A stretch of DNA of 64,000 bases, taken from positions 162,516 to 226,515 of the forward strand of contig CALVLA010000001.1 in the NCBI GenBank assembly GCA_944336125.1. The letters are read 5' to 3'. This DNA is from an uncultured Clostridia bacterium (lineage in GTDB: Bacteria > Bacillota > Clostridia > Christensenellales > CAG-314). Each line of letters opens with the position of its first letter. Within the stretch, counting starts at the first letter, position 1. This document shows, piece by piece, positions 1 through 64,000 of the stretch. The translations under genes and the position numbers were made by a program. The notes under the pieces are model-generated. The model saw only the letters and a program-made list of their open reading frames with translations. It did no database searches and was not told the origin of the DNA.

Positions 1-2
1 GT

Positions 3-659
3 TTATTTCGCGCCGTAAACCGCGTAGTAATCGTTTATTTTTTTGATGTTGTCTTGCGTCAGCTGTCCTTTTTCCGAAAGATATTCCACAACTTCCGCCA
101 TGTTGACGATAGGCGCGCCTTTGAGACCGAAGGTTGCCGAAAGCTCGCTGATTGCCGATTTTTCGGTTTTGCCCTTTTCCATCCTGTCGACAGACACGAC
201 AAGGCCTATTACGTCTACGCCGATATCTTTTACCATTTCCATGGTTTCGTAAACGCTTGTGCCCGCCGTTGTGACGTCCTCTACGATTACGACTTTATCG
301 CCCTTTTGAAGTTTGGAACCCAAAAACATACCGCCGTCGCCGTGGTCTTTGATTTCCTTTCTGTTTGAGCAGTATCTCACGTTTACGCCAAAATTGCGGT
401 AAAGCGCCTGTGCCGCCGCAACCGCGATAGGAATACCCTTGTAAGCAGGTCCGAAAAGCACGTCAACGTCTTTTCCGAAGTTGTCGGCAATTGTTTCAGC
501 GTAAAACTCGCCAAGTTTCAAAAGTTTTTCGCCGTCGTTAAAGTTGCCGAGGTTTACGAAAAACGGAGTGTTTCTGCCGCTTTTGGTAACAAACTCACCA
601 AATTGAAGCGCTTTGCTTTCGATGAGAAAATCAATAAACCTTTTTTTGTAGTCTTTCAT
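3..659 (-). CDS. pyrE: Orotate phosphoribosyltransferase
   Basis: FGEFVTKSGR N-terminus, FGPAYKGIP, NRKExKDHG and PRPP-binding VVIVEDVTTAGTS motifs. Confidence 0.95.
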   Translation of the reverse strand: MKDYKKRFIDFLIESKALQFGEFVTKSGRNTPFFVNLGNFNDGEKLLKLGEFYAETIADNFGKDVDVLFGPAYKGIPIAVAAAQALYRNFGVNVRYCSNRKEIKDHGDGGMFLGSKLQKGDKVVIVEDVTTAGTSVYETMEMVKDIGVDVIGLVVSVDRMEKGKTEKSAISELSATFGLKGAPIVNMAEVVEYLSEKGQLTQDNIKKINDYYAVYGAK

Positions 660-1273
660 AATTTCACCTTCTTTGAAATTTGTGTCAAAAATTCGTCCGC
701 GCTTTTTTCCAGCCTTTTGACTTCTTTGTCAACGCTTTCAAAAAGAGCCGCGTTTTTCAGCATAGGCAAATTTATTTTTACGTTTAAAAGCGCGGATTTC
801 ACGCCGGTGCTTAAAAGCATGCCCGCCATATACCCGTCGCTTACCGCCGTTTTGTTTCCCTTTTCCACGGCAAAAACCGCGTTGTCAAAAAGCTTTTCGC
901 CTTTCTGCGCCAGTTCCAGCGGCACGAGAGTAGCCCTTTCGGTAGCCGTGGCCATTGCTTTTTTCCTCGCTTCAACCTGTTCCTCGGTGTCCTTTGGCAT
1001 TTTGAGAGCAGCCATAAATGCGTCAAACGCCTCGCAGTCACGGTCTATGAAATCCAAAAACTCGCGCGAACTTTTTTCGCATTTCGAAGCAATTTCCGAC
1101 GCCTTGTCCCAAACGTCCTCGTACCCTTTTTTACCCACGGTAAGGTTACATTGCATTGCCGCAAGCGCCGCGCCGTTTGCAAGAGTAAGTGCCGCCACGC
1201 TTCCGCCTCCCGGCGAAGGCTCAGACGACGATGTTTTTTCAACAAAATCAGCCAATGAAACGTCTTTAAACAT
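656..1273 (-). CDS. Formiminotransferase-cyclodeaminase C-terminal family protein (cyclodeaminase/cyclohydrolase)
   Basis: SSEPSPGGGSVAA and NVKINL motifs; start moved to ATG 1273, preceded by a GGGAG SD. Confidence 0.85.
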   Translation of the reverse strand: MFKDVSLADFVEKTSSSEPSPGGGSVAALTLANGAALAAMQCNLTVGKKGYEDVWDKASEIASKCEKSSREFLDFIDRDCEAFDAFMAALKMPKDTEEQVEARKKAMATATERATLVPLELAQKGEKLFDNAVFAVEKGNKTAVSDGYMAGMLLSTGVKSALLNVKINLPMLKNAALFESVDKEVKRLEKSADEFLTQISKKVKL

Positions 1274-1354
1274 AAAAAACTCCCGACAGGCGTCGGGAGT
1301 TTTGCCCGACATACCCGTCGGGTTTATTTTACCAATTTTTTTCGCTTTTTTCAA
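1274..1354 (-). promoter_or_regulatory. SigA promoter plus two-hairpin attenuator leader of the cyclodeaminase-pyrE operon
   Basis: TTGAAA(1354-1349)-17-TAAAAT(1331-1326); hairpin 1 CCCGAC/GTCGGG (1322-1305); hairpin 2 AAAACTCCCGAC/GTCGGGAGTTTT (1303-1276) with a U-tract, overlapping the SD. Confidence 0.6.
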
Positions 1355-1374
1355 GTCAATTTATCAACCCGTGT

Positions 1375-2175
1375 TCAGGCTTCTTTGGGCTGCGGCTGAA
1401 CCTGCGCCTGCTCCTGTTTTTTGCTCATGACCTGAAGCAATCCGTTGAGCGCGAGATTGAGCTTTTTTTGCTGTTCGCGGGTTCTCACCTTGTTGAGCCT
1501 TTCGGCAGAAAGCAGCGCCGCCACCTCGTTTGCCGTGTTTTCTCCGAGACCGTTGGCTTTCAAAAAATTGATTTTCGCAACTGTTTCGTCAACGTCGGTG
1601 TCGAGGCACAAATCGTCGGCGTTAAGCTGTTGTTTGGCAAACATACTCTGTCCCAAAAATCTGTCGAGCTGACGACCGAACAACACCGTGAGCTTTTTTG
1701 CCCTTTTGTCTTTAAGCCCTCTGATTTGACAGATAAAAGCCTGCAAAACGGCGTAAACGCAAAACAACACAAACGGCATGAAGGAATAAACGGTTTTTAC
1801 CGTAACCACCACCGCAAAAGACAAAGCGAAGCAAATAGCCACTACGCTTATGCCGTAGTTGCCCAGACGTTTAGGCTTGAACAAACACATTTCCGAAGGA
1901 AAGCGCATTTCGCTTTTTAGATAGTTTTCAAAACCCGGCGCAAGTTCCTTAGGAAACACCACTTTGTTGAGGTTGACGTGAATGCGCATTTCGTCGCATT
2001 TTTTCAGATACTTCAAATTTCTCTTCAACAGACGGTTGTATTTGAGATAAGGGGTCAAAACCGCGTTGAGTACGAAGTAAGCCACAATAACCGCCGCTAC
2101 GACAATCCACAGTACGGTTTCGTTTTGAGCCAAAATTTCAAAACCGTCGCGAATGAAATCAAAAACTTTTTCCAT
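1375..2175 (-). CDS. Hypothetical membrane protein (about 3 TM segments)
   Basis: 266-aa ORF with AGGAG SD and hydrophobic stretches; no recognised family. Confidence 0.7.
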   Translation of the reverse strand: MEKVFDFIRDGFEILAQNETVLWIVVAAVIVAYFVLNAVLTPYLKYNRLLKRNLKYLKKCDEMRIHVNLNKVVFPKELAPGFENYLKSEMRFPSEMCLFKPKRLGNYGISVVAICFALSFAVVVTVKTVYSFMPFVLFCVYAVLQAFICQIRGLKDKRAKKLTVLFGRQLDRFLGQSMFAKQQLNADDLCLDTDVDETVAKINFLKANGLGENTANEVAALLSAERLNKVRTREQQKKLNLALNGLLQVMSKKQEQAQVQPQPKEA

Positions 2176-2233
2176 ACAGACACTCCTTTTTTTCGATAAT
2201 TTTGTCCGTATGAATTTTTTTTATACCTTGACT

Positions 2234-5200
2234 TCACATTTTTATCAATTTTCCGTCTGCGATTGAAAGTATGTATTTTTCAACGTCCTCGACACGCAAA
2301 ATTTCTCTCACCGCCTGCGCGTATGAATTGAGCTGCTTGCCGTATTTGTTTTTGAGATAATCGCTGTTTCTGCTGTACTTGTAGTCGACTATTACCGCTT
2401 TGTCGCCGTCGAGAATAAGCAAATCGATAACGCCCTGCAAAAATATGTTTTCATCCACCTTTCTGTCGTCAAACAAGTTGTTGTAGGCAGTTTTGAGCAT
2501 AAAAGGCAGTTCTCTGTAAACGGTTTTTTTCGAGATGTCTTTGAACAGAGGGTTTGACAAAACTTTGAGTACAAATTCCGCGCTGAGACTGTCCGCCGCT
2601 TCTTTTGAAATTTCGCCCTTTGTTACCTCTTGATCAATTACCCAATTTATCTCTTGCTCCGAAATTTTCGAAAAGTCGATTTTTTCAAAAATTTTGTGGT
2701 ATGCCGAGCCTATCTCGTTTCGCGCCACCCTTTCGTCGTCAATGACGATGTTTGACGCCTGCGTCTCCTCTTCCCCCGCAAAACCCAGATAAGGCTGCAA
2801 ATTTGACGAAACGGCTTTAAGCTCAAGCCTTGTCGCTTCCTCGTGCGGATATGCGGCATAAATTTTTTCACGAAGCGTTTTTGCCGCTTTTTCGTCACAC
2901 GCCGAATAGCTTGGCAAAACCCTCTCGTTTTTTTCGCAGTCCTGCATAAGCTCGTTTGCTTCGACTACGCCGTAACGCAATCCGCATTTTTCCTTGTCGA
3001 ATTGGTCGAGGTAAGGCAAAATCCAGTCGAAATAGCTTTTTTCGCCGTCACTCTGATCACCGCAGCCGCAAAGGTACAAATGCGCTTTTGCTCTTGTCAT
3101 AGCGACGTAAAAAAGCCTTGCCTCCTCATAAAGTGCCTTTTCGTTGACTTTTTTCAAAACGTAAAGCCTTGACAAAGTGTCGTAAACTATGCGGTTTTCC
3201 CTGTCGAAAAACTTTGCGGCAATGCCCTCTCGCCTGTCGCAAACAACGGCAGAGGAAGTTTTTTTGAAACGCTTGCCGCAGTTTATGACAAACACGATAG
3301 GAAATTCAAGACCTTTGCTTTTGTGAATTGTCATGACGCGCACCGCCGACACGTTTTTGGTGTTTTCGGTTTCGGCGTCGGCCTGCGAGTTTTTCATAAA
3401 CGCCAAAAACTCGGCAACGCTCCTGTCGTAAGTTTTTCCGATGAGCGAGTTTGAAAACTCGTTGATTTTTTTGAGCCTTATGTCACCGTCGGGAAGTCCC
3501 AACGTTTTGAGCGCAAAGTCTGTTTTTGAAAATATTTCGGAAATCAACGAGCTTACCGGCATGCTTTGAGCCAAAAATCGCATGTCCGAAACAAAGCTCA
3601 AAAACTTTTCAAGCTTTTGCTTTATTTCGTCGTCGTTGTTTTTGACGTAATCAATCACCTTTATGTAAAGTCCCTCTTCGGTTTTTGACAATGCCACTTG
3701 CGAGATCTCGTTGTCGTCAAGTCCGCAAAACCAACCCGAAAGACACCCTGCCAAAGGAATGTCTTGGTCGGGATTGTCGATGACTTTAAACAAATTTGTC
3801 AGCTGTTTTGTTTCGATACCGTCAAACACCGACTTTTTTACCGAATAATTGAGAGGTACGCCCAATTTTTCCAATCGGGAAATAACGTTTTTGGCGTGAT
3901 TTGTCATGTCTCTCGACAAAATGACTATGTCTGAGTAAGTCACAACCCTGACGGCGTCGCCTATTTTCATTTTCAGCCCCACTATTTCCCTTATGCGGTT
4001 GAAAACGAGCTGCGCCTCGGCGTCGGCTTTGTCAAAGGATTTTTCCTTTCTTTCCCTCACCGAGTAAATTTTGCTTTCAACCTCTTGTGCGGGTTTTTTA
4101 AAATCTATTACGTCGACGGTAACGCTTGAAAGCGGCGTACCCGACACCCCTTTGCCTTTGAGCATGGATGTTGAGGCGTAATCCACACCGCCTTTTACTT
4201 CCGACATAATTCTGCCAAACACGCTGTTTACGAAATTGAGAATTTTTTCGTCGCTTCTGAAATTGTCGTTGAAAAAATCCACGTGGTTAGCTTCCGCCTC
4301 ATTTGAAAAAGCCGATATTTTGTCGGTAAAAATTTCGGGGTCGCACTGGCGGAAAGCGTAAATACTTTGCTTGACGTCTCCCACCAAAAACAAGTTGTCA
4401 CGCCTTTTGACAAGGGAAATAATGCTTTCCTGAATTTCGTTTATGTCCTGATACTCGTCGACGTAAACGTATTCGAATTTGCTTTGAACTTCCAGCCTTA
4501 TTTTGTCTATCGAAAGAACTTTGAAAGCCTTGTGTTCGAGGTCGTTGAAGTCAAGCAGTCCGTTTTGTTTTTTGTATTCGTCAAACTCGTTTTTAAGGCT
4601 TTTGACTATGCCGAACAAACTGATCCACATGTCAAAGGACTTTGACACACGCATTGCCAAAACTTCCTCGCCGTCGGCAAAAACTTCCGAATATATTTTT
4701 AAAGTGTCCCTGCAACCTTTCATGAAAGCCGAAAGCCTTTCCTTAAATTCAGTTTGCGAAAAATCTGCGTCTTTGACGATTTTCGGAAGCGTTGCGAAAG
4801 GCGCCATGTTTTTAAGTTCCACCACGTTTTGCGAAAGGGTTTTTGACGGAGAAACAAAAATACTTTCCGCGGCAGCGAGGCAATAATCCGCATACTTTTC
4901 CAGCCCGATTTTTTTCGCTTCTGCCGAAAACTCAAACAGTTTTTCCCTCATTTCAAAAAACTCGTTTGCCATTTGTTCCGCAGTTTTTTGCAGGTAAAAA
5001 TTATCAGCGCGGTTTTGATTTTTTTTGGCAAGCGAAGCCAGCCAGCCGTCAAAGTCGGCTTTGCAAATCATGAAGGAATAAAGATTTTTTACCGCGTCTT
5101 TCAGGCTGTCGTCGGTTCTGCCCGAAGCAAAAATTTCGGCAAGCGCCAAAAACTCGGCGTCCTTTGAGGCGTAAAGCCTGTCAAAAAGCTTGTCAAGGCA

Positions 5201-5596
5201 AGAACTGAACGCCAAATTCCACTCCGTGTCCGACAAAATTTTGTACGCGGGGTCTATTTCCGCCTCGGAAAAATATTTTCTGACGAGGTTTGCGCAAAAC
5301 GAGTGTAATGTCGAAATGTCGCAAAGCTCGATTTTTGACAACTGGTTCAAAACGTCCTTGTCCTTTGAAGCCGACAGCTTGTCCGCAAGGCGTTTTTTCA
5401 TTTCGTAAGCCGCCATTTCGGTAAAAGTCACTACCAAAAGACGGTCAAGCCTTGTTTCCCCCGACAAAATGGAGTTGGCAATCCTTTCAATCATGACGGT
5501 GGTTTTGCCGGTTCCTGCGGAAGCCGACACAAGTATGTTTTTGTTTTTGCAGTCAAGCACACGCTGTTGACTTGACGAAAAATCAAACTTCTTCAT
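2234..5596 (-). CDS. addA: ATP-dependent helicase/nuclease subunit A
   Basis: VSASAGTGKT Walker A, VDEYQD, VGDVKQSIY, TIHKSKGLEF, YVAMTRA and C-terminal GVIDL..IVDYK nuclease motif. Confidence 0.95.
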   Translation of the reverse strand: MKKFDFSSSQQRVLDCKNKNILVSASAGTGKTTVMIERIANSILSGETRLDRLLVVTFTEMAAYEMKKRLADKLSASKDKDVLNQLSKIELCDISTLHSFCANLVRKYFSEAEIDPAYKILSDTEWNLAFSSCLDKLFDRLYASKDAEFLALAEIFASGRTDDSLKDAVKNLYSFMICKADFDGWLASLAKKNQNRADNFYLQKTAEQMANEFFEMREKLFEFSAEAKKIGLEKYADYCLAAAESIFVSPSKTLSQNVVELKNMAPFATLPKIVKDADFSQTEFKERLSAFMKGCRDTLKIYSEVFADGEEVLAMRVSKSFDMWISLFGIVKSLKNEFDEYKKQNGLLDFNDLEHKAFKVLSIDKIRLEVQSKFEYVYVDEYQDINEIQESIISLVKRRDNLFLVGDVKQSIYAFRQCDPEIFTDKISAFSNEAEANHVDFFNDNFRSDEKILNFVNSVFGRIMSEVKGGVDYASTSMLKGKGVSGTPLSSVTVDVIDFKKPAQEVESKIYSVRERKEKSFDKADAEAQLVFNRIREIVGLKMKIGDAVRVVTYSDIVILSRDMTNHAKNVISRLEKLGVPLNYSVKKSVFDGIETKQLTNLFKVIDNPDQDIPLAGCLSGWFCGLDDNEISQVALSKTEEGLYIKVIDYVKNNDDEIKQKLEKFLSFVSDMRFLAQSMPVSSLISEIFSKTDFALKTLGLPDGDIRLKKINEFSNSLIGKTYDRSVAEFLAFMKNSQADAETENTKNVSAVRVMTIHKSKGLEFPIVFVINCGKRFKKTSSAVVCDRREGIAAKFFDRENRIVYDTLSRLYVLKKVNEKALYEEARLFYVAMTRAKAHLYLCGCGDQSDGEKSYFDWILPYLDQFDKEKCGLRYGVVEANELMQDCEKNERVLPSYSACDEKAAKTLREKIYAAYPHEEATRLELKAVSSNLQPYLGFAGEEETQASNIVIDDERVARNEIGSAYHKIFEKIDFSKISEQEINWVIDQEVTKGEISKEAADSLSAEFVLKVLSNPLFKDISKKTVYRELPFMLKTAYNNLFDDRKVDENIFLQGVIDLLILDGDKAVIVDYKYSRNSDYLKNKYGKQLNSYAQAVREILRVEDVEKYILSIADGKLIKM

Positions 5597-8500
5597 TTAC
5601 GGCCTCCCACAATGTCTGTTTGGTGATTTTTCCCACGCTGTCCTCGTCGACGTCGGACAAATCGTTTTTGAAACATACGGACGAAAACTTGCAGCTTTTG
5701 CAAACGCTGCCAAAAGGATTTTGACAAATAAACCCGCAGGTCATTTCCTTTACCGCGCTTTTCATCAGCATAGAAGTGTATTTGAGATAAACGTCAATCT
5801 GTTCCTCCGAAAGAGGCAAAGAGCTTTGTGCGTTAAACTTGCCGCTTTTGGTAAGCGAGCAGGAAAGCAAATCGCTTTTGCCCCGTTCCTCAGCCTCTTT
5901 GTCAAGCTGAAAAATCGTTTCGCCGTCGTCGAGAATTCTTCCGACATAGCGGTACTTCGGCTCTCCTTTTTCGGAAAAATTGTTTCGTATAGGCATGTAA
6001 AAAAAGCCCGCGCACCTTTTGCCCGTGAGTTTTTTTGCTTGGCTCACATAAGTCAAAAGCTGCAATTTTTGCCCCGCGTAAACTGATTTTTCGCTGAACT
6101 CGCTTTTTCCCGTCTTGTAGTCCACAATCACAAACTTGTCGTCAAACACGTCTATGCGGTCAATTTTTCCCACAAGCGCGATTTGCTTGCCGTAGGCGTC
6201 TATTACGCTGCCCTCGCCGTCGAAACCGAAAGTATATTCGGCATACTCGGGTTTAAAGCACGAGTTCAAAAACTGACGGTAAATCTGCACGCACACCTTT
6301 TTGGCCTCTTCTTTAAGGCTCTTTACGGCAAATGCCAGCTTTGCGTCCTTTTTCAAAAACGCATACTCTTTTTTACCCACACACTCATCGAAAAGCTTTG
6401 CCGCCTCCGCCGCAATTTTGCTTTCGTCCATATCGAGATTTTTGCCTATGACAAATTTTTTGACAAACTTTTCAAGCACTTCGTGGATGATGTTACCCGT
6501 GTCCACGGCTTTGAGCTGACCTTCCTTCCTTTCTTTGAGTTTCAAGCCGTGTTCGAGAAAATAGGCGTAAGGACAGCGGAAAAAACTTTCAAGCCTTGTA
6601 ACGGAAGTTTTTCCTTTGGGAAGCAGAACCTCCTCTCCTTTTGAAAGGGGTTGCTTCTGATCGTCGGTGAACAAAAATTCCGTTATGTTTTCGTTGCCCA
6701 CCGCTTTGTACAATGTGCTTAAATAAGGCAAAAGCCATTTTTCGCCCGACATATAGGCGGAAGACATTTCCACCAGTTTTTCCTCCGCCTGCTTTTTTGA
6801 AAAAACGTTTGCTTCGACATTTTCATCCGAAGAAAAGACAAACATCTGCCCTATTTCCTCAAACGCCCTGCAAGGCGCCGAACTTTCGCCCGACGAAACG
6901 TATGACATGTAAAGGCTTTGCCTTGGCATCGACAAAAGCTGAAATACGTTGAAAGCTTCCCTCCTGTTTTCGCTTTCGATTTTCGGCGTAATCAAAACGC
7001 CGTGTTTTTCGAGGCTCTCGATGTCGCCGTCCGCAATAAGTTTTGTGTCCCCCTTGACCGCAGGAAATTTTCCGTCCCCTGCTCCTAAGACAACGAGATG
7101 TTTGTTTGCGTTTGCCCTCGACTTTGCCAAAGAGGTGACAACCACGCAGTCGTTGTAAAGCGGAATTATAGAAATTTTTTCGGCGCGCACACCGCTCAAA
7201 AACAAATCGAAAAACTTTTCGGCAGTTGTTTTTTCGTTGCCGAAAAGGTCTGCCAAAGTTTTTATCACTTCGACAAGCTTTTCCTCCGCCTGCAACGAAA
7301 CCTTGTAAGAAGCATGGTCAAGCGTCTCCTGCCTGTCAATTACCTTTTGAAGAGTGGCTGCGGTTTTTTCGTTTTTTATAAAGGCAGTCAAAGCAGCGCA
7401 AAAATCTTCCACGCTTTGCGCCGACGAAAAATCAAGAGAGTTTGCGAAATTGACGAACTCGCTCCTTGTTCTTTCCGCCTCACTGTCCTCCTCGTCCGAA
7501 ACGTCAAACGGATAATTCAAAAATCTGACGTTGTTTTTCAGGCAAAAGTTTTCAAAGGCAAAAATGTCGTGTTCCGTTTCATAAAAAACGTTTTTCATGA
7601 CGGCAAAACAATTTTCCGTCAAAAATCCGCTTGTTTTTACCCTCATGACGTCACACAAAAACCTCGCAAGCACGTGGTCGGCAAGAGGTTTTTTGTCGTC
7701 GATGAAGTAAGGTATGTCGTATTTTTCAAAAACGCTTTTTACCGCATAGGTATATGCCGTAACGTCTGAGCTGACCACCAAAAAGTCCTTGTATCTGTCA
7801 CCTGACGCTATCTTTTTCTTGATGTGACAAGCCGCTTTTTCCACCTCGTCAAAAACGTCTGACGCTTTATTGAGCGTTACGTCATGTGTTTCGACAGGCT
7901 TTTCGGGCAGCGTGTATGAAAACAAATAGTTTTCGATGACGGAAGTAAACCCCGAGGAGTTTTTCCTGACAAAGTTTATTTTGCAGTCTACGTCAAGCCC
8001 CTTTGCGATGTTGACAATTGTGCTGAAGTTTTCGTCGGAATAGACGTGGTTGTCCCTGACAAAAGGCAACGCCACCGTAACGCCTTTTGAATAAATGACA
8101 AGCTGACGCAAAATCAAGGCTTCCTGAACGGAAAAGCTGTCAAAATCCTTGACATAAAAGTATGAGTTTTTGATTAAATCGCTTTCGGGGATATGCTTAA
8201 TGAGTTCGTTAAGCTTTGCGCCCGAGTCGACGTAACTGTCTTTTATGAAATTTTCGTAAGCGGCATAAATAATTTTTATGTCTTGCATTTTGAGTTTGAG
8301 GTTTCCCTCGTACTCGTCGGGGTTTATTTCGTCGGGAGAAATTGCGGAGTATTTAAGTTGCGAAACCGTTTCGTAAATACTTTCCGCAAAACCTGCCGTA
8401 TCAAATGACTTTGTGTAGCATTTGAGCTGCGTTTTGAGTTCTTCGGCGATTTTTCCCAGCAGCATAATCGCGCTTTGCTTTGAAATGAAGGTTTTTTCCT

Positions 8501-8720
8501 TCATTATGCATGAGGTAAGCCTCGCAAAGGTCATTACGCGGGTGTTAAAACTGCCCCCCAATTCGTCGAGGATGCTAAGTTCGCTGGTCATGCTTGTGCG
8601 GTCGTTGGAAATAACAATGTGATGTTCGTCCAGTTTCCGAGGGTCGTTTTTTTTGAGGAGCCCTACAATACACTCGGATGCCGCAGCATAGTTGTTTGCC
8701 GCAAAAAGTTCAAGTTTCAT
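5583..8720 (-). CDS. addB: ATP-dependent helicase/nuclease subunit B
   Basis: SVTRLESFFRCPY, GKIDRID..VDYKTG, QLxxY and C-terminal CxxC..C Fe-S staple; overlaps addA; start set at ATG 8720. Confidence 0.9.
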   Translation of the reverse strand: MKLELFAANNYAAASECIVGLLKKNDPRKLDEHHIVISNDRTSMTSELSILDELGGSFNTRVMTFARLTSCIMKEKTFISKQSAIMLLGKIAEELKTQLKCYTKSFDTAGFAESIYETVSQLKYSAISPDEINPDEYEGNLKLKMQDIKIIYAAYENFIKDSYVDSGAKLNELIKHIPESDLIKNSYFYVKDFDSFSVQEALILRQLVIYSKGVTVALPFVRDNHVYSDENFSTIVNIAKGLDVDCKINFVRKNSSGFTSVIENYLFSYTLPEKPVETHDVTLNKASDVFDEVEKAACHIKKKIASGDRYKDFLVVSSDVTAYTYAVKSVFEKYDIPYFIDDKKPLADHVLARFLCDVMRVKTSGFLTENCFAVMKNVFYETEHDIFAFENFCLKNNVRFLNYPFDVSDEEDSEAERTRSEFVNFANSLDFSSAQSVEDFCAALTAFIKNEKTAATLQKVIDRQETLDHASYKVSLQAEEKLVEVIKTLADLFGNEKTTAEKFFDLFLSGVRAEKISIIPLYNDCVVVTSLAKSRANANKHLVVLGAGDGKFPAVKGDTKLIADGDIESLEKHGVLITPKIESENRREAFNVFQLLSMPRQSLYMSYVSSGESSAPCRAFEEIGQMFVFSSDENVEANVFSKKQAEEKLVEMSSAYMSGEKWLLPYLSTLYKAVGNENITEFLFTDDQKQPLSKGEEVLLPKGKTSVTRLESFFRCPYAYFLEHGLKLKERKEGQLKAVDTGNIIHEVLEKFVKKFVIGKNLDMDESKIAAEAAKLFDECVGKKEYAFLKKDAKLAFAVKSLKEEAKKVCVQIYRQFLNSCFKPEYAEYTFGFDGEGSVIDAYGKQIALVGKIDRIDVFDDKFVIVDYKTGKSEFSEKSVYAGQKLQLLTYVSQAKKLTGKRCAGFFYMPIRNNFSEKGEPKYRYVGRILDDGETIFQLDKEAEERGKSDLLSCSLTKSGKFNAQSSLPLSEEQIDVYLKYTSMLMKSAVKEMTCGFICQNPFGSVCKSCKFSSVCFKNDLSDVDEDSVGKITKQTLWEAVNEEV

Positions 8721-8864
8721 AAGACAAATTATAGCAAAGGCGCACGAGTTTGTAAACAACGGCTTGAAAAGGCTTAACGCCAAAACAAATTGTGGTAAAA
8801 ACGGTTTGAGTTTGCGGTTTTTTGTGATATAATAATCCGACCGAAACAAATCACGGAGAAAACT

Positions 8865-9869
8865 ATGAAAAAATTATTCAGTTTTGCAATACTCCTCGTA
8901 GCGCTTGTTTTTGCTTTTGCGGGCTGCTCCAACACCCCCGTTCCTTCCACTACCGAAAGATGGAACGCAGGTGAAACAAAACGCTATGAGATCAACCTTT
9001 TGACAAGCGACATGGCTCTTTCAAAGGGATTTAACGACCCTGAAACAAAACAAGGCGACTATTACGAATATCCTAAAAACGCCGGCGTACAGGTAAAACC
9101 AAACGACATCCTTGACGGCAGCTATATGGAATACACTATCAGCAAGGAAGGCTCCAACTGGGTTTTTGACCTTGAAATGACTGTAATTCAAAAATACGAA
9201 GCAGCCGAGTTTGTCGAAGGCTGGGAAGAAAAGATTCCTCAGGAAAACATCGTCAGCAAGGACTCCACTTTCGTAACTCTCAAATCGACAATGACAAGCA
9301 AAGCGGTTTTCGGCTCGATTAAAGACGGCGAAAGACCGGTGTCTTCCACAAAGACGGTAAACAGCGTAGTTGTGTTTTACAACAGCGACCTTAAAATCGA
9401 CGTTGACCACAACGATTTCACCACCACCGCAACGTATGACGAAAGCAGCGTAAAAAGCACTTTTACCGACAGAGCAGGTAACACGGGAAAACCATCCGAA
9501 GTAACCGTCAATACAGGCAGCGGCTTTATTTTCGACAACGAAGCAATGCTGCTCGCAATCCGTTCTGTCGACATGGTAACTTTGAAAGAAGCAGGAAGCA
9601 CTTCCCTCAACTTCTACAACGCGATTGAACAAAAGACTCAAAAAGTAACGGTTGCATACATTTCGGACAGCTTCACTTTCAACAACACTCAGGAAGACGC
9701 ACCTAAATACATGCGTGTCGGCTGCACACCTGAAGGAATGGGTTATCCTTACTACTTCTACTTCGAACAGCAGACAAAAATCGCTCCGCCTGTTCCTGGT
9801 GATATGATCAATCAGTATCAGCTTGTGGAAATGAATCAAGGCTACATGAATTTCAGCCTTGCCGCTTAA
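8865..9869 (+). CDS. Lipoprotein of unknown function
   Basis: Signal peptide MKKLFSFAILLVALVFAFAGC with lipobox; GGAG SD; promoter-like TATAAT upstream. Confidence 0.8.
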   Translation: MKKLFSFAILLVALVFAFAGCSNTPVPSTTERWNAGETKRYEINLLTSDMALSKGFNDPETKQGDYYEYPKNAGVQVKPNDILDGSYMEYTISKEGSNWVFDLEMTVIQKYEAAEFVEGWEEKIPQENIVSKDSTFVTLKSTMTSKAVFGSIKDGERPVSSTKTVNSVVVFYNSDLKIDVDHNDFTTTATYDESSVKSTFTDRAGNTGKPSEVTVNTGSGFIFDNEAMLLAIRSVDMVTLKEAGSTSLNFYNAIEQKTQKVTVAYISDSFTFNNTQEDAPKYMRVGCTPEGMGYPYYFYFEQQTKIAPPVPGDMINQYQLVEMNQGYMNFSLAA

Positions 9870-9881
9870 AGGACAAAAAAC

Positions 9882-9908
9882 AAAAACGTGCCGACGGCAC
9901 GTTTTTTT
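9882..9908. terminator. Bidirectional intrinsic terminator
   Basis: AAAAACGTGCC-GAC-GGCACGTTTTTT between convergent genes. Confidence 0.8.
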
Positions 9909-10354
9909 TATTTCCTTTTGTTTTTAAAAAACGACGAAAGCATTTGAGCGCACTCTTCTTTCAAAATGCCCCCTTCCACGTTGGGACGGTGATTAAACCG
10001 CTTGTCTGACGGCAAATCGTAAAGAGTTCCGCAACACCCCGCTTTTGGGTCGTAAGCTCCGAAAAAAATGTTTTTAATCCTTGCGTTTATGCATGCGCCC
10101 GCACACATCGGACACGGTTCGAGAGTAACGTACAAGTCGCACTCCTCAAGCCGCCAGCTGCCCACCTTTTTGCAGGCTTTTTCGATGGCAATCATTTCGG
10201 CGTGTTTTAAGGCGTTTTGCGTCTTTTGCCTGACGTTGTGTCCTCTGGCAATTACCTTTCCCTCTTTGACGATTACGCAACCCACAGGCACTTCGTCTTT
10301 GTCAAATGCCTTTTGCGCCTCCTTCATCGCCAGCTTCATAAACTTTTTTTCCAT
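9908..10354 (-). CDS. tadA: tRNA adenosine(34) deaminase
   Basis: EVPVG, HAE and TLEPCPMC motifs. Confidence 0.95.
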   Translation of the reverse strand: MEKKFMKLAMKEAQKAFDKDEVPVGCVIVKEGKVIARGHNVRQKTQNALKHAEMIAIEKACKKVGSWRLEECDLYVTLEPCPMCAGACINARIKNIFFGAYDPKAGCCGTLYDLPSDKRFNHRPNVEGGILKEECAQMLSSFFKNKRK

Positions 10355-11216
10355 ACTTTTTTTCCTTTGCCAAAGTGTTGAGCATTTTTTGCGGAACTTC
10401 CGCGTTTTTTTTGAAAATTTTGTCTATCTGCGAATAAGGATACGGATAACCGTACTTATCCTCGCCCACCTCGACGGTAACGGCAGGTATACGCAGTTTT
10501 TCGACGCACCAGTCTTTAAGTCCGCCTGCGCTTTGCGTCTGCCCCACCAAACGATAGCCCGTCTGCTTCGCGACGAATTTGGCAAGTCTGTAATCGCGCC
10601 ACTTCCTGAGTTTTTCCTGAAAAAACTGCCAAAAGATTATTTCGCCCTTAGTGTGATAAGTTATGAGATAATCGGGTTTGATTTTTTGCAGAAACTCGGC
10701 AAGGCATATGTTTTCGCTTTCGCTCATGGGCTTTTTGCCTACGTAACTGAACGGCGAAGGAAAAAACAAGTTTTGACTTCCCTCTCCCCAGTGCGCGTCG
10801 AAATTGGTGTTAAGGTCAACGCAGTCGGCGTTTGCTTTCCAGTTTGAAAAGTCATGTCCTCCGTTTACCTTCAAAATCTGCTTTACCCTTTGCTCGTCTT
10901 TTATGAACCCGACGCCCTCGGTGCAAATCCTCACCCCGTCCACGTTGTGCATGGGAACAAAGTAAATGCCGCCGTTTAACACCGTCTGATTTTTCAGGTA
11001 ATGCCTTATCTGCTTCATGACAAGCAGCGTAGTGATATGCTCCCTTGCGTGAGTAGACCCCACCACCACAAGCGAAGTGTCTGTTTTTTTGCCGAGAAAC
11101 ACATAAGGTATCTCAAAACCTAGCTGAGTTTTGCCGATAGTCCCTACTTCGATTCCCTGTTCTTTGAGTTGTTTAAGTTCGGCGATGAGGTCGCCGTAAA
11201 AATATGCTTTTTCCAC
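10302..11216 (-). CDS. M14 family zinc carboxypeptidase (gamma-D-Glu-mDAP peptidase-like)
   Basis: HAREH, VPMHNVDG, WKANA..VDLNTNF, YHTKG and catalytic TVEVG motifs. Confidence 0.85.
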   Translation of the reverse strand: MEKAYFYGDLIAELKQLKEQGIEVGTIGKTQLGFEIPYVFLGKKTDTSLVVVGSTHAREHITTLLVMKQIRHYLKNQTVLNGGIYFVPMHNVDGVRICTEGVGFIKDEQRVKQILKVNGGHDFSNWKANADCVDLNTNFDAHWGEGSQNLFFPSPFSYVGKKPMSESENICLAEFLQKIKPDYLITYHTKGEIIFWQFFQEKLRKWRDYRLAKFVAKQTGYRLVGQTQSAGGLKDWCVEKLRIPAVTVEVGEDKYGYPYPYSQIDKIFKKNAEVPQKMLNTLAKEKKYGKKVYEAGDEGGAKGI

Positions 11217-11263
11217 ACAAAATTATATGCGAAAAAAGACAGAAAATAATAGACGGTTTGTCC

Positions 11264-11734
11264 TTATTTGTGATAAGTCGAACCGCCCGAAATCATAAAA
11301 GCGCGATAAATCTGCTCGCACAAAATCACCCTCATAAGTTGGTGAGGAAAGGTCATTTTTCCGAAAGAAAGGCTGAAATGACATTTGCTTTTTACTTCTT
11401 CCGACAGTCCGTAAGAGCCGCCTATGACAAAAGTCAATGTGCTGAATTGGTTTTTTACAGACTCGATCTTTTTGGAAAGTTCAACGCTGTCAAGGTTTTG
11501 TCCTTTTATGTCAAGGCACACGCAGTAACCTTCGAGTTTGGAAATCACGTCGGCACCTTCATACGCCAAAGCCTTTTCGATTTCGCCTTTTGAAGGCTCT
11601 TTTTTAAAGGCGTATTCTTTGGTTTCGCACACCTCCGCCTTGCAAAAACGCCCCAACCTTTTGACATATTCGTCAACCGCTTGCGAAAAAAACTTTTCCT
11701 TGACGTCGCCCACGCACACAATTTTGATTTTCAT
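11264..11734 (-). CDS. rlmH: 23S rRNA pseudouridine(1915)-N3 methyltransferase
   Basis: FVIGGSYGL, TFPHQLMRVILCEQIYRA and C-terminal YHK. Confidence 0.95.
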   Translation of the reverse strand: MKIKIVCVGDVKEKFFSQAVDEYVKRLGRFCKAEVCETKEYAFKKEPSKGEIEKALAYEGADVISKLEGYCVCLDIKGQNLDSVELSKKIESVKNQFSTLTFVIGGSYGLSEEVKSKCHFSLSFGKMTFPHQLMRVILCEQIYRAFMISGGSTYHK

Positions 11735-11735
11735 T

Positions 11736-12692
11736 TCAGCTCACAAACATCATAACCCACATGGCGAGACAGAAAAAACCGGCGCCCATGTAGTACGGCA
11801 TTGCCTTGACCTTGCTCAAATTGAAGTTTTTCACTTCCTCTTCGGTAGGCGATTCTTGCTGTTGCTTTGCGTTTTTGACAAACAACCACAAAAGCGGAAG
11901 TATCACGGCAAGCGAAAGCAGCATTACCCACCACCAGTTGGAAATCACAAAATTTTCAAAACCCGTACCGGTGAGATATCCGAACAAAAGCACTGCAAAG
12001 TTGTTGACGAAATGGAAAATAACGGTAGTCCACAGCGAACGCGTCGTCAGGTAAATTAGCGCCATAACGATGCCCATGATAAGCGGATGAACGGTTTGGA
12101 AAGGCGACTGATGCATAAAGGTAAACAACAAAGCCGACAAAAACAGTGCCTGCAAATCGAGTTTTACGCCGGGACGCGAAAGCGAATTGCAAACAAAGCC
12201 GCGGTAAACCGTTTCCTCGCACAAAGCCGGCATAACGGCAACCAGCAAAACGGCAAGCATAAACACGCCGAAATTGTTAAGTTCCGGCATAGGCGTGGAA
12301 TTGCTTGAAACTCCCGCGTTGATGAGCAGATTTGACACCGCATTTTGTATAGGATAGTTAAAACACAAAAGCGCGAAGGAAAGCAAAACCGTAGCTCCTA
12401 TCTGCCAAAGTTTCAATTTGTTTTTCATGCCCACGGCAGTCGGAAAATCTATTTTCTTTTTAAACGAAATGTACAAAAAGGATATCGCCATCAAAAACTG
12501 GCTCAAAAAAGCAAGAACCCAGTATCTAACCGACATGTCGGCAAGAAAGCTTTCGTTTGCGTTTATGATAAATGCCAGAATAACGCTTACGAGCGCGGGA
12601 AGAAAAACCGCAATGGCAAAAACCACTCCTCCGTCGTGAGGCGTCAAAAATTTTCTTTTGTCACTCAACTTCAAAAACCTCGCTTTTTTCAA
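11736..12692 (-). CDS. CPBP (CAAX/Abi) family intramembrane metalloprotease
   Basis: EETVYRG, FxxxH and HFVNN motifs in a polytopic membrane protein. Confidence 0.88.
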   Translation of the reverse strand: MKKARFLKLSDKRKFLTPHDGGVVFAIAVFLPALVSVILAFIINANESFLADMSVRYWVLAFLSQFLMAISFLYISFKKKIDFPTAVGMKNKLKLWQIGATVLLSFALLCFNYPIQNAVSNLLINAGVSSNSTPMPELNNFGVFMLAVLLVAVMPALCEETVYRGFVCNSLSRPGVKLDLQALFLSALLFTFMHQSPFQTVHPLIMGIVMALIYLTTRSLWTTVIFHFVNNFAVLLFGYLTGTGFENFVISNWWWVMLLSLAVILPLLWLFVKNAKQQQESPTEEEVKNFNLSKVKAMPYYMGAGFFCLAMWVMMFVS

Positions 12693-13443
12693 ATTGTTTA
12701 ACTACGTTGATTTTTATGTCTTTTCCCTCTTGCAGTCCGTTTTTTTCAAGCTCGTTGCAAGCCGTAAAAAAGGCTGTTTCGGGAGTGTTGTTGTTTTGGC
12801 TCAAGTGTCCGAGAAGCAGTCGCCTGACCCCGCAGGAGCAAAATTTGACCGCCGTTTGCGCCGCTTTTTCGTTTGACAGGTGACCGAACCTTCCCGCAAT
12901 CCTTTTTTTTAGCAGATACGGATAGTCTCCGTTTGAAAGCATAAACTCGTCGTGATTGCTTTCGAGAAGCACTAAGCGACAGTTTTTGCAAAAATTGACG
13001 ATTTTGTTGTCTACTTCGCCGATGTCGGTAATTTGCGCCACGGCGTTTTTGCCGTCGTCGAAGCGGTAACCTACGCAGTATGAACTGTCGTGAGAGCAGA
13101 CGAAAGTCGAAACCGAAAGGTCCTTGAAACGAAAATCTTCTTCAAAAGGAGTAAGCAGATGGTTTGTCCAGTAAAGCTTTTTGGCCAGTTCCAGAAATCC
13201 TTTTTTATGCACAAAAACCCTTGGTCTGTACTTTTTGCAAAAGGCGTCAAGCCCGAAAATATGATCGTTATGCTCGTGGGTTACGAAAATAGCGTCGATT
13301 TTGTAGGCGGAAATGTTTTCTTCCGCAAGAAATTTTTCAAGAGTATTGAGATTTATTCCGCAGTCGACAAGAATTTTCGATTGTTCCGAAATAATCAGCG
13401 AGCAGTTTCCCTTGCTGCCGCTTGTAAGTGAGCAAAACTTCAT
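12661..13443 (-). CDS. MBL-fold metallohydrolase (YycJ/WalJ-like)
   Basis: SGSKGN, THEHNDH, SHDS, LESNHD, GHLSN and HLSQNNN motifs. Confidence 0.9.
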   Translation of the reverse strand: MKFCSLTSGSKGNCSLIISEQSKILVDCGINLNTLEKFLAEENISAYKIDAIFVTHEHNDHIFGLDAFCKKYRPRVFVHKKGFLELAKKLYWTNHLLTPFEEDFRFKDLSVSTFVCSHDSSYCVGYRFDDGKNAVAQITDIGEVDNKIVNFCKNCRLVLLESNHDEFMLSNGDYPYLLKKRIAGRFGHLSNEKAAQTAVKFCSCGVRRLLLGHLSQNNNTPETAFFTACNELEKNGLQEGKDIKINVVKQFEKSEVFEVE

Positions 13444-13528
13444 TTTATGATTATAACAGACTTAAAAAAAATCAACAACAAAATTCAATCTCTTGCGGCA
13501 GGGGGCTTTGATGTGATAAAATTTGCCC

Positions 13529-14368
13529 ATGAGAAAGATAAACACTGAAAAAATTTACGCCGCAGTCAAGGAAATGGCATTACACTGCTGCTGCAACGTA
13601 GACGAAGGAACACTCAACCTTTTGCAAAAAGCCGAGGAAAGGGAAATTTGTCCTGCGGCTAAATTTGCATTGCAAACGATAATCAAATCTGATTTAAAAG
13701 CCGCAGAGCAAAACGTGCCAGCATGTCAGGACACGGGTATGGCGGTTATTTTTCTCGACGTGGGACAAGACGTGTTTTTGGAAGGCGAATTTGTGGAAGA
13801 CGCGATCAACAGAAGCATAATGGAAGCCTATGAGGAAGGATTTTTCCGCAAAAGCGTGCTTGATCCGCTGACTCGCGTCAACACCAAAACAAATTTGCCT
13901 GCAGTTATACACACTAGCATCACAAAAGGCGACAAAGTAAAAGTCAGCTTTTTGGCAAAAGGCTTCGGAAGCGAAAACATGTCGAGAGTGTATATGCTTA
14001 CCCCGTCGCAGGGCATGGAAGGAATTATCGACAGTGTGGTCGAAACGGTAAAATACGCGGGCTCAAACCCTTGCCCTCCAGTAGTTATCGGGGTAGGTAT
14101 AGGCGGTACTTTCGAAAAAGCAGCCATCATGTCAAAACGCGCGCTGCTTCGCGAAGCAAACAGCGTCAACGAGGACGAGACGCTTTCTCAGCTTGAAAAA
14201 ACTTTGCTTGAAAAAATAAACGAAACTGACGTGGGAGCGCAAGGCTTCGGCGGGAACAACACCTGTCTTGCGATTTATGCCGAAAAGTACCCTACCCACC
14301 TTGCGGGGCTTCCACTCGCAATAAACGTGCAGTGCCACTCGGTAAGGCACATGACAAAAGAAATTTGA
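13529..14368 (+). CDS. Fe-S hydro-lyase, fumarate/tartrate family, alpha subunit
   Basis: CQDTG, KGFGSEN, NPCPP..GVGIGG and QCHSVRH motifs. Confidence 0.92.
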   Translation: MRKINTEKIYAAVKEMALHCCCNVDEGTLNLLQKAEEREICPAAKFALQTIIKSDLKAAEQNVPACQDTGMAVIFLDVGQDVFLEGEFVEDAINRSIMEAYEEGFFRKSVLDPLTRVNTKTNLPAVIHTSITKGDKVKVSFLAKGFGSENMSRVYMLTPSQGMEGIIDSVVETVKYAGSNPCPPVVIGVGIGGTFEKAAIMSKRALLREANSVNEDETLSQLEKTLLEKINETDVGAQGFGGNNTCLAIYAEKYPTHLAGLPLAINVQCHSVRHMTKEI

Positions 14369-14376
14369 GGTAAAAA

Positions 14377-14901
14377 ATGAAAAAAATAAATCTGCCTCTT
14401 GACGAAAACACAATCGAAAGCCTGTCTGCAGGCGACTCGGTATTAATAAGCGGTCAAATGTTTACCTCGCGCGACGCGGGGCACAAAAGGCTTGTCGCAA
14501 TGATTGAAAAAGACGAAAAACTTCCTATTGACATCAAGGGACACACCGTTTACTACGTAGGTCCCTGCCCTAAAAAGGAAGGTCAGGTGATAGGCTCCTG
14601 CGGCCCCACCACTTCGGGAAGGTGCGACGCCTACACCCCTTTGCTTCTTCAAAAGGGACTTAAAGGAATGGTTGGAAAAGGCTGGCGAAACGAAAAGGTC
14701 ATTGAGGAAATGAAAAAACAAAAAGCCGTTTACTTTGCGGCGGTAGGCGGCGCAGGCGCGCTGTACGCCGACTGCGTAAAGGAAGCCAAACTCATAGCCT
14801 TTGAGGATCTCGGCGCCGAAGCGCTTTACCTTTTGACGGTAAAAGACTTCCCCGCAATCGTGGCAGTGGACAGCAAAGGAAACTCGGTTTATCAAAAATA
14901 A
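14377..14901 (+). CDS. Fe-S hydro-lyase, fumarate/tartrate family, beta subunit
   Basis: RDAGHKR, GPTTSGR, GGAGAL and DLGAEA motifs. Confidence 0.92.
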   Translation: MKKINLPLDENTIESLSAGDSVLISGQMFTSRDAGHKRLVAMIEKDEKLPIDIKGHTVYYVGPCPKKEGQVIGSCGPTTSGRCDAYTPLLLQKGLKGMVGKGWRNEKVIEEMKKQKAVYFAAVGGAGALYADCVKEAKLIAFEDLGAEALYLLTVKDFPAIVAVDSKGNSVYQK

Positions 14902-14933
14902 AAAGCAGGCAAACGCCTGCTTTTGTTTTTTTG

Positions 14934-17225
14934 TTATTTTTTGTCGTTGTCGCGAAGTGCCACACGGCGGATTTTTCCGCTGATTGTTTTCGGCAAAGTT
15001 TCGACGAATTCTACCACGCGAGGATATTTGTAAGGAGCGGTGTGTTCCTTGACGTAAACCTGAATTTGTTTTTTAAGTTCCTCGCTCGGAAGCGTGTCTT
15101 TGGTAAGTACGATCGTGGCTTTTACCACCTGTCCCCTTATCGGATCAGGAGTACCCGTGACGGCACATTCGAGTACGAAAGGAAGCTCCATGATGACGCT
15201 TTCGATTTCGAAAGGTCCGATACGGTAACCGGAACTCTTGATGACGTCGTCTGTTCTGCCGACGTACCAGAAGTAGCCTTCCTCGTCTTTCCATGCCATG
15301 TCACCTGTGTGGTAAATGTCGTTGGACCACGTTTCGTTTGTTTTTTCGTCGTTGTGGTAGTAACCTGCAAAAAGTCCGCAAGGAGCGCCGTATTTGGTGC
15401 TTATGCAAATTTCGCCCACTTCACCCACTTTGACAGGATTGCCCTCTGAGTCGAGAAGTTCGACGTTGTACTGCGGAGTAGGTTTTCCCATTGAGCCGGG
15501 ACGAGGTTCCATACCGATGAGGTTTGCGAGAACCAAAGTCGTTTCCGTCTGACCGAAGCCTTCCATAAGTTTGAGACCCGTTGCTTTGAGCCACTGCTCA
15601 AAAACTTCAGGGTTAAGGGCTTCGCCGGCAATCGTAGTGTGTTTAAGCGAAGACAAATCGTACTTCGAAAGGTCTTCCTTAATGAAAAAGCGGTACATTG
15701 TAGGAGGCGCGCAGAAAGTAGTTATGTTATACTTTTTGAAAAGCGGCAAAATGTCGTGAGCGTCAAACTTTGTAAAATCGTAAGTGAATACCGCCGCTTC
15801 GCAAAGCCATTGTCCGTAAAGTTTTCCCCAAACGGCCTTGCCCCAGCCGGTATCCGCGATTGTAAAGTGCAGTCCGTTAGGATCGACGTGGTGCCAGTAC
15901 CTCGCGGTTACGATGTGTCCCAAAGGATAAAGGAAGGTATGTGCCGCGATTTTAGGATAACCGGTGGTACCCGACGTAAAGTACATGATCATAAGGTCGT
16001 CGTTTGTAACGTCGGCGTCGCCCTTAGGACGCTCGAACACGTCGGAGCATTTTTCAATTTCGTCGTCAAAGTTGTCCCAGCCTTCCCTGTGGTCGTTGAC
16101 AAGCATTTTGATTTGCATTGTAGGACTTGTTTCGCAAGCAAGCTCAACCTGATGAGGAACGTCGTTTTCGTTTGTAGCGACTATTGCTTTTACGCCTGCC
16201 GCGTTAAAACGGTATTCGAAGTCATGCTGCACAAGAAGGTGAGTTGCCGGAATAACGATTGCGCCGATTTTGTGGAGAGCAAGGATAGCGATCCAGAACT
16301 GGTAATGACGTTGGAGAACAAGCATAACCCTGTCCCCTTTTTTGATGCCTTTCGAAAGGAAGTAGTTTGCGGCTTTTGCCGAAAGACGTTTCATGTCGCC
16401 GAAAGAGAAATCCCTCACTTCCTTGTCTTTTGAAAGCCAAAGCATCGCGCGTTTGTCAGGCGACTTGTCTGCGATAGCGTCAACTACGTCAAAAGCGAAG
16501 TTGAAGTTGCGAGGCGGGCAAAACTTGATTTCTTCAAGTTCACCGTGTTTATTTTCCCTGACCTTAACGAACTTGTGGAATACGCATTTGGAGTAGTCGT
16601 AATCCTTGTCGTTGTCGAACTCGTAATTTTCGTGCATTTCGTGAGGAAGCTTAAATTCCTCGGTAGTACCGTGGACTACCACAGCCAAAAACTCACAGTC
16701 CTTTCCTACCGCAACCATTCCGTGAGGCTTGGTGCTGTCGTAATAAATGCAGTCGCCCTCATTCAAAACTTCGATGTGCTTGTCGACTTGAACTTTGAGG
16801 GTTCCCTTGATGACGTAGTCAAACTCTTCTCCCGCGTGCTGAGTGAGGCTTATCGGAGAGTTTTCAAGAGTGTTGGAGTGCTTTGCCACACAAAAATAAG
16901 GCTGCGACAGTTTGTCCTTTTTGAGTGAAGCCAAGTTGTAGTAAGCAAAGCCGTCGCGCGGTTCAAGCGGCAAGCCCTCGCCTTTTCTTACTACCTGCCA
17001 AGTGGCAAGAGTAGCCGATTTACCCGAGATAAGTTCCGAAACGTCAATGCCCAACGCTCCGGCACAGCGGTAAAGAAAAGTAAAAGCAAAGTCCATTTCG
17101 CCGTCTTCGGCTTTGAGATAGTCTGAAAGAGAAACGCCGATTTCGTCAGCCATTTCCTGCTGGGTTTTGCCTACGACGAGGCGCAAACCTCTGATTCGTT
17201 CTGCGATTTGTTGTACAGTGTCCAT
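14934..17225 (-). CDS. Fusion of XRE HTH, cupin and acyl-CoA synthetase (AMP-binding) domains
   Basis: N-terminal HTH (IRGLRLVVGKTQQEMA), cupin (HAGEEFDYV..YYDSTKPHGM), then YFTSGTTGYPK, EGFGQTET, YHTGD, GRTDD and LPKTISGKI; AAGGAG SD before ATG 17225. Confidence 0.9.
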   Translation of the reverse strand: MDTVQQIAERIRGLRLVVGKTQQEMADEIGVSLSDYLKAEDGEMDFAFTFLYRCAGALGIDVSELISGKSATLATWQVVRKGEGLPLEPRDGFAYYNLASLKKDKLSQPYFCVAKHSNTLENSPISLTQHAGEEFDYVIKGTLKVQVDKHIEVLNEGDCIYYDSTKPHGMVAVGKDCEFLAVVVHGTTEEFKLPHEMHENYEFDNDKDYDYSKCVFHKFVKVRENKHGELEEIKFCPPRNFNFAFDVVDAIADKSPDKRAMLWLSKDKEVRDFSFGDMKRLSAKAANYFLSKGIKKGDRVMLVLQRHYQFWIAILALHKIGAIVIPATHLLVQHDFEYRFNAAGVKAIVATNENDVPHQVELACETSPTMQIKMLVNDHREGWDNFDDEIEKCSDVFERPKGDADVTNDDLMIMYFTSGTTGYPKIAAHTFLYPLGHIVTARYWHHVDPNGLHFTIADTGWGKAVWGKLYGQWLCEAAVFTYDFTKFDAHDILPLFKKYNITTFCAPPTMYRFFIKEDLSKYDLSSLKHTTIAGEALNPEVFEQWLKATGLKLMEGFGQTETTLVLANLIGMEPRPGSMGKPTPQYNVELLDSEGNPVKVGEVGEICISTKYGAPCGLFAGYYHNDEKTNETWSNDIYHTGDMAWKDEEGYFWYVGRTDDVIKSSGYRIGPFEIESVIMELPFVLECAVTGTPDPIRGQVVKATIVLTKDTLPSEELKKQIQVYVKEHTAPYKYPRVVEFVETLPKTISGKIRRVALRDNDKK

Positions 17226-17237
17226 AGTAACTCCTTG

Positions 17238-17497
17238 AAAAAGAAAAACGCCCCAAACGCAGGTTTGGGACGAATAAAAACATATCCGCGGTACCACCCA
17301 AATTGATACGCAAGCGTATCCGCTCTGAGGCTCACACAAGCCCAAGACATATTACGGTGTCAACCGGAGCGACTTACTAAGGTTCTGCCGCCCTGCTAAG
17401 AAAGGGATAAACTGTTTAAAGGGTAACCGACTCGCACCACCCGTCGGCTCTCTGACTGCCTGAAAAAAACAATCCGTGTCTTTCGTCAACGCATTTA
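17238..17497 (-). promoter_or_regulatory. T-box riboswitch (transcriptional); specifier possibly AUC (Ile)
   Basis: Minus strand reads GCGTTGACGAAAG (GA motif), AGAGA bulge, GGTGCGA apical loop, stem II with GAA/AGTA, T-box AATTTGGGTGGTACCGCG (17304-17287), then terminator CGTCCCAAAC-CTGC-GTTTGGGGCG-TTTTT. Confidence 0.92.
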
Positions 17498-17646
17498 GGG
17501 GTTTTCAAATTTAACGGAAGTATAACACAACGAAAATCAAAAGTAAAGGAAATTGAAGCATTTTTTGCAAAAGGAAAAAAGGCGTATTGTTGGCAAAACG
17601 CCAGAAAAATAAATAACCCCGACAAAAAGTGGCATACTGTCAACAT

Positions 17647-17847
17647 ATGGAGATAGGAAAAGTAATCAAGGAATTGCGTGAAGAAAGGAACTTGACGCAA
17701 CAGCAGCTGGCGAGTGCATTGAATGTTGACAAAAGCACGATAGCAAAGTATGAGACAGGCGACAGACTGCCCAACATCGAGATGTCGGTAAAGCTGGCGT
17801 TGTTTTTCAACGTAACGACAGACTATCTTTTCGGAATAGAGAAATGA
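17647..17847 (+). CDS. Small XRE-family HTH transcriptional regulator
   Basis: IKELREERNLTQQQLA..STIAKYETG..LALFFNVTTDYL pattern. Confidence 0.85.
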   Translation: MEIGKVIKELREERNLTQQQLASALNVDKSTIAKYETGDRLPNIEMSVKLALFFNVTTDYLFGIEK

Positions 17848-17859
17848 CAAACCCGCAAC

Positions 17860-17913
17860 GCGGATTTTTTTGACGTAACGGCAGACTGGCTCATCGAAAG
17901 AGAAAAATGGTAA
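17860..17913 (+). pseudogene. Remnant of a second XRE HTH gene (C-terminal fragment)
   Basis: Translates ADFFDVTADWLIEREKW*, paralleling ALFFNVTTDYLFGIEK* of the upstream gene; no in-frame start. Confidence 0.5.
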
Positions 17914-17948
17914 AAAAAGACGGCAAATGCCGTCTTTTTTGTTTTTAT

Positions 17949-19154
17949 TTAAGCAAGTTCTTTTGCAAGTCTTTTTGCGATTTCAGTGATGAACTCGTTT
18001 GTGTTGACCGCCGTGGTTTTGCCTTCGGCGAGGGACACGAGGTCTTTTGTCATTATGCCCTCTTTCAATGTGTCGAGGCTTGCTTTTTCAAGTTTTTCGC
18101 CAAAAGCCACAAGGTCAGGCAAATTGTCAAGCTCGCCGCGCTTTTTAAACGCACCGCTCCATGCAAATATGGTTGCCATAGGGTTTGTAGAAGTTGTTTC
18201 CCCTTTGAGATGTTTGTAGTAGTGTTTGGTGACTGTGCCGTGAGCAGCCTCATACTCGTATTTTCCGTCAGGCGAAACAAGCACGCTTGTCATCATGGCG
18301 AGAGAGCCGAACGCGGTTGAAACCATGTCGCTCATGACGTCGCCGTCGTAGTTTTTGCATGCCCAGATGTAGCCGCCTTCAGAACGGATTACCCTTGCCA
18401 CCGCGTCGTCAATGAGAGTGTAGAAATATTCCAGACCGTTTTTTTCGAAATCGGCTTTGTAATATTTTTCGTAAATGTCCTCAAAAATCTGTTTGAAGTT
18501 TCCGTCGTAAACTTTTGCAATGGTGTCCTTTGTCGAAAACCAAAGGTCCTGCTTGCTGTCGAGAGCAAACTTGAAGCAAGCGTGAGCAAATGAGGAAATG
18601 GAGCTGTCAAGGTTGTGCGCCCCTTGCAAAACGCCGGAACCCTTCATGTCCTGAACCACCACTTTTTGAACCTTGCCGCTTTTGCCGGTGAACACAAGTT
18701 CGGCAACGCCGGGTTCGTCTGTTTTGAGGTCAACGCTTTTGTAAACGTCGCCGTAAGCATGACGGGCAATGGTGATTGGTTTTTTCCAATTTTTGACTGC
18801 AGGCTTAATGCTGTCGATAATGATAGGCGCGCGGAAAACCGTTCCGTCGAGAGCCGCCCTTATGGTACCGTTAGGGCTTTTCCACATCTGTTTGAGGTTG
18901 TACTCGCTCATACGCTGTTTGTTAGGCGTAATGGTTGCGCACTTGACGGCAACGCCAAGTCTTTTTGTCGCTTCCGCCGCGTCGAGGGTAACTTTGTCCT
19001 CTGTTTCGTCGCGGTGAACGAGGCCAAGGTCGTAGTATTCCGTTTTAAGGTCAACGAAAGGAAGGATGAGTTTGTCTTTTATTTCCTGCCAGATAATTCT
19101 GGTCATTTCGTCGCCGTCCATTTCGACGAGCGGCGTTTTCATTTGAATTTTCAT
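17949..19154 (-). CDS. icd: NADP-dependent isocitrate dehydrogenase
   Basis: [35 protein letters not shown] and EAAHGTV motifs. Confidence 0.95.
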
Positions 19155-21406
19155 TTTGCCTCCTTTTTGTTTTTAGCGGCATAGTAGTTCATAAGGCAGC
19201 CTTCGAGAAGAATTGTTTTTTCGTCGTCGGTAAGCCCTTTGACGTGAAGCATAATGTCCCTGACGCCGTTTTTGGTGATTACCTTTGCAGGGAAGTCTTG
19301 TTTGCCCATTTCGACTTTTCTGCGTACCGACGGAATAAAGAGATAATCCCCTTCCTCGTAGTCGAAGGAAGTTTTTTCGTCAATGGTAAACGGCATAATG
19401 CCCCAGTTTATGCAGTTGCTCCTGTAACGTTTGGTTGCGAATTCGTAACAGATGTTTGCGTCGCCGCCCAAAACTTTCTGACAGCTTGCCGCCTGTTCGC
19501 GCGCCGAGCCGTCACCCGGTTTTGTAGCGAAAATGCATGAGCCGTAACTTGTGTTTTTGACGAGTTCGTCAGCGTTGCCCACTTTTGACAAAGCGTATCT
19601 GATGTCGTCGCTGACTTTGCCTTCACGCCTGTCTCTGTCCTCTGCCTGAATTTTTTTGGAGCGTGAAACATATTCGGGAACGCGTCTCGAAAGAGCAAAT
19701 TCGGAAAGTTTGAGCGGATTTGAACGATAGCTGGAAGTTTCGCCCGACGGAATAAGTTCGTCGGTAGTAGTAACAGGGTCGTGAATTACCGCAGCGAGTT
19801 TTACAAGCATGTTTTCGCTCATTTCGTGCATTTTCGGCCAGTCGGCAATGTTAGGTCCGAATTTAAGCGCCTCGTCAGGCTGCGGATTGCCGAAACCTTT
19901 GTAAACGCGTTTGTTGTAAATTTCTTCGTCGTAACGGTACTCGTATTTTGTTACTTCGTAATCCACGTCGGAAGCCGCCGTCAACACGCCGCCGTTTTTG
20001 GCTGTTGCGGCAATGGATCTTGCGTCCATGAGGGCAACGCCGGAAAGCTGTCCCTGACCCGGTTTTGAGCCTTCGCGGTTAGGGAAGTTGCGGGTTGTGT
20101 GCCTGATCGACAAACCGTTATTGGAAGGAACGTCTCCTGCGCCGAAGCAAGGTCCGCAGAAAGCAGGTTTTATGAGAGCGCCTGCCTCGATGAGTTTTGC
20201 CGCCACGCCGTTTTTTACGATTTCCATCATGAGCGGCTGACTTGCAGGGTATGCCGACAAAGTGAAGTAGCCGTTTCCTGTGGAAGCACCCGACAAAATG
20301 TCCGCCGCTTCGCAGAGGTTTTCAAAAAGTCCGCCTGCGCAGCCTGCGATTATGCCTTGGTCTACGATAATGTCATTTCCTCTGATTTTGGAAAGAAGGT
20401 CAAGCTCGACTTTTCCGCCGAACTGTTCCTTCACGCTTTTTTCGACTTGTGCAAAAATGTCATTTGCGTTTTGTTTAAGCTCGTTTATCGAAAAGGCGTT
20501 TGACGGGTGGAAAGGCAAAGCAATCATGCACTCCACTTTGCTGAGGTCGATTTTTACGCAGCCGTCGTAGTATGCCACGTCTTTTGGCTCGAGCTTCATG
20601 TATCTGTCACCCATGAGGTGAGTTTGGTAATATTGTTTGACTTTGTCGTCAGTCTCCCAGATAGAGCTGAGGCAAGTCGTTTCGGTAGTCATGACGTCAA
20701 TGCCGTTTCTGAAATCTACCGAAAGGTTTTTTACGCCGGGACCCACAAACTCCAGCACTTTGTTTTTCACGAAGCCGTTTTCAAACACCGCTTTGCAAAG
20801 AGCGATTGCGACGTCGTGAGGACCTACGCCGTGACGAGGTTGTCCTTCGAGGTAAACGCAGATGACTTCGGGATTGTCAATGTCGTAAGTGTTTTTAAGC
20901 AGTTGTTTGACAAGTTCGGGACCGCCTTCGCCTACGCCCATTGTTCCCAGCGCGCCGTAACGAGTGTGACTGTCCGAACCCAAAACCATTTTTCCGCAGC
21001 CCACCACCGCTTCGCGTGCGTACTGGTGAATTACCGCAACGTTTGTAGGCACAAAGTTGCCGCCGTATTTTTTTGCGGCGGAAAGACCGAACACGTGGTC
21101 GTCCTCGTTTATCGTACCGCCAACCGCGCAAAGACTGTTGTGGCAGTTTGTGAGGTTGTATTCAAGCGGAAACTGTTTGAGACCGCTGGCTCTCGCCGTC
21201 TGAATAATACCTACGTATGTAATGTCGTGCGACATCAAAGCGTCAAACTTAATGCGGAGTTTTCCTTTTTCGTTTGACTTGTTGTGACTGTTCAAAATCT
21301 GGTAGGCGATCGTGCCGTTTTTGGCTTCGGCTTTGTTGATGTTTCCGACCTCTGTCGAAAGTTTGCCGTCTTTAAGCAAAATGCCTTGTTTTATGAGTTC
21401 TATCAC
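19151..21406 (-). CDS. Aconitase-family hydratase (YbhJ-like), probable aconitate hydratase
   Basis: [33 protein letters not shown] and GDGSARE motifs; AGGAGG SD before GTG 21406; coupled to icd. Confidence 0.9.
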
Positions 21407-21477
21407 AGGGGTACCTCCTGACAAAATTTGCTTTAACTAATTAATTATACGATAAAAAGCCGTAAAACACAAAACGT

Positions 21478-22008
21478 TTAAAAGCGGCTCTTTTGATTTA
21501 TTAAAAATTTTTCAAAGGGAAGGGTTTTCAAAAGCAAAACCGAAGCGACGCCCACTATCAGTCCCGCGACAATACCCATCAATGCCAGATACGGCAGATA
21601 AACAAACATTTCGGGTGTTCCCGTGACCAGACAAAAGACGGTATTTTGCACGGCGTTGTGCACCACCGCCGCCGCCACGCTTATCGCGACTACGCTTATT
21701 TTGTCAAAAAACAAAAATACCAAAAGTCCCGAAACGATTACGCTTGCGACACCCGCCGAAAAGCTGTAAAGCCAGCTAGACAACCCTCCCGTAAAAAGAC
21801 TGCCCAACGTGGTCCTTACCGCCACCAAAATGAGGCCGTCCAAAGGGGAAAGCAAAATTACCGCAAGCAAAGTGAATATGTTTGAAATGCCCATTTTCGC
21901 GCCGGGCAGAAAAAGCGGCGGAAAAAGCCCCTCTATCATAAAAGTAATGGTAGCAAGCGCCGTCAGAATACCCAAAAGCGCAATTCTTTTCGCACTGAAC
22001 CTAAACAT
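21478..22008 (-). CDS. Gx transporter family membrane protein (EetB-like, annotated elsewhere as heptaprenyl diphosphate synthase component I)
   Basis: PGAKMGISN and AAVVHNAVQ motifs, all-hydrophobic; follows a NusG_II domain gene. Confidence 0.82.
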   Translation of the reverse strand: MFRFSAKRIALLGILTALATITFMIEGLFPPLFLPGAKMGISNIFTLLAVILLSPLDGLILVAVRTTLGSLFTGGLSSWLYSFSAGVASVIVSGLLVFLFFDKISVVAISVAAAVVHNAVQNTVFCLVTGTPEMFVYLPYLALMGIVAGLIVGVASVLLLKTLPFEKFLINQKSRF

Positions 22009-22011
22009 AAC

Positions 22012-23718
22012 TCACCCGTTGAGAATAGGAGTTTCCTTTTCTCCCTGTCCCACCACTTTGACGTGGTTGACGTCGCATACTATCGCCTGTCCCCCCGCGT
22101 CTATTGCCGGGAAGTTGTTGACGCATTCCTTTGTGGAACTGCAATCTGCTTCCGACATTTTTGCCTTGCCGTCAAAAATCTCGATGACGTTTTTGTGTCC
22201 GTCGGTTTCAACGGTAACAAGGGTTTTTCCGTCAATTTCCTCAACCGTTACAAAATCGCAGTAAGTTTTCCACTCGCCTTTTTGAAGAGAATAGGAAAAG
22301 ACCAAATCGTTTTTGTAAAAAACTGCGATTTTTTCAAGCGTGGTCGAAACCGAAGTAAACACAAAAGCGACAAACAAAACAACCACCGCGACTGCCGTGA
22401 CGGCATATACGAAAATGTCTTTAAAGAGGAAAAACTTTTGCTTTTTGATAAGTTTCAGCCTGTCGATTTCCTCACGCCGTTTTACGTAAATCACTATGCC
22501 CGCCGCGATTAAGCACAAACCCACGCAGGAAAGCACAAGCCACAAATCGGGATTTAGCGGATTGTAAACAAAGCCGTTTTGTGTCATATAACCGCAAAGG
22601 CGATATGACGGGTCGGTTAATTGGATGTCGTCGGCAAAACCGTTTGTCACAACTTCAAGCACGCTTCCCAGCGTCCAGCTCCTTTCAAAAACATATGTGG
22701 CTGAAATTTCGTTTTGAGAAAAATAGCTTCCGTTTATAAATGCGCGCGCCTCGTCGTCCCCCATTACCATAAGAGCGGTAGTAAGAGCGTCTGCGGCAAT
22801 CGGGTCATCGCAGAATATCGATACCGTGCGCATGCCGTTGTCCACAGGCATACCCGTTTCGGGGTTTATAATATGGCAGTACCTTTTGCCGTCAAGCTCA
22901 AAGTATTTTCCCGGTTGGTAGTCGCCGCTTGTGGACATGGAAAGGTTTTTTGCGTTATATTTCGCGTAATACGAAGTGATTTTTTCGGGATTGATTACCC
23001 CTACGCTGAAAGTTCCGTCGTCGGAGGACGGATTTTCCAAAAAAGTTATGCTGCTTCCGCCCAAGTTGACAAAGCCCTGCGTAACAGAGTAGTCTGCGGC
23101 AATTTCCTTTGCCCTCATTGCGGCATAACCTTTGACTATTCCCCCCAAATCGATGTTCATGGTGTAACTGTGTCTGTCCACCGTCACGCTGTTTTGAGGC
23201 AGATACACGTCATTGCCTTCAATCCTGATGTCGCCAAAATTCAAAAGCTGACGAAACGCGTCGATATATTTCTGTTCAGGCAAAGTGTAAAGTTCCCTGT
23301 CGTAAGGCTTTTGAATCGAATTTCCGTCGGCAAACCTTCCCGACAGCTGCCACAAGTCGGTAAGCAAGTAGGTAGCGGGATTAAACGCGCCGTCGGTCGC
23401 CAAGTAAAGTTCTTTCGCGCGGTTCATGACATAAACAAAGTCGTCGCTCGCGTCAATTAAATTTCCGTCACGGTTAAGCCTTGAAGCCTCGCTGTCTTTT
23501 GTGAGCGAAAAAATGCCGTCAATGCGTTTCAGTTCATCCTGCACGGCATTTGCCGCTTCAACTGCATTTTGTCCGTAAAAGGTAATTATATTTTCGGTAT
23601 TAAAGCTGTCGTCGTAAACGGTAGCGGTGTTTCCCTCGGCAAAAACCTTCGGGGAAGAAAAAAACACAACCGAAAAACAAAACAACAACGTCAACACAGC
23701 CGTCAGCTTTTTAAACAT
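22012..23718 (-). CDS. ApbE (FAD:protein FMN transferase) fused through two TM helices to a NusG domain II (EetA/Lin0431-like) domain
   Basis: Signal peptide; IDLGGIVKGY, STSGDY, HIINPETG and ADALTTA ApbE motifs; C-terminal EADCSSTKECV..AIVCDVNHV. Confidence 0.85.
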   Translation of the reverse strand: MFKKLTAVLTLLFCFSVVFFSSPKVFAEGNTATVYDDSFNTENIITFYGQNAVEAANAVQDELKRIDGIFSLTKDSEASRLNRDGNLIDASDDFVYVMNRAKELYLATDGAFNPATYLLTDLWQLSGRFADGNSIQKPYDRELYTLPEQKYIDAFRQLLNFGDIRIEGNDVYLPQNSVTVDRHSYTMNIDLGGIVKGYAAMRAKEIAADYSVTQGFVNLGGSSITFLENPSSDDGTFSVGVINPEKITSYYAKYNAKNLSMSTSGDYQPGKYFELDGKRYCHIINPETGMPVDNGMRTVSIFCDDPIAADALTTALMVMGDDEARAFINGSYFSQNEISATYVFERSWTLGSVLEVVTNGFADDIQLTDPSYRLCGYMTQNGFVYNPLNPDLWLVLSCVGLCLIAAGIVIYVKRREEIDRLKLIKKQKFFLFKDIFVYAVTAVAVVVLFVAFVFTSVSTTLEKIAVFYKNDLVFSYSLQKGEWKTYCDFVTVEEIDGKTLVTVETDGHKNVIEIFDGKAKMSEADCSSTKECVNNFPAIDAGGQAIVCDVNHVKVVGQGEKETPILNG

Positions 23719-23796
23719 AAGTTCATTATAAAAATTAAAACAAAAACTGTCAAACAAGAAAAAAGGCGGTCAAACGACCGCCTTTAGTTTTTTTGT

Positions 23797-26130
23797 TCAG
23801 TTTTTAGCGTATTCCTTGATTTGAGGAGCGCCTGCGATTTTGTCAACCTTTTCGCCTGACACAACTACGAGGGTAGGTGCCTGCATAATGCCGTATTTTT
23901 TAACGAGTTCAGGATGTTCCTGAGCGTCGATTGCTACGTATTTGATGCCGGCTTTGTCAAGGAAGTTTTTTGCCGCAGGGCAGTTAGGGCAAGTTTTGGT
24001 TGTGAAAAGCAAAACCTGTTTTGCTTCGCCCTCCCCTTCCTTTTTGACGTGAAGAGAGGAAACAGCTATGTCGTATTCCTTACGTTCTTTAAATTCCTGA
24101 GTTTTGCCGTCGTTCCAGTTTTGAACAGGTCTGTAGTAACCTGTGATTCTGCTGTAAACTTCGGTTTTGTTTCCGCAGTAAGGGCAGGTGTACTGTTCGC
24201 CCGCGATGTAACCGTGGTCTTTGCATACCGAGTAAGTAGGCGAAATGGTGTAGTAAGGAAGTTTGTAGTTTTCCGCAATTTTTCTGACAAGTGAAGCTGC
24301 GGCTTTCCAGTCAGGCAGTTTTTCGCCGAGGAAGGTGTGGAAAACCGTACCCGATGTGTAACGAGTCTGCAAATCGTCCTGAATGTCGAGAGCGGCAAAC
24401 ACGTCGTCGGTGTAACCTACCGGCAAGTGCGAGCTGTTGGTGTAGTAAGGAGTGCCTCCTTCTTCGGCAGCAGTGATGATGTCAGGATATTTTGCGACGT
24501 CGTGTTTAGCCAGTCTGTACGAAGTAGATTCGGCAGGCGTAGCTTCGAGGTTGTAAAGGTCGCCGTACTGTTCCTGATAGTCGGAAAGTCTTTCTCTCAT
24601 GTGGTCAAGCACTTCCTTACTGAACTTTTGAGTTTCAGGGTGAGTCATGTCTTTTCGAATCCATTTTGCGTTGAGCCCCGCTTCGTTCATGCCCACGAGA
24701 CCGATTGTCGAGAAGTGGTTGTTGAAGGTACCGAGGTAACGTTTTGTGTAAGGGTAAAGACCTTCGTCAAGCAGTTTTGTGATGATTGTACGTTTTACTT
24801 TGAGTGAACGAGCGGAGATGTCCATGAGCTTGTCAAGTCTTCTGTAAAAATCCGCTTCGTCCTTAGCGAGGTAAGCTATACGAGGCATGTTGATGGTAAC
24901 TACGCCTACGGAGCCTGTGCTTTCGCCCGAACCGAAGAAGCCGCCTGATTTTTTGCGGAGTTCCCTGAGGTCGAGACGCAGACGGCAGCACATGCTTCTT
25001 ACGTCGCTAGGTTGCATATCGCTGTTGATGTAGTTTGAGAAGTAAGGAGTACCGTATTTCGCGGTCATTTCGAAAAGCAGCTTGTTGTTTTCGGTTTCGG
25101 ACCAGTCAAAATCCTTTGTGATCGAGTAGGTAGGAATAGGATACTGGAAGCCCCTGCCGTTGGCGTCGCCTTCAATCATAATTTCGATGAAAGCCTTGTT
25201 GACCATATCCATTTCCTTCTGGCAGTCCTTGTATTTGAAGTTCATTTCCTTGCCGCCGACGATAGCGTTAAGTTCGGCGAGGTCACTAGGCACTACCCAG
25301 TCGAGAGTAATGTTTGAGAACGGAGCCTGTGTACCCCAACGGCTAGGAGTGTTTACGCCGTAGATAAAGGACTCGATGCATTTTTTAACTTCGTTGTAAG
25401 TAAGATTGTCGACTTTGACGAAAGGAGCGAGATAAGTATCGAAGGAAGAGAAAGCCTGTGCGCCTGCCCACTCGTTTTGCATGATACCGAGGAAGTTAAC
25501 CATCTGGTTGCAGAGTGTTGCGAGGTGGCTTGCAGGTGAGGAAGTGATTTTGCCGGGAACGCCGCCCAAACCTTCCTGAATGAGTTGTTTAAGAGACCAG
25601 CCTGCGCAGTAACCTGTAAGCATGGAGAGGTCGTGCAGGTGGATATCGCCGTTTCTGTGAGCGTTTGCGATTTCCTCGTCGTAAATTTCCGACAGCCAGT
25701 AGTTTGCGGTGATTGCGCCTGAGTTTGAAAGTATGAGACCGCCTACCGAGTAAGTTACGGTAGAGTTTTCCTTGACGCGCCAGTCAGCGACTTTTACGTA
25801 ATTGTCGACGATTTCCTTGTAGTCGAGGATAGTCGACTTCATGTTGCGGATTTTTTCGCGGTTTTTTCTGTAAAGGATGTATGCTTTGGCAACTTCGGCG
25901 TAGCCTGCCTGAACGAGAACCTGCTCAACGCTGTCCTGAATGTCCTCGACGGAAACAAAACCGTCCTTGATTTTCGGAGTAAAGTCCGCAGTTACTTTGA
26001 GAGCAATCATGTCGATAACCGACGGATGATACTCGGTATTTTGAGCTTCAAAAGCTTTTGTTATAGCGGCGCTGATTTTAGCGATGTCAAAATCTACTTT
26101 TTTGCCGTCTCTTTTAACAACTTGATACAT
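23797..26130 (-). CDS. nrdD: Class III anaerobic ribonucleotide reductase with N-terminal ATP cone and C-terminal glutaredoxin-like domain
   Basis: VVKRDG ATP cone, HDL..YCAGW, SMCCRL, CKDH..CPYC zinc site, YSRITGYY glycyl radical loop, then TCPNC..QAPTL. Confidence 0.95.
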   Translation of the reverse strand: MYQVVKRDGKKVDFDIAKISAAITKAFEAQNTEYHPSVIDMIALKVTADFTPKIKDGFVSVEDIQDSVEQVLVQAGYAEVAKAYILYRKNREKIRNMKSTILDYKEIVDNYVKVADWRVKENSTVTYSVGGLILSNSGAITANYWLSEIYDEEIANAHRNGDIHLHDLSMLTGYCAGWSLKQLIQEGLGGVPGKITSSPASHLATLCNQMVNFLGIMQNEWAGAQAFSSFDTYLAPFVKVDNLTYNEVKKCIESFIYGVNTPSRWGTQAPFSNITLDWVVPSDLAELNAIVGGKEMNFKYKDCQKEMDMVNKAFIEIMIEGDANGRGFQYPIPTYSITKDFDWSETENNKLLFEMTAKYGTPYFSNYINSDMQPSDVRSMCCRLRLDLRELRKKSGGFFGSGESTGSVGVVTINMPRIAYLAKDEADFYRRLDKLMDISARSLKVKRTIITKLLDEGLYPYTKRYLGTFNNHFSTIGLVGMNEAGLNAKWIRKDMTHPETQKFSKEVLDHMRERLSDYQEQYGDLYNLEATPAESTSYRLAKHDVAKYPDIITAAEEGGTPYYTNSSHLPVGYTDDVFAALDIQDDLQTRYTSGTVFHTFLGEKLPDWKAAASLVRKIAENYKLPYYTISPTYSVCKDHGYIAGEQYTCPYCGNKTEVYSRITGYYRPVQNWNDGKTQEFKERKEYDIAVSSLHVKKEGEGEAKQVLLFTTKTCPNCPAAKNFLDKAGIKYVAIDAQEHPELVKKYGIMQAPTLVVVSGEKVDKIAGAPQIKEYAKN

Positions 26131-26169
26131 TTAGCTTCTCTCCTTTGTTGTTTTGTGCTTAATTACCAT

Positions 26170-26248
26170 ACACCATATATATGCCTTTGTCAATAGGCAA
26201 TCACAATATATTGTATAATTTTTTTCTTAACAATCCAATATATTGATT
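26170..26248. promoter_or_regulatory. NrdR boxes around the nrdD promoter
   Basis: TCACAATATATTGTAT (26201-26216) and ATCCAATATATTGATT (26233-26248), 32 bp apart, plus a weaker box at 26170; -35 TTGACA at 26193-26188. Confidence 0.75.
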
Positions 26249-26251
26249 TTG

Positions 26252-26941
26252 TCACACTCCGCGAAGCTGCACGTTTTTGAAGTGTTTTTTAGCAAAATCC
26301 AGCAATATTTTCATGTTTTCGTCGTCATAACCGTGTAAATTCGACTCAATAAGGTCGCCCGAATCGACAAATTTTTGCAGGAAATATTTCGGTTCCGAAC
26401 CAATCCAATCGGAAATATCTTTAAAGTCCTCTTTGACGTGAAACTCTTTGACAACGGTTGTGCGGAACTCAAAATCCACTTTTCCGCTTTTCAAAAACTC
26501 GATGCTTTTTTCAATCGGACTGAGGTCGATGTTTTTGACACCCGCGGTTTGGGCATACTTTTGTCTGCTGTTTTTTATGTCCATTGCGACGTAGTCGATG
26601 ATCCCCTCGCCTACAAGACCAATGAGCTTTTCGGGAAAAGTGCCGTTGGTATCGAGTTTTACACAGTAGCCGAGGCTTTTCGCGTAACGCGCAAGTTCGT
26701 CGACACCGTCGTGAATGAGAGGCTCGCCGCCGCTGATTACCAAAGCGTCGAGAAGCCCCTGCCTTTTTTTCAAAAAGTTTTTGACTTCCCCGACGTCGAT
26801 AGCTTCCTTAGTAGTATGAGTTACCAGCGACGCGTTGTGGCAAAAGGGACAGCGGAAATTGCACCCCGAAGTAAAGACGGTGCACGCCATTTTGCCGGGA
26901 TAATCGACAAGCGAAAGTTTTTGAATACCCGCGATTTTCAT
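26252..26941 (-). CDS. nrdG: Anaerobic ribonucleotide reductase activating radical SAM enzyme
   Basis: SLVDYPG, CNFRCPFCHN, SGGEP and KLDTNG motifs; adjacent to nrdD. Confidence 0.92.
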   Translation of the reverse strand: MKIAGIQKLSLVDYPGKMACTVFTSGCNFRCPFCHNASLVTHTTKEAIDVGEVKNFLKKRQGLLDALVISGGEPLIHDGVDELARYAKSLGYCVKLDTNGTFPEKLIGLVGEGIIDYVAMDIKNSRQKYAQTAGVKNIDLSPIEKSIEFLKSGKVDFEFRTTVVKEFHVKEDFKDISDWIGSEPKYFLQKFVDSGDLIESNLHGYDDENMKILLDFAKKHFKNVQLRGV

Positions 26942-27054
26942 AAACAGCCTCCTTGTGAGTCAAACCATTATGTAGTAAAAAAAATTAAAAGTCAATAGGC
27001 TTGTGCCCTTTACATAAATTTTTTTAAGGGTTAAAATAAACCAAAGAGGCGTGT

Positions 27055-27783
27055 ATGAGAGACTACAAAAAAGAAACTGAAAAACGCGTAAACTGGATTA
27101 AAGACATAGTAAAAGACAGCGGCGCAAAGGGAATTATTTTCGGCAACAGCGGCGGAAAGGACTCTGCGCTGGTGGGAATTTTGTGCAAGCTTGCCTGTGA
27201 AAACACTGTGGGCGTCATTATGCCTTGCCAAAGCAACCGAAACTATACGATAGACAAAACCGACGGCGAAAACCTTGCCGAGGCTTTTGAAATCGAAAAC
27301 AGACTTGTGGACATCACTCCGATAAAAGTGGCGTTTGAAAAAGCATTGCCTGACAACGACAACGTGCTTGCCCTTGCCAACATGAACCCGAGGATAAGGA
27401 TGACTGTTTTGTACGCAATAGGCCAAAAGGAAGGACGGCTTGTCGCCGGTACGGGAAACCTTTCGGAAATAACCATGGGATACTTCACAAAATGGGGAGA
27501 CGGCGCGTGCGACTTCAATCCGATAGCCGACCTTACCGCAACCGAAGTTAAGGAATATCTGAAGTATTTCTCCGCGCCTGAGGCAATAATAACAAAAGCC
27601 CCTTCGGCAGGCCTTTGGGACGGACAGACCGACGAGGAGGAAATGGGTATCACCTACGCCGAACTCGACAAATATATCTTAACGGGCGAGGGAAGCAAAA
27701 ACCTCAAACAAAAGGTCGAAAACGCAAAACAAAAAACCATGCATAAAAAAAGGATGCCCCTTTGGTATCCCGAAACAAAATGA
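27055..27783 (+). CDS. nadE: NH3-dependent NAD+ synthetase
   Basis: SGGKDS, GYFTKWGDG and KAPSAGLWDGQTDE motifs; no glutaminase domain. Confidence 0.93.
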   Translation: MRDYKKETEKRVNWIKDIVKDSGAKGIIFGNSGGKDSALVGILCKLACENTVGVIMPCQSNRNYTIDKTDGENLAEAFEIENRLVDITPIKVAFEKALPDNDNVLALANMNPRIRMTVLYAIGQKEGRLVAGTGNLSEITMGYFTKWGDGACDFNPIADLTATEVKEYLKYFSAPEAIITKAPSAGLWDGQTDEEEMGITYAELDKYILTGEGSKNLKQKVENAKQKTMHKKRMPLWYPETK

Positions 27784-27810
27784 AAAAAACAGCGGCAATG
27801 CCGCTGTTTT

Positions 27811-29301
27811 TTAATTTCCTATTACAACCGTGCCGCCTACCCAAGCGTCAAAAAAGCTTTGGAGGTCAACGCCGCAGCCCTTTGAAAAACTGTCGATGAG
27901 GTTCTGCGGTTTTGCGTTTTTGCCTTTAAACGCCTCAAAGTAAGTTTTCAGCCCCTTTTCAAACTTGCTTTCCCCCACCGAAAAGCACAAATCCTCAAAC
28001 ATAAGCATTCCTTTCGTGTACGTCATGCAGACATATTCCTGCTCGGTAGGAAAATCGTTGGTGGCCCTGCTCATGGAAGTGTCAACTTTGTCGTTGAATG
28101 TTGACAGCACGTCGACAAAGGTGGTGTAAAGTTTTTCCGCGCTTTTTATAATTTTTTGGTAGTTGTATTCCTCGCAATATTCCTCGTGTTTTTTGAAAAA
28201 CAACGCGGTCGAGTATTCAGCAAGCCCTTCGTCCATCCATGCGTAAGCCACCTGATCGTTTCCCACGAGGTTATACCACCACTGGTGAGCGATCTCATGC
28301 ACTATGACCTGTTTAAGATAATCGTCGTCGATGTCTGCCGAAACGAAAACAAGGTTGGGATATTCCATACCGCCGTAAACAAAGTCGGTCTGTGCCACGC
28401 AAAGGCTTTCGTAAGGATAGTCGCCTATCATTTCCTCAAAAGTTTCGACGGCTTTTTGAGCCGCTTTCAGGTTTTCGTCGGCAAGTTGGTCGTCAAAGTA
28501 AAGATACTGAACGGTAGTGTCCCCTGCCTTGCCCTTTTTGACCTGATATTTGTCCGAAAAGCAAAGGGCAAAATCTCTCACGACATAAGCCTCGGAAGTG
28601 AGGATTTTCTTTTCCCCTTCCGTTGTTACCGAAAAGTTTCCCGTAGAGGCTGCGGTAAGTTTTTCGGGATAAGTAAAGGTCACATGATAGTTTGCCATGT
28701 CCGAGTAAAACGGGTCGCCGTTTGAGTAATAAGGATTTGTCACCCAGCCGTCGTCGTAAACGCAGGCTACGGGATACCAGTTGCCCAGCGAATAGTTGTT
28801 TTGAGTGTAGCCGTAACGGTGCGCCGCCATAGGCAGATAGTCGGTAAACTCTATTTCGAAAGTAGCGGTCTGTCCCTTTTGAAGCCCGCCCTCTACCCAA
28901 ATCGACAATATGTTCATGTCGTCGCCGCCTATGTCAAACTCGGTATTTTTGCCGTTGGCTTTGACTAATTCCACCTCAATTTTGCCGTAGCTTTTTCCGT
29001 TAGGATAAGCGTTTGTTTCGTTTTGTGCCGAAACGGGCTTGATTTTAGCGTCCTCGCGGAAAGCGTTTGGGTAAAGATGAAATTTTACCTCCTGAAGGGT
29101 TGACCCGCTGTTGTTTTTGTACTCCACCTTTTGCGAAGCGGAAACCGTTTTGGTGTTTGTGTCAAGTTCCGCCGAAATGTAGTAGTTTGAAAGGTCGTCC
29201 TTGTTTGAGGAAATAAAGTCCCCGCCGGAAGAACAGCCGAAAAAAACGAAAGAGGAAGTTACCATGCAAACCGCAAGAATTGCCGCGTAAAGTTTTTTCA
29301 T
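27811..29301 (-). CDS. M1-family (gluzincin) metallopeptidase, probable lipoprotein
   Basis: GGMEYP, HEIAHQWW..DEGLAE and YTKG motifs; FFGC lipobox; GAGG SD. Confidence 0.9.
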   Translation of the reverse strand: MKKLYAAILAVCMVTSSFVFFGCSSGGDFISSNKDDLSNYYISAELDTNTKTVSASQKVEYKNNSGSTLQEVKFHLYPNAFREDAKIKPVSAQNETNAYPNGKSYGKIEVELVKANGKNTEFDIGGDDMNILSIWVEGGLQKGQTATFEIEFTDYLPMAAHRYGYTQNNYSLGNWYPVACVYDDGWVTNPYYSNGDPFYSDMANYHVTFTYPEKLTAASTGNFSVTTEGEKKILTSEAYVVRDFALCFSDKYQVKKGKAGDTTVQYLYFDDQLADENLKAAQKAVETFEEMIGDYPYESLCVAQTDFVYGGMEYPNLVFVSADIDDDYLKQVIVHEIAHQWWYNLVGNDQVAYAWMDEGLAEYSTALFFKKHEEYCEEYNYQKIIKSAEKLYTTFVDVLSTFNDKVDTSMSRATNDFPTEQEYVCMTYTKGMLMFEDLCFSVGESKFEKGLKTYFEAFKGKNAKPQNLIDSFSKGCGVDLQSFFDAWVGGTVVIGN

Positions 29302-29378
29302 AAATACCTCGAAAACAAATCTCACGATAATATATTCATAGTGTTGACTTTGTATATCAAAAATAATAAACTTTGAGT

Positions 29379-30752
29379 ATGAATAAGACCATGGATTTAA
29401 CAAAAGGAAAGCCGTTTAAACTGATTTTCCTTTTTTCTTTGCCGATATTGCTTTCGACGTTTTTGCAGCAGGCGTACAACCTGGTGGACGCGGTAATCGT
29501 CGGACAGTTTTTGGACAGCAACTATTTCGGTGCGGTAAGCGCTTCAAACACGCTTATGCAGCTTTTTCTTGCGTTGATGACGGGTCTTGCCACAGGCGCC
29601 TCGGTAGTAGTGTCCCAGCTTTTCGGAGCTAGGAGATACAACGAGCTTAAACGCGCGGTATCCACAATACTCATCAGCATGCTGAGTTTCACGGTTCTTT
29701 TGTCGGCAATAGGTTTTATATTCACAAAAGACCTTTTGAGGATGATGAACGTAGTTCCCGAATACCTTGACGCGGCGTCGGAATACCTTCGCATCATCTT
29801 TTTGGGACTTATCGCCATGATGGCGTACAACCTTTACTCGGGGATGCTAAGAGGCGTAGGAAACAGCAAAGCGCCCCTTTACTTTTTGATTGTGTCCACA
29901 ATCATCAACATAGTACTCGACTTGTGGTTTGTGGGCATTTGGGGAGTCAGAGGCATAGCGATAGCCACGGTAACGGCAAACGTAATTTCGGCTTTGCTTT
30001 GCGTGTTTTACACCAAAAAGAAAGTGTCCGCCCTTCACGTCACTCACAAGGAAATCAAATTTGACAAATCACTTTTCAAAAAGGTGATTATGACGGGTCT
30101 TCCGCCTGCCTTGGAACAGATGTGCATGTACGTTTCCATTTTGCTTTTGCAAATCATAGTAAGCTCCTTTGACATAGGCACGGGACAGACGATACACCTT
30201 TCGGGCTACGGCGTCGGAAACAGAATAATCGACTTTTTGCACCTGCCGCTATTTGCGATAGGCAACGCGCTTTCGGCATACGCGGCGCAAAACAGAGGCG
30301 CGGGCGAAACCGAAAGAGTCAAAAAAGGCTACTGGGCGGGACTTTTGCTTACCGCAATTATGCTGTGCTTCACGGTAATTCCGGGTCTGATTTTTTCGGA
30401 GCAGCTCATCGGTCTTATCATCAACGTGGACGGCGGAGCCACAACCGCCGAAGTCGTCAAGGTCGCGAAGGAATTCATTTTCGCGCTCAACCCGTTCTGT
30501 CTTATACTTGCGCTGCAATACTGCACAAACTGTACGCTAAGAGGCGCGGGCGACGTGCTGGTACCGTTTTTGAACCTTATCACCGCCATGGTGATAAGGA
30601 CTATGCTTGCCTACATACTTTTCTGGTCGACGGGGCAATACATATTCGCCTTTTACGCCTTCCCGTTCAGCTGGTTCATAAGCGGCATTTGGGCATTCGT
30701 AAGGTTTTTAAGAGGAAAATGGCAGGACAAACATCTTTTGGAAAAAATTTAG
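29379..30752 (+). CDS. MATE family efflux transporter
   Basis: DLTKG..P, QQAYNLVD, RGVGNSKAPL and NIVLDL motifs; about 12 TM. Confidence 0.92.
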   Translation: MNKTMDLTKGKPFKLIFLFSLPILLSTFLQQAYNLVDAVIVGQFLDSNYFGAVSASNTLMQLFLALMTGLATGASVVVSQLFGARRYNELKRAVSTILISMLSFTVLLSAIGFIFTKDLLRMMNVVPEYLDAASEYLRIIFLGLIAMMAYNLYSGMLRGVGNSKAPLYFLIVSTIINIVLDLWFVGIWGVRGIAIATVTANVISALLCVFYTKKKVSALHVTHKEIKFDKSLFKKVIMTGLPPALEQMCMYVSILLLQIIVSSFDIGTGQTIHLSGYGVGNRIIDFLHLPLFAIGNALSAYAAQNRGAGETERVKKGYWAGLLLTAIMLCFTVIPGLIFSEQLIGLIINVDGGATTAEVVKVAKEFIFALNPFCLILALQYCTNCTLRGAGDVLVPFLNLITAMVIRTMLAYILFWSTGQYIFAFYAFPFSWFISGIWAFVRFLRGKWQDKHLLEKI

Positions 30753-30765
30753 ACGGGAGGTCAAA

Positions 30766-31296
30766 ATGAGACTGTTTGTGGGAATAAATTTTGAAGACAA
30801 ACAACAAAATCAGCTGTTAAAAATGCAGGCGGCTTTTTTGCCTCACATGACAAACGGCAGGCAAACCCCCGTCGAAAACCTGCATTGCACCCTCTTGTTT
30901 TTGGGTGACACCGATTCGGACAAACTCGGAGAAATCACCAAAAAACTGGCTGAAACGGCAAAACGACACTCTCCTTTTCTCACGGGATTTTGGGACACGG
31001 CGCACTTTGCCAACGGCTGCACTGTGGTAAAACTCAAATGCGACAAAAAATTTGCCGCCTTGCAAAGCGACATTGAAAATACGCTTGACACAAAACAAAA
31101 CGAAAAAGGCAAATTTCTGCCCCACGTCACTCTTTTGCGAAAATCGGTTTTCGACATGCCTTTCCGCGAGGTGAAAAAAAACGTGCCGATATTCAACGTT
31201 CCCTTCGAAGTCAGGGATTTCACTCTTTTTTTGAGCGAATTTACCCCCGACGGAATGGTTTACACACCTCTCACCTTTTTTAAACTGGGCGTATAA
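30766..31296 (+). CDS. thpR: RNA 2',3'-cyclic phosphodiesterase (2H phosphoesterase)
   Basis: MRLFVGI, NLHCTL and PHVTL motifs. Confidence 0.85.
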   Translation: MRLFVGINFEDKQQNQLLKMQAAFLPHMTNGRQTPVENLHCTLLFLGDTDSDKLGEITKKLAETAKRHSPFLTGFWDTAHFANGCTVVKLKCDKKFAALQSDIENTLDTKQNEKGKFLPHVTLLRKSVFDMPFREVKKNVPIFNVPFEVRDFTLFLSEFTPDGMVYTPLTFFKLGV

Positions 31297-31337
31297 AAAA
31301 CAAAAATTACCGACACAATAATGGCGTGGAGGTAATT

Positions 31338-31478
31338 ATGAACAAAAAATCAAGAAAATCAACTCACACAAAAATCGACACTCTGCCGCAAAACCCCAAT
31401 TTCTGCATGATTGTTCCCGATGCCGACGAACTGTGGGATGACAGCGACAGCAACGTGGTATCTACGGGGATGTCGTGA
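31338..31478 (+). CDS. 46-aa small protein, probably forespore (SigG) expressed
   Basis: GGAGG SD 5 nt before ATG; MNKKSRKSTHTKIDTLPQNPNFCMIVPDADELWDDSDSNVVSTGMS; upstream GTATA-18-CACAATA; followed by a terminator. Confidence 0.6.
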   Translation: MNKKSRKSTHTKIDTLPQNPNFCMIVPDADELWDDSDSNVVSTGMS

Positions 31479-31549
31479 ACAAAGCAACAAAAAGCAAACA
31501 AAAAAACACCGCGTAAGCGGTGTTTTTCGTTTATAAGGTTAATCCGAAA

Positions 31550-31918
31550 TTATTCGCAGATAGCTTCATAAGCTGCAGCATCCATGAGGTCGCCCTTTTC
31601 GGTAACTTCGATTTCGCAAAGCCAAGCAGCGTAAGCGTCTTCGTTGATAGCGTTAGGAGCGTCTTCAAGCTCGCTGTTTACAGCGATAACTTTACCCGAA
31701 ACAGGGCTCATGATTTCAGTAACGGCTTTGAGAGATTCGAGTTCGCAAAGTTTTTCGCCTGCTTTAACTTCAGCGCCAACTTCAGGGAAGTTTACGAAAA
31801 CGATTTCGCCGAGACCGTCTTGTCTGTAATCGGAAATACCTACTTTAGCGGTATTACCTTGGATGTCACACCATTCGTGAGTGCTAGCATACAACAAATT
31901 TTCTTTAACGATAGCCAT
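31550..31918 (-). CDS. gcvH: Glycine cleavage system H protein (lipoyl carrier)
   Basis: THEW, GISDY..LGEIVFV, lipoyl-Lys motif LESLKAV, SPVSG. Confidence 0.9.
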   Translation of the reverse strand: MAIVKENLLYASTHEWCDIQGNTAKVGISDYRQDGLGEIVFVNFPEVGAEVKAGEKLCELESLKAVTEIMSPVSGKVIAVNSELEDAPNAINEDAYAAWLCEIEVTEKGDLMDAAAYEAICE

Positions 31919-31995
31919 AATAACCTCCTAAGACACGGAGTCTTAAATCTTTTTTAAATTATATTGCAAAGTCACCTTAAAGTCAACACAATGCG

Positions 31996-33396
31996 TTAAT
32001 TTTTGCGTACAGGCGCGCTGTGGATTGACATACCTTCGCTGGCTTCGACGCTTTCAAGAACGCCTTCGACAACGGTTGGGTGAGGGTGAATTGTTTTGAG
32101 GAATTCTTCTCTGGTCATGCCGGTAGCGACGCAAACGGCAAGTTCGCCTACGATATCGGTAGCCCTGTTGCAGAAGAGAGCCGCGCCCACCATTTTGCCT
32201 GTGGATTTTTCAAACAAAGTTTTAACAAAGCCGCCGTCGCCTACGATCATGGATTTGCCGTTGCCCGCCATGTTGTATTTGCCGACTTCGACTTCAATGC
32301 CTTTTTCGGCGCATTCTTCTTCGGTGAGACCGACGTTAGCGATTTCAGGAGAAGTGTAAATGCAAGCAGGGCACGCAGCGAGGTTGTAAGGTCTTTCTTT
32401 GCCTGCGATGTCGGCAACAACGTTGCAGCCTTGAGCGGAAGCCCAGTGAGCGAGCTGAATTTCGCCGCCGAGGCAGTCGCCGATAGCGTAAATGTTGTCG
32501 GCGGAAGTTTTGAGGTTTTCGTCAACGACGATTTTGCCGTCTTTAACTTCGACGCCTGCGTTTTCAGGTTTAAGACCTTCGAGGTAAGGGCTTCTGCCGA
32601 TACAAGCGATAAGCATTTCGGTATCGATTGAATCAACGCCGTCAGGAGTAGTAAAGAACACTCTTACGCCGCCGTCGATTTTTTGAACTTCCTTCATCCT
32701 TGATTTGTAAAGAATTTTGATGCCTTTGCGTTTCATGGTCATACCCAGCTGAACGCCGAGGTCTCTGTCTGTTTTAGGGATGAGGTGATCGCGGGTAGCG
32801 ATGATGGTAACGTTTTTGCCGAGAGCGTGCATGATTGTAGCGAATTCTACGCCGATAACGCTTGCGCCGGCAATAGCGACGTTTTGAGGAATTTCAAGAT
32901 GTTTTTCAAGGATATCGTCGCTGTCCATAGCGAGTTCGAGGCCAGGGAAGTGAGGGTTTCTTACTTCGGAACCGACTGCGATGATGATGTATTTAGCGGA
33001 GATGTTTTCCTCGCCGCTTTCGCTTGAAACGCAAACGGTGTTTTTATCCACGAAGGAGCCGTGACCGCGATAAAGGTCGATGCCGTTGCCTTTGAAAAGC
33101 ATTTCAACGCCGCCGCGGAGCTTTTTAACGATGTCGTCCCTGCGTTTGTAAACAGCCTGAATGTCGTAGGAAACGTTTTCGCAGGAAAGTCCGAGTTTGG
33201 AAGCGTTTCTCATTTCTTCGAGAACTTCGCCTGCGTGAAGAAGAGCTTTTGTCGGAATGCAGCCTCTGTTAAGGCAAGTGCCGCCGACGGTGTTCCTTTC
33301 GACAACAGCGACTTTCATACCGAGCTGAGCAGCTCTGATTGCCGCAACATAGCCGCCGGGACCTGCGCCGATGACTATCAAATCATACTGATTCAT
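31996..33396 (-). CDS. lpdA: Dihydrolipoamide dehydrogenase
   Basis: GAGPGGY, GGTCLNRGCIPTK and HPHPT motifs. Confidence 0.93.
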   Translation of the reverse strand: MNQYDLIVIGAGPGGYVAAIRAAQLGMKVAVVERNTVGGTCLNRGCIPTKALLHAGEVLEEMRNASKLGLSCENVSYDIQAVYKRRDDIVKKLRGGVEMLFKGNGIDLYRGHGSFVDKNTVCVSSESGEENISAKYIIIAVGSEVRNPHFPGLELAMDSDDILEKHLEIPQNVAIAGASVIGVEFATIMHALGKNVTIIATRDHLIPKTDRDLGVQLGMTMKRKGIKILYKSRMKEVQKIDGGVRVFFTTPDGVDSIDTEMLIACIGRSPYLEGLKPENAGVEVKDGKIVVDENLKTSADNIYAIGDCLGGEIQLAHWASAQGCNVVADIAGKERPYNLAACPACIYTSPEIANVGLTEEECAEKGIEVEVGKYNMAGNGKSMIVGDGGFVKTLFEKSTGKMVGAALFCNRATDIVGELAVCVATGMTREEFLKTIHPHPTVVEGVLESVEASEGMSIHSAPVRKN

Positions 33397-33484
33397 AAAA
33401 ATTCCTCCTTAATATCCAATGGATTAAGTTTAGTTAAATAAATTTGTCATTGCGTTATTTCAACCGACTTTAAGTCGGAAAAAA

Positions 33485-34447
33485 TCAAAAAAGCGAAACA
33501 GCGTCGGAAAGTATTTTGTTGTCGTTACCTTCGACAAGCTGTTTGAGATGCGCAAGAGGTTTACCAAGCAAAAAGGCCTTTGTCTGCTCTACCGCCTCTG
33601 CGTCCAAAGCGTCGGAAAAAACCTCGACGTTTGTAATCACGCCTTTTTCGGAGGAAAAACAAATTTCGATTTCACCCCAGTCGAAACGCTTTTTGAGGCT
33701 GTTTTCGAAGGACGGATTTTTTCCGAAGCGAAATTCGTCGTTTTGGAAAACCTCACGCTCAATTTCAAAAATCTTTTCGCAGTCAAGCTCGTCCTCGCGG
33801 ATAAGCTGAACCGGCAAATCAAAAATGTCGCCGAAACTTCTGAGAAGCAGCATTGCCATTTTGCCGGTGGTTAAGCTTTTATCAAGCTGTTTGAGGTTTA
33901 CCACCCTGCTTCTTACCGAATTGACGCCTTTCGACTTCATTTTTTCAACCGACACGGTGAGATACTTTTCCATTTCCGAAGAAGAAGTGTCGATAAGAAT
34001 TGTTCCGTTGTGAAGTTTGATGTCCCCTTTCGTCAAAAACGAATTGCCCGAAAACTTTTTGCCGTCTACGGTAATGTCGTTTCTGCCGTTTTGCTCGGCT
34101 TTGATTCCGCAACGCCTTACCGCGTGAAGCACAACCGCCATCTGCCTTGCGAGATCATAGTTGTCCTTGTGAGCGACAAAGGAAAAATTAAGGTTGTTTT
34201 TGTCGTGGTAAACGGCGCCGCCCCCCGTAAGACGTCTTACGAGATGACCGCCCTCGCTTTCAAGCAAGTCGACGCGGCATTCCTTAAAGGCGTTTTGATT
34301 TTTGCCGATTACTACCGTCCTGTCGTTTCGCCAAAGGTAAAGATACACTGTTTTGTCGTCGCACACGTCAAGCAGCCTTGCTTCAAGCGAAATGTTGTAA
34401 AAAGGGTCAACGCTGTCGGTGACAACGGCTTTAATACTGTTTATCAT
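33485..34447 (-). CDS. lplA: Lipoate-protein ligase A
   Basis: VVIGKNQN, RRLTGGGAVYHD, GRND, KFSGN and SVRSRV motifs; GAGG SD before ATG 34447. Confidence 0.92.
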   Translation of the reverse strand: MINSIKAVVTDSVDPFYNISLEARLLDVCDDKTVYLYLWRNDRTVVIGKNQNAFKECRVDLLESEGGHLVRRLTGGGAVYHDKNNLNFSFVAHKDNYDLARQMAVVLHAVRRCGIKAEQNGRNDITVDGKKFSGNSFLTKGDIKLHNGTILIDTSSSEMEKYLTVSVEKMKSKGVNSVRSRVVNLKQLDKSLTTGKMAMLLLRSFGDIFDLPVQLIREDELDCEKIFEIEREVFQNDEFRFGKNPSFENSLKKRFDWGEIEICFSSEKGVITNVEVFSDALDAEAVEQTKAFLLGKPLAHLKQLVEGNDNKILSDAVSLF

Positions 34448-34525
34448 CGCAAACCTCGTCAAATAATTATCGCAAATGAAAGACGAATTGTCAAATGCTA
34501 AACCCAAACAGACGAAATTTTAAAA

Positions 34526-35083
34526 TTATTTCGAGCTGCTGCCCATAACGGCAGAACTCTTTATTACCCCCACGCAATCGAGGTTGCGGTATTTTTCGGC
34601 ATAGTCAAGTCCGTAGCCTATGACAAACTCATCGGGGATTTCAAAGCATACGTAATCGGGTTTGATGTCTGCGGTACGCCTTGACGGCTTGTCGAGAAGG
34701 CAGCAAATTTTGACGTCGCTTGCGCCTCTTGCCGACAAAAGCTTCCTGAGGTTGAAAAGAGTGTTTCCCGTGTCGACAATGTCTTCGACGATAATTACGT
34801 TTCTGCCGGTAAGGTCGATGCCTACGTCCTTTTCGATTTTAACTCTGCCGCTGCTTTGCGTGCTGTTGCCGTAACTCGATACCGACATAAATTCCATTTC
34901 GACGTCGATTGAAATTTCCCTGATAAGGTCGACAAAAAATACCGACGCCCCTTTCAGCACGCATATGAGAAGAGGATTTTTCCCTTCGTAGTCGGCGGAA
35001 ATCTGTTTTGCCACTTCAGCGACTTTTTCGCTTATTTCTTCCTTTGAAAAAAGTACCTTTTCCATGTCGACGTGAGTTTTCAT
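34526..35083 (-). CDS. hpt: Hypoxanthine phosphoribosyltransferase
   Basis: VLKGA, VSSYG, VEDIVDTG and FVIGYGLDY motifs. Confidence 0.95.
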   Translation of the reverse strand: MKTHVDMEKVLFSKEEISEKVAEVAKQISADYEGKNPLLICVLKGASVFFVDLIREISIDVEMEFMSVSSYGNSTQSSGRVKIEKDVGIDLTGRNVIIVEDIVDTGNTLFNLRKLLSARGASDVKICCLLDKPSRRTADIKPDYVCFEIPDEFVIGYGLDYAEKYRNLDCVGVIKSSAVMGSSSK

Positions 35084-36372
35084 AAGTTTTTCTCCTGTAC
35101 GATTTCTTTTATGCTCAAAATGTTTTTGCTTTTTTTGTCCACTTTGACGTCGTCGCTTATCTCGACGCCGACAACGATAAACACTTCGCTTCCCTTTGCC
35201 AAAAGGACAAGCGCGTCACGCTCTCTCGCGGGGATTTTTTTGTCAATCAAAAAGTCCTTGAGTTTTTTCCTTCCGCCGCCGAACTTTCTGAAAAAGTCCC
35301 CGTCACGCCTGTGCCTCAACACGCAGCCGTCCGGCAGTTTGTCGCCGTCGTAGTAAAGACCTCCGTCCAAAAGCGACCGGGATACCTCAATCTCTCGCCC
35401 GTCGAAAAAAACCGTCTCGTTTTTAAACTCGGTTTCGCAGTTGTTTTTTTCCTTTTCATCTCCACGCAAAAAGGTTATGCCGTCATAATCCTTAAAAACC
35501 TTTATGCCGTAAGGCAAATCAAGCCTGCTGCCGCTTTCGCCCTTTTCGGCAAGCGCGGCAACGCTTTTTACGTGTCTGTTTTCTATGTCAAAGTCAACCC
35601 CGAGTTTTGACGCCGCGTTGAAAATACACTTTGCCGCCAGAGCTTCCCCTTTGTCAAAAGCGGAAAAAGAAATTTTTACTTTGCCCTTTTCCTCTTCCAA
35701 ATTTATTTTGTCGGCTTCCCTCTCGATAAATTCCACGTCGCCCAAAACGTTTTCGCCAAAACGGCACACGTTTTCAATGGCTTTGGGGTTTATTTTTTTG
35801 AGTTCCTCAAAAACTACGTTCCTTAAAAAGTTGCGCGTTTTGTCGTTTTCGAAGTTGGTTTTGTCCACAACGTACTTTAAGCCCTTTTCGGCGGCGTATC
35901 TTTCAATATCCTCTTTGGGCGTGTCCAAAAACGGCCGCACGTATCTGCCGTTTACTCGGCGCATACCTACCGCGCCCTTCGAGCCGCTTCCGCGAAGTAT
36001 ATGCATGAGTATGCTTTCTGCCTGATCCGACATGTGGTGTGCCAGCGCGATATAGTCGCAGTCCACATTTTCAAAACAGCCGTACCTCAAAACCCTCGCC
36101 GCAGTTTCCTCCGAAAGACCGTTTTCTTCGGCGTATGTCAATGCATCCACTTTAAAAGGAAAAAAGGGCAGTCCGTAAAAAGCCGCAAGTTCTTTTACGA
36201 ACAGACTGTCCGAAGCCGACTCTTCCCTTATGCAATGGTCTACGTTTACCACCGACAAGGTCACGTCAAGCCCTTTTGTCTCTTTGACAAGCCTGTCCAA
36301 AAGCACTACCGAGTCAATTCCGCCCGAAACGGCGACAGCCACCTTTTTTCCCTTGAAAATTTCTACAAACAT
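35080..36372 (-). CDS. tilS: tRNA(Ile)-lysidine synthase
   Basis: VAVSGGIDS, ARVLRY, AHHMSDQAE and RPFL motifs; spoIIE-tilS-hpt synteny. Confidence 0.93.
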   Translation of the reverse strand: MFVEIFKGKKVAVAVSGGIDSVVLLDRLVKETKGLDVTLSVVNVDHCIREESASDSLFVKELAAFYGLPFFPFKVDALTYAEENGLSEETAARVLRYGCFENVDCDYIALAHHMSDQAESILMHILRGSGSKGAVGMRRVNGRYVRPFLDTPKEDIERYAAEKGLKYVVDKTNFENDKTRNFLRNVVFEELKKINPKAIENVCRFGENVLGDVEFIEREADKINLEEEKGKVKISFSAFDKGEALAAKCIFNAASKLGVDFDIENRHVKSVAALAEKGESGSRLDLPYGIKVFKDYDGITFLRGDEKEKNNCETEFKNETVFFDGREIEVSRSLLDGGLYYDGDKLPDGCVLRHRRDGDFFRKFGGGRKKLKDFLIDKKIPARERDALVLLAKGSEVFIVVGVEISDDVKVDKKSKNILSIKEIVQEKNL

Positions 36373-36439
36373 ATATTTCAGTTTAACATACCGCCGAAAA
36401 ATATTCAAGATTAAAAAACAAAAGGTCGGCAAAACCGAC

Positions 36440-38734
36440 CTAGTTGAGTTTACTGTCTTTTTCGAATATCTGAGCCACAATCACAGTCATGTCGTCCTCG
36501 GGACAGCCGCCGTTTTTCTTGACCGCGTCCCCCAAGATAATGTCCGCCATTTCCTGCGGGGTTTTCATTATCTGGTCGCTTATCTCTATAGCGAGGTTTT
36601 CCTTTCCCCCAAAAGCGTCGGTAACGCCGTCGGAAGTCATTATCACCATGTCGCCGTCGGACAAGGCTTTTTTTGTTATGCAGGGTTTCATCTCTTCAAG
36701 CACCCCGAGCGGCAACGCCCCCGCCGACACAATTTCCACGTTGTCGCGGCTTTTCACAAATCCGCATGGCGCGCCTATTTTTATGAAGTCGCAAATGCCC
36801 TCCTCAAGGTTCATGACAGTTATGTCCACCGCCGTAAACACCTCTTCCTGCGACAGCGACAAAAGCTTGTTTACGCTTGTCAAAATGGTTTCGTTGTCAA
36901 ACCCCGCCTTGTAAAAGTTTTCGATAAGAGATATCGAAGTGGATGACGCCCTCTCGGCAACTTCGCCGCTTCCCATGCCGTCGCAAAGCCCCAGCAAAAA
37001 CCTCCTTTCGTCTATACGCAAAAAGGTGTGGGTGTCCCCCGAAACTTCGCTTCCGCTTTTTTTGATTCCGGAAAATCCGAAAATCACGTCGTACTTAGGC
37101 GCCTCGACAAATGTCAAAACAATCCAGTTTTTGTTGGGCGTCGCCTGCGTTTCGCAAAGCATCATTTTTTTGCCGCATACCTGCGATACGATTTCTCCCA
37201 CTTTTTCCTTTTTGCCGTCGTTTGTTTCCACCACCAGCGTAACGCTTTCTCTCTCGTCGTCTGCCGAAACAACCGCTTCCTTAATGAGAATTCCCTCGTA
37301 TGTCAGCTTTTCGAAAAGCAGCCGCTCCTTTTCGGTGTCAAACTTGGACTGCATTTTGGAAATTTCCGAAAGGTTTTTCATTATGTTTGAAACACCTGCC
37401 AGCTGCTCGCCTATGAGCAACCTGCTGTTGTCGTTGTTTGTAGTCACGGTGTAATAATGTTTGTACTGCTCGACGCTTTGGTTTACCGCCGAAAGCACCG
37501 CGTTAAGTCTTTTGCAACGTTGCGTCATAGAAGTCGGGAGGTCCAGAACTGTGGCTTTTCCCCTGTCCATCGCGCCGTCCATCATATTTATAAATGCGCT
37601 TTCCGTCTTTTCCATGTGAGTACGCCAGCAGACGTTTCTTTCCTGACAGTCGCGGCAGACGTTTTCGCTGACTTCGCGCGCAAGCATTATTTTGGCTTTG
37701 TCATGAGGCATAACGCCTTTTACCATGCTCAAAAAACTCAGCTTCATTTCAAAAAATATCTCGGACAAGTCGTAAAGCTTTCGCGACAAATCGGACTTGG
37801 TTCTGTTGACTATGCTTCTGACGGCATACTTTTCGCCGTTGCGCCCCATTTTGTCGCTCCACCTTTCGAGGTATGAAGCAGGAAGGCACAAAAACGCAAG
37901 GCAGCCCGAAATTACCGCCGCCGACGCGAGAACCGTGACGGAACTCACCTCAAAAAAATACTTCACGATAAAATCCGTCAAAGGCACCGACAAAACACAA
38001 AGCGGCTTTATGCTTTTGAAAGAAACCGCGGCAACCGCCCAAAGAGCAAAAACCGCAACGTCGGTAATGCTGCCGCTTCCGAAAGCGCTGCCGGCGCCCA
38101 AAAGCACCGACGTCATTATCGCGGTAAAGTCGCCGAATACGTAAAGGGATACAAGCATGGCAACAGGAGCCGCCAAACGCAATACGGGCAGTCCGTAAGG
38201 ATTTACGTTTGCCAGCCCCGTAGCCACACAAACTATAAAAACGGAAAGACAAATTTTCTCGTCGGTGTTAAGTTTATATTTAAGCCCCCTTATCACAACG
38301 CTTTTTATCGTAAAAAAGCTGACTGCGGCAAAGACAAAAGCCGCCAAAAAGGCAACAGCTTTTTTAATCGCGACTTCCGCCGCCGCCGTTTCATACACCA
38401 AAAAGAAAATCTGCCCCAAAAACAACAAGGCGAAAAAAAGCTTTTTCGTTGCTTTTTTCTTCGCAAGCCTTACGCCAAAAACCAAAAGGTCAACGACGGC
38501 AAGCGACACTATCGTCCAGAAAAACAGCGTTCTGCCGCAAAAAGTTCCGCTTAGCCCGTACGCAAGCGAAGCAGGCAAAAGCCCCGCTCCGCAAAAAAGC
38601 GACGAAACAAAAAAGCCGAAACACAATGCAAAGGAAAAATACTCCGACTCAACAAACCGTAGCGCCGAAAGCACCGCCGCTACCGCCAAAAACTTTAAAA
38701 ATTTTTTTCGGATATTATTGTTAAAAAAAGACAT
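36440..38734 (-). CDS. spoIIE: Stage II sporulation protein E (membrane PP2C phosphatase)
   Basis: N-terminal TM region, CxxCxxxxxCW, VSGD, CDGMGSG, TSDGV and DDMTV motifs; synteny with tilS-hpt. Confidence 0.9.
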   Translation of the reverse strand: MSFFNNNIRKKFLKFLAVAAVLSALRFVESEYFSFALCFGFFVSSLFCGAGLLPASLAYGLSGTFCGRTLFFWTIVSLAVVDLLVFGVRLAKKKATKKLFFALLFLGQIFFLVYETAAAEVAIKKAVAFLAAFVFAAVSFFTIKSVVIRGLKYKLNTDEKICLSVFIVCVATGLANVNPYGLPVLRLAAPVAMLVSLYVFGDFTAIMTSVLLGAGSAFGSGSITDVAVFALWAVAAVSFKSIKPLCVLSVPLTDFIVKYFFEVSSVTVLASAAVISGCLAFLCLPASYLERWSDKMGRNGEKYAVRSIVNRTKSDLSRKLYDLSEIFFEMKLSFLSMVKGVMPHDKAKIMLAREVSENVCRDCQERNVCWRTHMEKTESAFINMMDGAMDRGKATVLDLPTSMTQRCKRLNAVLSAVNQSVEQYKHYYTVTTNNDNSRLLIGEQLAGVSNIMKNLSEISKMQSKFDTEKERLLFEKLTYEGILIKEAVVSADDERESVTLVVETNDGKKEKVGEIVSQVCGKKMMLCETQATPNKNWIVLTFVEAPKYDVIFGFSGIKKSGSEVSGDTHTFLRIDERRFLLGLCDGMGSGEVAERASSTSISLIENFYKAGFDNETILTSVNKLLSLSQEEVFTAVDITVMNLEEGICDFIKIGAPCGFVKSRDNVEIVSAGALPLGVLEEMKPCITKKALSDGDMVIMTSDGVTDAFGGKENLAIEISDQIMKTPQEMADIILGDAVKKNGGCPEDDMTVIVAQIFEKDSKLN

Positions 38735-38890
38735 AAATCACCACAAAACAAAATTAACACCGAAATACCCACGAAAAAAAGAAAAAAACAGCGAAAAAGA
38801 AAATTAAAGGTAAGAAAAGAAATGAAAAAAAGTTGTGCAAATTGCTTGACAATTTAAAAGCGTGTTGATAGAATAACAAAGCATCAATGC

Positions 38891-38967
<77 letters not shown>

Positions 38968-38977
38968 TTATGAATAT

Positions 38978-39055
38978 GGCGGCGTAGCTTAGTTGGTCTA
39001 TAGCGGCCGGTTCATACCCGGCAGGTCGTTGGTTCGAATCCGACCGCCGCTACCA
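38978..39055 (+). tRNA. tRNA-Met (CAT), elongator
   Basis: GGCGGCGTAGC..GCCGG-TTCATAC-CCGGC..TTCGAAT..CGCCGCTACCA. Confidence 0.88.
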
Positions 39056-39061
39056 AAGCAA

Positions 39062-39136
39062 GGCCCCTTGGTCAAGCGGTCAAGACATCGCCCTTTCACG
39101 GCGGTAACGCGAGTTCGATTCTCGCAGGGGTCACCA
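39062..39136 (+). tRNA. tRNA-Glu (TTC)
   Basis: GGCCCCTTGGTCAAG..CTTTCAC loop..TTCGATT..GGGGTCACCA. Confidence 0.95.
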
Positions 39137-39139
39137 AAT

Positions 39140-39215
39140 GGGGAGTTAGCTCAGCTGGGAGAGCATCTGCCTTACAAGCAGGGGGTCACAGGTTCGAGCC
39201 CTGTACTCCCCACCA
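39140..39215 (+). tRNA. tRNA-Val (TAC)
   Basis: GGGGAGTTAGCTCAG..CTTACAA loop..TTCGAGC..ACTCCCCACCA. Confidence 0.95.
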
Positions 39216-39520
39216 TGTTAAAAGCACTGTAAACACAGTGCTTTTTTCTTTGCCTTCGTTGGCTCTCACCTGTAGGTGACGTGATTGACGCAAAGCGTAG
39301 CAATCGCTGTTCCGTCGCTCCGCTCCTTACGAGCCCTGTACTCCCCACCATGTTAAAAGCACTGTAAACACAGTGCTTTTTTCTTTGCCTTCGTTGGCTC
39401 TCACCTGTAGGTGACGTGATTGACGCAAAGCGTAGCAATCGCTGTTCCGTCGCTCCGCTCCTTACGAGCCCTGTACTCCCCACCATGTTAAAAGCACTGT
39501 AAATACAGTGTTTTTTCTTT
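39195..39520 (+). repeat. 135-bp tRNA-linked tandem repeat (two full copies plus a partial third)
   Basis: Units start at 39195, 39330 and 39465 with the last 21 nt of tRNA-Val (CGAGCCCTGTACTCCCCACCA), followed by terminator hairpin AAAAGCACTGT-AAAC-ACAGTGCTTTT. Confidence 0.95.
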
Positions 39521-39609
39521 TATCTTAAATCAAATTAAAAACTTTTTGTATTGCCCTTTATTTTTCCATATTATATAATTTCTTTAAAAAAACTTTTGCG
39601 AGAACATTT

Positions 39610-41583
39610 ATGAAAAACTTGCGATGCTATTATTCTGCTGATATTGAAAAATTTTTGCAAACATCAAACAATGAAATTTTAGGAACGATTATATCAAACG
39701 ATAGTTTTTCTGAAATAAAGCTTACCCAAAACAGCACCTGGCAATATGAAATAGAAATTTTAAAAGAACAACTATCTGCATTAAATAATGCTAGAATTAT
39801 ATTTGAATATACTATTCCACGAATGGGCAAACGCGTTGATGTTGTAATACTTTACCAAAACATTGTTTTTTTGTTGGAATTTAAATGCGGAGATAATGCT
39901 TACAAACAAAGTTATATCGATCAAGTACTTGACTATGCTTTGGATTTGCAAAACTTCCAAAAACACAGTCACGATAAATTAATTATTCCAATTGTTGTCG
40001 TTACAGAAGCAAGCAAAAAGAGTTTTTGCACCAACATAAAAGATAATATTGCAGATCCCCTTTTGTGCAATAAGAATAACATAATAGAAGCTATAAAACA
40101 TGTTTGCTTGAGCTATACTCCCGATCCCTTTGACTATCAGGAATGGGAAAACTCAGAATATTTGCCCACCCCCACCATTATTGAAGCCGCACAAGCACTT
40201 TACAGGGGACATAATGTCCACGAAATCACACGTAGCGATGCAGGCGCAAAAAACCTGAGTAAGACGACAGCCGCAATCAACAAAATAATAGAACAGAGTA
40301 AACTTCAAAGGAAAAAAAGTATTTGTTTTATTACAGGTGTACCTGGTGCCGGAAAAACTTTGGTTGGTCTTAATCTGGCTATCGAGCACGCAAATGCAAA
40401 AGATGGCGAACATGCTGCATTTTTGTCAGGAAATCAACCATTAGTTAATGTGTTGCAAGAAGCTCTTGCTCGAGATAAAGTCAAAAATTTACAATTAAAT
40501 GGAATAAGAATAAGCAAAGCTGATGCTTTAAGGGAAACAAGCTCTTTCATTCAAATTATCCATAAATATCGCGATAGTTTTGTTAATAATGAAAATATTC
40601 CGCCAGAAAAAGTCGTTATTTTTGACGAAGCCCAGCGTGCATGGACAAAAGATTACATTCAAAAGTTCATGCAGAAAAAGAAGGGAGTTAATAACTTTGA
40701 TTTTAGCGAACCTGAATTTTTAATAAGCACAATGGACAGACAAAAGGACTGGGCTGTAATTGTTTGTCTTATAGGCGGAGGCCAAGAGATAAATTCAGGT
40801 GAAGCGGGGCTTCCTGAATGGTTTGATTCTTTGCGCCGCAGTTTTAAAGATTGGCACGTATTTGTCACACCTCAGTTAAATGATGAAGAATATAAACGAA
40901 ATAAAGACTGGAATTCTCTTTTAGAAGGATTACAAATTACAGAAAATCCTGATTTACATTTAGCCACTTCCGTGCGCTCTTTTAGAACCCCTGATCTTGC
41001 TGAATTTGTAAAAGCTCTATTAGATAACGAATTTGATTTAGCAAAGAAACTTTATCAAAAAATAAAAGATAAATACCCTATTTTTCTCACAAGGGACTTA
41101 AAAAAAGCAAAAGAATGGGTTAAAAGTAAATCCCGCGGAACGGCAAGATATGGTCTTTTAGCAAGCAGCGGAGCACTTAGATTAAAACCAGACGGAATTT
41201 TTGTTAAAAATGACATTTCCGTGGCCAATTGGTTTTTAAATGATAAAACCGATGTTCGTTCGAGTTATTATTTGGAAGATGTAGTAAGCGAATTTGATGT
41301 TCAAGGATTAGAACTTGATTTTACTGTCGTAGCCTGGGACGCTGATTTTCGTATGCAAAATGGTAGCTGGACCTACAATGAATTTCGCGGAAACAAATGG
41401 TGTAAAATAGCATCAGACGAAAACAAAATGTATCTTAAAAACGCATATCGCGTTTTGCTGACGCGTGCTCGGCAAGGCATGGCCATTTTTATACCAAAAG
41501 GCGACGAAAGTGACAACACGCGCTTACAACCTTTTTATGACAGCACTTACAATTTTTTAAACGCCATACTGGAAAACAACTAA
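39610..41583 (+). CDS. DUF2075 / Schlafen group 3-like helicase with N-terminal PD-(D/E)xK nuclease-like domain
   Basis: EYTIPRMGKRVDVV..LLEFK, Walker A GVPGAGKT, DEAQRAW, QGLELD and YRVLLTRARQG motifs; visibly more AT-rich than neighbours. Confidence 0.85.
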   Translation: MKNLRCYYSADIEKFLQTSNNEILGTIISNDSFSEIKLTQNSTWQYEIEILKEQLSALNNARIIFEYTIPRMGKRVDVVILYQNIVFLLEFKCGDNAYKQSYIDQVLDYALDLQNFQKHSHDKLIIPIVVVTEASKKSFCTNIKDNIADPLLCNKNNIIEAIKHVCLSYTPDPFDYQEWENSEYLPTPTIIEAAQALYRGHNVHEITRSDAGAKNLSKTTAAINKIIEQSKLQRKKSICFITGVPGAGKTLVGLNLAIEHANAKDGEHAAFLSGNQPLVNVLQEALARDKVKNLQLNGIRISKADALRETSSFIQIIHKYRDSFVNNENIPPEKVVIFDEAQRAWTKDYIQKFMQKKKGVNNFDFSEPEFLISTMDRQKDWAVIVCLIGGGQEINSGEAGLPEWFDSLRRSFKDWHVFVTPQLNDEEYKRNKDWNSLLEGLQITENPDLHLATSVRSFRTPDLAEFVKALLDNEFDLAKKLYQKIKDKYPIFLTRDLKKAKEWVKSKSRGTARYGLLASSGALRLKPDGIFVKNDISVANWFLNDKTDVRSSYYLEDVVSEFDVQGLELDFTVVAWDADFRMQNGSWTYNEFRGNKWCKIASDENKMYLKNAYRVLLTRARQGMAIFIPKGDESDNTRLQPFYDSTYNFLNAILENN

Positions 41584-41611
41584 TTTTTAATAAATTGTTT
41601 TTTAATTTTTG

Positions 41612-41641
41612 AAGCACTGTAAACACAGTGCTTTTTTCTTT
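41612..41641 (+). repeat. 30-bp direct repeat of the post-tRNA-Val terminator
   Basis: AAGCACTGTAAACACAGTGCTTTTTTCTTT, identical to 39222-39251. Confidence 0.85.
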
Positions 41642-41647
41642 TTAAAT

Positions 41648-41742
41648 AAAAAAAGAAGCACCGAATAACGATGCTTCTGATGAGCGACCCAACCGGATAT
41701 TGGCATTTGCCTCACCGTGATTTTGTTCGTGTGAACTCACGC
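41648..41742 (-). ncRNA. Candidate ~95-nt small RNA
   Basis: TTGACG-18-TATTCT promoter (41777-41748), internal hairpins, ends in AGAAGCATCG-TTATT-CGGTGCTTCT-TTTTTT; no ORF. Confidence 0.4.
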
Positions 41743-41895
41743 TATTCAGAATAATAATCGGCTTTAAAAAGCGTCAATTTTTACATAAAATGCTTTTTAA
41801 GAATGTAAATGTAGACAAATTTTTTAATCTTGCTTGACTTTTGAAAATTTCAAACATAAAATAATCGGCGGTTAAAAAAAGTTTGTTGGTGAAAA

Positions 41896-43380
41896 ATGGA
41901 AAACACAAAAAAATCCTCCCCCAAAAGGTTTTTCGGACAGGTAAACCTTAGGGAAGGCAAGGAATGGAAAGTTTTGTTGAAATTTGCCTTGCCGATAATT
42001 TTTTCATACGTATTGCAACAGATATACACAATCAGCGACGCGGCGATATGCGGACAGACGCTTTCTGCCGACGAGGTTGCGGGGGTTAACGACGTATTTC
42101 CGTTAACCTTCATTTTTTTGCAGTTTGCTTTCGGGTGTACGGCGGGTTTCAGCGTAATTACCTCAAACCGCATCGGCCTCAACGACACAAACGGCGTGAA
42201 AAAGTCTTTTGCGACGCAAATTATGCTTTGTTTTGTAATTACCGCGGTGCTGACTGTTTTGTCGATAGTTTGCCTTGACCCCATGCTTGCCTGGATAAAC
42301 GTAACTCCCGAAAACGAAGCTGTTTACCGCGCGGCATACGACTACTGTTTCGTAATATTTTGCGGAATAATAGCGCAGATGTTTTACAACTTCATTTGTT
42401 CGGTACTGCGAAGCATAGGCGACTCGGTAACTCCCCTCATATTTTTGTTTTTGTCAACCCTTTTGAACATCGGTCTTGACCTTTTGTTCATAATAGTTTT
42501 CAAATGGGGAGTTTTGGGAGCGGCATACGCCACTGTCGCCGCGCAGGCTTTAAGTACCGTTGCCTGCTTTATATACGCCATTGCAAAATACAAGGAACTT
42601 CGTCTTACCAAAAAGGACTTTGCCTTGTCAGCGCGCGAAATAAAAACTCATTTAAGTCAAGGACTTCCTTTGGGGCTTCAGTTTTCCGTCCTTGCAATCG
42701 GCATAATAGTAATGCAGGGCGAGTTGGTAAAATTCGACATTATGCCAAGCGGTCTCATGGTGGAGGGAAACCCTGCTCAAAACGGCTTCGGAGCGGCAAA
42801 CAAACTCAACAACTTTTTGATGGCCCCGCTTAACGCTTTCGGCGCCGCTTTCGTAAGCTTCAACGCCCAAAACTACGGCGCGCTTAAATACGACAGAATA
42901 AAACGCGGAATGTATCAGGGGTTTGCCGTAGTCGGCGTGATGTACCTGTTTCTTGCGGGCATAGGGCTTTTGCTGACGATAGGAGGCGCGTATCAATACC
43001 TGTTTTTGAGCGCCGACAAAATAAACGATTTGACCGTTTCTTTCGGCAACAATTACCTTTACGTCGACTTGTCCCTTTATTTCGTTTTGGGTGCGCTTTT
43101 TGTGCTGCGAAGCGGAGTTCAGGGAATAGGAAAATCCTTTTACACCCTGCTTGCGGGAACGGCGGAACTTGTAGCGAGAATTTTGGTATGCCTGTTTTTG
43201 CCTCCTCTGTTCAACGGCGGAGCCATAAACTCGGAGGCAGGTACTTTGTCCTACATTATGCTTTGCCTCGCCGACCCATTGGCGTGGATTGCCGCCGTAG
43301 CCGTACTTTTTTACCCGTTTGTGAAATACGTCGTAAAGAAAAAATACTCATTCGGCATACCCATGACAAAACAAAACTGA
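41896..43380 (+). CDS. MATE family efflux transporter
   Basis: QQIYTISD, RSIGDSVTPL and NIGLDL motifs; polytopic. Confidence 0.9.
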   Translation: MENTKKSSPKRFFGQVNLREGKEWKVLLKFALPIIFSYVLQQIYTISDAAICGQTLSADEVAGVNDVFPLTFIFLQFAFGCTAGFSVITSNRIGLNDTNGVKKSFATQIMLCFVITAVLTVLSIVCLDPMLAWINVTPENEAVYRAAYDYCFVIFCGIIAQMFYNFICSVLRSIGDSVTPLIFLFLSTLLNIGLDLLFIIVFKWGVLGAAYATVAAQALSTVACFIYAIAKYKELRLTKKDFALSAREIKTHLSQGLPLGLQFSVLAIGIIVMQGELVKFDIMPSGLMVEGNPAQNGFGAANKLNNFLMAPLNAFGAAFVSFNAQNYGALKYDRIKRGMYQGFAVVGVMYLFLAGIGLLLTIGGAYQYLFLSADKINDLTVSFGNNYLYVDLSLYFVLGALFVLRSGVQGIGKSFYTLLAGTAELVARILVCLFLPPLFNGGAINSEAGTLSYIMLCLADPLAWIAAVAVLFYPFVKYVVKKKYSFGIPMTKQN

Positions 43381-43410
43381 AAACAAAAAAACCGGCATAT
43401 GCCGGTTTTT

Positions 43411-43662
43411 TTATTTCTTTTTGATCAACGTAAAGGTATTGTTTTCAACTTGGTATGCTTCGGAAAACTCGATGTTTTTTTCCGCAAGCGTTTGTTCCGC
43501 CTTGTCAACGTTTTCAGGCGAAACCGCAAGACACAGTCCGCAGCCTGCCCTTATGGCATTTGGTACGGGTCTCACTTTGACGGCTATTTTTGCAGACAGC
43601 AAGGCCTGTTCGCCGGCAATGACGGCATGAGTGTTCGGAAACGTATAAAAAATTTCAATCAT
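43411..43662 (-). CDS. DUF3343 domain protein (putative Se/S carrier-like)
   Basis: TFPNTHAVI..PVPNAIRAGCGLC; start ATG 43662 overlaps the yedF stop. Confidence 0.8.
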   Translation of the reverse strand: MIEIFYTFPNTHAVIAGEQALLSAKIAVKVRPVPNAIRAGCGLCLAVSPENVDKAEQTLAEKNIEFSEAYQVENNTFTLIKKK

Positions 43663-44279
43663 CAGATGTTGATTACCTTTTGCGCGCCGTCCATAAATTC
43701 GACGATATCGTACATGTTTGCGATTTCGCCGACGGCTACTTTGTCTTTTACGTTGAAGAAGTCGACGCAAGTGCCGCAAACGCGAATTTGAGTACCTTTT
43801 TCCTGCAAGGATTTGAGGTCGTCGAGAGTGTTTGCGCCTTCGAGAGCGAGGTTTACGCCGGAGTTGAAAAAGAGAACTGCCTTAGGCGGAACTTCAAGCT
43901 GAGCCAGCGAGAAGATAAATCCTTTGATGAGGATTTTGCCGAGGTCGTCGCTTCCCTTTCCCATTTTGTCCTGACTGATAGCCACCACAAGGCCTTCGCC
44001 TCTGACCATAGCCGCAGGAGTAGCCTGAGGAGCTTGAGCTTCAGCAGTAACCTGACCTTCGCCCACGGTAACGGTAACTTCATACTGTTTGTCGGCAACT
44101 TTAACCACGTCGCATTTGAGGCCTTTTTTGTCAGCCATTTTGCCGAGGTTTTCGCAAGCGATGGCGTTGTCGACAAGCACTTTGATAACTCCGCCTTCAG
44201 GAGGAAGTTTTTCGATTTCTTTTTTTGTTTTAATTACAGGAACGGGACAAAGCAATCCCATGCAATCGATAACAATCAT
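43662..44279 (-). CDS. yedF: Selenium metabolism protein YedF (SirA/TusA domain plus DsrE-like domain)
   Basis: IDCMGLLCPVPVI, VDN..ENL, MGKGSDDLGKIL, FFNSGV, CGTC and NMYDI motifs. Confidence 0.88.
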   Translation of the reverse strand: MIVIDCMGLLCPVPVIKTKKEIEKLPPEGGVIKVLVDNAIACENLGKMADKKGLKCDVVKVADKQYEVTVTVGEGQVTAEAQAPQATPAAMVRGEGLVVAISQDKMGKGSDDLGKILIKGFIFSLAQLEVPPKAVLFFNSGVNLALEGANTLDDLKSLQEKGTQIRVCGTCVDFFNVKDKVAVGEIANMYDIVEFMDGAQKVINI

Positions 44280-45400
44280 AACAGTATCCCCTTTTTTAAA
44301 ATTTCTTTAACGCCGTCAACGGCGGTAAGTACATCGTTTTGAGTGTTGAAGTGTGAGAAAGAAAACCTCACGGCTCCTCTGTTTTGCGTGCCCAAAGTTT
44401 TGTGCATAAGCGGTGCGCAGTGAGCTCCTGCCCTGACGGCAATCGAGTAGTGTTCGTAAAGGAAGTTTGCCACGTCGCCGCTGTCGAAGTCCTTGATGTT
44501 TAGCGACGCCACCGGAGTGCGAAGTTTCGCGTCAATGTCTCCGTAAAGTGTTACGCCGTCAAGTCCCCTTACTTCCTGAATAAACATACGCGCGAGCTTG
44601 TCCGCCTCCGAAAAAGCTTTGCCTTCGAGTGAGGTAACGTAATTTATGCCTGCGAGAAGCCCCGCTATGCCGTGAGCGTTTTGAGTACCCGCTTCCAATG
44701 CGTCGGGCATTTCGGACGGATGGGTCGGCGAAAATGATTCGCTGCCGCTGCCACCCACTACGAGAGGCTGAGGCTGAAAACCGTTTTGCAGAAGTATTCC
44801 CCCCGTTCCCTGCGGACCGTAAAGCGACTTGTGCCCGCTGAAACAAACTGCCGACAAAAAGATTTTTTTAACGTCTATCGGAATAAGCCCCGCAGTCTGC
44901 GCTGCGTCGAGCATGAATTTTAAATTGTGCTTGCGGCAAATTTCACCTACCGCAAAAATGTCAAATACGTTTCCCGTGAGGTTGGACGCATGACACATCA
45001 CAACCGCCTCGGTATCGCTTTTGATTGCTTTTTCGATATCGCTTGCGTCAAGCCTTCCCTTTTCGTCGAGAGAAACAACGGTGTAATTTCCCCTTCTGAA
45101 AACGGGACGCAAAACGCTGTTGTGTTCCGCCGCCGTAATTATGACGTGACCTTTGAGGGAGGAAATCGCAATGTTGAGTGCCGCAGTCGCGTTTTGAGTG
45201 AAAGCGACGTTCAAAGGATTGTCTGAATTGAAAAGGTCCGCCACTGCCATGCGCGCCCTCAAAAGACATCTCAGTCCGTTGAGAGAGGCGTCGTATGAGC
45301 CTCGCGAGGGGTTGCCGCAACTATTTAAAGCGTCACATACCGCTTTGACGACTTCGTCGGGTTTTGGCAAAGTGGTAGCGGCATTGTCGAGATATATCAT
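44276..45400 (-). CDS. Cysteine desulfurase / selenocysteine lyase family (class V PLP enzyme)
   Basis: YLDNAATT, EHNSV, HASN, DAAQ, SGHKSLYGP and RAGAHCA motifs. Confidence 0.9.
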   Translation of the reverse strand: MIYLDNAATTLPKPDEVVKAVCDALNSCGNPSRGSYDASLNGLRCLLRARMAVADLFNSDNPLNVAFTQNATAALNIAISSLKGHVIITAAEHNSVLRPVFRRGNYTVVSLDEKGRLDASDIEKAIKSDTEAVVMCHASNLTGNVFDIFAVGEICRKHNLKFMLDAAQTAGLIPIDVKKIFLSAVCFSGHKSLYGPQGTGGILLQNGFQPQPLVVGGSGSESFSPTHPSEMPDALEAGTQNAHGIAGLLAGINYVTSLEGKAFSEADKLARMFIQEVRGLDGVTLYGDIDAKLRTPVASLNIKDFDSGDVANFLYEHYSIAVRAGAHCAPLMHKTLGTQNRGAVRFSFSHFNTQNDVLTAVDGVKEILKKGILL

Positions 45401-45585
45401 AAAAAGCACCCTTAATCTAAAAATCTTCGTTAACATTATACAACATTATTTTCAAAAAGCAACAAAATATAAATCTCAAAGAGGCAAAAGACGGCTTAAT
45501 CCTTGAAAAGGCCGAAAAACTATGTTAAACTAATATTCAGCAAAATTCTGAAAAACTGTTGCCTTTGGCAATCGGAGGAAGACAT

Positions 45586-46980
45586 ATGAGCAAGCAGGAA
45601 GCATTGAGGTCGATGCCCCGCGTCGACGACGTAATAGCAAGAGTAGAAGCAGAGCCAAAAGCCAAAAACATTTCGTATCACGAGCTTTTGAGCTGCGTCA
45701 GGGAGACGCTTGACGGCATAAGGAAAGACATTTTGGCGGACAAAACCGACAAAGTGCCTGACGTTTCGGAAATAGTAAAGGCGGTAATCAAAACCGCGGT
45801 TAAAAAATGTTCGTTTAGTTTAAGACCTGTAATAAACGCGACCGGCGTAGTGCTGCACACCAATTTGGGAAGAGCGGTACTTGCCGAAGCGGCTGCGGAA
45901 AACGTGAGTCAGGTAGCGAGAGAATACAACTCTCTCGAATACTCGCTTGAAGAGGGCTGCCGCGGAAGCAGACATTCGCACGTCGAATCGCTCATCTGCA
46001 AACTGACGGGAGCGGAAGCGGCAATGGTTGTAAACAACAACGCGGCTGCCGTAATGCTTTTGCTTGCGGCGATGTGCAAGGACAGAGAAGTCGTGGTGTC
46101 ACGAGGCGAACTGGTTGAAATAGGCGGTTCCTTCCGCGTGCCTGAAATCATGAGCATGAGCGGCGCGCACCTTAAAGAGGTAGGCACTACCAACAAAACC
46201 AAACCGTCCGACTATGCCGAAGCGATTAACGAAAACACTGCGGCTCTTTTGAAGGTACACACCAGCAACTTTAAAATCGTAGGTTTTTCCGAACAGGTAA
46301 AAATCGACGAAATGGTAAAAATAGGTCACGACCATAACATACCCGTTATTTACGACGTAGGCAGCGGACTTATGGTTGAAGGCGAAAAAGTAGGTCTTTA
46401 CGACGAAGTGGGCGTCAAGGAAAGCGTAAAAGCAGGCGCGGACATCACGTGTTTTTCCGCCGACAAGCTTTTGGGCGGACCTCAGGCAGGTATAATCGTC
46501 GGCAAAAAGAAATACGTCGAAATGATGAAAAAGCATCAGCTGGCAAGGGTAGTCAGGATAGACAAACTCAATCTTGCCGCACTTGAAGCGACAATACGAA
46601 TTTATCTGGACCCTGAAAGGACCTTTAAGGAAATCCCTACCCTTTCCAACCTCGCGATAACAAAAGCCGAACTCAAAATCAAGGCAAACAAACTTTGCGG
46701 ACTTTTGCCTGTACGCAAAAACAGTTTTTCGGCAACGGTAAAAACAAGCGAATCGCAGGTAGGCGGCGGTTCTGCGCCGGGTGAAATGCTCCCTTCCTAC
46801 GCTGTGCAGATTACCCCAAAAACTATGTCGGCGGCAGATCTCGAAAAAGCTCTCCGCGAAAACGAAGTGCCTATCATATGCCGTATCCACAAAGGCTGCG
46901 TTTTGCTTGACCCTCGCACTATTTTCGAAAATCAGTACGCCGAAATAGTAAGAGCCTTTGAAAACATTTTTGCGGAATAA
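45586..46980 (+). CDS. selA: L-seryl-tRNA(Sec) selenium transferase
   Basis: VINATGVVLHTNLGRA, VVNNNAAA, SRGELVEIGGSFR, EVGTTNKT, PLP-Lys SADKLLGGPQAG and VGGGSAP; GGAGG SD. Confidence 0.95.
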   Translation: MSKQEALRSMPRVDDVIARVEAEPKAKNISYHELLSCVRETLDGIRKDILADKTDKVPDVSEIVKAVIKTAVKKCSFSLRPVINATGVVLHTNLGRAVLAEAAAENVSQVAREYNSLEYSLEEGCRGSRHSHVESLICKLTGAEAAMVVNNNAAAVMLLLAAMCKDREVVVSRGELVEIGGSFRVPEIMSMSGAHLKEVGTTNKTKPSDYAEAINENTAALLKVHTSNFKIVGFSEQVKIDEMVKIGHDHNIPVIYDVGSGLMVEGEKVGLYDEVGVKESVKAGADITCFSADKLLGGPQAGIIVGKKKYVEMMKKHQLARVVRIDKLNLAALEATIRIYLDPERTFKEIPTLSNLAITKAELKIKANKLCGLLPVRKNSFSATVKTSESQVGGGSAPGEMLPSYAVQITPKTMSAADLEKALRENEVPIICRIHKGCVLLDPRTIFENQYAEIVRAFENIFAE

Positions 46981-47058
46981 AAAATGTCAAAACAAAAGGC
47001 CGCCTTTCAAAGGCGGTTTTTTTTTGTCAAAATATTGCCGAAAATGCTTTTTTTAAGC

Positions 47059-47087
47059 TTGATAAATTTTAAGATACGTGATAAAAT
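47059..47087 (+). promoter_or_regulatory. SigA promoter of the tRNA-Sec-like gene
   Basis: TTGATA-17-TAAAAT with extended TG. Confidence 0.75.
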
Positions 47088-47103
47088 ATATAGGCTAATC
47101 CAT

Positions 47104-47199
47104 GGGAATGGATGGGTGCTGGTGTACCCTCCGGCTTTAAAACCGGTATGGGAAGTTAGGAGCTGCCTGGGTGGGTTCGATTCCCACACGTTCCCGCCA
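47104..47199 (+). tRNA. selC: tRNA-Sec-type tRNA with non-canonical anticodon arm (loop CUUUAAAA, UUA at the anticodon position)
   Basis: 96 nt; 6-bp D stem GGGTGC/GTACCC with TGGT loop, long variable arm, GTGGG-TTCGATT-CCCAC T arm, extended acceptor stem, G73-CCA; directly downstream of selA. Confidence 0.9.
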
Positions 47200-47202
47200 T
47201 TT

Positions 47203-47228
47203 GAACCGAATTTTCGGTTCTTTTTTTT
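47203..47228 (+). terminator. Intrinsic terminator of selC
   Basis: GAACCGAA-TT-TTCGGTTC followed by T8. Confidence 0.8.
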
Positions 47229-47249
47229 CGTCCTCGACGGGCGTTTGCC

Positions 47250-47523
47250 TTGCAAAAAAAGCCCGTTTCTATTATAATATTACGTAATATTACGAAAGGT
47301 AACATTTTGCGACGGAATTTTCAGCTCCTGTTTCGTCTCAATGCCGCCCGACGCTCCTTATCGGGCGCGAAAAAACCGATTCCGACACTTGTCGACGCTC
47401 CTGTTTCGGTATACCTTGTCAAAATGAAATATCTCCCTGTCGGTTTGTCGCACTCGGACTCTCCTACCCGGCAGGCTTTACATATACGAAAACGCAATTT
47501 TGCAATATTTTGGGGAGAGTTTT
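47250..47523 (+). promoter_or_regulatory. Promoter, palindromic operator and ~240-nt structured leader of the yedE-sirA-DUF3343-selD operon
   Basis: TTGCAA-17-TATAAT; 18-bp perfect palindrome 47275-47292; five CTCC(T) motifs, several in hairpin loops. Confidence 0.65.
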
Positions 47524-48585
47524 ATGAAAAACTTCATAGTAAAAAATTACAAGTACTTCCTTGCCGGCATCATCATCGGTTTGGTGGCGTTGGCTTTGAC
47601 CTTGATGGGAAACCCGCAAAACATGGGCTTTTGCATCGCTTGCTTTTTGAGAGACATCGCGGGCAGCACGGGTATGCACTCGGCGGCAATCGTACAGTAT
47701 TTCCGTCCTGAAATCGTAGGTATCGTACTCGGCGCCTTTGTGATTTCCGTCATCCGCAAGGACTTCAAACCTACCGGCGGTTCCGCTCCCGTAACACGTT
47801 TTGTTCTCGGCGTAGCGGTTATGGTAGGCGCGCTTATCTTCCTCGGTTGCCCTCTGCGTATGGTACTTCGTATCGGCGGCGGCGACATGAACGCTGTTAT
47901 CGGTCTTTTGGGCTTCATCGCAGGTATCGGCGTTGGCGCAATCTTTTTGAACAAAGGTTTCACCCTCAAACGCTCGTACGACCTTCCTTTGCTTGAAGGC
48001 GCAATAGCACCTGCATCGTCGGCTTTCCTTTTCATCTTGTTTTTGGCAGCGCCTTTCCTTTTCGTGTTCAGCGAATCGGGTCCAGGCTCCATGCACGCTC
48101 CGATCTGGGCTGCTCTCATCGGCGGTCTTATCGTAGGTATCGTGGGTCAGCGTCTGCGCGTTTGCTTCGTAGGCGGTATCCGTGACTCCATCATGTTCAG
48201 ACAGTTCCAGATGATTTATCCTTTCATCATGGTCATCGTAACTATGATTATCGGAAACCTCATCAACGGTACTTTCAACTTCGGTTTTGAAAATCAGCCT
48301 GTCGCTCACACCGACTGGTTGTGGAACTTCCTCGGCTTGTTTATCGTAGGCTGGGGCTCCACCTTCCTCGGCGGCTGCCCGTTCAGACAACTCGTTCTCG
48401 CGGGAAGCGGAAACAGCGACTCTACAATCACAGTTATCGGTATGATAGTAGGTGCGGCAATGGCTCACAACTTCGGGCTTGCCTCCTCTGCTGCGGGAGT
48501 TACCACAAACGGCATGATTGCCGGCGGTATCTGCATCGCAGTTATACTTATCATCGGTTTGCTTAACCGCAAAAAGGTCGCATAA
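47524..48585 (+). CDS. yedE: YedE-family putative selenium transporter
   Basis: GNPQNMGFCIACFLRD, YFRPE, FLGCPLR, PGSMHAP, NQPVAH and GGCPFRQ motifs; polytopic. Confidence 0.9.
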   Translation: MKNFIVKNYKYFLAGIIIGLVALALTLMGNPQNMGFCIACFLRDIAGSTGMHSAAIVQYFRPEIVGIVLGAFVISVIRKDFKPTGGSAPVTRFVLGVAVMVGALIFLGCPLRMVLRIGGGDMNAVIGLLGFIAGIGVGAIFLNKGFTLKRSYDLPLLEGAIAPASSAFLFILFLAAPFLFVFSESGPGSMHAPIWAALIGGLIVGIVGQRLRVCFVGGIRDSIMFRQFQMIYPFIMVIVTMIIGNLINGTFNFGFENQPVAHTDWLWNFLGLFIVGWGSTFLGGCPFRQLVLAGSGNSDSTITVIGMIVGAAMAHNFGLASSAAGVTTNGMIAGGICIAVILIIGLLNRKKVA

Positions 48586-48596
48586 AAAAGGAGGAA

Positions 48597-48818
48597 ATGA
48601 CAATGATGAAAATAGACGCACGCGGACTCAGCTGTCCGGAACCGTTGCTTATGCTTAAAAACGGGCTTAAAAAGAACAAGGAAAACGAAGAAGTCGAATT
48701 GGTACTCAGCTGCCAAAACGCTTTGGAAAACTGTACCAGATACGCCGAAGGACAGGGATACAAAGTTACCCTGGAAAAAGACGGCGAAGACTACAAACTT
48801 TTGATGAAAAAGGACTAA
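48597..48818 (+). CDS. SirA/TusA-like sulfur/selenium transferase
   Basis: IDARGLSCPEP motif, 73 aa, AGGAGG SD. Confidence 0.88.
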   Translation: MTMMKIDARGLSCPEPLLMLKNGLKKNKENEEVELVLSCQNALENCTRYAEGQGYKVTLEKDGEDYKLLMKKD

Positions 48819-48822
48819 AAAA

Positions 48823-49074
48823 TTGAAGACATACATCGCTACGTTTTTTACACATTTCGGCGCGCTTACCCTATCGAAAAAGTGCAAAGCCACCGGAATA
48901 AAATCGCAACTGATGCCTGTGCCGAGGAAATTAAGCTCATCGTGCGGCACCTGCGTAAAGTTTGAGGCTGAAAACTTCGACGTCGTATTTCACTCGGACG
49001 TCGAGGAAGAACTTGAAAACTGTTACGAAATGCTGGGCGCCGACCAATTTAAGGCGTTGATAAATAATAAATAA
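48823..49074 (+). CDS. DUF3343 domain protein
   Basis: ATFFTHFGA..MPVPRKLSSSCGTCV. Confidence 0.82.
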   Translation: MKTYIATFFTHFGALTLSKKCKATGIKSQLMPVPRKLSSSCGTCVKFEAENFDVVFHSDVEEELENCYEMLGADQFKALINNK

Positions 49075-49111
49075 TCCGTTTTTGCTTTATTTATTATTAA
49101 AGGAGAAAGAA

Positions 49112-50140
49112 ATGGATATAAAAAAGATTATGAAACTGCCTGCATGCGGCGGCTGCATGGCAAAACTTCCGCCGGGAATGCTTAAAGACGTCGTATCGCA
49201 GATTCCTGTGTTTAACGATCCAAACCTGCTTGTCGGATTTGACACTTCCGACGACGGAGCGGTATACAAATTGAGCGACGACATTGCAATCATTCAGACG
49301 CTGGACTTTTTCACCCCTATGGTAGAAGACCCTTACACCTTCGGCAAAATCGCGGCGGCAAACGCATTGAGCGACGTATATGCCATGGGCGGCAGAGTTG
49401 CGGTAGCCCTCAACATCGTGTGCTTCCCTGAGGAAGACGACCCTGCGGTACTCGCCTCGATACTTCGCGGCGGCGCGGAAAAGGTTATGGAAGCGGGCGG
49501 CGTGCTTTGCGGCGGCCACTCGATAAACGACAGGGAATGCAAATACGGCTTGTCGGTAACGGGCGTTGTTCATCCGGACAAGTACCTCAGAAACAACACC
49601 TGCAAAAAAGGCGACGTCATCATTTTGACAAAACCTTTGGGTGTCGGTATGATTATGGCTTCCTATCGTTACGGCGAAGTTGCCGAGGAAGATTATCAAC
49701 AGGCACTTAAAAGCATGCAGACTCTCAACAAGTACGCTTTTGAGGCTGCAAGCAAGTTCCACCTTCACGCAGGCACCGACGTAACGGGCTTCGGATTTTT
49801 GGGACACCTCAACGAGATGACAAACGACGACTATACGATAGCGGTGGAAAGCAAAGGCGTCAAATACATTCCGGGCGCGCTGAAACTTGCTCAGGAATTT
49901 TTGACAACGGGCGGCGGACAAAAGAACAGGAACTTCCTGAAAGGAAAAGTCAGGTTCCAAAACGTTCCCGACGCCATGCAGGAAGTATTGCTCGACCCTC
50001 AGACATCGGGCGGCATGCTTTTGAGCGTACCGGCAAACGAGGCGAAAGAACTCATGAAAGAACTCAACGACCTCGAGCTGCCGTCATGCATTATCGGCGA
50101 AGTTCAGGAAAGACAGGACGCCAACATCATAGTTTACTAA
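49112..50140 (+). CDS. selD: Selenide, water dikinase (Cys-type)
   Basis: CGGCMAK (both codons TGC), SDDGAV, QTLDFFTP, ANALSDVYAMGG, GGHS, TDVTGFG and DPQTSGG motifs; AAGGAG SD. Confidence 0.95.
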   Translation: MDIKKIMKLPACGGCMAKLPPGMLKDVVSQIPVFNDPNLLVGFDTSDDGAVYKLSDDIAIIQTLDFFTPMVEDPYTFGKIAAANALSDVYAMGGRVAVALNIVCFPEEDDPAVLASILRGGAEKVMEAGGVLCGGHSINDRECKYGLSVTGVVHPDKYLRNNTCKKGDVIILTKPLGVGMIMASYRYGEVAEEDYQQALKSMQTLNKYAFEAASKFHLHAGTDVTGFGFLGHLNEMTNDDYTIAVESKGVKYIPGALKLAQEFLTTGGGQKNRNFLKGKVRFQNVPDAMQEVLLDPQTSGGMLLSVPANEAKELMKELNDLELPSCIIGEVQERQDANIIVY

Positions 50141-50185
50141 AAAAATGCGGGGCTTGCTTTTGCAAGCCTTCGTTGTATTAAAAAT

Positions 50186-51319
50186 ATGATTTATTTAGAT
50201 AACGGAAGCACGTCCTTTCCCAAAGCGGAAGGGATGAGCGAATTTGTAAAAAAATTTTTGGACGAAAGGTGTTTCAACATAAACCGCGGAGCCTACTCCT
50301 CCTCTACCGACACTTCGGAGCTTGTTTACGACACACGTGAAAAAGCCGCGGAATTTTTCGGCGGAGAAAAGGGCAAAAAAGTGATATTCACAAGCGGAGT
50401 CACATTTTCGCTTAATCTTGTTTTAAACGGTCTTTTGGGTAACGGCGACAAAGCGGTAACCACTTATATGGAACATAACGCGGTGCTTCGCCCTCTTTCG
50501 AAACTGACCAAGCAAGGTACGGAGGTAAACTTCGTCAACTGTGACGGAAACGGCGAAATAGATTTGAACGACCTTGAAGAAAAACTCAGACAAAACCCGA
50601 AAGTATGTGTGGTCACCCACGCCTCAAACGTGTGCGGCACAATTATGCCCATTAAGGAAATAGGCGCACTGTGCAGACGCTACGGCGTAATTTTCGTTGT
50701 GGACGCGGCGCAGACGGCAGGCGTCGTCGACATCGACATGAGCCGCGACAACATCGACGTTTTGTGTTTTACGGGACACAAAGGACTACTTGGCATGCAG
50801 GGAATAGGCGGAGTGATTTTCGGCGGCGACACCGCGGAAATTTGTTCCCCTTTCTGCTACGGCGGAACAGGCAGCTTTTCGCACACAACCGAAATGCCAA
50901 AAATACTTCCCGACAAGTTCGAGGCAGGCACACTTAACCTTCCGGGAATAGCGTCGTTAAACTACTGCTTCGATTTTCTCAAACAAAAAGGCATACAAAA
51001 TATTTTTGCCCACGAAAAGAAACTTCAGGCACTTTTCGAAGAGGGCGTCAAGCAGCTTAATAACGTCGAAATCATCGGCGGAAAAGCCAAAAACCGCTGC
51101 GCCGTAACTTCGCTTGACTTCAAAAACGTCGACAACGGCGAGGCGTCGTTTGTGCTTGACACAGAGTACTCGATTATGACGCGAAGCGGACTTCACTGCG
51201 CCCCTTACGCTCACAAAACGCTAGGTACTTTCCCACGGGGAACGGTACGCTTTGCCTTCGGCTACAAAACCACCGAGGAGGAAGTCAAAAAGGCAATACA
51301 AGCCGTCGCAAAAATTTAA
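50186..51319 (+). CDS. Cysteine desulfurase / selenocysteine lyase family (class V PLP enzyme), second paralog
   Basis: YLDNGSTS, EHNAV, HASNV, DAAQ, TGHKGLLG and RSGLHCA motifs. Confidence 0.9.
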   Translation: MIYLDNGSTSFPKAEGMSEFVKKFLDERCFNINRGAYSSSTDTSELVYDTREKAAEFFGGEKGKKVIFTSGVTFSLNLVLNGLLGNGDKAVTTYMEHNAVLRPLSKLTKQGTEVNFVNCDGNGEIDLNDLEEKLRQNPKVCVVTHASNVCGTIMPIKEIGALCRRYGVIFVVDAAQTAGVVDIDMSRDNIDVLCFTGHKGLLGMQGIGGVIFGGDTAEICSPFCYGGTGSFSHTTEMPKILPDKFEAGTLNLPGIASLNYCFDFLKQKGIQNIFAHEKKLQALFEEGVKQLNNVEIIGGKAKNRCAVTSLDFKNVDNGEASFVLDTEYSIMTRSGLHCAPYAHKTLGTFPRGTVRFAFGYKTTEEEVKKAIQAVAKI

Positions 51320-51424
51320 AAGTTTTTAAACCCGCGCAAGCGGGTTTTTTTTCACAGCAATTTCGAAAAAAACATAACATACATTGTGCGGATACAACGG
51401 GTACATATTGACAAGGAGGTATAT

Positions 51425-51997
51425 ATGCGAATTTACACAATTTCAATATGTTGTCCGCCATGCAAGCCGCGGTGCTGTCCTCCGCCTTGCAGACCGCGCT
51501 GCCGAATGAGGTACTGCGAATTTTTTACCGACAGACCATGCGGCAGATATTACGCGATTCCGCAAGGATATACGGGATACGTTCCGTCACCCATGACTCC
51601 GCGCGCAAGCGGAATAACAACAAGCTATTCCCCGTCGCAAAACGTTGCGGCGGGCAACAACTTTTTGTTGGGAACAACCGTCAACAGCTTCGGCAGTTCA
51701 CTGGCTTTAAACGTCCCCTTTCAACGAATTTCCGTTTTGAAAAGCGGCTACTACAGAGTAACATATTCTTTTCAGGTTACCTCCCCCGTCGCGGGAACTC
51801 TTTCCACAATGATTGCGGGAATGCCTGAAACGAAAATATTCAGTTTTCCGCCGCAGAATGCGCCGTACAGGGTTTTTGCCTCGTACACCGTATATCTGAC
51901 TCAAGGCAGCCAACTCGCCTTACAGCTCATTACAGCGCCCGACGGCAGTTCCGTCACCGCTTCGCAGTTTAATTTTTCAGTTAAGGAACTGTTATAA
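51425..51997 (+). CDS. Cys/Pro-rich putative spore coat/exosporium protein with BclA-CTD-like beta domain
   Basis: N-terminal CCPPCKPRCCPPPCRPRC; C-terminal SGYYRVTYSF..LTQGSQLALQ; AGGAGG SD; SigK-like ACA-16-CATAACAT at 51354-51380. Confidence 0.65.
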   Translation: MRIYTISICCPPCKPRCCPPPCRPRCRMRYCEFFTDRPCGRYYAIPQGYTGYVPSPMTPRASGITTSYSPSQNVAAGNNFLLGTTVNSFGSSLALNVPFQRISVLKSGYYRVTYSFQVTSPVAGTLSTMIAGMPETKIFSFPPQNAPYRVFASYTVYLTQGSQLALQLITAPDGSSVTASQFNFSVKELL

Positions 51998-52035
51998 AAA
52001 AAACGACCCTTTCGGGTCGTTTTTTCTTTTTTCTA

Positions 52036-52473
52036 TCAGAGGATTTCTATGTTTCTGCTGTCAGGCAGTTGCTTGTTTTCCTTCGGGAAAGAAATGTTCA
52101 AAATACCGTTTTCGTATTTTGCCTTGACGTCCTTCTGTTCGACGTTGCCTACGTAAAAGCTGCGCGAGCATGAACCGTAAACCCTTTCTCTCCTGATGTA
52201 GTTTTTGTCGTTTTTTTCTTCAACGTTTTTGTTTTGAACAGCACTTACCGTAAGATAGCCGTTTTCCAACGAAACGTTGATGTCTTTTTTGTCAAATCCC
52301 GGCAAATCCACTTCCAGCAGATAGTTGCCGTCTTTTTCCTGAATGTCGGTACGCATTGCGTTTGCCTCTCTGTCAAAGCCGTAAAACGGTTTGAAAAAGT
52401 CAGCAAAATCGTCGTCAAAAAGACCGAAACCCAAACTATTGTTATTGTTGTACTTCCTAGGATAATATTTCAT
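52036..52473 (-). CDS. Hsp20/alpha-crystallin small heat shock protein
   Basis: MRTDIQE..DLPGF, RRERVYGSCSRSF and AKYENGIL motifs. Confidence 0.93.
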   Translation of the reverse strand: MKYYPRKYNNNNSLGFGLFDDDFADFFKPFYGFDREANAMRTDIQEKDGNYLLEVDLPGFDKKDINVSLENGYLTVSAVQNKNVEEKNDKNYIRRERVYGSCSRSFYVGNVEQKDVKAKYENGILNISFPKENKQLPDSRNIEIL

Positions 52474-52522
52474 AAAAAATTCGCCTCCGTAAATTTATCT
52501 TTTCAACCTTTTGATTTAAGTG

Positions 52523-52549
52523 CTAGCACTCTCATCTCTTGATTGCTAA
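52523..52549 (-). promoter_or_regulatory. CIRCE element (HrcA operator)
   Basis: TTAGCAATC-N9-GAGTGCTAG just downstream of TTGACA-17-TATAAC, upstream of hsp20. Confidence 0.85.
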
Positions 52550-52696
52550 TTATGTTATATACCCGAAAGAAAAGTTTGTCAACGGTTTTTTGCAATTTTT
52601 TAAAAAAATTTTTTAAAGTTTTCTGTTACTATTATTTCCCTATTTTGAAATTCAAGACATAAAAAAAGACGGCCGAAGCCGTCTTTTTTGTTTTTG

Positions 52697-54664
52697 TTAA
52701 GGCATGTAAGGGAAGGATGCCGCAGTGTTGGCAACTGTCATAACAGTGAACAACAAAGTGTTGATCATTGCGCCGAGCCAGATGTTGCCTGTCTTCTTGT
52801 ACAGTACGCGAGAGATGATTGTCGCGATTGCAAGTACAGGAATGAGCGGGAACACTACGATGTAGCCGAGGTTCATGTTGCTCTGCCACAAAACGCCCGT
52901 GGAGCGGAAAGTGATGTACTGAATGAGAACAACGATGAGAACGCCCACGCAGTTGAATGCCGCGTTGATAGCGATTGTAGCCCATTCAGGCAAATCTTTA
53001 AGTCTGTAGCCTGCGTTGCCGATAGCGCTGACAGCGTAGTAGATGAAGAAGATAGGAGCGTATCTCAGCATAGTAGGAATCATGTTGAGAGTAAAGACTT
53101 TAACGTCGAGAGTCCAGAGACGGAAGTCGACAGTCCAAAGAGCCCAGTTGATCCAAACTACGAGATACAAAGCAACTACTACAGTGAAAGTAAGTACGAT
53201 TGTTTTGATAAATGACAGCAAGTCGATGTTAGCGCATCTGAACGGACTGCCGCAAACAACGGCTTCGCCGTTTTTGGAAGCAGACCTTGCTGCGAGCGAA
53301 TTGAAGAACCAGCAAATGCCGATTACGACAAGGGCGAATATACCACAGATTGCAGCCCAAGCAGCTACGTTGCCTGTAGTATCTTGTGGGAACATATAGT
53401 TTTGCGGAATAAGTTTCGGACCCCAATCGGTGTAGATGGTTTCAAGCATAAATCCGCCGAACAACATGCAGACGATACCTGCGCCCCAGTAAGTGAGGTT
53501 GCGAGTAACGCCGACAACGCCGCCCTTTTTGATTGAAGGAAGATTGACGTCGAGATCGAAGTCGTCTTTCTTTTTGAGGGATGCGAAGCAAGGAAGTGCG
53601 AGCAAGCAGGATACCAACGGGAAGATCATGAAGAAGAATGCCGCAAGACCGATAGTCGAGAAGGCTTCTTTGATCCACCAAGTCTGGCTGCCGCTAGCGA
53701 TGTAATCGTGGCCGTCAGGTGTGCCGAACGCGGTGTAGAAGAAGTTTACTACCGAAGCCGCGCTTTCAATAGAGAAGTGGTTGAGCGGGTGAATTTCGTT
53801 GCTTTCATAAATTACTCTGAAAGGAGCGGAAGCTTTAGTACCCTCTTTAACCGTAGTAAGCTGACCGTTGATGTAGATACCGCCGTCTTCAATGTTGATG
53901 GCGTCTTTAGTGTTGCCGTAGCCTGTTACGCCTACGAAGGAAGCAGCGTCTGTCGAATGGAGATATTCACGGCAGATGGAAGCTGTGCCGTCGGCGAATT
54001 TGCTCTGGTAGAAGAATTCGTCGTCCATTGCTTTGAGGTTACCGACTGAAACGTTAGCGCCAGCACCAAAGAAAGAGCTCCAACCTTGCATAAGACCTGC
54101 GGAAATTATTCTGCCGCCTGTAGCCAAGTCGCTAGCCATAGCCATTGCTGTGGAAAAACCGCCCATTGAGTGACCTGTTACGCCAACCATGGTTTTGTCG
54201 ACCTCAGGAAGGTTGTAAGCGTATTTTACAGCTTCGTACAATGCTTCCGAAGTCATCATTGCGGCACTGCCTGTAGATTCATAGTTACCGTGACCTTCGC
54301 GGTCGATTGTGATGACGATGAATCCGCGTCTAGCAAGTTCGATTGCGTTTTGCAATTGAAGCTCCCTGTTGTTGAGGTAACCGTGCGTCATAACGACAGC
54401 AGGAAGTTTGTTGCTTTCGGAAGCGTCGTTAGGCATAAACAAAATACCGCTGACGACTTCGCCGCTTACGGTTTGACCCGCAACTTCGGTAATACCGTCC
54501 TCCTCGTACAGTTTTCCGCTGTTTGATTCGTTTCTAATATCGGTAACGGTTACTGAAAAACCTGCCGACTGAATCATGGAAGCGAAAAAGCTGCTGACGA
54601 GAATCACTATCATGGCAATAATGAGCATGATGAGTGATTTTCTGTTTTTTCTCAGATACTCCAT
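52697..54664 (-). CDS. Membrane-embedded alpha/beta hydrolase (serine esterase/lipase-like) with C-terminal multi-TM domain
   Basis: N-terminal TM, THGY oxyanion region, GHSMGG nucleophile elbow, DDEF and IHP candidates, then about 8 TM helices. Confidence 0.8.
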   Translation of the reverse strand: MEYLRKNRKSLIMLIIAMIVILVSSFFASMIQSAGFSVTVTDIRNESNSGKLYEEDGITEVAGQTVSGEVVSGILFMPNDASESNKLPAVVMTHGYLNNRELQLQNAIELARRGFIVITIDREGHGNYESTGSAAMMTSEALYEAVKYAYNLPEVDKTMVGVTGHSMGGFSTAMAMASDLATGGRIISAGLMQGWSSFFGAGANVSVGNLKAMDDEFFYQSKFADGTASICREYLHSTDAASFVGVTGYGNTKDAINIEDGGIYINGQLTTVKEGTKASAPFRVIYESNEIHPLNHFSIESAASVVNFFYTAFGTPDGHDYIASGSQTWWIKEAFSTIGLAAFFFMIFPLVSCLLALPCFASLKKKDDFDLDVNLPSIKKGGVVGVTRNLTYWGAGIVCMLFGGFMLETIYTDWGPKLIPQNYMFPQDTTGNVAAWAAICGIFALVVIGICWFFNSLAARSASKNGEAVVCGSPFRCANIDLLSFIKTIVLTFTVVVALYLVVWINWALWTVDFRLWTLDVKVFTLNMIPTMLRYAPIFFIYYAVSAIGNAGYRLKDLPEWATIAINAAFNCVGVLIVVLIQYITFRSTGVLWQSNMNLGYIVVFPLIPVLAIATIISRVLYKKTGNIWLGAMINTLLFTVMTVANTAASFPYMP

Positions 54665-54720
54665 AATTTCCTCCTCAAGAAAAAATATTATCGCTCACCC
54701 TTGACGGGTGTTTAAGCCTT

Positions 54721-56208
54721 TTAACCGCGATATCTCGCGCGTCCTACGCTCAAAGCCCAGCCTTCCAAAAGCTCGCGGCGTTTGAGATTTGACATTGTAG
54801 GTTTAAACATCTTTTCGATTTGTTTGTTTTCTTTAATATCCTCGACGTCTTTCCAGTATCCCGTCTGTAAACCCGCGAGATAGCATGCGCCGAGAGCCGT
54901 TGTTTCGATGACTTTAGGTCGTACTACCGAAATGTCGAGTATATCGGCTTGGAACTGCATCAAAAAGTCATTTGCGCAGGCGCCGCCGTCGACGTTCAAA
55001 GCCGTAACTTTGGTTCCCACGTCCTTTTCCATCATTTTGACTATGTCGCTTACCTGATAAGCAATGCTTTCAAGAGCGGCACGGATAAAGTGTTCCTTTT
55101 TGGTGCCTCTGGTAAGTCCGCAAACGGTACCCCTTGCCTTTGCGTCCCAGTACGGCGCGCCAAGCCCTACGAAAGCAGGCACTATGTAAACGCCGTTTGT
55201 ATCCTTTACTTTAAGAGCATATTCCTGCGTTTCGGAAGATTTGCGTATCATGCGCATTTCGTCGCGAAGCCACTGCACAATTGCGCCGCCCACGAACACG
55301 CTTCCTTCGAGTACGTAGTTAGGTTTTGCCTCGGTGCCTGCCGCCAACGTAGTGACAAGACCGTTTGACCTGACGGGAGTGTCCCCCGTGTTCATAAGCA
55401 AAAAGCAACCTGTGCCGTAAGTATTTTTTATGCAACCCTTGTCGGTGCAAAGCTGACCGAACAAAGCTGCCTGCTGGTCGCCTGCCACGCCGCAGATAGG
55501 CACGTTTGTGCCCAAAATGGTGTGATCGGCATATCCGAAAAAGGCACTTGAAGGTTTGACTTCAGGCAACATGCTTCTCGGAATATCGAAAAGCTTAAGC
55601 AGTTCGTCGTCCCACTCGAGAGTGTGGATGTTGTAAAGCATGGTACGCGACGCGTTTGTAAAATCCGTCGCAAAAATTTTGCCTTTGGACAAATGCCACA
55701 TGATAAAGGTATCTATCGTGCCGAAAAGAAGTTTGCCTTCGTTTGCTTTTTCTCTCGCGCCCTCGACGTTGTCCAAAATCCATTTGAGTTTGGTCGCCGA
55801 AAAATAAGCGTCAAGCACAAGACCCGTTTTTTCGTAAATAACTTTGTCAAGCCCCTGTTTTTTAAGCTCGTCGCAGTAGTCGGCAGTACGCCTGCACTGC
55901 CAGACGATAGCATTGAAGACAGGCTTTCCGGTATCTTTTTCCCAAACAACGGTAGTTTCGCGCTGATTGGTAATACCTATTGCTTCGATATCCTCGCTTG
56001 TGATGCCGGCGCGGGTGATAGCCTCTGCGATAACGCCTATCTGACTGCCCAAAATATCCGACGGGGAGTGTTCTACCCAGCCGCTCTGCGGATAAATCTG
56101 AGGGAATTCCTGTTGTGCGCTGCCCATTATCTCGCCCTGTTTGTTAAAGACGATTGCGCGGGAGCTGGTAGTTCCCTGGTCAAGAGCCAAAATATATTTC
56201 ATCTGCAT
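54721..56208 (-). CDS. glpK: Glycerol kinase
   Basis: [41 protein letters not shown] and [11 protein letters not shown] motifs. Confidence 0.95.
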
Positions 56209-56222
56209 TTACCTCAAATTGG

Positions 56223-56585
56223 TCAAATTTTGTCAGCGTGTTTCGTAGCGACGATGTTTGAGCCGCAGCCGCAGATGTTTTCGTAAAGAACGTCGCCTAT
56301 TTTCACGGGAGCGTCGACGGAAATTGTTTTTATCACGTCGAGGCACTCGAAAATTTTGTCCTTAGGAACAGGTTCGGAAGTTTTGACCGAAACGAGTACG
56401 GCGTCGCTGCCGTTGACTTTTACGGAGCTTGTAACCATACGTTTAGGAGCGGTCACTTCGTTTATGCCGTAAATTTTTCCTCTCGGGCAGGTATTTCCCG
56501 AAACCTTGATGTCGTTCATGTCGGAGCAGTCAACTTCGAGATGGCAGCCCAAAGGACAGCTTATGCAAATCATTTTTCTGACCAT
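56223..56585 (-). CDS. DUF1667 CxxC small protein (glycerol-3-P dehydrogenase accessory subunit)
   Basis: CISCPLGC..GNTCPRG motif in the glp operon. Confidence 0.88.
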   Translation of the reverse strand: MVRKMICISCPLGCHLEVDCSDMNDIKVSGNTCPRGKIYGINEVTAPKRMVTSSVKVNGSDAVLVSVKTSEPVPKDKIFECLDVIKTISVDAPVKIGDVLYENICGCGSNIVATKHADKI

Positions 56586-56587
56586 AA

Positions 56588-57850
56588 TTACCTCCCGATA
56601 AGCGTAACTTCGACGTTAGCGCCGTTTTTGACCTTTTGAACGAGGTCGCTTTTGAGAACGATGGTTTCCATTTCGCCCGGAGTTACGATTTGTTTTTTCT
56701 TGGACGCTATTTTTTCGCCGTCAAGCATAACCGCGACTTCGACGTTTTTAAAGACGTTGCCCACCCTCATTTTAAGGCTGATAGGTTCGAAATCATCGTC
56801 CTTGTTGATAATTTGCGGAACTACGTATCTTACGCCGTTAACCCCTTTGACAGGAATTTTTTCCGAACTGCCGCAGCCTTTTGCGATATATTCCGCGGCG
56901 CACTTGCCTGCGTGTTCGCTTTCCTCGCTGACGAAGTCGACGAGGTCGTGAACGTGAAGCACGTTGCCGCACTCGAAAATACCCTCAACGCTTGTCATCA
57001 TTTTGTCGTTGACGACTGCGCCGCCTGTGATAGGCGAAAGGTTAACGTCTGCGTAACCCGCAAGCTCGTTTTCAGGAAGAAGTCCTACGCTCAAAAGAAG
57101 AGTGTCACATTGAATTTCTTCCGCAGTTTCCATGATAGGTTTAAGTTTGTCGTCAACCTGAGCGATGACTACCGACGAAACCCTGCCGTCTTTTCCCTTG
57201 ATGTCAACGACTGTATGGGAAAATTTGAGCGGAATGTTGAAGTCGTTAAGGCATTGAACGATGTTTCTGTTAAGACCCGACGAATAAGGCATAAGTTCCA
57301 CAACCGCCTTAACCGAAGCCCCTTCGAAAGTCATACGCCTTGCCATGATAAGACCGATGTCGCCCGAGCCTAAAATAACCACTTCCTTGCCCGGCATAAA
57401 TCCGTCTATGTTGACGAGTTTTTGAGCGGTACCCGCGGAGTAAACGCCTGCAACCCTGGCACCCGCGATGTTGATTGCGCCGCGAGGTCTTTCACGGCAA
57501 CCGCAGGAAAGAATGACTGCTTTTGCCTGAACTTTTTGAAGTCCGTCCTCTTCGTTTACGTAAGTGACCACTCTGTTTTTGTCGATGTTGATGACGGTGC
57601 TGTCAAGTTTGTAAGGAATGTTTCTTTCAAGCACCATGTCGATGTATCTTTGCGCATATTCGGGACCGGTGAGTTCTTCCTTAAAGGTGTGAAGACCGAA
57701 ACCGTTGTGAATGCACTGATTGAGAATACCGCCGAGCTGAGCTTCCCTTTCGAGAATAATCATATCTCTGACGCCGCAGTCATAAGCCGCTTTTGCGGCA
57801 GCAAGTCCGGCAGGACCGCCGCCGATAATTACCAAATCGCAAGTCTTCAT
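56588..57850 (-). CDS. FAD/NAD-dependent oxidoreductase (glycerol-3-P dehydrogenase subunit)
   Basis: GGGPAG, GGILNQCIHNGFG, ILGSGDIGLIMARR and GNVLHVHDLVD motifs. Confidence 0.88.
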   Translation of the reverse strand: MKTCDLVIIGGGPAGLAAAKAAYDCGVRDMIILEREAQLGGILNQCIHNGFGLHTFKEELTGPEYAQRYIDMVLERNIPYKLDSTVINIDKNRVVTYVNEEDGLQKVQAKAVILSCGCRERPRGAINIAGARVAGVYSAGTAQKLVNIDGFMPGKEVVILGSGDIGLIMARRMTFEGASVKAVVELMPYSSGLNRNIVQCLNDFNIPLKFSHTVVDIKGKDGRVSSVVIAQVDDKLKPIMETAEEIQCDTLLLSVGLLPENELAGYADVNLSPITGGAVVNDKMMTSVEGIFECGNVLHVHDLVDFVSEESEHAGKCAAEYIAKGCGSSEKIPVKGVNGVRYVVPQIINKDDDFEPISLKMRVGNVFKNVEVAVMLDGEKIASKKKQIVTPGEMETIVLKSDLVQKVKNGANVEVTLIGR

Positions 57851-59280
57851 TTTGTCCTCCCGATGACAAGGTTGCTGCCCTTGCCGAATTTAGTTATTTC
57901 AGTAGGGTCCTTGTCAAGTTCCCTAGACAGAATTTCCATAACCCTAGGAGTGCAGAAGCCGGCCTGACATCTGCCCATGCCTGCTCTCGTCCTGCGTTTG
58001 ATGCCGTCCATATCTCTTGCTCCGAGAGGTCTGTTGATAGCGTCGACGATTTCGCCCTCGGTAACGTTTTCGCAGCGGCAAACGATTCTGCCGTAAAGTT
58101 TGTTTTGAGCGATAAGCTTTTGCCTGTCCTCGTCAGACATTGTCGCAAAATGCGGTATACCTTTGCGTTTTCCGTTAAAGGACTTGTTAACTTGGAGCGA
58201 AAGTTTTTTTGCTATGTCCTCAGCCACGTCGACTGCGATTGCAGGCGCGCTGGAAAGACCCGGCGACTCGATGCCTGCGACGTTGAAGAAGTTTTCGACG
58301 TCGCTTTCGCCTATGATAAAGTCGTTTACGTCGGCGTGAGCGCGAAGCCCTGCGAACTGAGTGATAATATTTCGTCTGTTAAGCGAAGGAACGGAAAGCG
58401 ACGCTTTGTCGAAAGCGTTGTTAAGTCCCTCGTAAGTGGTGTCCACATCGTCTTTTGACGGAATGTCGTCGGCGGTAGGACCTACGAGAATATTTCCGTG
58501 AGTGGACGGAGCAACGAGAACGCCTTTGCCCATTGCGGTAGGAAGCTGGAACAAAGTAGCGTCGGTGAGACCGCCGCATTTTTTGTCAAGCAGGCAGTAC
58601 TCCCCTTTTCTCGAAATGATTTTGAATTTTTTGTCGCAAACCATGTTGTTTATCACGTCGGCGTAAACGCCTGCGCAGTTTACTACGACTTTGGCTTGCA
58701 GCACGCTTCCGTCGGCAAGTTTGACGTCAAACACGCCGTCCTTTTTAACTATCGAAACGACTTCTGCGTCAAGCTTGAACTCAACGCCGTTTACGCATGC
58801 GTTTTCGGCATAAGCAACCGTCATTTCGTAAGGACTTGCGATTGCCGAAGCCTTTACGTACAAAGCGGCGGTAACTTCGGGCGATACGTTAGGTTCGAGT
58901 TCGCGCGCCCTGTCTCCCGACACGATTTCCATGTCCTCCGCTTTTACGCCGTTTGCCACGCCTTGGTCATAAAGCTCTTTGAGTTTTCCTTCGTCTTTTT
59001 TATCGAAGCACAAAACAAAGGCGCCGTTTTTCCTGTAAGGAAAATCCAGCTCTTTCGACAGCTCTTCCATCATTCTCGCGCCCAAAACGTTGTAAATCGC
59101 TTTGTTTGAGCCTGTTTTAGCGTCGAAACCCGCGTGTACTATACCCGAGTTGGCTTTGCTTGTGCCCATCGACACGTCGTTTTCCTTTTCGATAAGCACG
59201 AATTTTCCGACGTATCTCGACAGCTCTCTGGCGACGGAACAACCTATCACGCCACCCCCCACAATCAACACATCATACAT
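57847..59280 (-). CDS. FAD-dependent glycerol-3-phosphate dehydrogenase/oxidase with BFD-like [2Fe-2S] domain
   Basis: GGGVIG, TSKANSGIVHAG, GIESPGLSSAPA and CRCE..GMGRCQAGFC motifs. Confidence 0.88.
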   Translation of the reverse strand: MYDVLIVGGGVIGCSVARELSRYVGKFVLIEKENDVSMGTSKANSGIVHAGFDAKTGSNKAIYNVLGARMMEELSKELDFPYRKNGAFVLCFDKKDEGKLKELYDQGVANGVKAEDMEIVSGDRARELEPNVSPEVTAALYVKASAIASPYEMTVAYAENACVNGVEFKLDAEVVSIVKKDGVFDVKLADGSVLQAKVVVNCAGVYADVINNMVCDKKFKIISRKGEYCLLDKKCGGLTDATLFQLPTAMGKGVLVAPSTHGNILVGPTADDIPSKDDVDTTYEGLNNAFDKASLSVPSLNRRNIITQFAGLRAHADVNDFIIGESDVENFFNVAGIESPGLSSAPAIAVDVAEDIAKKLSLQVNKSFNGKRKGIPHFATMSDEDRQKLIAQNKLYGRIVCRCENVTEGEIVDAINRPLGARDMDGIKRRTRAGMGRCQAGFCTPRVMEILSRELDKDPTEITKFGKGSNLVIGRTK

Positions 59281-59310
59281 AACAATCAGCCTCGCGTTAA
59301 TAAATTATCA

Positions 59311-59432
59311 AAGAAAAAAATCGCAATTTAGACGGAGAAAAACTCCACCTATATTGCGACTCCCGAACCCTTACAATATAAATGCGATGTTTAGATATAC
59401 ATAAGTATAAAATTAAAAAATGTCATTGTCAA
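59311..59432 (-). promoter_or_regulatory. glp operon promoter with leader terminator (probable GlpP antitermination site)
   Basis: TTGACA-17-TATACT (59432-59404); leader hairpin TCGCAAT..ATTGCGA plus T-tract (59359-59311) before the first gene; glpP upstream. Confidence 0.7.
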
Positions 59433-59504
59433 TAGTGAATTTTAAAATTCACGGTTAATTTTACGACAAAAAAAGGCGCGGAGTCTTTCCGCGCCTTAAA
59501 AGGG

Positions 59505-60077
59505 TCATTTGCACCAAAAACATTCCTTGCTTACCGAACAGCAAATCGCTCCGTGAGCTATCGCGTCGTCGATATGTTTCCGTGAGGAAATGAGTCCCCC
59601 CGTGATTACTTCCGCCCCCGTTTCCTTTTTGAAAACGCCAATCATTTCAGGCAAAATACCCGGGAGAATTTCCACCGCGTCCGCCTTGTTTTTTTGTGAG
59701 TTGACGAGCGCGGTCTGCACCGAGTGCGAATCTATGAGAAACACTCTGAAAACGCAAAACATGCCGTATTGCTTTGCCGACTTGATCACCGAGTTTTTGG
59801 TAGAGATAATGCCGTCGGGTCTTATCACTTCGGAAACGTATTTTACCGCCTCGTCGTCGTTGGCAAGCCCTTCCAGCAAATCGAGGTGAACAAAAACTCT
59901 TTTTCCCCTCGCGTGGCAAAGGTCAACGACGTTTTTCACTTCGGAAATGTTGCTTTTGAGCAAAAACAAAACTTTTGCCTTGCTTTCCACCGCGCTTTCA
60001 AGCTGCGAAGTAGTTTTGATTGCGGGAACGATTTTTGTTTCTTTAAGCAGTTTAATGAGTTGCGACATTAAGGTCAT
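59505..60077 (-). CDS. glpP: Glycerol-3-phosphate-responsive antiterminator
   Basis: FVHLDLLEGL, DGIISTK, RVFLIDS, VEILPG and ITGGLI motifs. Confidence 0.9.
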   Translation of the reverse strand: MTLMSQLIKLLKETKIVPAIKTTSQLESAVESKAKVLFLLKSNISEVKNVVDLCHARGKRVFVHLDLLEGLANDDEAVKYVSEVIRPDGIISTKNSVIKSAKQYGMFCVFRVFLIDSHSVQTALVNSQKNKADAVEILPGILPEMIGVFKKETGAEVITGGLISSRKHIDDAIAHGAICCSVSKECFWCK

Positions 60078-61431
60078 CCTCCGTTAAATTAACTTTAAAT
60101 TTAGGGCGCCACTTTCCCGCCTTGAAGTAAACGAAACACATGACAATAGAGCATACGCTTGCGATAGGAGCGGCAAGACCCATTTCAAACATACCGACCC
60201 CTGCCGTAACGCTGAACAGCCATGCGAGAGGCACGCGTACTGCGAAGGTGGCGATGAGGCTGTGCGCCATGGTAAAAAAGGTTTTCCCGCAGCCGTTGAA
60301 AAATCCGTTCATGCAGAAAATGAAACAAACCAAAATTATGTCCATAGCGTAAGAGCGCAGATACCAAAAACCCACCGATACGGTTTGAGAGTCTTTTGTA
60401 AAAATTGAAAGAAGCAGCGGACCTCCGCCCACTTCGATAAAAACAACAATTACGGCGGCAATGCCCAAAGTGAAAAGCATGCCGTATTTCAAACAAAGTT
60501 TTGCCCTGTCCGCCCTGTCCGCGCCTATGTTCTGCGCCGTCATGGCGGCGATAGCCATTGACATCGCGGTGGTAGGAAGCATAGCGAAACAAATGACTTT
60601 TTCCACAACGCCCACCGCCGCCGATTCGATAAGTCCCTTTGAGTTTAAAATGGCGGTGATGATAAGGAAGGAAATGTTTACCAACGCCTCCTGCAAAGCC
60701 ACAGGAGTGCCGAAACGTAAAATGCCTCCCGTTTTTTGCCTGTCGAGACGAATATGTTTTGCTTTTACCTCGAGGCCGAAACCTTTGACTTTGAGGTAAA
60801 CGAGTGAAAACAAAAAGCTCAACGCCTGCGCGATGACGGTAGCAAGCGCGGCACCCGCCGCTTTCATGTCAAACACCGCCACAAAAAGCAAGTCAAGTCC
60901 GATGTTTACTATGCAGGCAACTATTACGAAAATCATCGGGCTTTTGGAGTCCCCCATGCCGCGGAGAATACCGCTCACGGCGTTGTAGCCCACGATAAAC
61001 ACGATGCCTATCGAACAAATGAATATGTACTCGTCGGTCTGGTCGAGAGCCGCCTCGGGCGCCTGCATGAGAATTGCCGTCTGCCTTGAAAAAAGCAGCA
61101 TAATCCCCGTAAACACAACCGCCACCACGAGAAAAAGCATTATGGCGGTGCCCACGGTTTTTGCGGCGTCCTCTTTTCGTTTTGCTCCGATATACTGACC
61201 GATAAGAACCGTCGCTCCCGTCGACAACCCCATAACTATGCCGGTAATTGTTTTCATCACCTGACTTCCCGTCGACACCGCGGAGCTTTCGACAGGCGTG
61301 CAAAACTGACCGACGACAAGCAAGTCAACGGCGCCGTAAAGCTGCTGCAAAAAGTAAGCAACCAAAAAAGGTATCGCGAAACGCATGAGGGTGGGGAAAA
61401 TTTTCCCCTCGACGAGATTGTTTTTTTCCAT
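60052..61431 (-). CDS. MATE family efflux transporter
   Basis: QQLYGAVD, RGMGDSKSP and NIGLDL motifs. Confidence 0.92.
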   Translation of the reverse strand: MEKNNLVEGKIFPTLMRFAIPFLVAYFLQQLYGAVDLLVVGQFCTPVESSAVSTGSQVMKTITGIVMGLSTGATVLIGQYIGAKRKEDAAKTVGTAIMLFLVVAVVFTGIMLLFSRQTAILMQAPEAALDQTDEYIFICSIGIVFIVGYNAVSGILRGMGDSKSPMIFVIVACIVNIGLDLLFVAVFDMKAAGAALATVIAQALSFLFSLVYLKVKGFGLEVKAKHIRLDRQKTGGILRFGTPVALQEALVNISFLIITAILNSKGLIESAAVGVVEKVICFAMLPTTAMSMAIAAMTAQNIGADRADRAKLCLKYGMLFTLGIAAVIVVFIEVGGGPLLLSIFTKDSQTVSVGFWYLRSYAMDIILVCFIFCMNGFFNGCGKTFFTMAHSLIATFAVRVPLAWLFSVTAGVGMFEMGLAAPIASVCSIVMCFVYFKAGKWRPKFKVNLTEDDLNVATH

Positions 61432-61526
61432 ATTTTTTTCGCCGCGAAATTTGTCGGCTACAAAAAATTATATAAATTTAACGAAAAAAAATCAAGCAAA
61501 AAGCGGTCTTGCGACCGCTTTTAAAA

Positions 61527-62894
61527 TCATTTGGATTGGAGAAGTCCGGGAGCCAACTTGTTGATTAAGTATTCCAGCTCGTCGTCGCCGTACTTGGTAA
61601 CTCTGCCGTTAGCGTACTCCTTGTCGATGTATTCCTTTACCGGCAAAAGTCTTTCATCGTTTTTTGAAACTATTTCGCGTCCTGCGTAAAGGTTTACCCA
61701 GTGAGCGATGCCGGCGATACCCGAAGCGTTGTTGATTGCCACGCGAGGAGGTCTGTTCAAAATTTTCTGTGTGTCGAAAATGTTGTAAATTTCCTCGTCC
61801 TTCATAAGGCCGTCGGCGTGAACGCCTGCAAGGGTTGTGTTGAAATCCCTTCCCACAAAAGGCGTCTGACGCGGAATTTTGTAGTTAAGCTCCTTTTCGT
61901 AATATTCTGCGATTTCGGTGATAACCCTTGTGTCCATACCGTCGGTAGTACCTCTGAGCTGAGCGTACTCGATGACCATAGCTTCGAGAGGAGTGTTGCC
62001 CGTTCTCTCGCCGATACCCAAAAGCGAGCAGTTTACACCGCTTGCGCCGTAAAGCCAAGCGTATGCCGCGTTTATTACCGACTTGTAAAAGTCGTTGTGG
62101 CCGTGCCACTCAATGCACTCGCTAGGAATTTCGGCGTGGAAATGCAAACCGTGGATTATACCCGGGACGCTGCGCGGCAGCGACGCGCCGGTGTAAGGAA
62201 CGCCGTAACCCATTGTGTCACAGGCGCGGATTTTAATTTTGATACCGCTTTCGTCCATGAGGCGTTTGAGTTCGAAGGCAAAAGGAACGACAAAACCGTA
62301 AAAGTCGGCGCGGGTGATGTCCTCCATGTGGCAGCGAGGCTTGATACCCACGCTTATGGCGTCCTTGATTATGCCGAGGTACTTGTCCATAGCCTGTTTT
62401 CTGGTAAGACCCAGTTTTTTGAAAATATGATAGTCGCTGCAGCTGACGAGGATACCGCACTCTTTAAAGCCCATTTCCTTTGCGAGAAGGAAGTCCTCTT
62501 TTTTTGCCCTTATCCAGCCTGTGATTTCAGGAAATTCATAGCCGAGTTCCTGACATTTTCTGACAGCCTGCCTGTCTTTTTCGCTGTAAAGGAAAAACTC
62601 GCTTTGTCTGACAAGACCTTTAGGTCCGCCGAGTTTATGAAGCAGTTTGAAAAGATGAACGATTTGTTCGACGGTATAAGGAGCGCGCGACTGCTGACCG
62701 TCACGGAAAGTGGTGTCGGTAATCCATATTTCGTCGGGAACCGACATAGGAACCTGACGTCTGTTGAAGGTGACTTTCGGAATCTCCTGATAGTTGTAGA
62801 TGTCGCGGTAAAGATTAGGTTCCGCGACGTCTTGCAGCTGATAGTGGTAAAGAGGTTCGTCCAAAGTATTGTAATGGTCGTTAAATTTAATCAT
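61527..62894 (-). CDS. Re-citrate synthase-like DRE-TIM metallolyase
   Basis: ITDTTFRDGQQS, RQSEFF, EWHGHNDF, GERTGN and HADGLMKDEEIYNIF motifs; no LeuA regulatory domain. Confidence 0.8.
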   Translation of the reverse strand: MIKFNDHYNTLDEPLYHYQLQDVAEPNLYRDIYNYQEIPKVTFNRRQVPMSVPDEIWITDTTFRDGQQSRAPYTVEQIVHLFKLLHKLGGPKGLVRQSEFFLYSEKDRQAVRKCQELGYEFPEITGWIRAKKEDFLLAKEMGFKECGILVSCSDYHIFKKLGLTRKQAMDKYLGIIKDAISVGIKPRCHMEDITRADFYGFVVPFAFELKRLMDESGIKIKIRACDTMGYGVPYTGASLPRSVPGIIHGLHFHAEIPSECIEWHGHNDFYKSVINAAYAWLYGASGVNCSLLGIGERTGNTPLEAMVIEYAQLRGTTDGMDTRVITEIAEYYEKELNYKIPRQTPFVGRDFNTTLAGVHADGLMKDEEIYNIFDTQKILNRPPRVAINNASGIAGIAHWVNLYAGREIVSKNDERLLPVKEYIDKEYANGRVTKYGDDELEYLINKLAPGLLQSK

Positions 62895-63035
62895 GCTGCG
62901 CCTCCGAAAAAGCAACAAAGTTTTTAAAGATTATACGCACGCTCCGTTGAGTTTGTCAACATAAGAGAACGCGAAAAAAAACAAAAAATCCGCGGAATAA
63001 TCCGCGGATAACTTTAACAACGATATTTCAAAAAA

Positions 63036-63431
63036 TCAATTTATAGTCAGCAAGCCGTCGGCATAACTGAAACGGTATGTTCTGCCGTCTGCGCCGTCCT
63101 GTCCGTTTGTACCGTCCCTGCCGTTTGTCACGGTAAAAGTCGAGGTACTTCCGTTGGAAAGGGTGATGGTGTAAGTGTCAACCAGTCCCGAAGTCGAGGT
63201 TTTTGTTACCGAAGTAACGCCTACGCCGTCCTTGCCGTCGGCTCCGTCCTGCCCGTTTTGCCCTGCGGCGCCGGGGTCGCCTTTTTCGCCTTTATAGCCG
63301 GCAGGGTATCTTACTCCCTGCCAGTCGATATACAAATATCCCGTTTCCTTGTCCAGAATAAACTGCCCGTCGGCAATGGGAAGCGAATTTATACCGCTTA
63401 CCGTGACGGGTTTCATAAATACGTCGGCCAT
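63036..63431 (-). CDS. Collagen-repeat protein, phage tail-fibre-like
   Basis: G-X-Y triplets flanking GVGVTSVTKTSTSGLVDTYTITLSNGSTSTFTVTNG; AGGAGG SD. Confidence 0.65.
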   Translation of the reverse strand: MADVFMKPVTVSGINSLPIADGQFILDKETGYLYIDWQGVRYPAGYKGEKGDPGAAGQNGQDGADGKDGVGVTSVTKTSTSGLVDTYTITLSNGSTSTFTVTNGRDGTNGQDGADGRTYRFSYADGLLTIN

Positions 63432-64000
63432 TTAAATTTCCTCCTGCCAGACAATGTTGGTAATGGGCGGATTTACTCCGTCCCCCCAGATAAGCACTCC
63501 CGCGTCTCCGCGTATGCCCTGCGCTCCTCTTTCGCCGGTGTCACCCTTGTCGCCCTTCGGCCCCTGAGGTCCGGTGTCCCCCTTGTCCCCTTTGTCGCCT
63601 TTCGGGCCTTGCGGACCAATTTCTCCCTGTACGCCCTGAATGCCTTGCTCTCCCTGAATGCCTTGGTCACCCTTGTCGCCTTTTATGCCCTGAATGCCCT
63701 GCGGACCCGTTTCCCCCTGAGGTCCGTCGTATTTTCCTGCGGCGAGGTCGGCTTCGAACTGAGTGATGGTGTCGTCAAGGTTTTGCATGCTTTGCAAAAA
63801 CTTTTCCTGCGTTTCCTTTGCCTCTTTGAAAAATGCCTGAATTTGCGTGAGAAAGTCCTCGCGGAAATATACGGGAATTGTGGCGTTTACGCTTTTGCCT
63901 ACGCCGAAACAAACTCGCTGAGTTTTAAAAATATAGTCGGCGTCGTCGCTTTTGACGACAAGCTGCGCCCACACTTCGCCGCTGCCCGAAAGCACCGCGT
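63432..64000 (-). CDS. Collagen-repeat protein, possibly BppU-like baseplate/tail protein (5' end outside window)
   Basis: About 25 G-X-Y triplets after a beta-rich segment and a coiled coil; the frame runs to the window edge. Confidence 0.6.

What the first reader, a model, noticed from the sequence alone, without database searches (positions are those of the whole stretch)
43411..51319. Selenium cluster with SelA, SelC variant and SelD but no SelB: candidate translation-independent Sec/selenium relay
Seen: DUF3343-yedF-desulfurase (minus strand), divergent from selA, the selC variant, yedE, sirA-like, DUF3343, selD and a second desulfurase. selA is intact with its PLP lysine motif and is followed directly by a terminator. 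No selB, selU/mnmH or yqeB/yqeC occurs in these 64 kb. Every candidate Sec position in the cluster is Cys (SelD CGGCMAK, YedF CPVP/CGTC, SirA CPEP, DUF3343 CGxC). Known: selA and selB are usually adjacent in Clostridia, and yedE, yedF, sirA-like and DUF3343 genes are SelD-associated. Inference: YedE imports Se, SelD makes selenophosphate, and SelA builds Sec on a non-decoding tRNA. The PLP lyases and small Cys carriers could then mobilise Se for a cofactor, metabolite, storage or detoxification. That would be a Se-utilisation route outside the selenoprotein, selenouridine and Se-molybdoenzyme traits.
Basis: partly seen in the sequence, partly recalled or inferred. Interest (0 to 1): 0.85.

Follow-up and report, generated by a model that had tools for sequence, protein, structure and literature searches.

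The report
Selenocysteine tRNA that lost its anticodon
A genus of small gut bacteria has lost the factor and the anticodon needed to put selenocysteine into proteins, yet carefully keeps the enzymes and a trimmed tRNA that make selenocysteine, which points to an unknown use of selenium outside protein synthesis.

Summary
The window carries DUF3343-YedF-desulfurase, divergent from selA, a tRNA-Sec-like gene (47104-47199), yedE, a TusA-like gene, DUF3343, selD and a second desulfurase.

- **No known selenium use.** SelB, SelU, YqeB, YqeC and molybdenum hydroxylases were found in 0 of 5 genomes of the genus. SelA and SelD are in 5 of 5.
- **The genus is exceptional.** All 137 other SelA-carrying genomes tested have SelB.
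- **The tRNA cannot decode.** The tRNA beside selA keeps its acceptor, D, variable and T arms, G73 and CCA. Of 23 base pairs, 11 show compensatory changes. Its anticodon loop is 3-4 nt in four species and 8 nt here.
- **SelA is under selection.** It keeps its tRNA-binding domain and catalytic residues, with dN/dS about 0.1-0.2.
- **The old clients are gone.** The sister genus has grdA/grdB selenoprotein genes followed by selA-selB-selC. The grd genes are absent here.

Best reading: selenocysteine is made on a non-decoding carrier RNA for a non-ribosomal use. What consumes it is unknown. Five literature searches found no description.

The parts
43411..43662 (-). DUF3343 / Se_S_carrier protein a (CGxC motif). 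The ORF runs to 43779, but the start is probably the internal Met near 43662.
   Evidence: Pfam PF11823, E 1.5e-19, residues 46-109 of the 122-aa ORF. Present beside YedF in G001, G002 and G003.
43662..44279 (-). YedF, a sulfurtransferase-like selenium metabolism protein
   Evidence: TIGR03527, 211.9 bits, cut-off 110. Found in 5 of 5 genomes of the genus.
44276..45436 (-). Desulfurase 1, a NifS/SclA-like PLP enzyme, divergent from selA
   Evidence: TIGR01977, 377.1 bits (cut-off 377). SclA model 290 bits, below its cut-off of 525. Adjacent to selA in all 5 genomes.
45559..46980 (+). selA, L-seryl-tRNA(Sec) selenium transferase, full length with N-terminal tRNA-binding domain
   Evidence: TIGR00474, 598.9 bits. 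Aligns to A. aeolicus SelA residues 5-447. K303, R105, R330, R333, R138, D302 and S300 are invariant in 8 sequences. dN/dS 0.09-0.2.
46999..47026 (+). Intrinsic terminator after selA (hairpin plus T-run)
   Evidence: Sequence; the hairpin is listed.
47059..47087 (+). Sigma-70-like promoter of the tRNA-like gene (TTGATA, 17 nt, TAAAAT, preceded by TG)
   Evidence: 10 of 12 matches. TTGACT-17-TATAAT at the same place in G001 and G004.
47104..47199 (+). tRNA-Sec-derived carrier RNA ('tRNA*'). It has a 7-bp acceptor stem, a 6-bp D stem with a 4-nt loop, a long variable arm, a 5-bp T stem, G73 and an encoded CCA. The anticodon arm is a 4-bp stem (47131-47134 / 47143-47146) with an 8-nt loop (47135-47142).
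   Evidence: Rfam RF01852, 58.7 bits. Not called by ARAGORN. Fold. Comparison with 7 relatives.
47203..47228 (+). Intrinsic terminator directly after the CCA end
   Evidence: Equivalent hairpin plus T-run in G001, G002 and G004.
47250..47523 (+). yedE promoter (47250-47278) and a leader of about 245 nt with repeated GCUCCU motifs
   Evidence: No Rfam match. Function not tested.
47500..48585 (+). YedE family putative selenium transporter
   Evidence: TIGR04112, 482.9 bits. Found in 4 of 5 genomes of the genus, not in G003.
48597..48818 (+). TusA/SirA-like small sulfur/selenium carrier (CPEP motif)
   Evidence: Pfam TusA, E 1.5e-18.
48823..49074 (+). DUF3343 / Se_S_carrier protein b (CGTC motif)
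   Evidence: Pfam PF11823, E 6.6e-14.
49082..50140 (+). selD, selenide, water dikinase (Cys form, CGGCMAK)
   Evidence: TIGR00476, 372.8 bits. 82-87% identical within the genus. Found in 6 of 82 genomes of the family, the same six that have SelA.
50186..51319 (+). Desulfurase 2, a SclA-like PLP enzyme
   Evidence: TIGR01977, 438.4 bits. SclA model 403.4 bits, below its cut-off of 525. An orthologue follows selD in the sister genus G019.

Best explanation
The locus encodes a selenocysteine-synthesis module that has been uncoupled from translation.

**Shown by sequence**
- The genus lacks SelB and every other known selenophosphate user.
- Its tRNA-Sec descendant has no usable anticodon loop.
- That RNA is conserved as an L-shaped, CCA-ended, SerRS/SelA-type substrate with its own promoter and terminator.
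- SelA keeps its tRNA-binding domain, PLP lysine and selenophosphate-binding arginines under purifying selection.
- SelA, the RNA, SelD and the selenium supply genes have been gathered into one locus.

**Inferred pathway**
1. YedE, YedF, the TusA-like protein, DUF3343 and the SclA-like lyases bring selenium to SelD.
2. SelD makes selenophosphate.
3. SerRS serylates the carrier RNA. It is reported to read the long variable arm, the acceptor stem and G73, not the anticodon.
4. SelA converts Ser to Sec on the RNA. [quoted passage not shown]
5. Sec-RNA cannot enter the ribosome. It either releases free Sec or hands Sec or selenium to a non-ribosomal acceptor.

My best guess for the last step, at low confidence, is that the RNA is a scaffold for selenium-specific synthesis of Sec. 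The neighbouring SclA-like lyase (desulfurase 1) with YedF and DUF3343 would then use that Sec as a protein-bound selenium donor. Trimming the anticodon loop would keep Sec out of translation once SelB was gone.
For: **Absence of known selenium users**
- SelB is over the cut-off in 0 of 5 genomes of the genus, which are 94-95% complete. The six weak hits in G000 are EF-Tu, IF-2, LepA, TypA, EF-G and Der.
- SelU, YqeB, YqeC and MoCoBD_1 are each in 0 of 5.

**Retention of SelA and SelD**
- SelA and SelD are each in 5 of 5 genomes of the genus.
- Each is in only 6 of 82 genomes of the family, the sixth being the Sec-decoding G019.

**How unusual this is**
SelB was found in every other SelA-carrying genome tested.
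- Relatives: 3 of 3.
- Class sample: 54 of 54, 53 of them over the cut-off.
- Phylum sample: 80 of 80, being the first 80 of 270 SelA-positive genomes.

**The RNA**
- Relatives with SelB have the normal CUUCAAA loop.
- The five SelB-less species have arms of CCGG/CUUUAAAA/CCGG, UCAGG/CUUG/CCUGA, UCGG/GCAA/CCGA, UCUGU/UUU/ACAGA and UCUG/CUUG/CAGA.
- In the other four helices 97.8% of cells pair. Eleven of 23 pairs change on both sides, against 1-3 when the partner is slid, and 0 of 500 shuffles reach that value.
- The RNA is 71-81% identical between species, against 44-58% for its flanks.
- G73 and CCA are kept in 8 of 8.
- It has its own promoter and terminator.
- The G002 form is identical in an independent metagenome contig.

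**SelA**
- Amino-acid identity is 59-72% between G000 and the other four species (60-84% among those four). dS is saturated and omega is 0.09-0.20. The closest pair gives dN 0.111, dS 0.975 and omega 0.11.
- The N-terminal domain aligns to A. aeolicus SelA from residue 5.
- The equivalents of A. aeolicus K285, R86, R312, R315, R119, D284 and S282 are invariant. Their roles are taken from PMC4607533, section 21.

**Literature**
[quoted passage not shown] **History**
- The sister genus has grdB(Sec)-trxB-grdA(Sec)-grdC-grdD-selA-selB-selC.
- tblastn with those Grd proteins finds nothing in G000.
- selA and the RNA now sit directly upstream of the yedE-selD block, which lies on another contig in the sister genus.

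**Expression (weak)**
Contigs from four animal-gut RNA libraries of four studies cover parts of selA, yedE and selD at 95-100% identity. The tool warns that DNA carry-over cannot be excluded.
Against: - No experiment shows that the RNA is transcribed, processed, serylated or converted. The read data are contigs and do not resolve the 96-nt gene.
- No consumer was found. FemAB, Acetyltransf_6 and Leu/Phe-transferase families are in 0 of 5 genomes.
- Stand-alone LPG_synthase_C (DUF2156) genes are in 5 of 5. They are also in 16 family genomes that lack SelA, so they are not specific.
- If Sec is simply released and degraded by the neighbouring lyases, the pathway looks like a futile cycle unless an unknown acceptor exists.
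- All five genomes are metagenome-type assemblies of 20-210 contigs.
- dS is saturated for most pairs, so omega values are rough.
- The window's own RNA still has a large loop with UUA in the anticodon position. For this species alone, 'cannot decode' rests on the broken stem, the 8-nt loop, the lack of SelB and the sister species.
- I ran no genome-wide selenoprotein gene scan.
Confidence: 0.7

Rival explanations
1. Slow decay. The genus lost selB and its selenoproteins. selA, the tRNA remnant and selD are functionless leftovers that have not yet been deleted.
For: - The anticodon arm is degenerate and differs between species.
- 76 of 82 genomes of the family have lost SelA and SelD altogether, so loss is the common fate.
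- SelA evolves faster than SelD: within the genus, 59-72% (84% in the closest pair, G001-G004) against 81-87% identity.
Against: - selA is intact in 5 of 5 species although synonymous sites are saturated. Omega is 0.09-0.2 and all catalytic and tRNA-binding features are kept.
- The RNA keeps four helices through compensatory changes, plus G73, CCA, a promoter and a terminator, while its flanks have diverged to the level of random alignment.
- The genomes are only 1.2-1.6 Mb, so useless DNA is unlikely to persist.
- The grd genes and selB were removed cleanly while the genes on either side stayed.
Confidence: 0.06
2. Selenium-independent reuse. SelA and the RNA have taken on a job unrelated to selenium, as proposed for the orphan SelA of Helicobacter pylori. 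Examples would be another beta-replacement on Ser-RNA, or a serine or cysteine carrier.
For: - Orphan SelA under selection is documented in H. pylori and some Frankia (PMC4607533: abstract and sections 21-22 read).
- PLP enzymes change function easily (same paper).
Against: [quoted passage not shown]
- SelD is co-retained in 5 of 5 genomes and lies in the same locus. In G003 it stands directly after the RNA.
- The selenophosphate-binding arginines are invariant.
- A CysK-like gene is present in 5 of 5 genomes, so a tRNA route to cysteine is not obviously needed.
Confidence: 0.1
3. Regulatory or sensor RNA. The tRNA-like RNA no longer carries an amino acid to any acceptor. It reports selenium status, as a Ser- versus Sec-charged form or by SelA binding, to control the neighbouring yedE-selD operon.
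For: - The RNA is its own transcription unit, wedged between selA and the long structured yedE leader.
- Non-translating pseudo-tRNAs with regulatory effects are known, for example B. cereus tRNA-Other (PMC3399842, search listing and abstract start only).
Against: - In G003 yedE and its leader are absent, yet the RNA is kept and is followed directly by selD.
- G73, CCA and the full SelA catalytic apparatus would not need such strict conservation for a binding-only role.
- No T-box-like or other partner element was found.
Confidence: 0.08
4. Hidden decoding. SelB lies in the unassembled 5% of each genome or is replaced by another factor. The window's RNA, with UUA in an 8-nt loop, reads UAA or a four-base codon.
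For: - The genomes are 94-95% complete.
- tRNA-Sec species with non-UCA anticodons, including ones that read UAA, were reported by Mukai et al. 2016.
- These RNAs have a 7/5 acceptor/T-stem layout that EF-Tu might tolerate (inference).
Against: - SelB is missing in five independent assemblies. In 134 of the 137 other SelA-positive genomes tested it lies within a few hundred bases of selA (3 of 3 relatives, 50 of 54 class, 81 of 80... for coordinates; a few have it on another contig). Here that place is taken by the RNA, 123 nt after selA.
- There is only one EF-Tu gene and no extra EF-Tu-like gene.
- Four of five species have 3-4-nt loops that cannot present an anticodon.
- The only selenoprotein genes seen in the sister genus are gone.
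Confidence: 0.03

Closest known systems
Canonical bacterial Sec-decoding system (selA-selB-selC-selD), as in the sister genus G019 and E. coli
   Same: - SelA has its N-terminal tRNA-binding domain and catalytic residues.
- SelD is the Cys form.
- The tRNA has a 6-bp D stem, a 4-nt D loop, a long variable arm, G73 and CCA.
- The supply genes are the same: YedE, YedF, TusA-like, DUF3343 and a SclA-like lyase.
   Different: - No SelB.
- No 7-nt anticodon loop and no UCA.
- The grdA and grdB selenoprotein genes are absent.
- All genes are gathered in one locus.
Orphan SelA of Helicobacter pylori / H. acinonychis and some Frankia (Cravedi et al. 2015, PMC4607533)
   Same: [quoted passage not shown] The PLP lysine and the selenophosphate-binding arginines are conserved.
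   Different: - There, SelA lost its tRNA-binding N-terminal domain and its decamer contacts, and selC, selD and selB are all gone.
- Here the N-domain, the pentamerisation residues (equivalents of T191, T192, D199 and R174), the tRNA and SelD are all kept.
tRNA-dependent amino-acid synthesis used as the cell's only source of the free amino acid: Asn in Thermus and Deinococcus, Cys in Methanococcus maripaludis (Sheppard et al. 2008, PMC2330236, passages)
   Same: An amino acid is built on a tRNA by converting a precursor aminoacyl group. The pathway serves metabolism beyond decoding.
   Different: Those tRNAs are normal decoding tRNAs. Here the carrier has given up decoding altogether, and release of free Sec is inferred, not shown.
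Aminoacylated tRNA-like RNAs without an anticodon (tmRNA) and non-translating pseudo-tRNAs (B. cereus tRNA-Other, PMC3399842; tmRNA review PMC3985003; both seen as search listings only)
   Same: A tRNA-shaped acceptor/T-arm module with a CCA end but no anticodon function.
   Different: - tmRNA still works on the ribosome.
- This RNA keeps the complete D arm and variable arm of tRNA-Sec.
- It is paired with a tRNA-dependent amino-acid-converting enzyme.
Orphan-SelD organisms and the selenium-dependent molybdenum hydroxylase trait (Haft and Self 2008, PMC2276186; Zhang et al. 2008, PMC2432076; Peng et al. 2016, PMC5029168)
   Same: SelD with a NifS-like lyase in genomes that lack selenoproteins and selenouridine, pointing to another selenium use.
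   Different: - YqeB, YqeC and molybdenum hydroxylases are absent here.
- The retained selenophosphate user is SelA with its RNA.
- Peng et al. mention SelA homologues in genomes without a complete trait only in passing, with details in a supplementary table I could not open.

Membership tests
Bacterial Sec-decoding trait | SelA with tRNA-binding N-terminal domain and PLP lysine | tested here: met
   TIGR00474, 598.9 bits. Aligns to A. aeolicus SelA 5-447. K303 is invariant.
Bacterial Sec-decoding trait | SelD | tested here: met
   TIGR00476, 372.8 bits. Present in 5 of 5 genomes of the genus.
Bacterial Sec-decoding trait | SelB elongation factor | tested here: not met
   0 of 5 genomes over the cut-off. 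The hits in G000 are EF-Tu, IF-2, LepA, TypA, EF-G and Der. The same search finds SelB in 137 of 137 other SelA-positive genomes.
Bacterial Sec-decoding trait | tRNA with a 7-nt anticodon loop that reads UGA (or another recoded codon) | tested here: not met
   The loop is 8 nt in G000 and 3-4 nt in G001-G004. No other UCA or suppressor tRNA is among the 43 tRNAs of G000.
Bacterial Sec-decoding trait | Selenoprotein genes with in-frame UGA | tested here: inconclusive
   The GrdA, GrdB, GrdC and GrdD genes of the sister genus have no tblastn match in G000. No genome-wide selenoprotein scan was run.
tRNA-Sec (Rfam RF01852) | Score at or above the gathering threshold (47 bits) | tested here: met
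   G000 58.7, G002 49.2 and G003 48.0 bits. G004 (36.6) and G001 (35.4) are below it.
tRNA-Sec (Rfam RF01852) | 6-bp D stem with 4-nt loop, long variable arm, G73, CCA | tested here: met
   D helix 100% paired in 8 sequences; G73 and CCA invariant.
tRNA-Sec (Rfam RF01852) | Anticodon stem-loop with U33 and anticodon UCA | tested here: not met
H. pylori-type orphan SelA | [quoted passage not shown] | tested here: not met
   The domain, the tRNA-like gene and SelD are all kept.
Selenouridine trait | SelU (tRNA 2-selenouridine synthase) | tested here: not met
   TIGR03167, 0 of 5 genomes.
Selenium-dependent molybdenum hydroxylase trait | YqeB, YqeC and a xanthine-dehydrogenase-family enzyme | tested here: not met
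   TIGR03309 0 of 5, TIGR03172 0 of 5 and PF02738 0 of 5.
Aminoacyl-tRNA-dependent transferase systems (Fem, L/F-transferase, MprF-like) | A transferase gene linked to, or co-occurring with, the special tRNA | tested here: inconclusive
   FemAB, Acetyltransf_6 and Leu_Phe_trans are each in 0 of 5 genomes. LPG_synthase_C is in 5 of 5, but also in 16 of the 77 family genomes outside the genus (one of them, G019, carries SelA). Cyclodipeptide synthases, LanB and PEARL enzymes were not searched.

The most novel reading that the evidence does not exclude
This is a further SelD-dependent way of using selenium. Selenocysteine is built by SerRS and SelA on a dedicated carrier RNA that evolved from tRNA-Sec by discarding its anticodon. 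Sec, or its selenium, is then passed to a non-ribosomal acceptor such as a cofactor, a small molecule or a post-translational modification. It would be the first natural case of a tRNA kept only as a scaffold for amino-acid synthesis.
Probability: 0.55. Interest if true: 0.92.

Novelty: new variant of a known kind. Interest (0 to 1): 0.87.

Why it matters
- Selenocysteine synthesis has only ever been tied to the ribosome. SelB and selC are treated as the signature of the trait, and SelA without them is usually dismissed as a remnant or a repurposed enzyme.
- Here comparative data show selection on SelA, on SelD and on every part of the tRNA except the part that reads the code. That makes a non-translational role for Sec-tRNA directly testable with a small defined gene set of about 8 kb.
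- If confirmed, it would add a new selenium utilisation trait. It would also explain some 'incomplete' selenium gene sets in genome surveys and change how selA-positive, selB-negative gut genomes are annotated.
- It would provide a natural SerRS/SelA substrate that is invisible to the ribosome. That is of interest for selenoprotein engineering and for ideas on how tRNAs acquire non-coding roles.

Tried and rejected
- **Metagenome pattern scan for more copies of the carrier RNA.** It found one contig, identical to G002's RNA, so no new lineage.
- **The search for related loci with SelA in genome contigs.** Only one distant hit (Fervidicella, 53%), which was not useful.
- **RNA evidence.** Only contigs from RNA libraries were available. 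They cover parts of selA, yedE and selD, but they cannot show transcript ends, strand or the 96-nt RNA, and DNA carry-over cannot be excluded. I use them only as a weak hint, and as a hint of an animal-gut habitat.
- **Search for a consumer.**
  - FemAB, Acetyltransf_6 and Leu_Phe_trans are absent.
  - Stand-alone DUF2156/LPG_synthase_C genes are present but not specific to the genus.
  - The flanking genes are glycerol metabolism, MATE pumps, SpoIIE, TilS and a Schlafen-type helicase, which offer no lead.
- **tRNA-dependent cysteine supply.** Weakened by a CysK-like gene in 5 of 5 genomes.
- **Convergent, independent truncation of the anticodon loop.** The SelA tree leaves G000 and G003 unresolved at the base of the genus. 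A single truncation after G000 split off cannot be excluded, so I do not claim convergence.
- **Checking whether desulfurase 1 and the first DUF3343 are gains specific to the genus.** I could only see that they are not beside YedF in G019.
- **SelB test of the phylum sample.** I wanted all 270 SelA-positive genomes, but only 80 handles fit one call, and it was the last search.
- **Literature.** Searches found no paper describing a tRNA-Sec without an anticodon or a conserved SelA+SelD+tRNA set without SelB. Supplementary Table S1 of PMC5029168, which lists organisms with SelA but an incomplete trait, could not be opened and may hold related cases.
- **Earlier notes of this scan.** They hold no case of this kind.

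Full report
**What is in the window**

On the minus strand:
- a DUF3343/Se_S_carrier gene, 43411 to about 43662
- yedF, 43662-44279
- a NifS/SclA-like PLP enzyme, 'desulfurase 1', 44276-45436

On the plus strand:
- selA, 45559-46980 (598.9 bits)
- a tRNA-Sec-like gene
- yedE, 47500-48585
- a TusA-like gene, 48597-48818
- a second DUF3343 gene, 48823-49074
- selD, 49082-50140
- 'desulfurase 2', 50186-51319

The tRNA-like gene is found by Rfam RF01852 at 47104-47195 with 58.7 bits, against a gathering score of 47. ARAGORN does not call it. With its G73 and encoded CCA it runs to 47199.

It is a separate transcription unit.
- selA ends in its own hairpin and T-run, at about 46999-47026.
- A TTGATA-17-TAAAAT promoter lies at 47059-47087.
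- A terminator follows the CCA at 47203-47228.

**The genome and the genus**

The window lies in a 1.24-Mb genome that is 94.6% complete and has 20 contigs.

| Feature searched | Result |
|---|---|
| SelB model in this genome | six hits, all below the cut-off: EF-Tu, IF-2, LepA, TypA, EF-G, Der |
| SelB in the four other species of the genus (94-95% complete) | none over the cut-off |
| SelA and SelD in the genus | 5 of 5 each |
| SelU, YqeB, YqeC, xanthine-dehydrogenase-type molybdenum domain | 0 of 5 each |
| tRNAs in this genome | 43 ordinary tRNAs, no UCA, UUA or CUA suppressor |

So SelA is the only known user of selenophosphate left, and the machinery to deliver its product to the ribosome is missing.

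**How unusual that is**

- In the family (82 genomes, 18 genera), SelA and SelD occur in the same six genomes. These are the five of this genus and G019, the sister genus.
- G019 and two SelA-positive genomes of the order have selB directly after selA.
- In a class-level sample, 56 of 400 genomes had SelA. All 54 SelA-positive ones that I then tested (the other two being G000 and G044, already covered) have a SelB match. 53 are over the cut-off and one is cut at a contig end.
- In a phylum-level sample, 271 of 401 genomes had SelA. I could test only the first 80 of the 270 others, and 80 of 80 have SelB.
- Together, 137 of 137 SelA-positive genomes outside the genus have SelB, against 0 of 5 inside it.

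**The RNA**

The three SelB-positive relatives have an ordinary selC with the loop CUUCAAA, scoring 66.7-70.8 bits. The five SelB-less species each have the homologous gene right after selA. Their anticodon arms are as follows.

| Species | Anticodon arm (stem/loop/stem) |
|---|---|
| G000 (the window) | CCGG/CUUUAAAA/CCGG |
| G002 | UCAGG/CUUG/CCUGA |
| G003 | UCGG/GCAA/CCGA |
| G001 | UCUGU/UUU/ACAGA |
| G004 | UCUG/CUUG/CAGA |

- The MFE folds give exactly these hairpins inside a cloverleaf for G000, G002, G003 and G001. The G004 fold did not give a cloverleaf, so its arm is read by homology.
- Four of five species therefore cannot present an anticodon at all.
- Compared with its relatives, the window's RNA has lost one stem base and has C35 changed to U.

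Everything else is conserved.
- On an alignment of the eight RNAs, the acceptor, D, variable and T helices are paired in 97.8% of cells.
- Eleven of 23 pairs change on both sides, against 1-3 when the 3' partner is slid by 1-3 columns. None of 500 column shuffles reaches the observed value.
- The D loop UGGU, the T loop UUCGAUU, G73 and CCA are invariant.
- Between species the RNA is 71-81% identical while its 100-nt flanks are 44-58% identical, which is about what unrelated sequence gives. For the closest pair the figures are 96% against 61-70%.
- Promoter-like and terminator-like elements recur at the same places with different sequences.
- An independent metagenome contig carries the G002 form unchanged.

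This pattern means selection on the whole tRNA body, with none on decoding.

**SelA**

- Within the genus SelA is 59-72% identical between G000 and the other four species, and 84% in the closest pair.
- Synonymous sites are saturated in most pairs.
- Where dS could be computed, omega is 0.09-0.20. The closest pair (G001-G004) gives dN 0.111, dS 0.975 and omega 0.11.
- The PLP lysine and the selenophosphate-binding arginines are invariant in all eight sequences. So are the residues that position those arginines, PLP-contact residue S282, and pentamerisation residues T191, T192, D199 and R174.
- The roles of these residues are taken from PMC4607533, section 21.

This is the opposite of the H. 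pylori orphan SelA, which lost the tRNA-binding domain and its decamer contacts (PMC4607533: abstract and sections 21-22 read).

[quoted passage not shown] A review states that none of the tRNA-Sec enzymes bind the anticodon arm (PMC7609411, passage). So a trimmed anticodon arm should not prevent serylation or conversion. This is an inference, not a test.

**History of the locus**

- In the sister genus G019 the order is yedF (opposite strand), grdE-like, grdB, trxB, grdA, grdC, grdD, selA, selB, selC.
- grdB and grdA there have in-frame TGA at the classic UxxCxxC and CFVU sites.
- yedE, the TusA-like gene, DUF3343, selD and desulfurase 2 form a separate block on another contig.
- None of GrdA, GrdB, GrdC or GrdD has a tblastn match in the window's genome.
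- The SelA tree puts the genus as a clade (support 95/98) next to G019.
- The simplest history is this. The genus lost the glycine reductase selenoproteins and selB, and the anticodon decayed or was trimmed. selA, the RNA and the selD block ended up side by side.
- In G003 even yedE, the TusA-like gene and DUF3343b are gone. The order there is selA, RNA, selD.

**What it most likely does**

Shown by sequence:
- no SelB
- no anticodon
- no other selenophosphate user
- conservation of SelA, SelD and the RNA body

Inferred:
- SerRS charges the RNA and SelA makes Sec on it.
- Sec-RNA is used off the ribosome.

The end use is unknown.
- Most neighbouring genes are the ordinary supply line into SelD, because they are the same in the Sec-decoding sister genus.
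- Desulfurase 1 and the first DUF3343 stand next to selA in all five species and were not seen beside yedF in G019. They are my candidates for acting on the product, but I could not test this.
- Known aminoacyl-tRNA transferase families gave no specific lead.
- tRNA-dependent pathways that serve as the only source of a free amino acid are a precedent: Asn in Thermus and Deinococcus, Cys in M. maripaludis (PMC2330236, passages).
- The same review notes that free Sec must be kept low because CysRS can misuse it. That would fit a tightly channelled route.

**Rivals**

- **Plain decay.** This is contradicted by the intact, constrained selA, by the compensatory changes in the RNA, and by the clean removal of the genes around them.
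- **A selenium-independent new job for SelA.** This is made unlikely by the co-retained, co-located SelD and the invariant selenophosphate site.
- **A purely regulatory RNA.** This is hard to square with G003, where the supposed target is gone.
- **Hidden decoding.** This would need selB to be missed in five assemblies and cannot work with 3-4-nt loops.

**Limits**

- All genomes are metagenome-type assemblies.
- There is no experimental evidence that the RNA is expressed or charged. Contigs from four animal-gut RNA libraries cover parts of selA, yedE and selD. They cannot prove transcription and do not resolve the RNA.
- Omega values are rough because dS is saturated.
- No genome-wide selenoprotein scan was run.
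- The phylum test covered 80 of 270 SelA-positive genomes.

**Novelty**

- Five full-text searches and passages of the main comparative papers found no description of a tRNA-Sec without an anticodon. The papers were PMC5029168, PMC1794560, PMC5330540, PMC13188914 and PMC7609411.
- They also found no description of a conserved SelA-SelD-tRNA set without SelB.
- PMC5029168 mentions SelA homologues in genomes with incomplete traits, with details in a supplementary table I could not open.
- Earlier notes of this scan hold no such case. Here I searched the whole genome and genus for it and did not find it.

Noticed in passing
window 47279-47523: The yedE leader of about 245 nt holds several GCUCCU motifs, complementary to a Shine-Dalgarno sequence. 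The yedE leaders of G001 and G002 have them too. No Rfam match. It may be an unrecognised regulatory RNA of selenium uptake genes.
   Followed up: partly
L035 (G004) about 2400-2560, upstream of yedE: Four direct copies of a motif of about 16 nt (TTTATTTGACACTTTT-like) precede the yedE promoter in G004, and two or three in G001. They may be operator sites.
   Followed up: no
L036 427-1755 and 3154-3633 (G019:C2): The sister genus has grdB and grdA with in-frame TGA at the known Sec positions, directly upstream of selA-selB-selC. A standard ORF call would cut both genes short.
   Followed up: yes
window 51386-51997: A 203-aa protein has a Cys/Pro-rich N-terminus (CCPPCKPRCCPPPC...) and a weak BclA_C-like C-terminal domain (E 1e-4, below the Pfam cut-off). 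It may be a spore-surface protein. It was not found next to selD in G003.
   Followed up: no
window 39610-41583: A 657-aa protein with a Schlafen group 3-type DNA/RNA helicase domain (PF09848, E 5e-82) lies between a tRNA cluster and the selenium locus.
   Followed up: no
G000:C2:146241-146975 and G000:C13:766-1545: Two stand-alone LPG_synthase_C (DUF2156) genes of about 320 aa, from an aminoacyl-tRNA-dependent transferase fold. One or two copies are in all five species, but also in 16 family genomes without SelA.
   Followed up: partly
window 17263-17498 (-) and 38891-39215 (+): A T-box leader (106 bits) and a cluster of four tRNA genes (Met, Met, Glu, Val). Both are ordinary.
   Followed up: no
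L032 (G003) 7900-8230: In G003 the carrier RNA has no obvious terminator and selD follows within about 130 nt. yedE, the TusA-like gene and DUF3343b are missing from the locus, and yedE was not found anywhere in that genome.
   Followed up: partly

What the first reader, a model, noticed from the sequence alone, without database searches (positions are those of the whole stretch)
47104..47199. tRNA-Sec with a non-UCA, shortened anticodon arm (8-nt loop CUUUAAAA)
Seen: a 96-nt tRNA with the Sec-specific body (6-bp D stem with UGGU loop, long variable arm, extended acceptor stem with a G.A pair, G73). It has its own TTGATA-17-TAAAAT promoter and terminator and sits right after selA. The anticodon arm is CCGG-CTTTAAAA-CCGG (47131-47146). 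Compared with the canonical CCGGT-CTTCAAA-ACCGG, one stem nucleotide is missing and UCA has become UUA. Known: SerRS and SelA recognise the variable arm, D arm and acceptor stem, not the anticodon; rare natural tRNA-Sec variants with non-UCA anticodons have been reported. Inference: either (i) it decodes UAA (or a 4-base codon) as Sec, or (ii) the anticodon is drifting because the RNA is now only a scaffold for making Sec-tRNA and never enters the ribosome. Damage confined to the decoding arm favours (ii).
Basis: partly seen in the sequence, partly recalled or inferred. Interest (0 to 1): 0.92.

Follow-up and report, generated by a model that had tools for sequence, protein, structure and literature searches.

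The report
Selenocysteine tRNA that lost its anticodon
A small gut bacterium keeps the enzyme and the special tRNA that make selenocysteine, but the tRNA's anticodon is ruined (its sister species carry tiny capped loops instead) and the delivery factor is gone, so selenocysteine seems to be made on a tRNA that never reads a codon.

Summary
Window 47104-47199 (+) is a 96-nt tRNA-Sec-type gene (Rfam RF01852, 58.7 bits against a cut-off of 47), 123 nt after selA. It has its own promoter and terminator. Its anticodon arm is a 4-bp stem with an 8-nt loop, CUUUAAAA.

- **Anticodon arm:** 5 of 5 genomes of this genus keep an intact selA followed directly by this RNA. The other four carry 3-4-nt loops instead of an anticodon loop (GCAA, CUUG, CUUG, UUU).
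- **RNA body:** the rest of the tRNA is kept by compensatory changes. All 120 of 120 pair cells are standard pairs, and 8 of 24 pairs changed on both sides.
- **selB:** it is missing in all five. All 145 selA-positive genomes examined outside the genus have selB. The 11 of these that lie in the same order also have a high-scoring tRNA-Sec (65.7-73.1 bits), and the UCA loop was read in the two whose genes were aligned.
- **Lost Sec decoding:** selenoprotein GrdA is absent from the four genus genomes searched, and SelD carries Cys where a relative has Sec.
- **No other selenium use:** SelU, YqeB and molybdenum hydroxylases were not found.
- **selA selection:** dN/dS is about 0.1.

The best reading is a non-decoding tRNA-Sec derivative, kept as the handle on which SerRS and SelA make selenocysteine away from the ribosome. 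What uses the product is unknown. UAA or four-base recoding and simple pseudogene decay are both poorly supported. I found nothing like this in print.

The parts
43662..44279 (-). YedF, a TusA + DsrE-like sulfurtransferase-like selenium metabolism protein
   Evidence: TIGR03527, 211.9 bits against a cut-off of 110; Pfam TusA + DsrE. Syntenic in G001, G002 and G003.
44276..45436 (-). NifS/SclA-like cysteine desulfurase family protein, transcribed divergently from selA
   Evidence: TIGR01977, 377.1 bits (cut-off 377); SclA model 290 bits, below its cut-off.
45559..46980 (+). selA, L-seryl-tRNA(Sec) selenium transferase. Full length, including the N-terminal tRNA-binding region.
   Evidence: TIGR00474, 598.9 bits, profile positions 1-454 of 455. 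It aligns with A. aeolicus SelA 3W1H over residues 16-468, with the NTNLGRA, DKLLGGPQAG and AR..RIDKL motifs kept. dN/dS is 0.11 for the least saturated pair in the genus.
47000..47025 (+). selA terminator: a GC-rich hairpin followed by a run of T
   Evidence: Read from the sequence. Rfam's partial terminator-like matches start at 47000. The hairpin is listed on the opposite strand.
47059..47087 (+). Sigma-70-type promoter of the tRNA-like gene (TTGATA-17-TAAAAT, TG-extended)
   Evidence: I read similar -35/-10 pairs with 16-17-nt spacing upstream of the gene in all 5 genus members (read by eye).
47104..47199 (+). selC*, a tRNA-Sec-derived RNA with an intact body and a non-decoding anticodon arm
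   Evidence: RF01852, 58.7 bits. Cloverleaf arms confirmed. Identical in a contig from an independent study.
47131..47146 (+). Degenerate anticodon arm: 4-bp stem CCGG/CCGG and 8-nt loop CUUUAAAA
   Evidence: A canonical relative (G032) has CCGGU / CUUCAAA / ACCGG. Congeners have GCAA, CUUG, CUUG and UUU loops.
47203..47228 (+). Intrinsic terminator of selC*
   Evidence: 7 pairs, 4-nt loop, T8 tail. Hairpins followed by T-runs lie downstream in G001, G002 and G004 (read by eye).
47250..47292 (+). Promoter-like site TTGCAA-17-TATAAT, overlapped by a perfect 18-bp palindrome (47275-47292). Putative operator of the yedE-selD operon.
   Evidence: The regulatory role is inferred only.
47500..48585 (+). 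YedE family putative selenium transporter
   Evidence: TIGR04112, 482.9 bits against a cut-off of 200; Pfam Sulf_transp. The longer antisense ORF 47464-48621 has no family hit.
48597..48818 (+). Small TusA/YedF-N-like sulfur/selenium carrier
   Evidence: Pfam TusA, 66.8 bits.
48823..49074 (+). Putative Se/S carrier protein (PF11823)
   Evidence: Pfam Se_S_carrier, 51.6 bits.
49082..50140 (+). selD, selenide water dikinase, Cys form
   Evidence: TIGR00476, 372.8 bits. The N-terminal motif reads CGGC-x-AK. The relative G032 has an in-frame TGA at the aligned position, CGGU-AAK. 83-87% identical within the genus.
50186..51319 (+). Second NifS/SclA-like cysteine desulfurase family protein
   Evidence: TIGR01977, 438.4 bits; SclA model 403 bits, below its cut-off.

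Best explanation
selC* is a tRNA-Sec descendant that no longer decodes anything. It is kept under selection as the RNA handle for selenocysteine synthesis.

**Inferred mechanism**
1. The RNA is transcribed from its own promoter and processed like a tRNA.
2. SerRS charges it with serine. SerRS reads the long variable arm, the acceptor stem and G73, not the anticodon.
3. SelA converts Ser-tRNA* to Sec-tRNA*, binding the 6-bp D arm, the T loop and the 8-bp acceptor stem.
4. The selenium donor is selenophosphate made by the neighbouring SelD. SelD is fed by the YedE, YedF, TusA-like, Se/S-carrier and NifS-like proteins of the same locus.
5. There is no SelB and no usable anticodon. In four sister species the anticodon loop is a 3-4-nt cap. 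The product therefore cannot reach the ribosome and must be used or released off it.

**Shown here:** the anatomy, the loss of the decoding parts, and purifying selection on the RNA body, on selA and on selD.

**Inferred:** charging, conversion to Sec, and an off-ribosome fate.

**Unknown:** what consumes Sec-tRNA*.
For: 1. **Loops versus body.** Five of 5 genomes of the genus have selA followed directly by this RNA. The anticodon arms are CCGG/CUUUAAAA/CCGG (this window), UCGG/GCAA/CCGA, CAGG/CUUG/CCUG, UCUGU/UUU/ACAGA and UCUG/CUUG/CAGA.
2. **The body is under selection within the genus.** Across the acceptor, D, variable and T arms there are 24 pairs. All 120 of 120 cells are standard pairs, and 8 pairs (15 cells) changed on both sides. 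Slid controls reach at most 64% paired and at most 2 such pairs. None of 500 shuffles reaches the observed values.
3. **Conservation against a saturated background.** Body identity is 71-99% while selA synonymous sites are at or near saturation. For the closest pair, G001/G004, dS is 0.98; their RNAs differ at 1 of 77 body columns, with 11 of 14 arm columns identical in the MAFFT alignment.
4. **selA is intact in 5 of 5** (567.6-601.2 bits, profile positions 1 to 451-454), with dN/dS 0.11, the N-terminal region and the active-site motifs kept.
5. **selB is absent in 5 of 5**. The weak hits in this genome are EF-Tu, TypA, LepA and Der. In canonical relatives selB lies between selA and selC. Here that gap is 123 nt on one contig.
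6. **Outside the genus, 145 of 145 selA-positive genomes have selB:** 11 from the order, 54 from the class, and the first 80 of 274 from the phylum sample. One of the 145 is just under the cut-off, in a 71%-complete genome.
7. **Sec decoding is gone.** GrdA with an in-frame TGA sits next to selABC in G019 and G032 but is absent from G000-G003. SelD has Cys where G032 has a TGA codon.
8. **No other selenophosphate consumer was found.** SelU, YqeB and MoCoBD_1 gave no hits in a 94.6%-complete genome.
9. **Own transcription signals.** The scan finds a promoter and terminator here. I read a promoter-like site upstream in all 5 genomes and a hairpin plus T-run downstream in 4, with a more distant hairpin in G003 (read by eye).
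10. **Independent confirmation.** A strain in another study carries an identical RNA among diverged flanks.
Against: - **No biochemical evidence.** Nothing here shows that the RNA is processed, charged or converted.
- **Expression is not shown.** RNA-library contigs cover 46940-47155 and parts of the neighbouring genes, but contigs cannot prove transcription and DNA carry-over is possible.
- **No consumer was found.** FemAB, L/F-transferase and LanB-type families gave no hit. The control genomes were silent for the LanB search.
- **The flanking genes are not specific to this genus.** YedF is present in 7 of 11 canonical Sec-decoding relatives and the NifS-like family in 10 of 11. They say nothing about a new use.
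- **Data quality.** All five genomes are draft assemblies (94-95% complete) of one genus, so they are not independent samples.
- **Weak tree.** The SelA tree of 8 rows is poorly resolved. The number of independent loop reductions is therefore uncertain.
Confidence: 0.72

Rival explanations
1. Relic in decay. After the loss of selB and of the selenoprotein genes, selC and selA are neutral leftovers not yet deleted, and the odd anticodon arm is the first visible damage.
For: The decoding parts really are gone. ARAGORN no longer recognises the gene. Rfam scores fall from 65.7-73.1 bits in canonical relatives to 58.7, 49.2 and 48.0 bits, and below the reporting threshold in two congeners.
Against: The damage is confined to one arm. 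All 24 other pairs stay paired in all 5 species, 8 of them through compensatory changes. selA is open and full length in 5 of 5, with dN/dS about 0.1 while dS is 1 or more. selD is 83-87% identical across the genus. I read promoter-like sites upstream in all 5 and terminator-like hairpins downstream. These genomes are only 1.2-1.6 Mb, and in reduced genomes of this size unused genes are generally expected to be deleted (general expectation, not tested here).
Confidence: 0.08
2. Recoding. In this species the 8-nt loop still decodes, reading UAA with anticodon UUA or reading a four-base codon, and inserts Sec.
For: The loop keeps the ancestral context C-U-U-x-A-A-A, and UUA is complementary to UAA. 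Natural tRNA-Sec species with non-UCA anticodons are reported (passages of the review PMC7609411 citing Mukai 2016).
Against: No SelB. The 8-bp acceptor stem is retained, which per passages of PMC7609411 weakens EF-Tu binding about 100-fold. TAA ends 436 of 789 long ORFs, including selA itself. The anticodon stem is cut to 4 bp. Four congeners with the same gene set have no anticodon loop at all. No GrdA was found, and SelD is the Cys form.
Confidence: 0.03
3. Same scaffold, different chemistry. SelA on this RNA makes something other than Sec. One option is Cys from a sulfur donor, as a tRNA-dependent cysteine route. Another is that it stops at the dehydroalanyl intermediate.
For: Most flanking families are ambiguous between sulfur and selenium: TusA, DsrE, Sulf_transp and cysteine desulfurase. 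From recall, not from any call: E. coli SelA can use thiophosphate in vitro.
Against: The neighbours reach the selenium-specific equivalog models: YedE (TIGR04112), YedF (TIGR03527) and SelD (TIGR00476). The SelA motifs that align with the A. aeolicus enzyme are unchanged. The same supply genes accompany ordinary Sec decoding in relatives. I did not test whether the genome lacks cysK or cysE.
Confidence: 0.07
4. The RNA is not aminoacylated at all. It serves as a structural or regulatory partner, for example by stabilising or regulating the SelA decamer or by sensing selenium status.
For: A body recognised by SelA is all that is conserved. No user of the aminoacyl group was found.
Against: G73, the encoded CCA and a fully paired acceptor stem are invariant or compensated in 5 of 5. 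These are the features needed for charging. SelA's catalytic motifs are also kept.
Confidence: 0.07

Closest known systems
Canonical bacterial tRNA-Sec (selC) in the selA-selB-selC / selD system, as found in relatives G019 and G032
   Same: Same Rfam family. Same 8/5 acceptor and T arms, 6-bp D stem with UGGU loop, long variable arm, G73 and CCA. Same position downstream of selA. Same SelA, SelD, YedE/YedF and NifS-like partners.
   Different: No 7-nt UCA loop. selB is deleted from between selA and selC. No GrdA selenoprotein, and SelD is the Cys form.
Natural tRNA-Sec variants with non-UCA anticodons (Mukai et al. 2016, seen only as cited in passages of the review PMC7609411)
   Same: Both rest on the fact that none of the Sec-pathway enzymes binds the anticodon arm.
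   Different: As I recall them, those variants keep a normal 7-nt loop and SelB and do decode (I did not see the primary paper). Here the loop is 8 nt in one species and 3-4 nt in four, and SelB is absent.
selC* tRNA-Cys and allo-tRNAs (PMC5389517, passages read)
   Same: tRNA-Sec-like bodies recruited for a task other than standard Sec insertion.
   Different: Per the passages read, those RNAs function in translation, some with a dedicated SelB* or CysRS*, and their genomes hold a complete selABCD set. This RNA cannot pair with a codon.
Orphan SelA of Helicobacter pylori (Cravedi et al. 2015, PMC4607533; abstract and Discussion part 1 read)
   Same: [quoted passage not shown]
   Different: H. 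pylori SelA lost its N-terminal tRNA-binding domain, and selB, selC and selD are gone. Here the N-terminal region, the tRNA body and selD are all retained.
Aminoacyl-tRNAs used off the ribosome (cell-wall tRNA-Gly of staphylococci) and the anticodon-less tRNA-like domain of tmRNA. Both are recalled, not taken from any call.
   Same: A charged tRNA-shaped RNA whose job is not ordinary codon reading.
   Different: The cell-wall tRNAs keep an anticodon and have a known transferase. tmRNA still enters the ribosome. Here no transferase is known and ribosome entry looks impossible.

Membership tests
Bacterial tRNA-Sec (Rfam RF01852, selC) | Covariance-model score at or above the gathering score (47 bits) | tested here: met
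   58.7 bits over model positions 1-91. Congeners G002 and G003 score 49.2 and 48.0 bits. G001 and G004 fall below the thresholds used.
Bacterial tRNA-Sec (Rfam RF01852, selC) | 13-bp acceptor branch (8-bp acceptor + 5-bp T stem), 6-bp D stem with 4-nt loop, long variable arm, G73 | tested here: met
   Sequence, consensus fold and pair counts of 120 of 120. The eighth acceptor pair is G.A, as in canonical relatives.
Bacterial tRNA-Sec (Rfam RF01852, selC) | 7-nt anticodon loop with anticodon UCA (or another decoding triplet) on a 5-6-bp stem | tested here: not met
   4-bp stem and 8-nt loop CUUUAAAA here; 3-4-nt loops in four congeners.
Bacterial tRNA-Sec (Rfam RF01852, selC) | Works with elongation factor SelB | tested here: not met
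   No TIGR00475 match over the cut-off in G000-G004. The best hits here are EF-Tu, TypA, LepA and Der. 145 of 145 selA-positive genomes elsewhere have selB.
Bacterial tRNA-Sec (Rfam RF01852, selC) | Genome encodes selenoproteins (in-frame UGA plus SECIS) | tested here: inconclusive
   GrdA is absent, and SelD has Cys where G032 has TGA. No exhaustive SECIS or selenoprotein scan was run.
Bacterial tRNA-Sec (Rfam RF01852, selC) | Substrate of SerRS and SelA | not testable with these tools
   The identity elements and a full-length SelA are present. Charging was not assayed.
tRNA pseudogene | Neutral decay: broken stems, lost transcription signals, partner genes decaying | tested here: not met
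   100% pairing with 8 compensated pairs. Promoter-like sites read upstream in 5 of 5 and terminator-like hairpins downstream. selA dN/dS is 0.11.
Orphan SelA of the H. pylori type | [quoted passage not shown] | tested here: not met
   The TIGR00474 match starts at profile position 1 in 5 of 5. selC* and selD are present.
Non-ribosomal aminoacyl-tRNA donor systems (Fem/MurM, L/F-transferase, LanB/PEARL) | A dedicated aminoacyl-tRNA-using transferase in the genome | tested here: not met
   PF02388, PF03588 and PF04738 gave no hit in G000. The PF04738 search had no positive control. Other or unknown transferase families were not tested.

The most novel reading that the evidence does not exclude
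This genus has a fourth, translation-independent way of using selenium. Selenocysteine is built on a dedicated tRNA-shaped handle that has shed its anticodon, and it is then passed to an unknown acceptor off the ribosome or released as free Sec. This would be the first natural tRNA kept by selection purely as a biosynthetic scaffold. The repeated replacement of the anticodon loop by stable tetraloops would be selection to keep the RNA out of the ribosome.
Probability: 0.5. Interest if true: 0.93.

Novelty: new variant of a known kind. Interest (0 to 1): 0.88.

Why it matters
- **tRNA biology.** tRNA-dependent amino-acid synthesis is normally explained by its link to decoding. A tRNA-Sec that has lost its anticodon and its elongation factor, yet stays under clear selection together with SelA and SelD, would show that the link can be cut. 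The tRNA body alone would then be a useful biosynthetic handle.
- **Selenium biology.** The finding points to an unknown fate of selenocysteine or selenium in gut anaerobes. It offers a natural system in which to look for that fate.
- **Enzymology.** Nature has in effect run a deletion experiment on what SerRS and SelA need. The anticodon loop is dispensable in five variants.
- **Annotation.** ARAGORN missed the gene. Calling the "Sec trait" from selA and selD alone would be wrong for this genus.

Tried and rejected
- **ARAGORN** does not find the gene, so I used Rfam and hand inspection.
- **Metagenome pattern scan** with the variable-arm/T-arm motif. It returned one contig whose RNA reads the same as that of G002, so it added no new variant.
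- **SelA as a query in genome contigs**. It returned only a named Fervidicella record at 53% identity, which I used as a canonical outgroup.
- **Expression.** The RNA-library runs are assembled contigs. One covers 46940-47155, and others cover parts of selA, yedE and the carrier genes. This does not show transcription, ends or strand. The run listing places the organism mainly in bird and chicken gut samples from 10 studies.
- **Idea rejected: the flanking NifS-like and YedF genes as a genus-specific consumer of Sec-tRNA\*.** The same families occur in canonical Sec-decoding relatives: YedF in 7 of 11 and TIGR01977 in 10 of 11.
- **Known aminoacyl-tRNA transferase families and other selenium traits** were not found in the genome. 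The genome is 94.6% complete, and the control genomes were silent for the PF04723 and PF04738 searches. G019 and G032 served as positive controls for PF04723.
- **SelA tree of 8 rows**. It resolves only G001+G004, so I make no firm claim about how many times the loop shrank. At least two events are likely if this window's ancestral-looking loop is primitive.
- **dN/dS** is usable for only a few pairs, because synonymous sites are saturated.
- **Literature.** Seven full-text searches found no description of a tRNA-Sec without an anticodon loop, or of selA plus selC plus selD without selB. Peng et al. 2016 (PMC5029168, passages read) mention organisms with SelA homologs but incomplete traits in their Supplementary Table S1.
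- **Spurious ORFs.** The ORFs overlapping the RNA (46984-47277 on +, 47007-47255 on -) and the antisense ORF 47464-48621 have no family support, and I treat them as spurious.
Full report
**What is there.** Window 47104-47199 (+) reads as a 96-nt tRNA-Sec-type gene.
- **Acceptor stem:** seven standard pairs plus a G.A eighth pair.
- **D arm:** 6-bp stem with a UGGU loop.
- **Variable arm and T arm:** a long variable arm and a 5-bp T stem with a UUCGAUU loop.
- **3' end:** G73 and an encoded CCA.

Rfam's tRNA-Sec model matches it end to end at 58.7 bits (gathering score 47). The only deletion and the low-confidence columns lie in the anticodon arm. ARAGORN does not call the gene. It is the only match above the cut-off in the genome. 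The genome is 1.24 Mb in 20 contigs, 43.6% G+C and 94.6% complete.

The anticodon arm at 47131-47146 is CCGG / CUUUAAAA / CCGG.

The gene has a TG-extended TTGATA-17-TAAAAT promoter at 47059-47087 and a hairpin plus T8 terminator at 47203-47228. A hairpin and T-run at 47000-47025, after selA, precede it.

**Neighbourhood.** The RNA sits in a selenium island:

| Coordinates | Strand | Gene |
|---|---|---|
| 43662-44279 | - | YedF |
| 44276-45436 | - | NifS/SclA-like cysteine desulfurase family protein |
| 45559-46980 | + | selA |
| 47104-47199 | + | selC* |
| 47500-48585 | + | YedE |
| 48597-48818 | + | small TusA-like protein |
| 48823-49074 | + | Se/S carrier |
| 49082-50140 | + | selD |
| 50186-51319 | + | second NifS-like protein |

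**Not an assembly error.** Public runs from 10 studies, mostly bird and chicken gut, hold the stretch. A contig from a DNA run of a different study covers 46735-47600. It carries 20 substitutions and several indels. All 20 are listed, and none falls in 47104-47199.

**The decisive comparison.** Within the taxonomic family, selA occurs in 6 of 82 genomes: all 5 of this genus (G000-G004) and one genome of another genus, G019. In each of the five, selA is followed directly by the same kind of RNA, but the anticodon arms all differ:

| Genome | Anticodon arm (stem / loop / stem) |
|---|---|
| G000 (this window) | CCGG / CUUUAAAA / CCGG |
| G003 | UCGG / GCAA / CCGA |
| G002 | CAGG / CUUG / CCUG |
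| G004 | UCUG / CUUG / CAGA |
| G001 | UCUGU / UUU / ACAGA |

Four of the five therefore have no anticodon loop at all. From recall, not from any call: GCAA and CUUG belong to the classically stable GNRA and CUUG tetraloop types.

The rest of the molecule is maintained. On the five sequences alone, the 24 pairs of the acceptor, D, variable and T arms are standard pairs in 120 of 120 cells. Eight pairs (15 cells) changed on both sides. Slid controls reach at most 64% pairing and at most 2 such pairs, and none of 500 shuffles reaches the observed values.

Body identity is 71-99% within the genus, although selA synonymous sites are at or near saturation. In the closest pair (G001/G004, dS 0.98) the RNAs differ at 1 of 77 body columns, a pair-preserving G-to-A change. 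In the MAFFT alignment 11 of 14 arm columns are identical. I read promoter-like -35/-10 pairs upstream of the gene in all five. Hairpin plus T-run terminators follow it in four, with a more distant hairpin in G003 (read by eye).

**The decoding partners are gone.** No selB match reaches the cut-off in any of the five genomes. The weak GTPase hits in this genome are EF-Tu, TypA, LepA and Der. In canonical relatives the order is selA-selB-selC. Here selA and the RNA are 123 nt apart on one contig, so selB has been deleted from its usual place.

Outside the genus, every selA-positive genome I examined has selB:
- 11 of 11 in the order sample. All 11 also have a tRNA-Sec match of 65.7-73.1 bits. 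I read the UCA loop itself only in the two aligned relatives, G019 and G032.
- 54 of 54 in the class sample. One of them scores 238.7 bits, just under the cut-off, in a 71%-complete genome.
- 80 of 80 in the phylum sample. I sent only the first 80 of its 274 selA-positive genomes.

In G019 and G032 the glycine-reductase genes, including grdA with one in-frame TGA, lie just upstream of selABC. GrdA is not found in G000-G003. SelD of G032 has TGA at the active-site position (CGGU-AAK), and SelD here has Cys (CGGC-x-AK). TAA (436), TGA (321) and TAG (32) all end long ORFs (789 in total), so no stop codon is reassigned. No tRNA with a UCA or UUA-stop-reading anticodon is called elsewhere in the genome.

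**The synthesis partners are kept.** selA is open and full length in 5 of 5 (567.6-601.2 bits, matching the profile from position 1). It aligns with the solved A. aeolicus enzyme from the N-terminal region onward. The NTNLGRA, DKLLGGPQAG and AR..RIDKL motifs are intact. My assignment of these motifs to the PLP lysine and the phosphate-binding arginines is recalled from the structural literature. dN/dS is 0.11 for the least saturated pair. selD is 83-87% identical across the genus.

The other known selenophosphate consumers were not found: SelU, YqeB and molybdenum-hydroxylase domains. SelA acting on this RNA is therefore the only recognisable use of the selenium supply chain.

**Interpretation.** The simplest account has three steps.
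1. An ancestor with a normal Sec system, serving glycine reductase and a Sec-containing SelD, lost selB and its selenoproteins.
2. It kept SelD, SelA and the tRNA body.
3. The anticodon arm, which none of SerRS, SelA or SelD reads (review passages), was freed from constraint and collapsed to short capped hairpins.

The window's 8-nt loop is the least altered state and is still visibly ancestral. Because the RNA body, selA and selD are under purifying selection, I infer that Sec-tRNA* is still made and has a use off the ribosome.

I could not identify that use. Known aminoacyl-tRNA transferase families gave no hit. The flanking YedF and NifS-like genes are also present in ordinary Sec-decoding relatives, so they are supply genes, not a new consumer.

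**Rivals.**
- **Pseudogene decay** conflicts with the covariation, with the intact selA and with the conserved transcription signals.
- **UAA or four-base recoding** lacks an elongation factor and conflicts with the congeners.
- **Sulfur chemistry, or an uncharged regulatory RNA,** cannot be excluded without biochemistry.

**Comparison with what is known.** Published cases differ from this one.
- tRNA-Sec variants with non-UCA anticodons (known to me only through the review passages) and the selC*/allo-tRNAs function in translation.
- The orphan SelA of H. pylori lost its tRNA-binding domain together with selB, selC and selD.

Seven full-text searches found no anticodon-less tRNA-Sec and no selA+selC+selD-without-selB system. 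A supplementary table of Peng et al. 2016 that I could not open may list incomplete traits.

**Caveats.**
- All evidence is comparative.
- The five genomes are drafts of one genus and are not independent.
- Expression and charging are not shown.
- The SelA tree is unresolved.
- The taxonomic labels are the tool's unnamed codes.

Noticed in passing
window 47275-47292: A perfect 18-bp palindrome (TAATATTAC|GTAATATTA) overlaps the -10 of a TTGCAA-17-TATAAT promoter-like site ahead of yedE. It may be the operator of a repressor controlling the yedE-tusA-carrier-selD operon.
   Followed up: partly
L054 (G001) and L060 (G004), downstream of selC*: Several copies of a TTTATTTGACACTTT-like motif lie between the selC* terminator and the next gene in these two genomes. 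This could be an array of regulator-binding sites.
   Followed up: no
Read laying loose end at window 47154 (run X5): One contig matches the 3' half of the RNA, but its 5' part carries a canonical CUUCAAA loop. Another organism in the same sample therefore has an ordinary tRNA-Sec with a near-identical 3' half.
   Followed up: no
L058 (G032) 7992-9068, minus strand: SelD of the canonical relative G032 is itself a selenoprotein, with an in-frame TGA in the CGGU-AAK motif. Plain ORF calling truncates it to 284 aa.
   Followed up: yes
window 17263-17498 (-): A T-box leader (RF00230, 106 bits) is present, consistent with a Firmicute-type organism.
   Followed up: no
window 38891-39215 (+): A tRNA cluster Met-Met-Glu-Val.
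   Followed up: no
window 39610-41583 (+): A 657-aa protein with a Schlafen group 3 DNA/RNA helicase domain (PF09848, 276.5 bits).
   Followed up: no
window 51386-51997 (+): A 203-aa ORF with a weak, sub-threshold BclA C-terminal domain match (22.6 bits against a cut-off of 38) lies just after the selenium island. SpoIIE at 36440-38734 (-) indicates a spore-former.
   Followed up: no
window 47464-48621 (-) and similar loci in L055: Long antisense ORFs of 385-544 aa overlap the real genes (yedE here; NifS-like plus yedF in G002). Longest-ORF gene calling is misled by them.
   Followed up: yes
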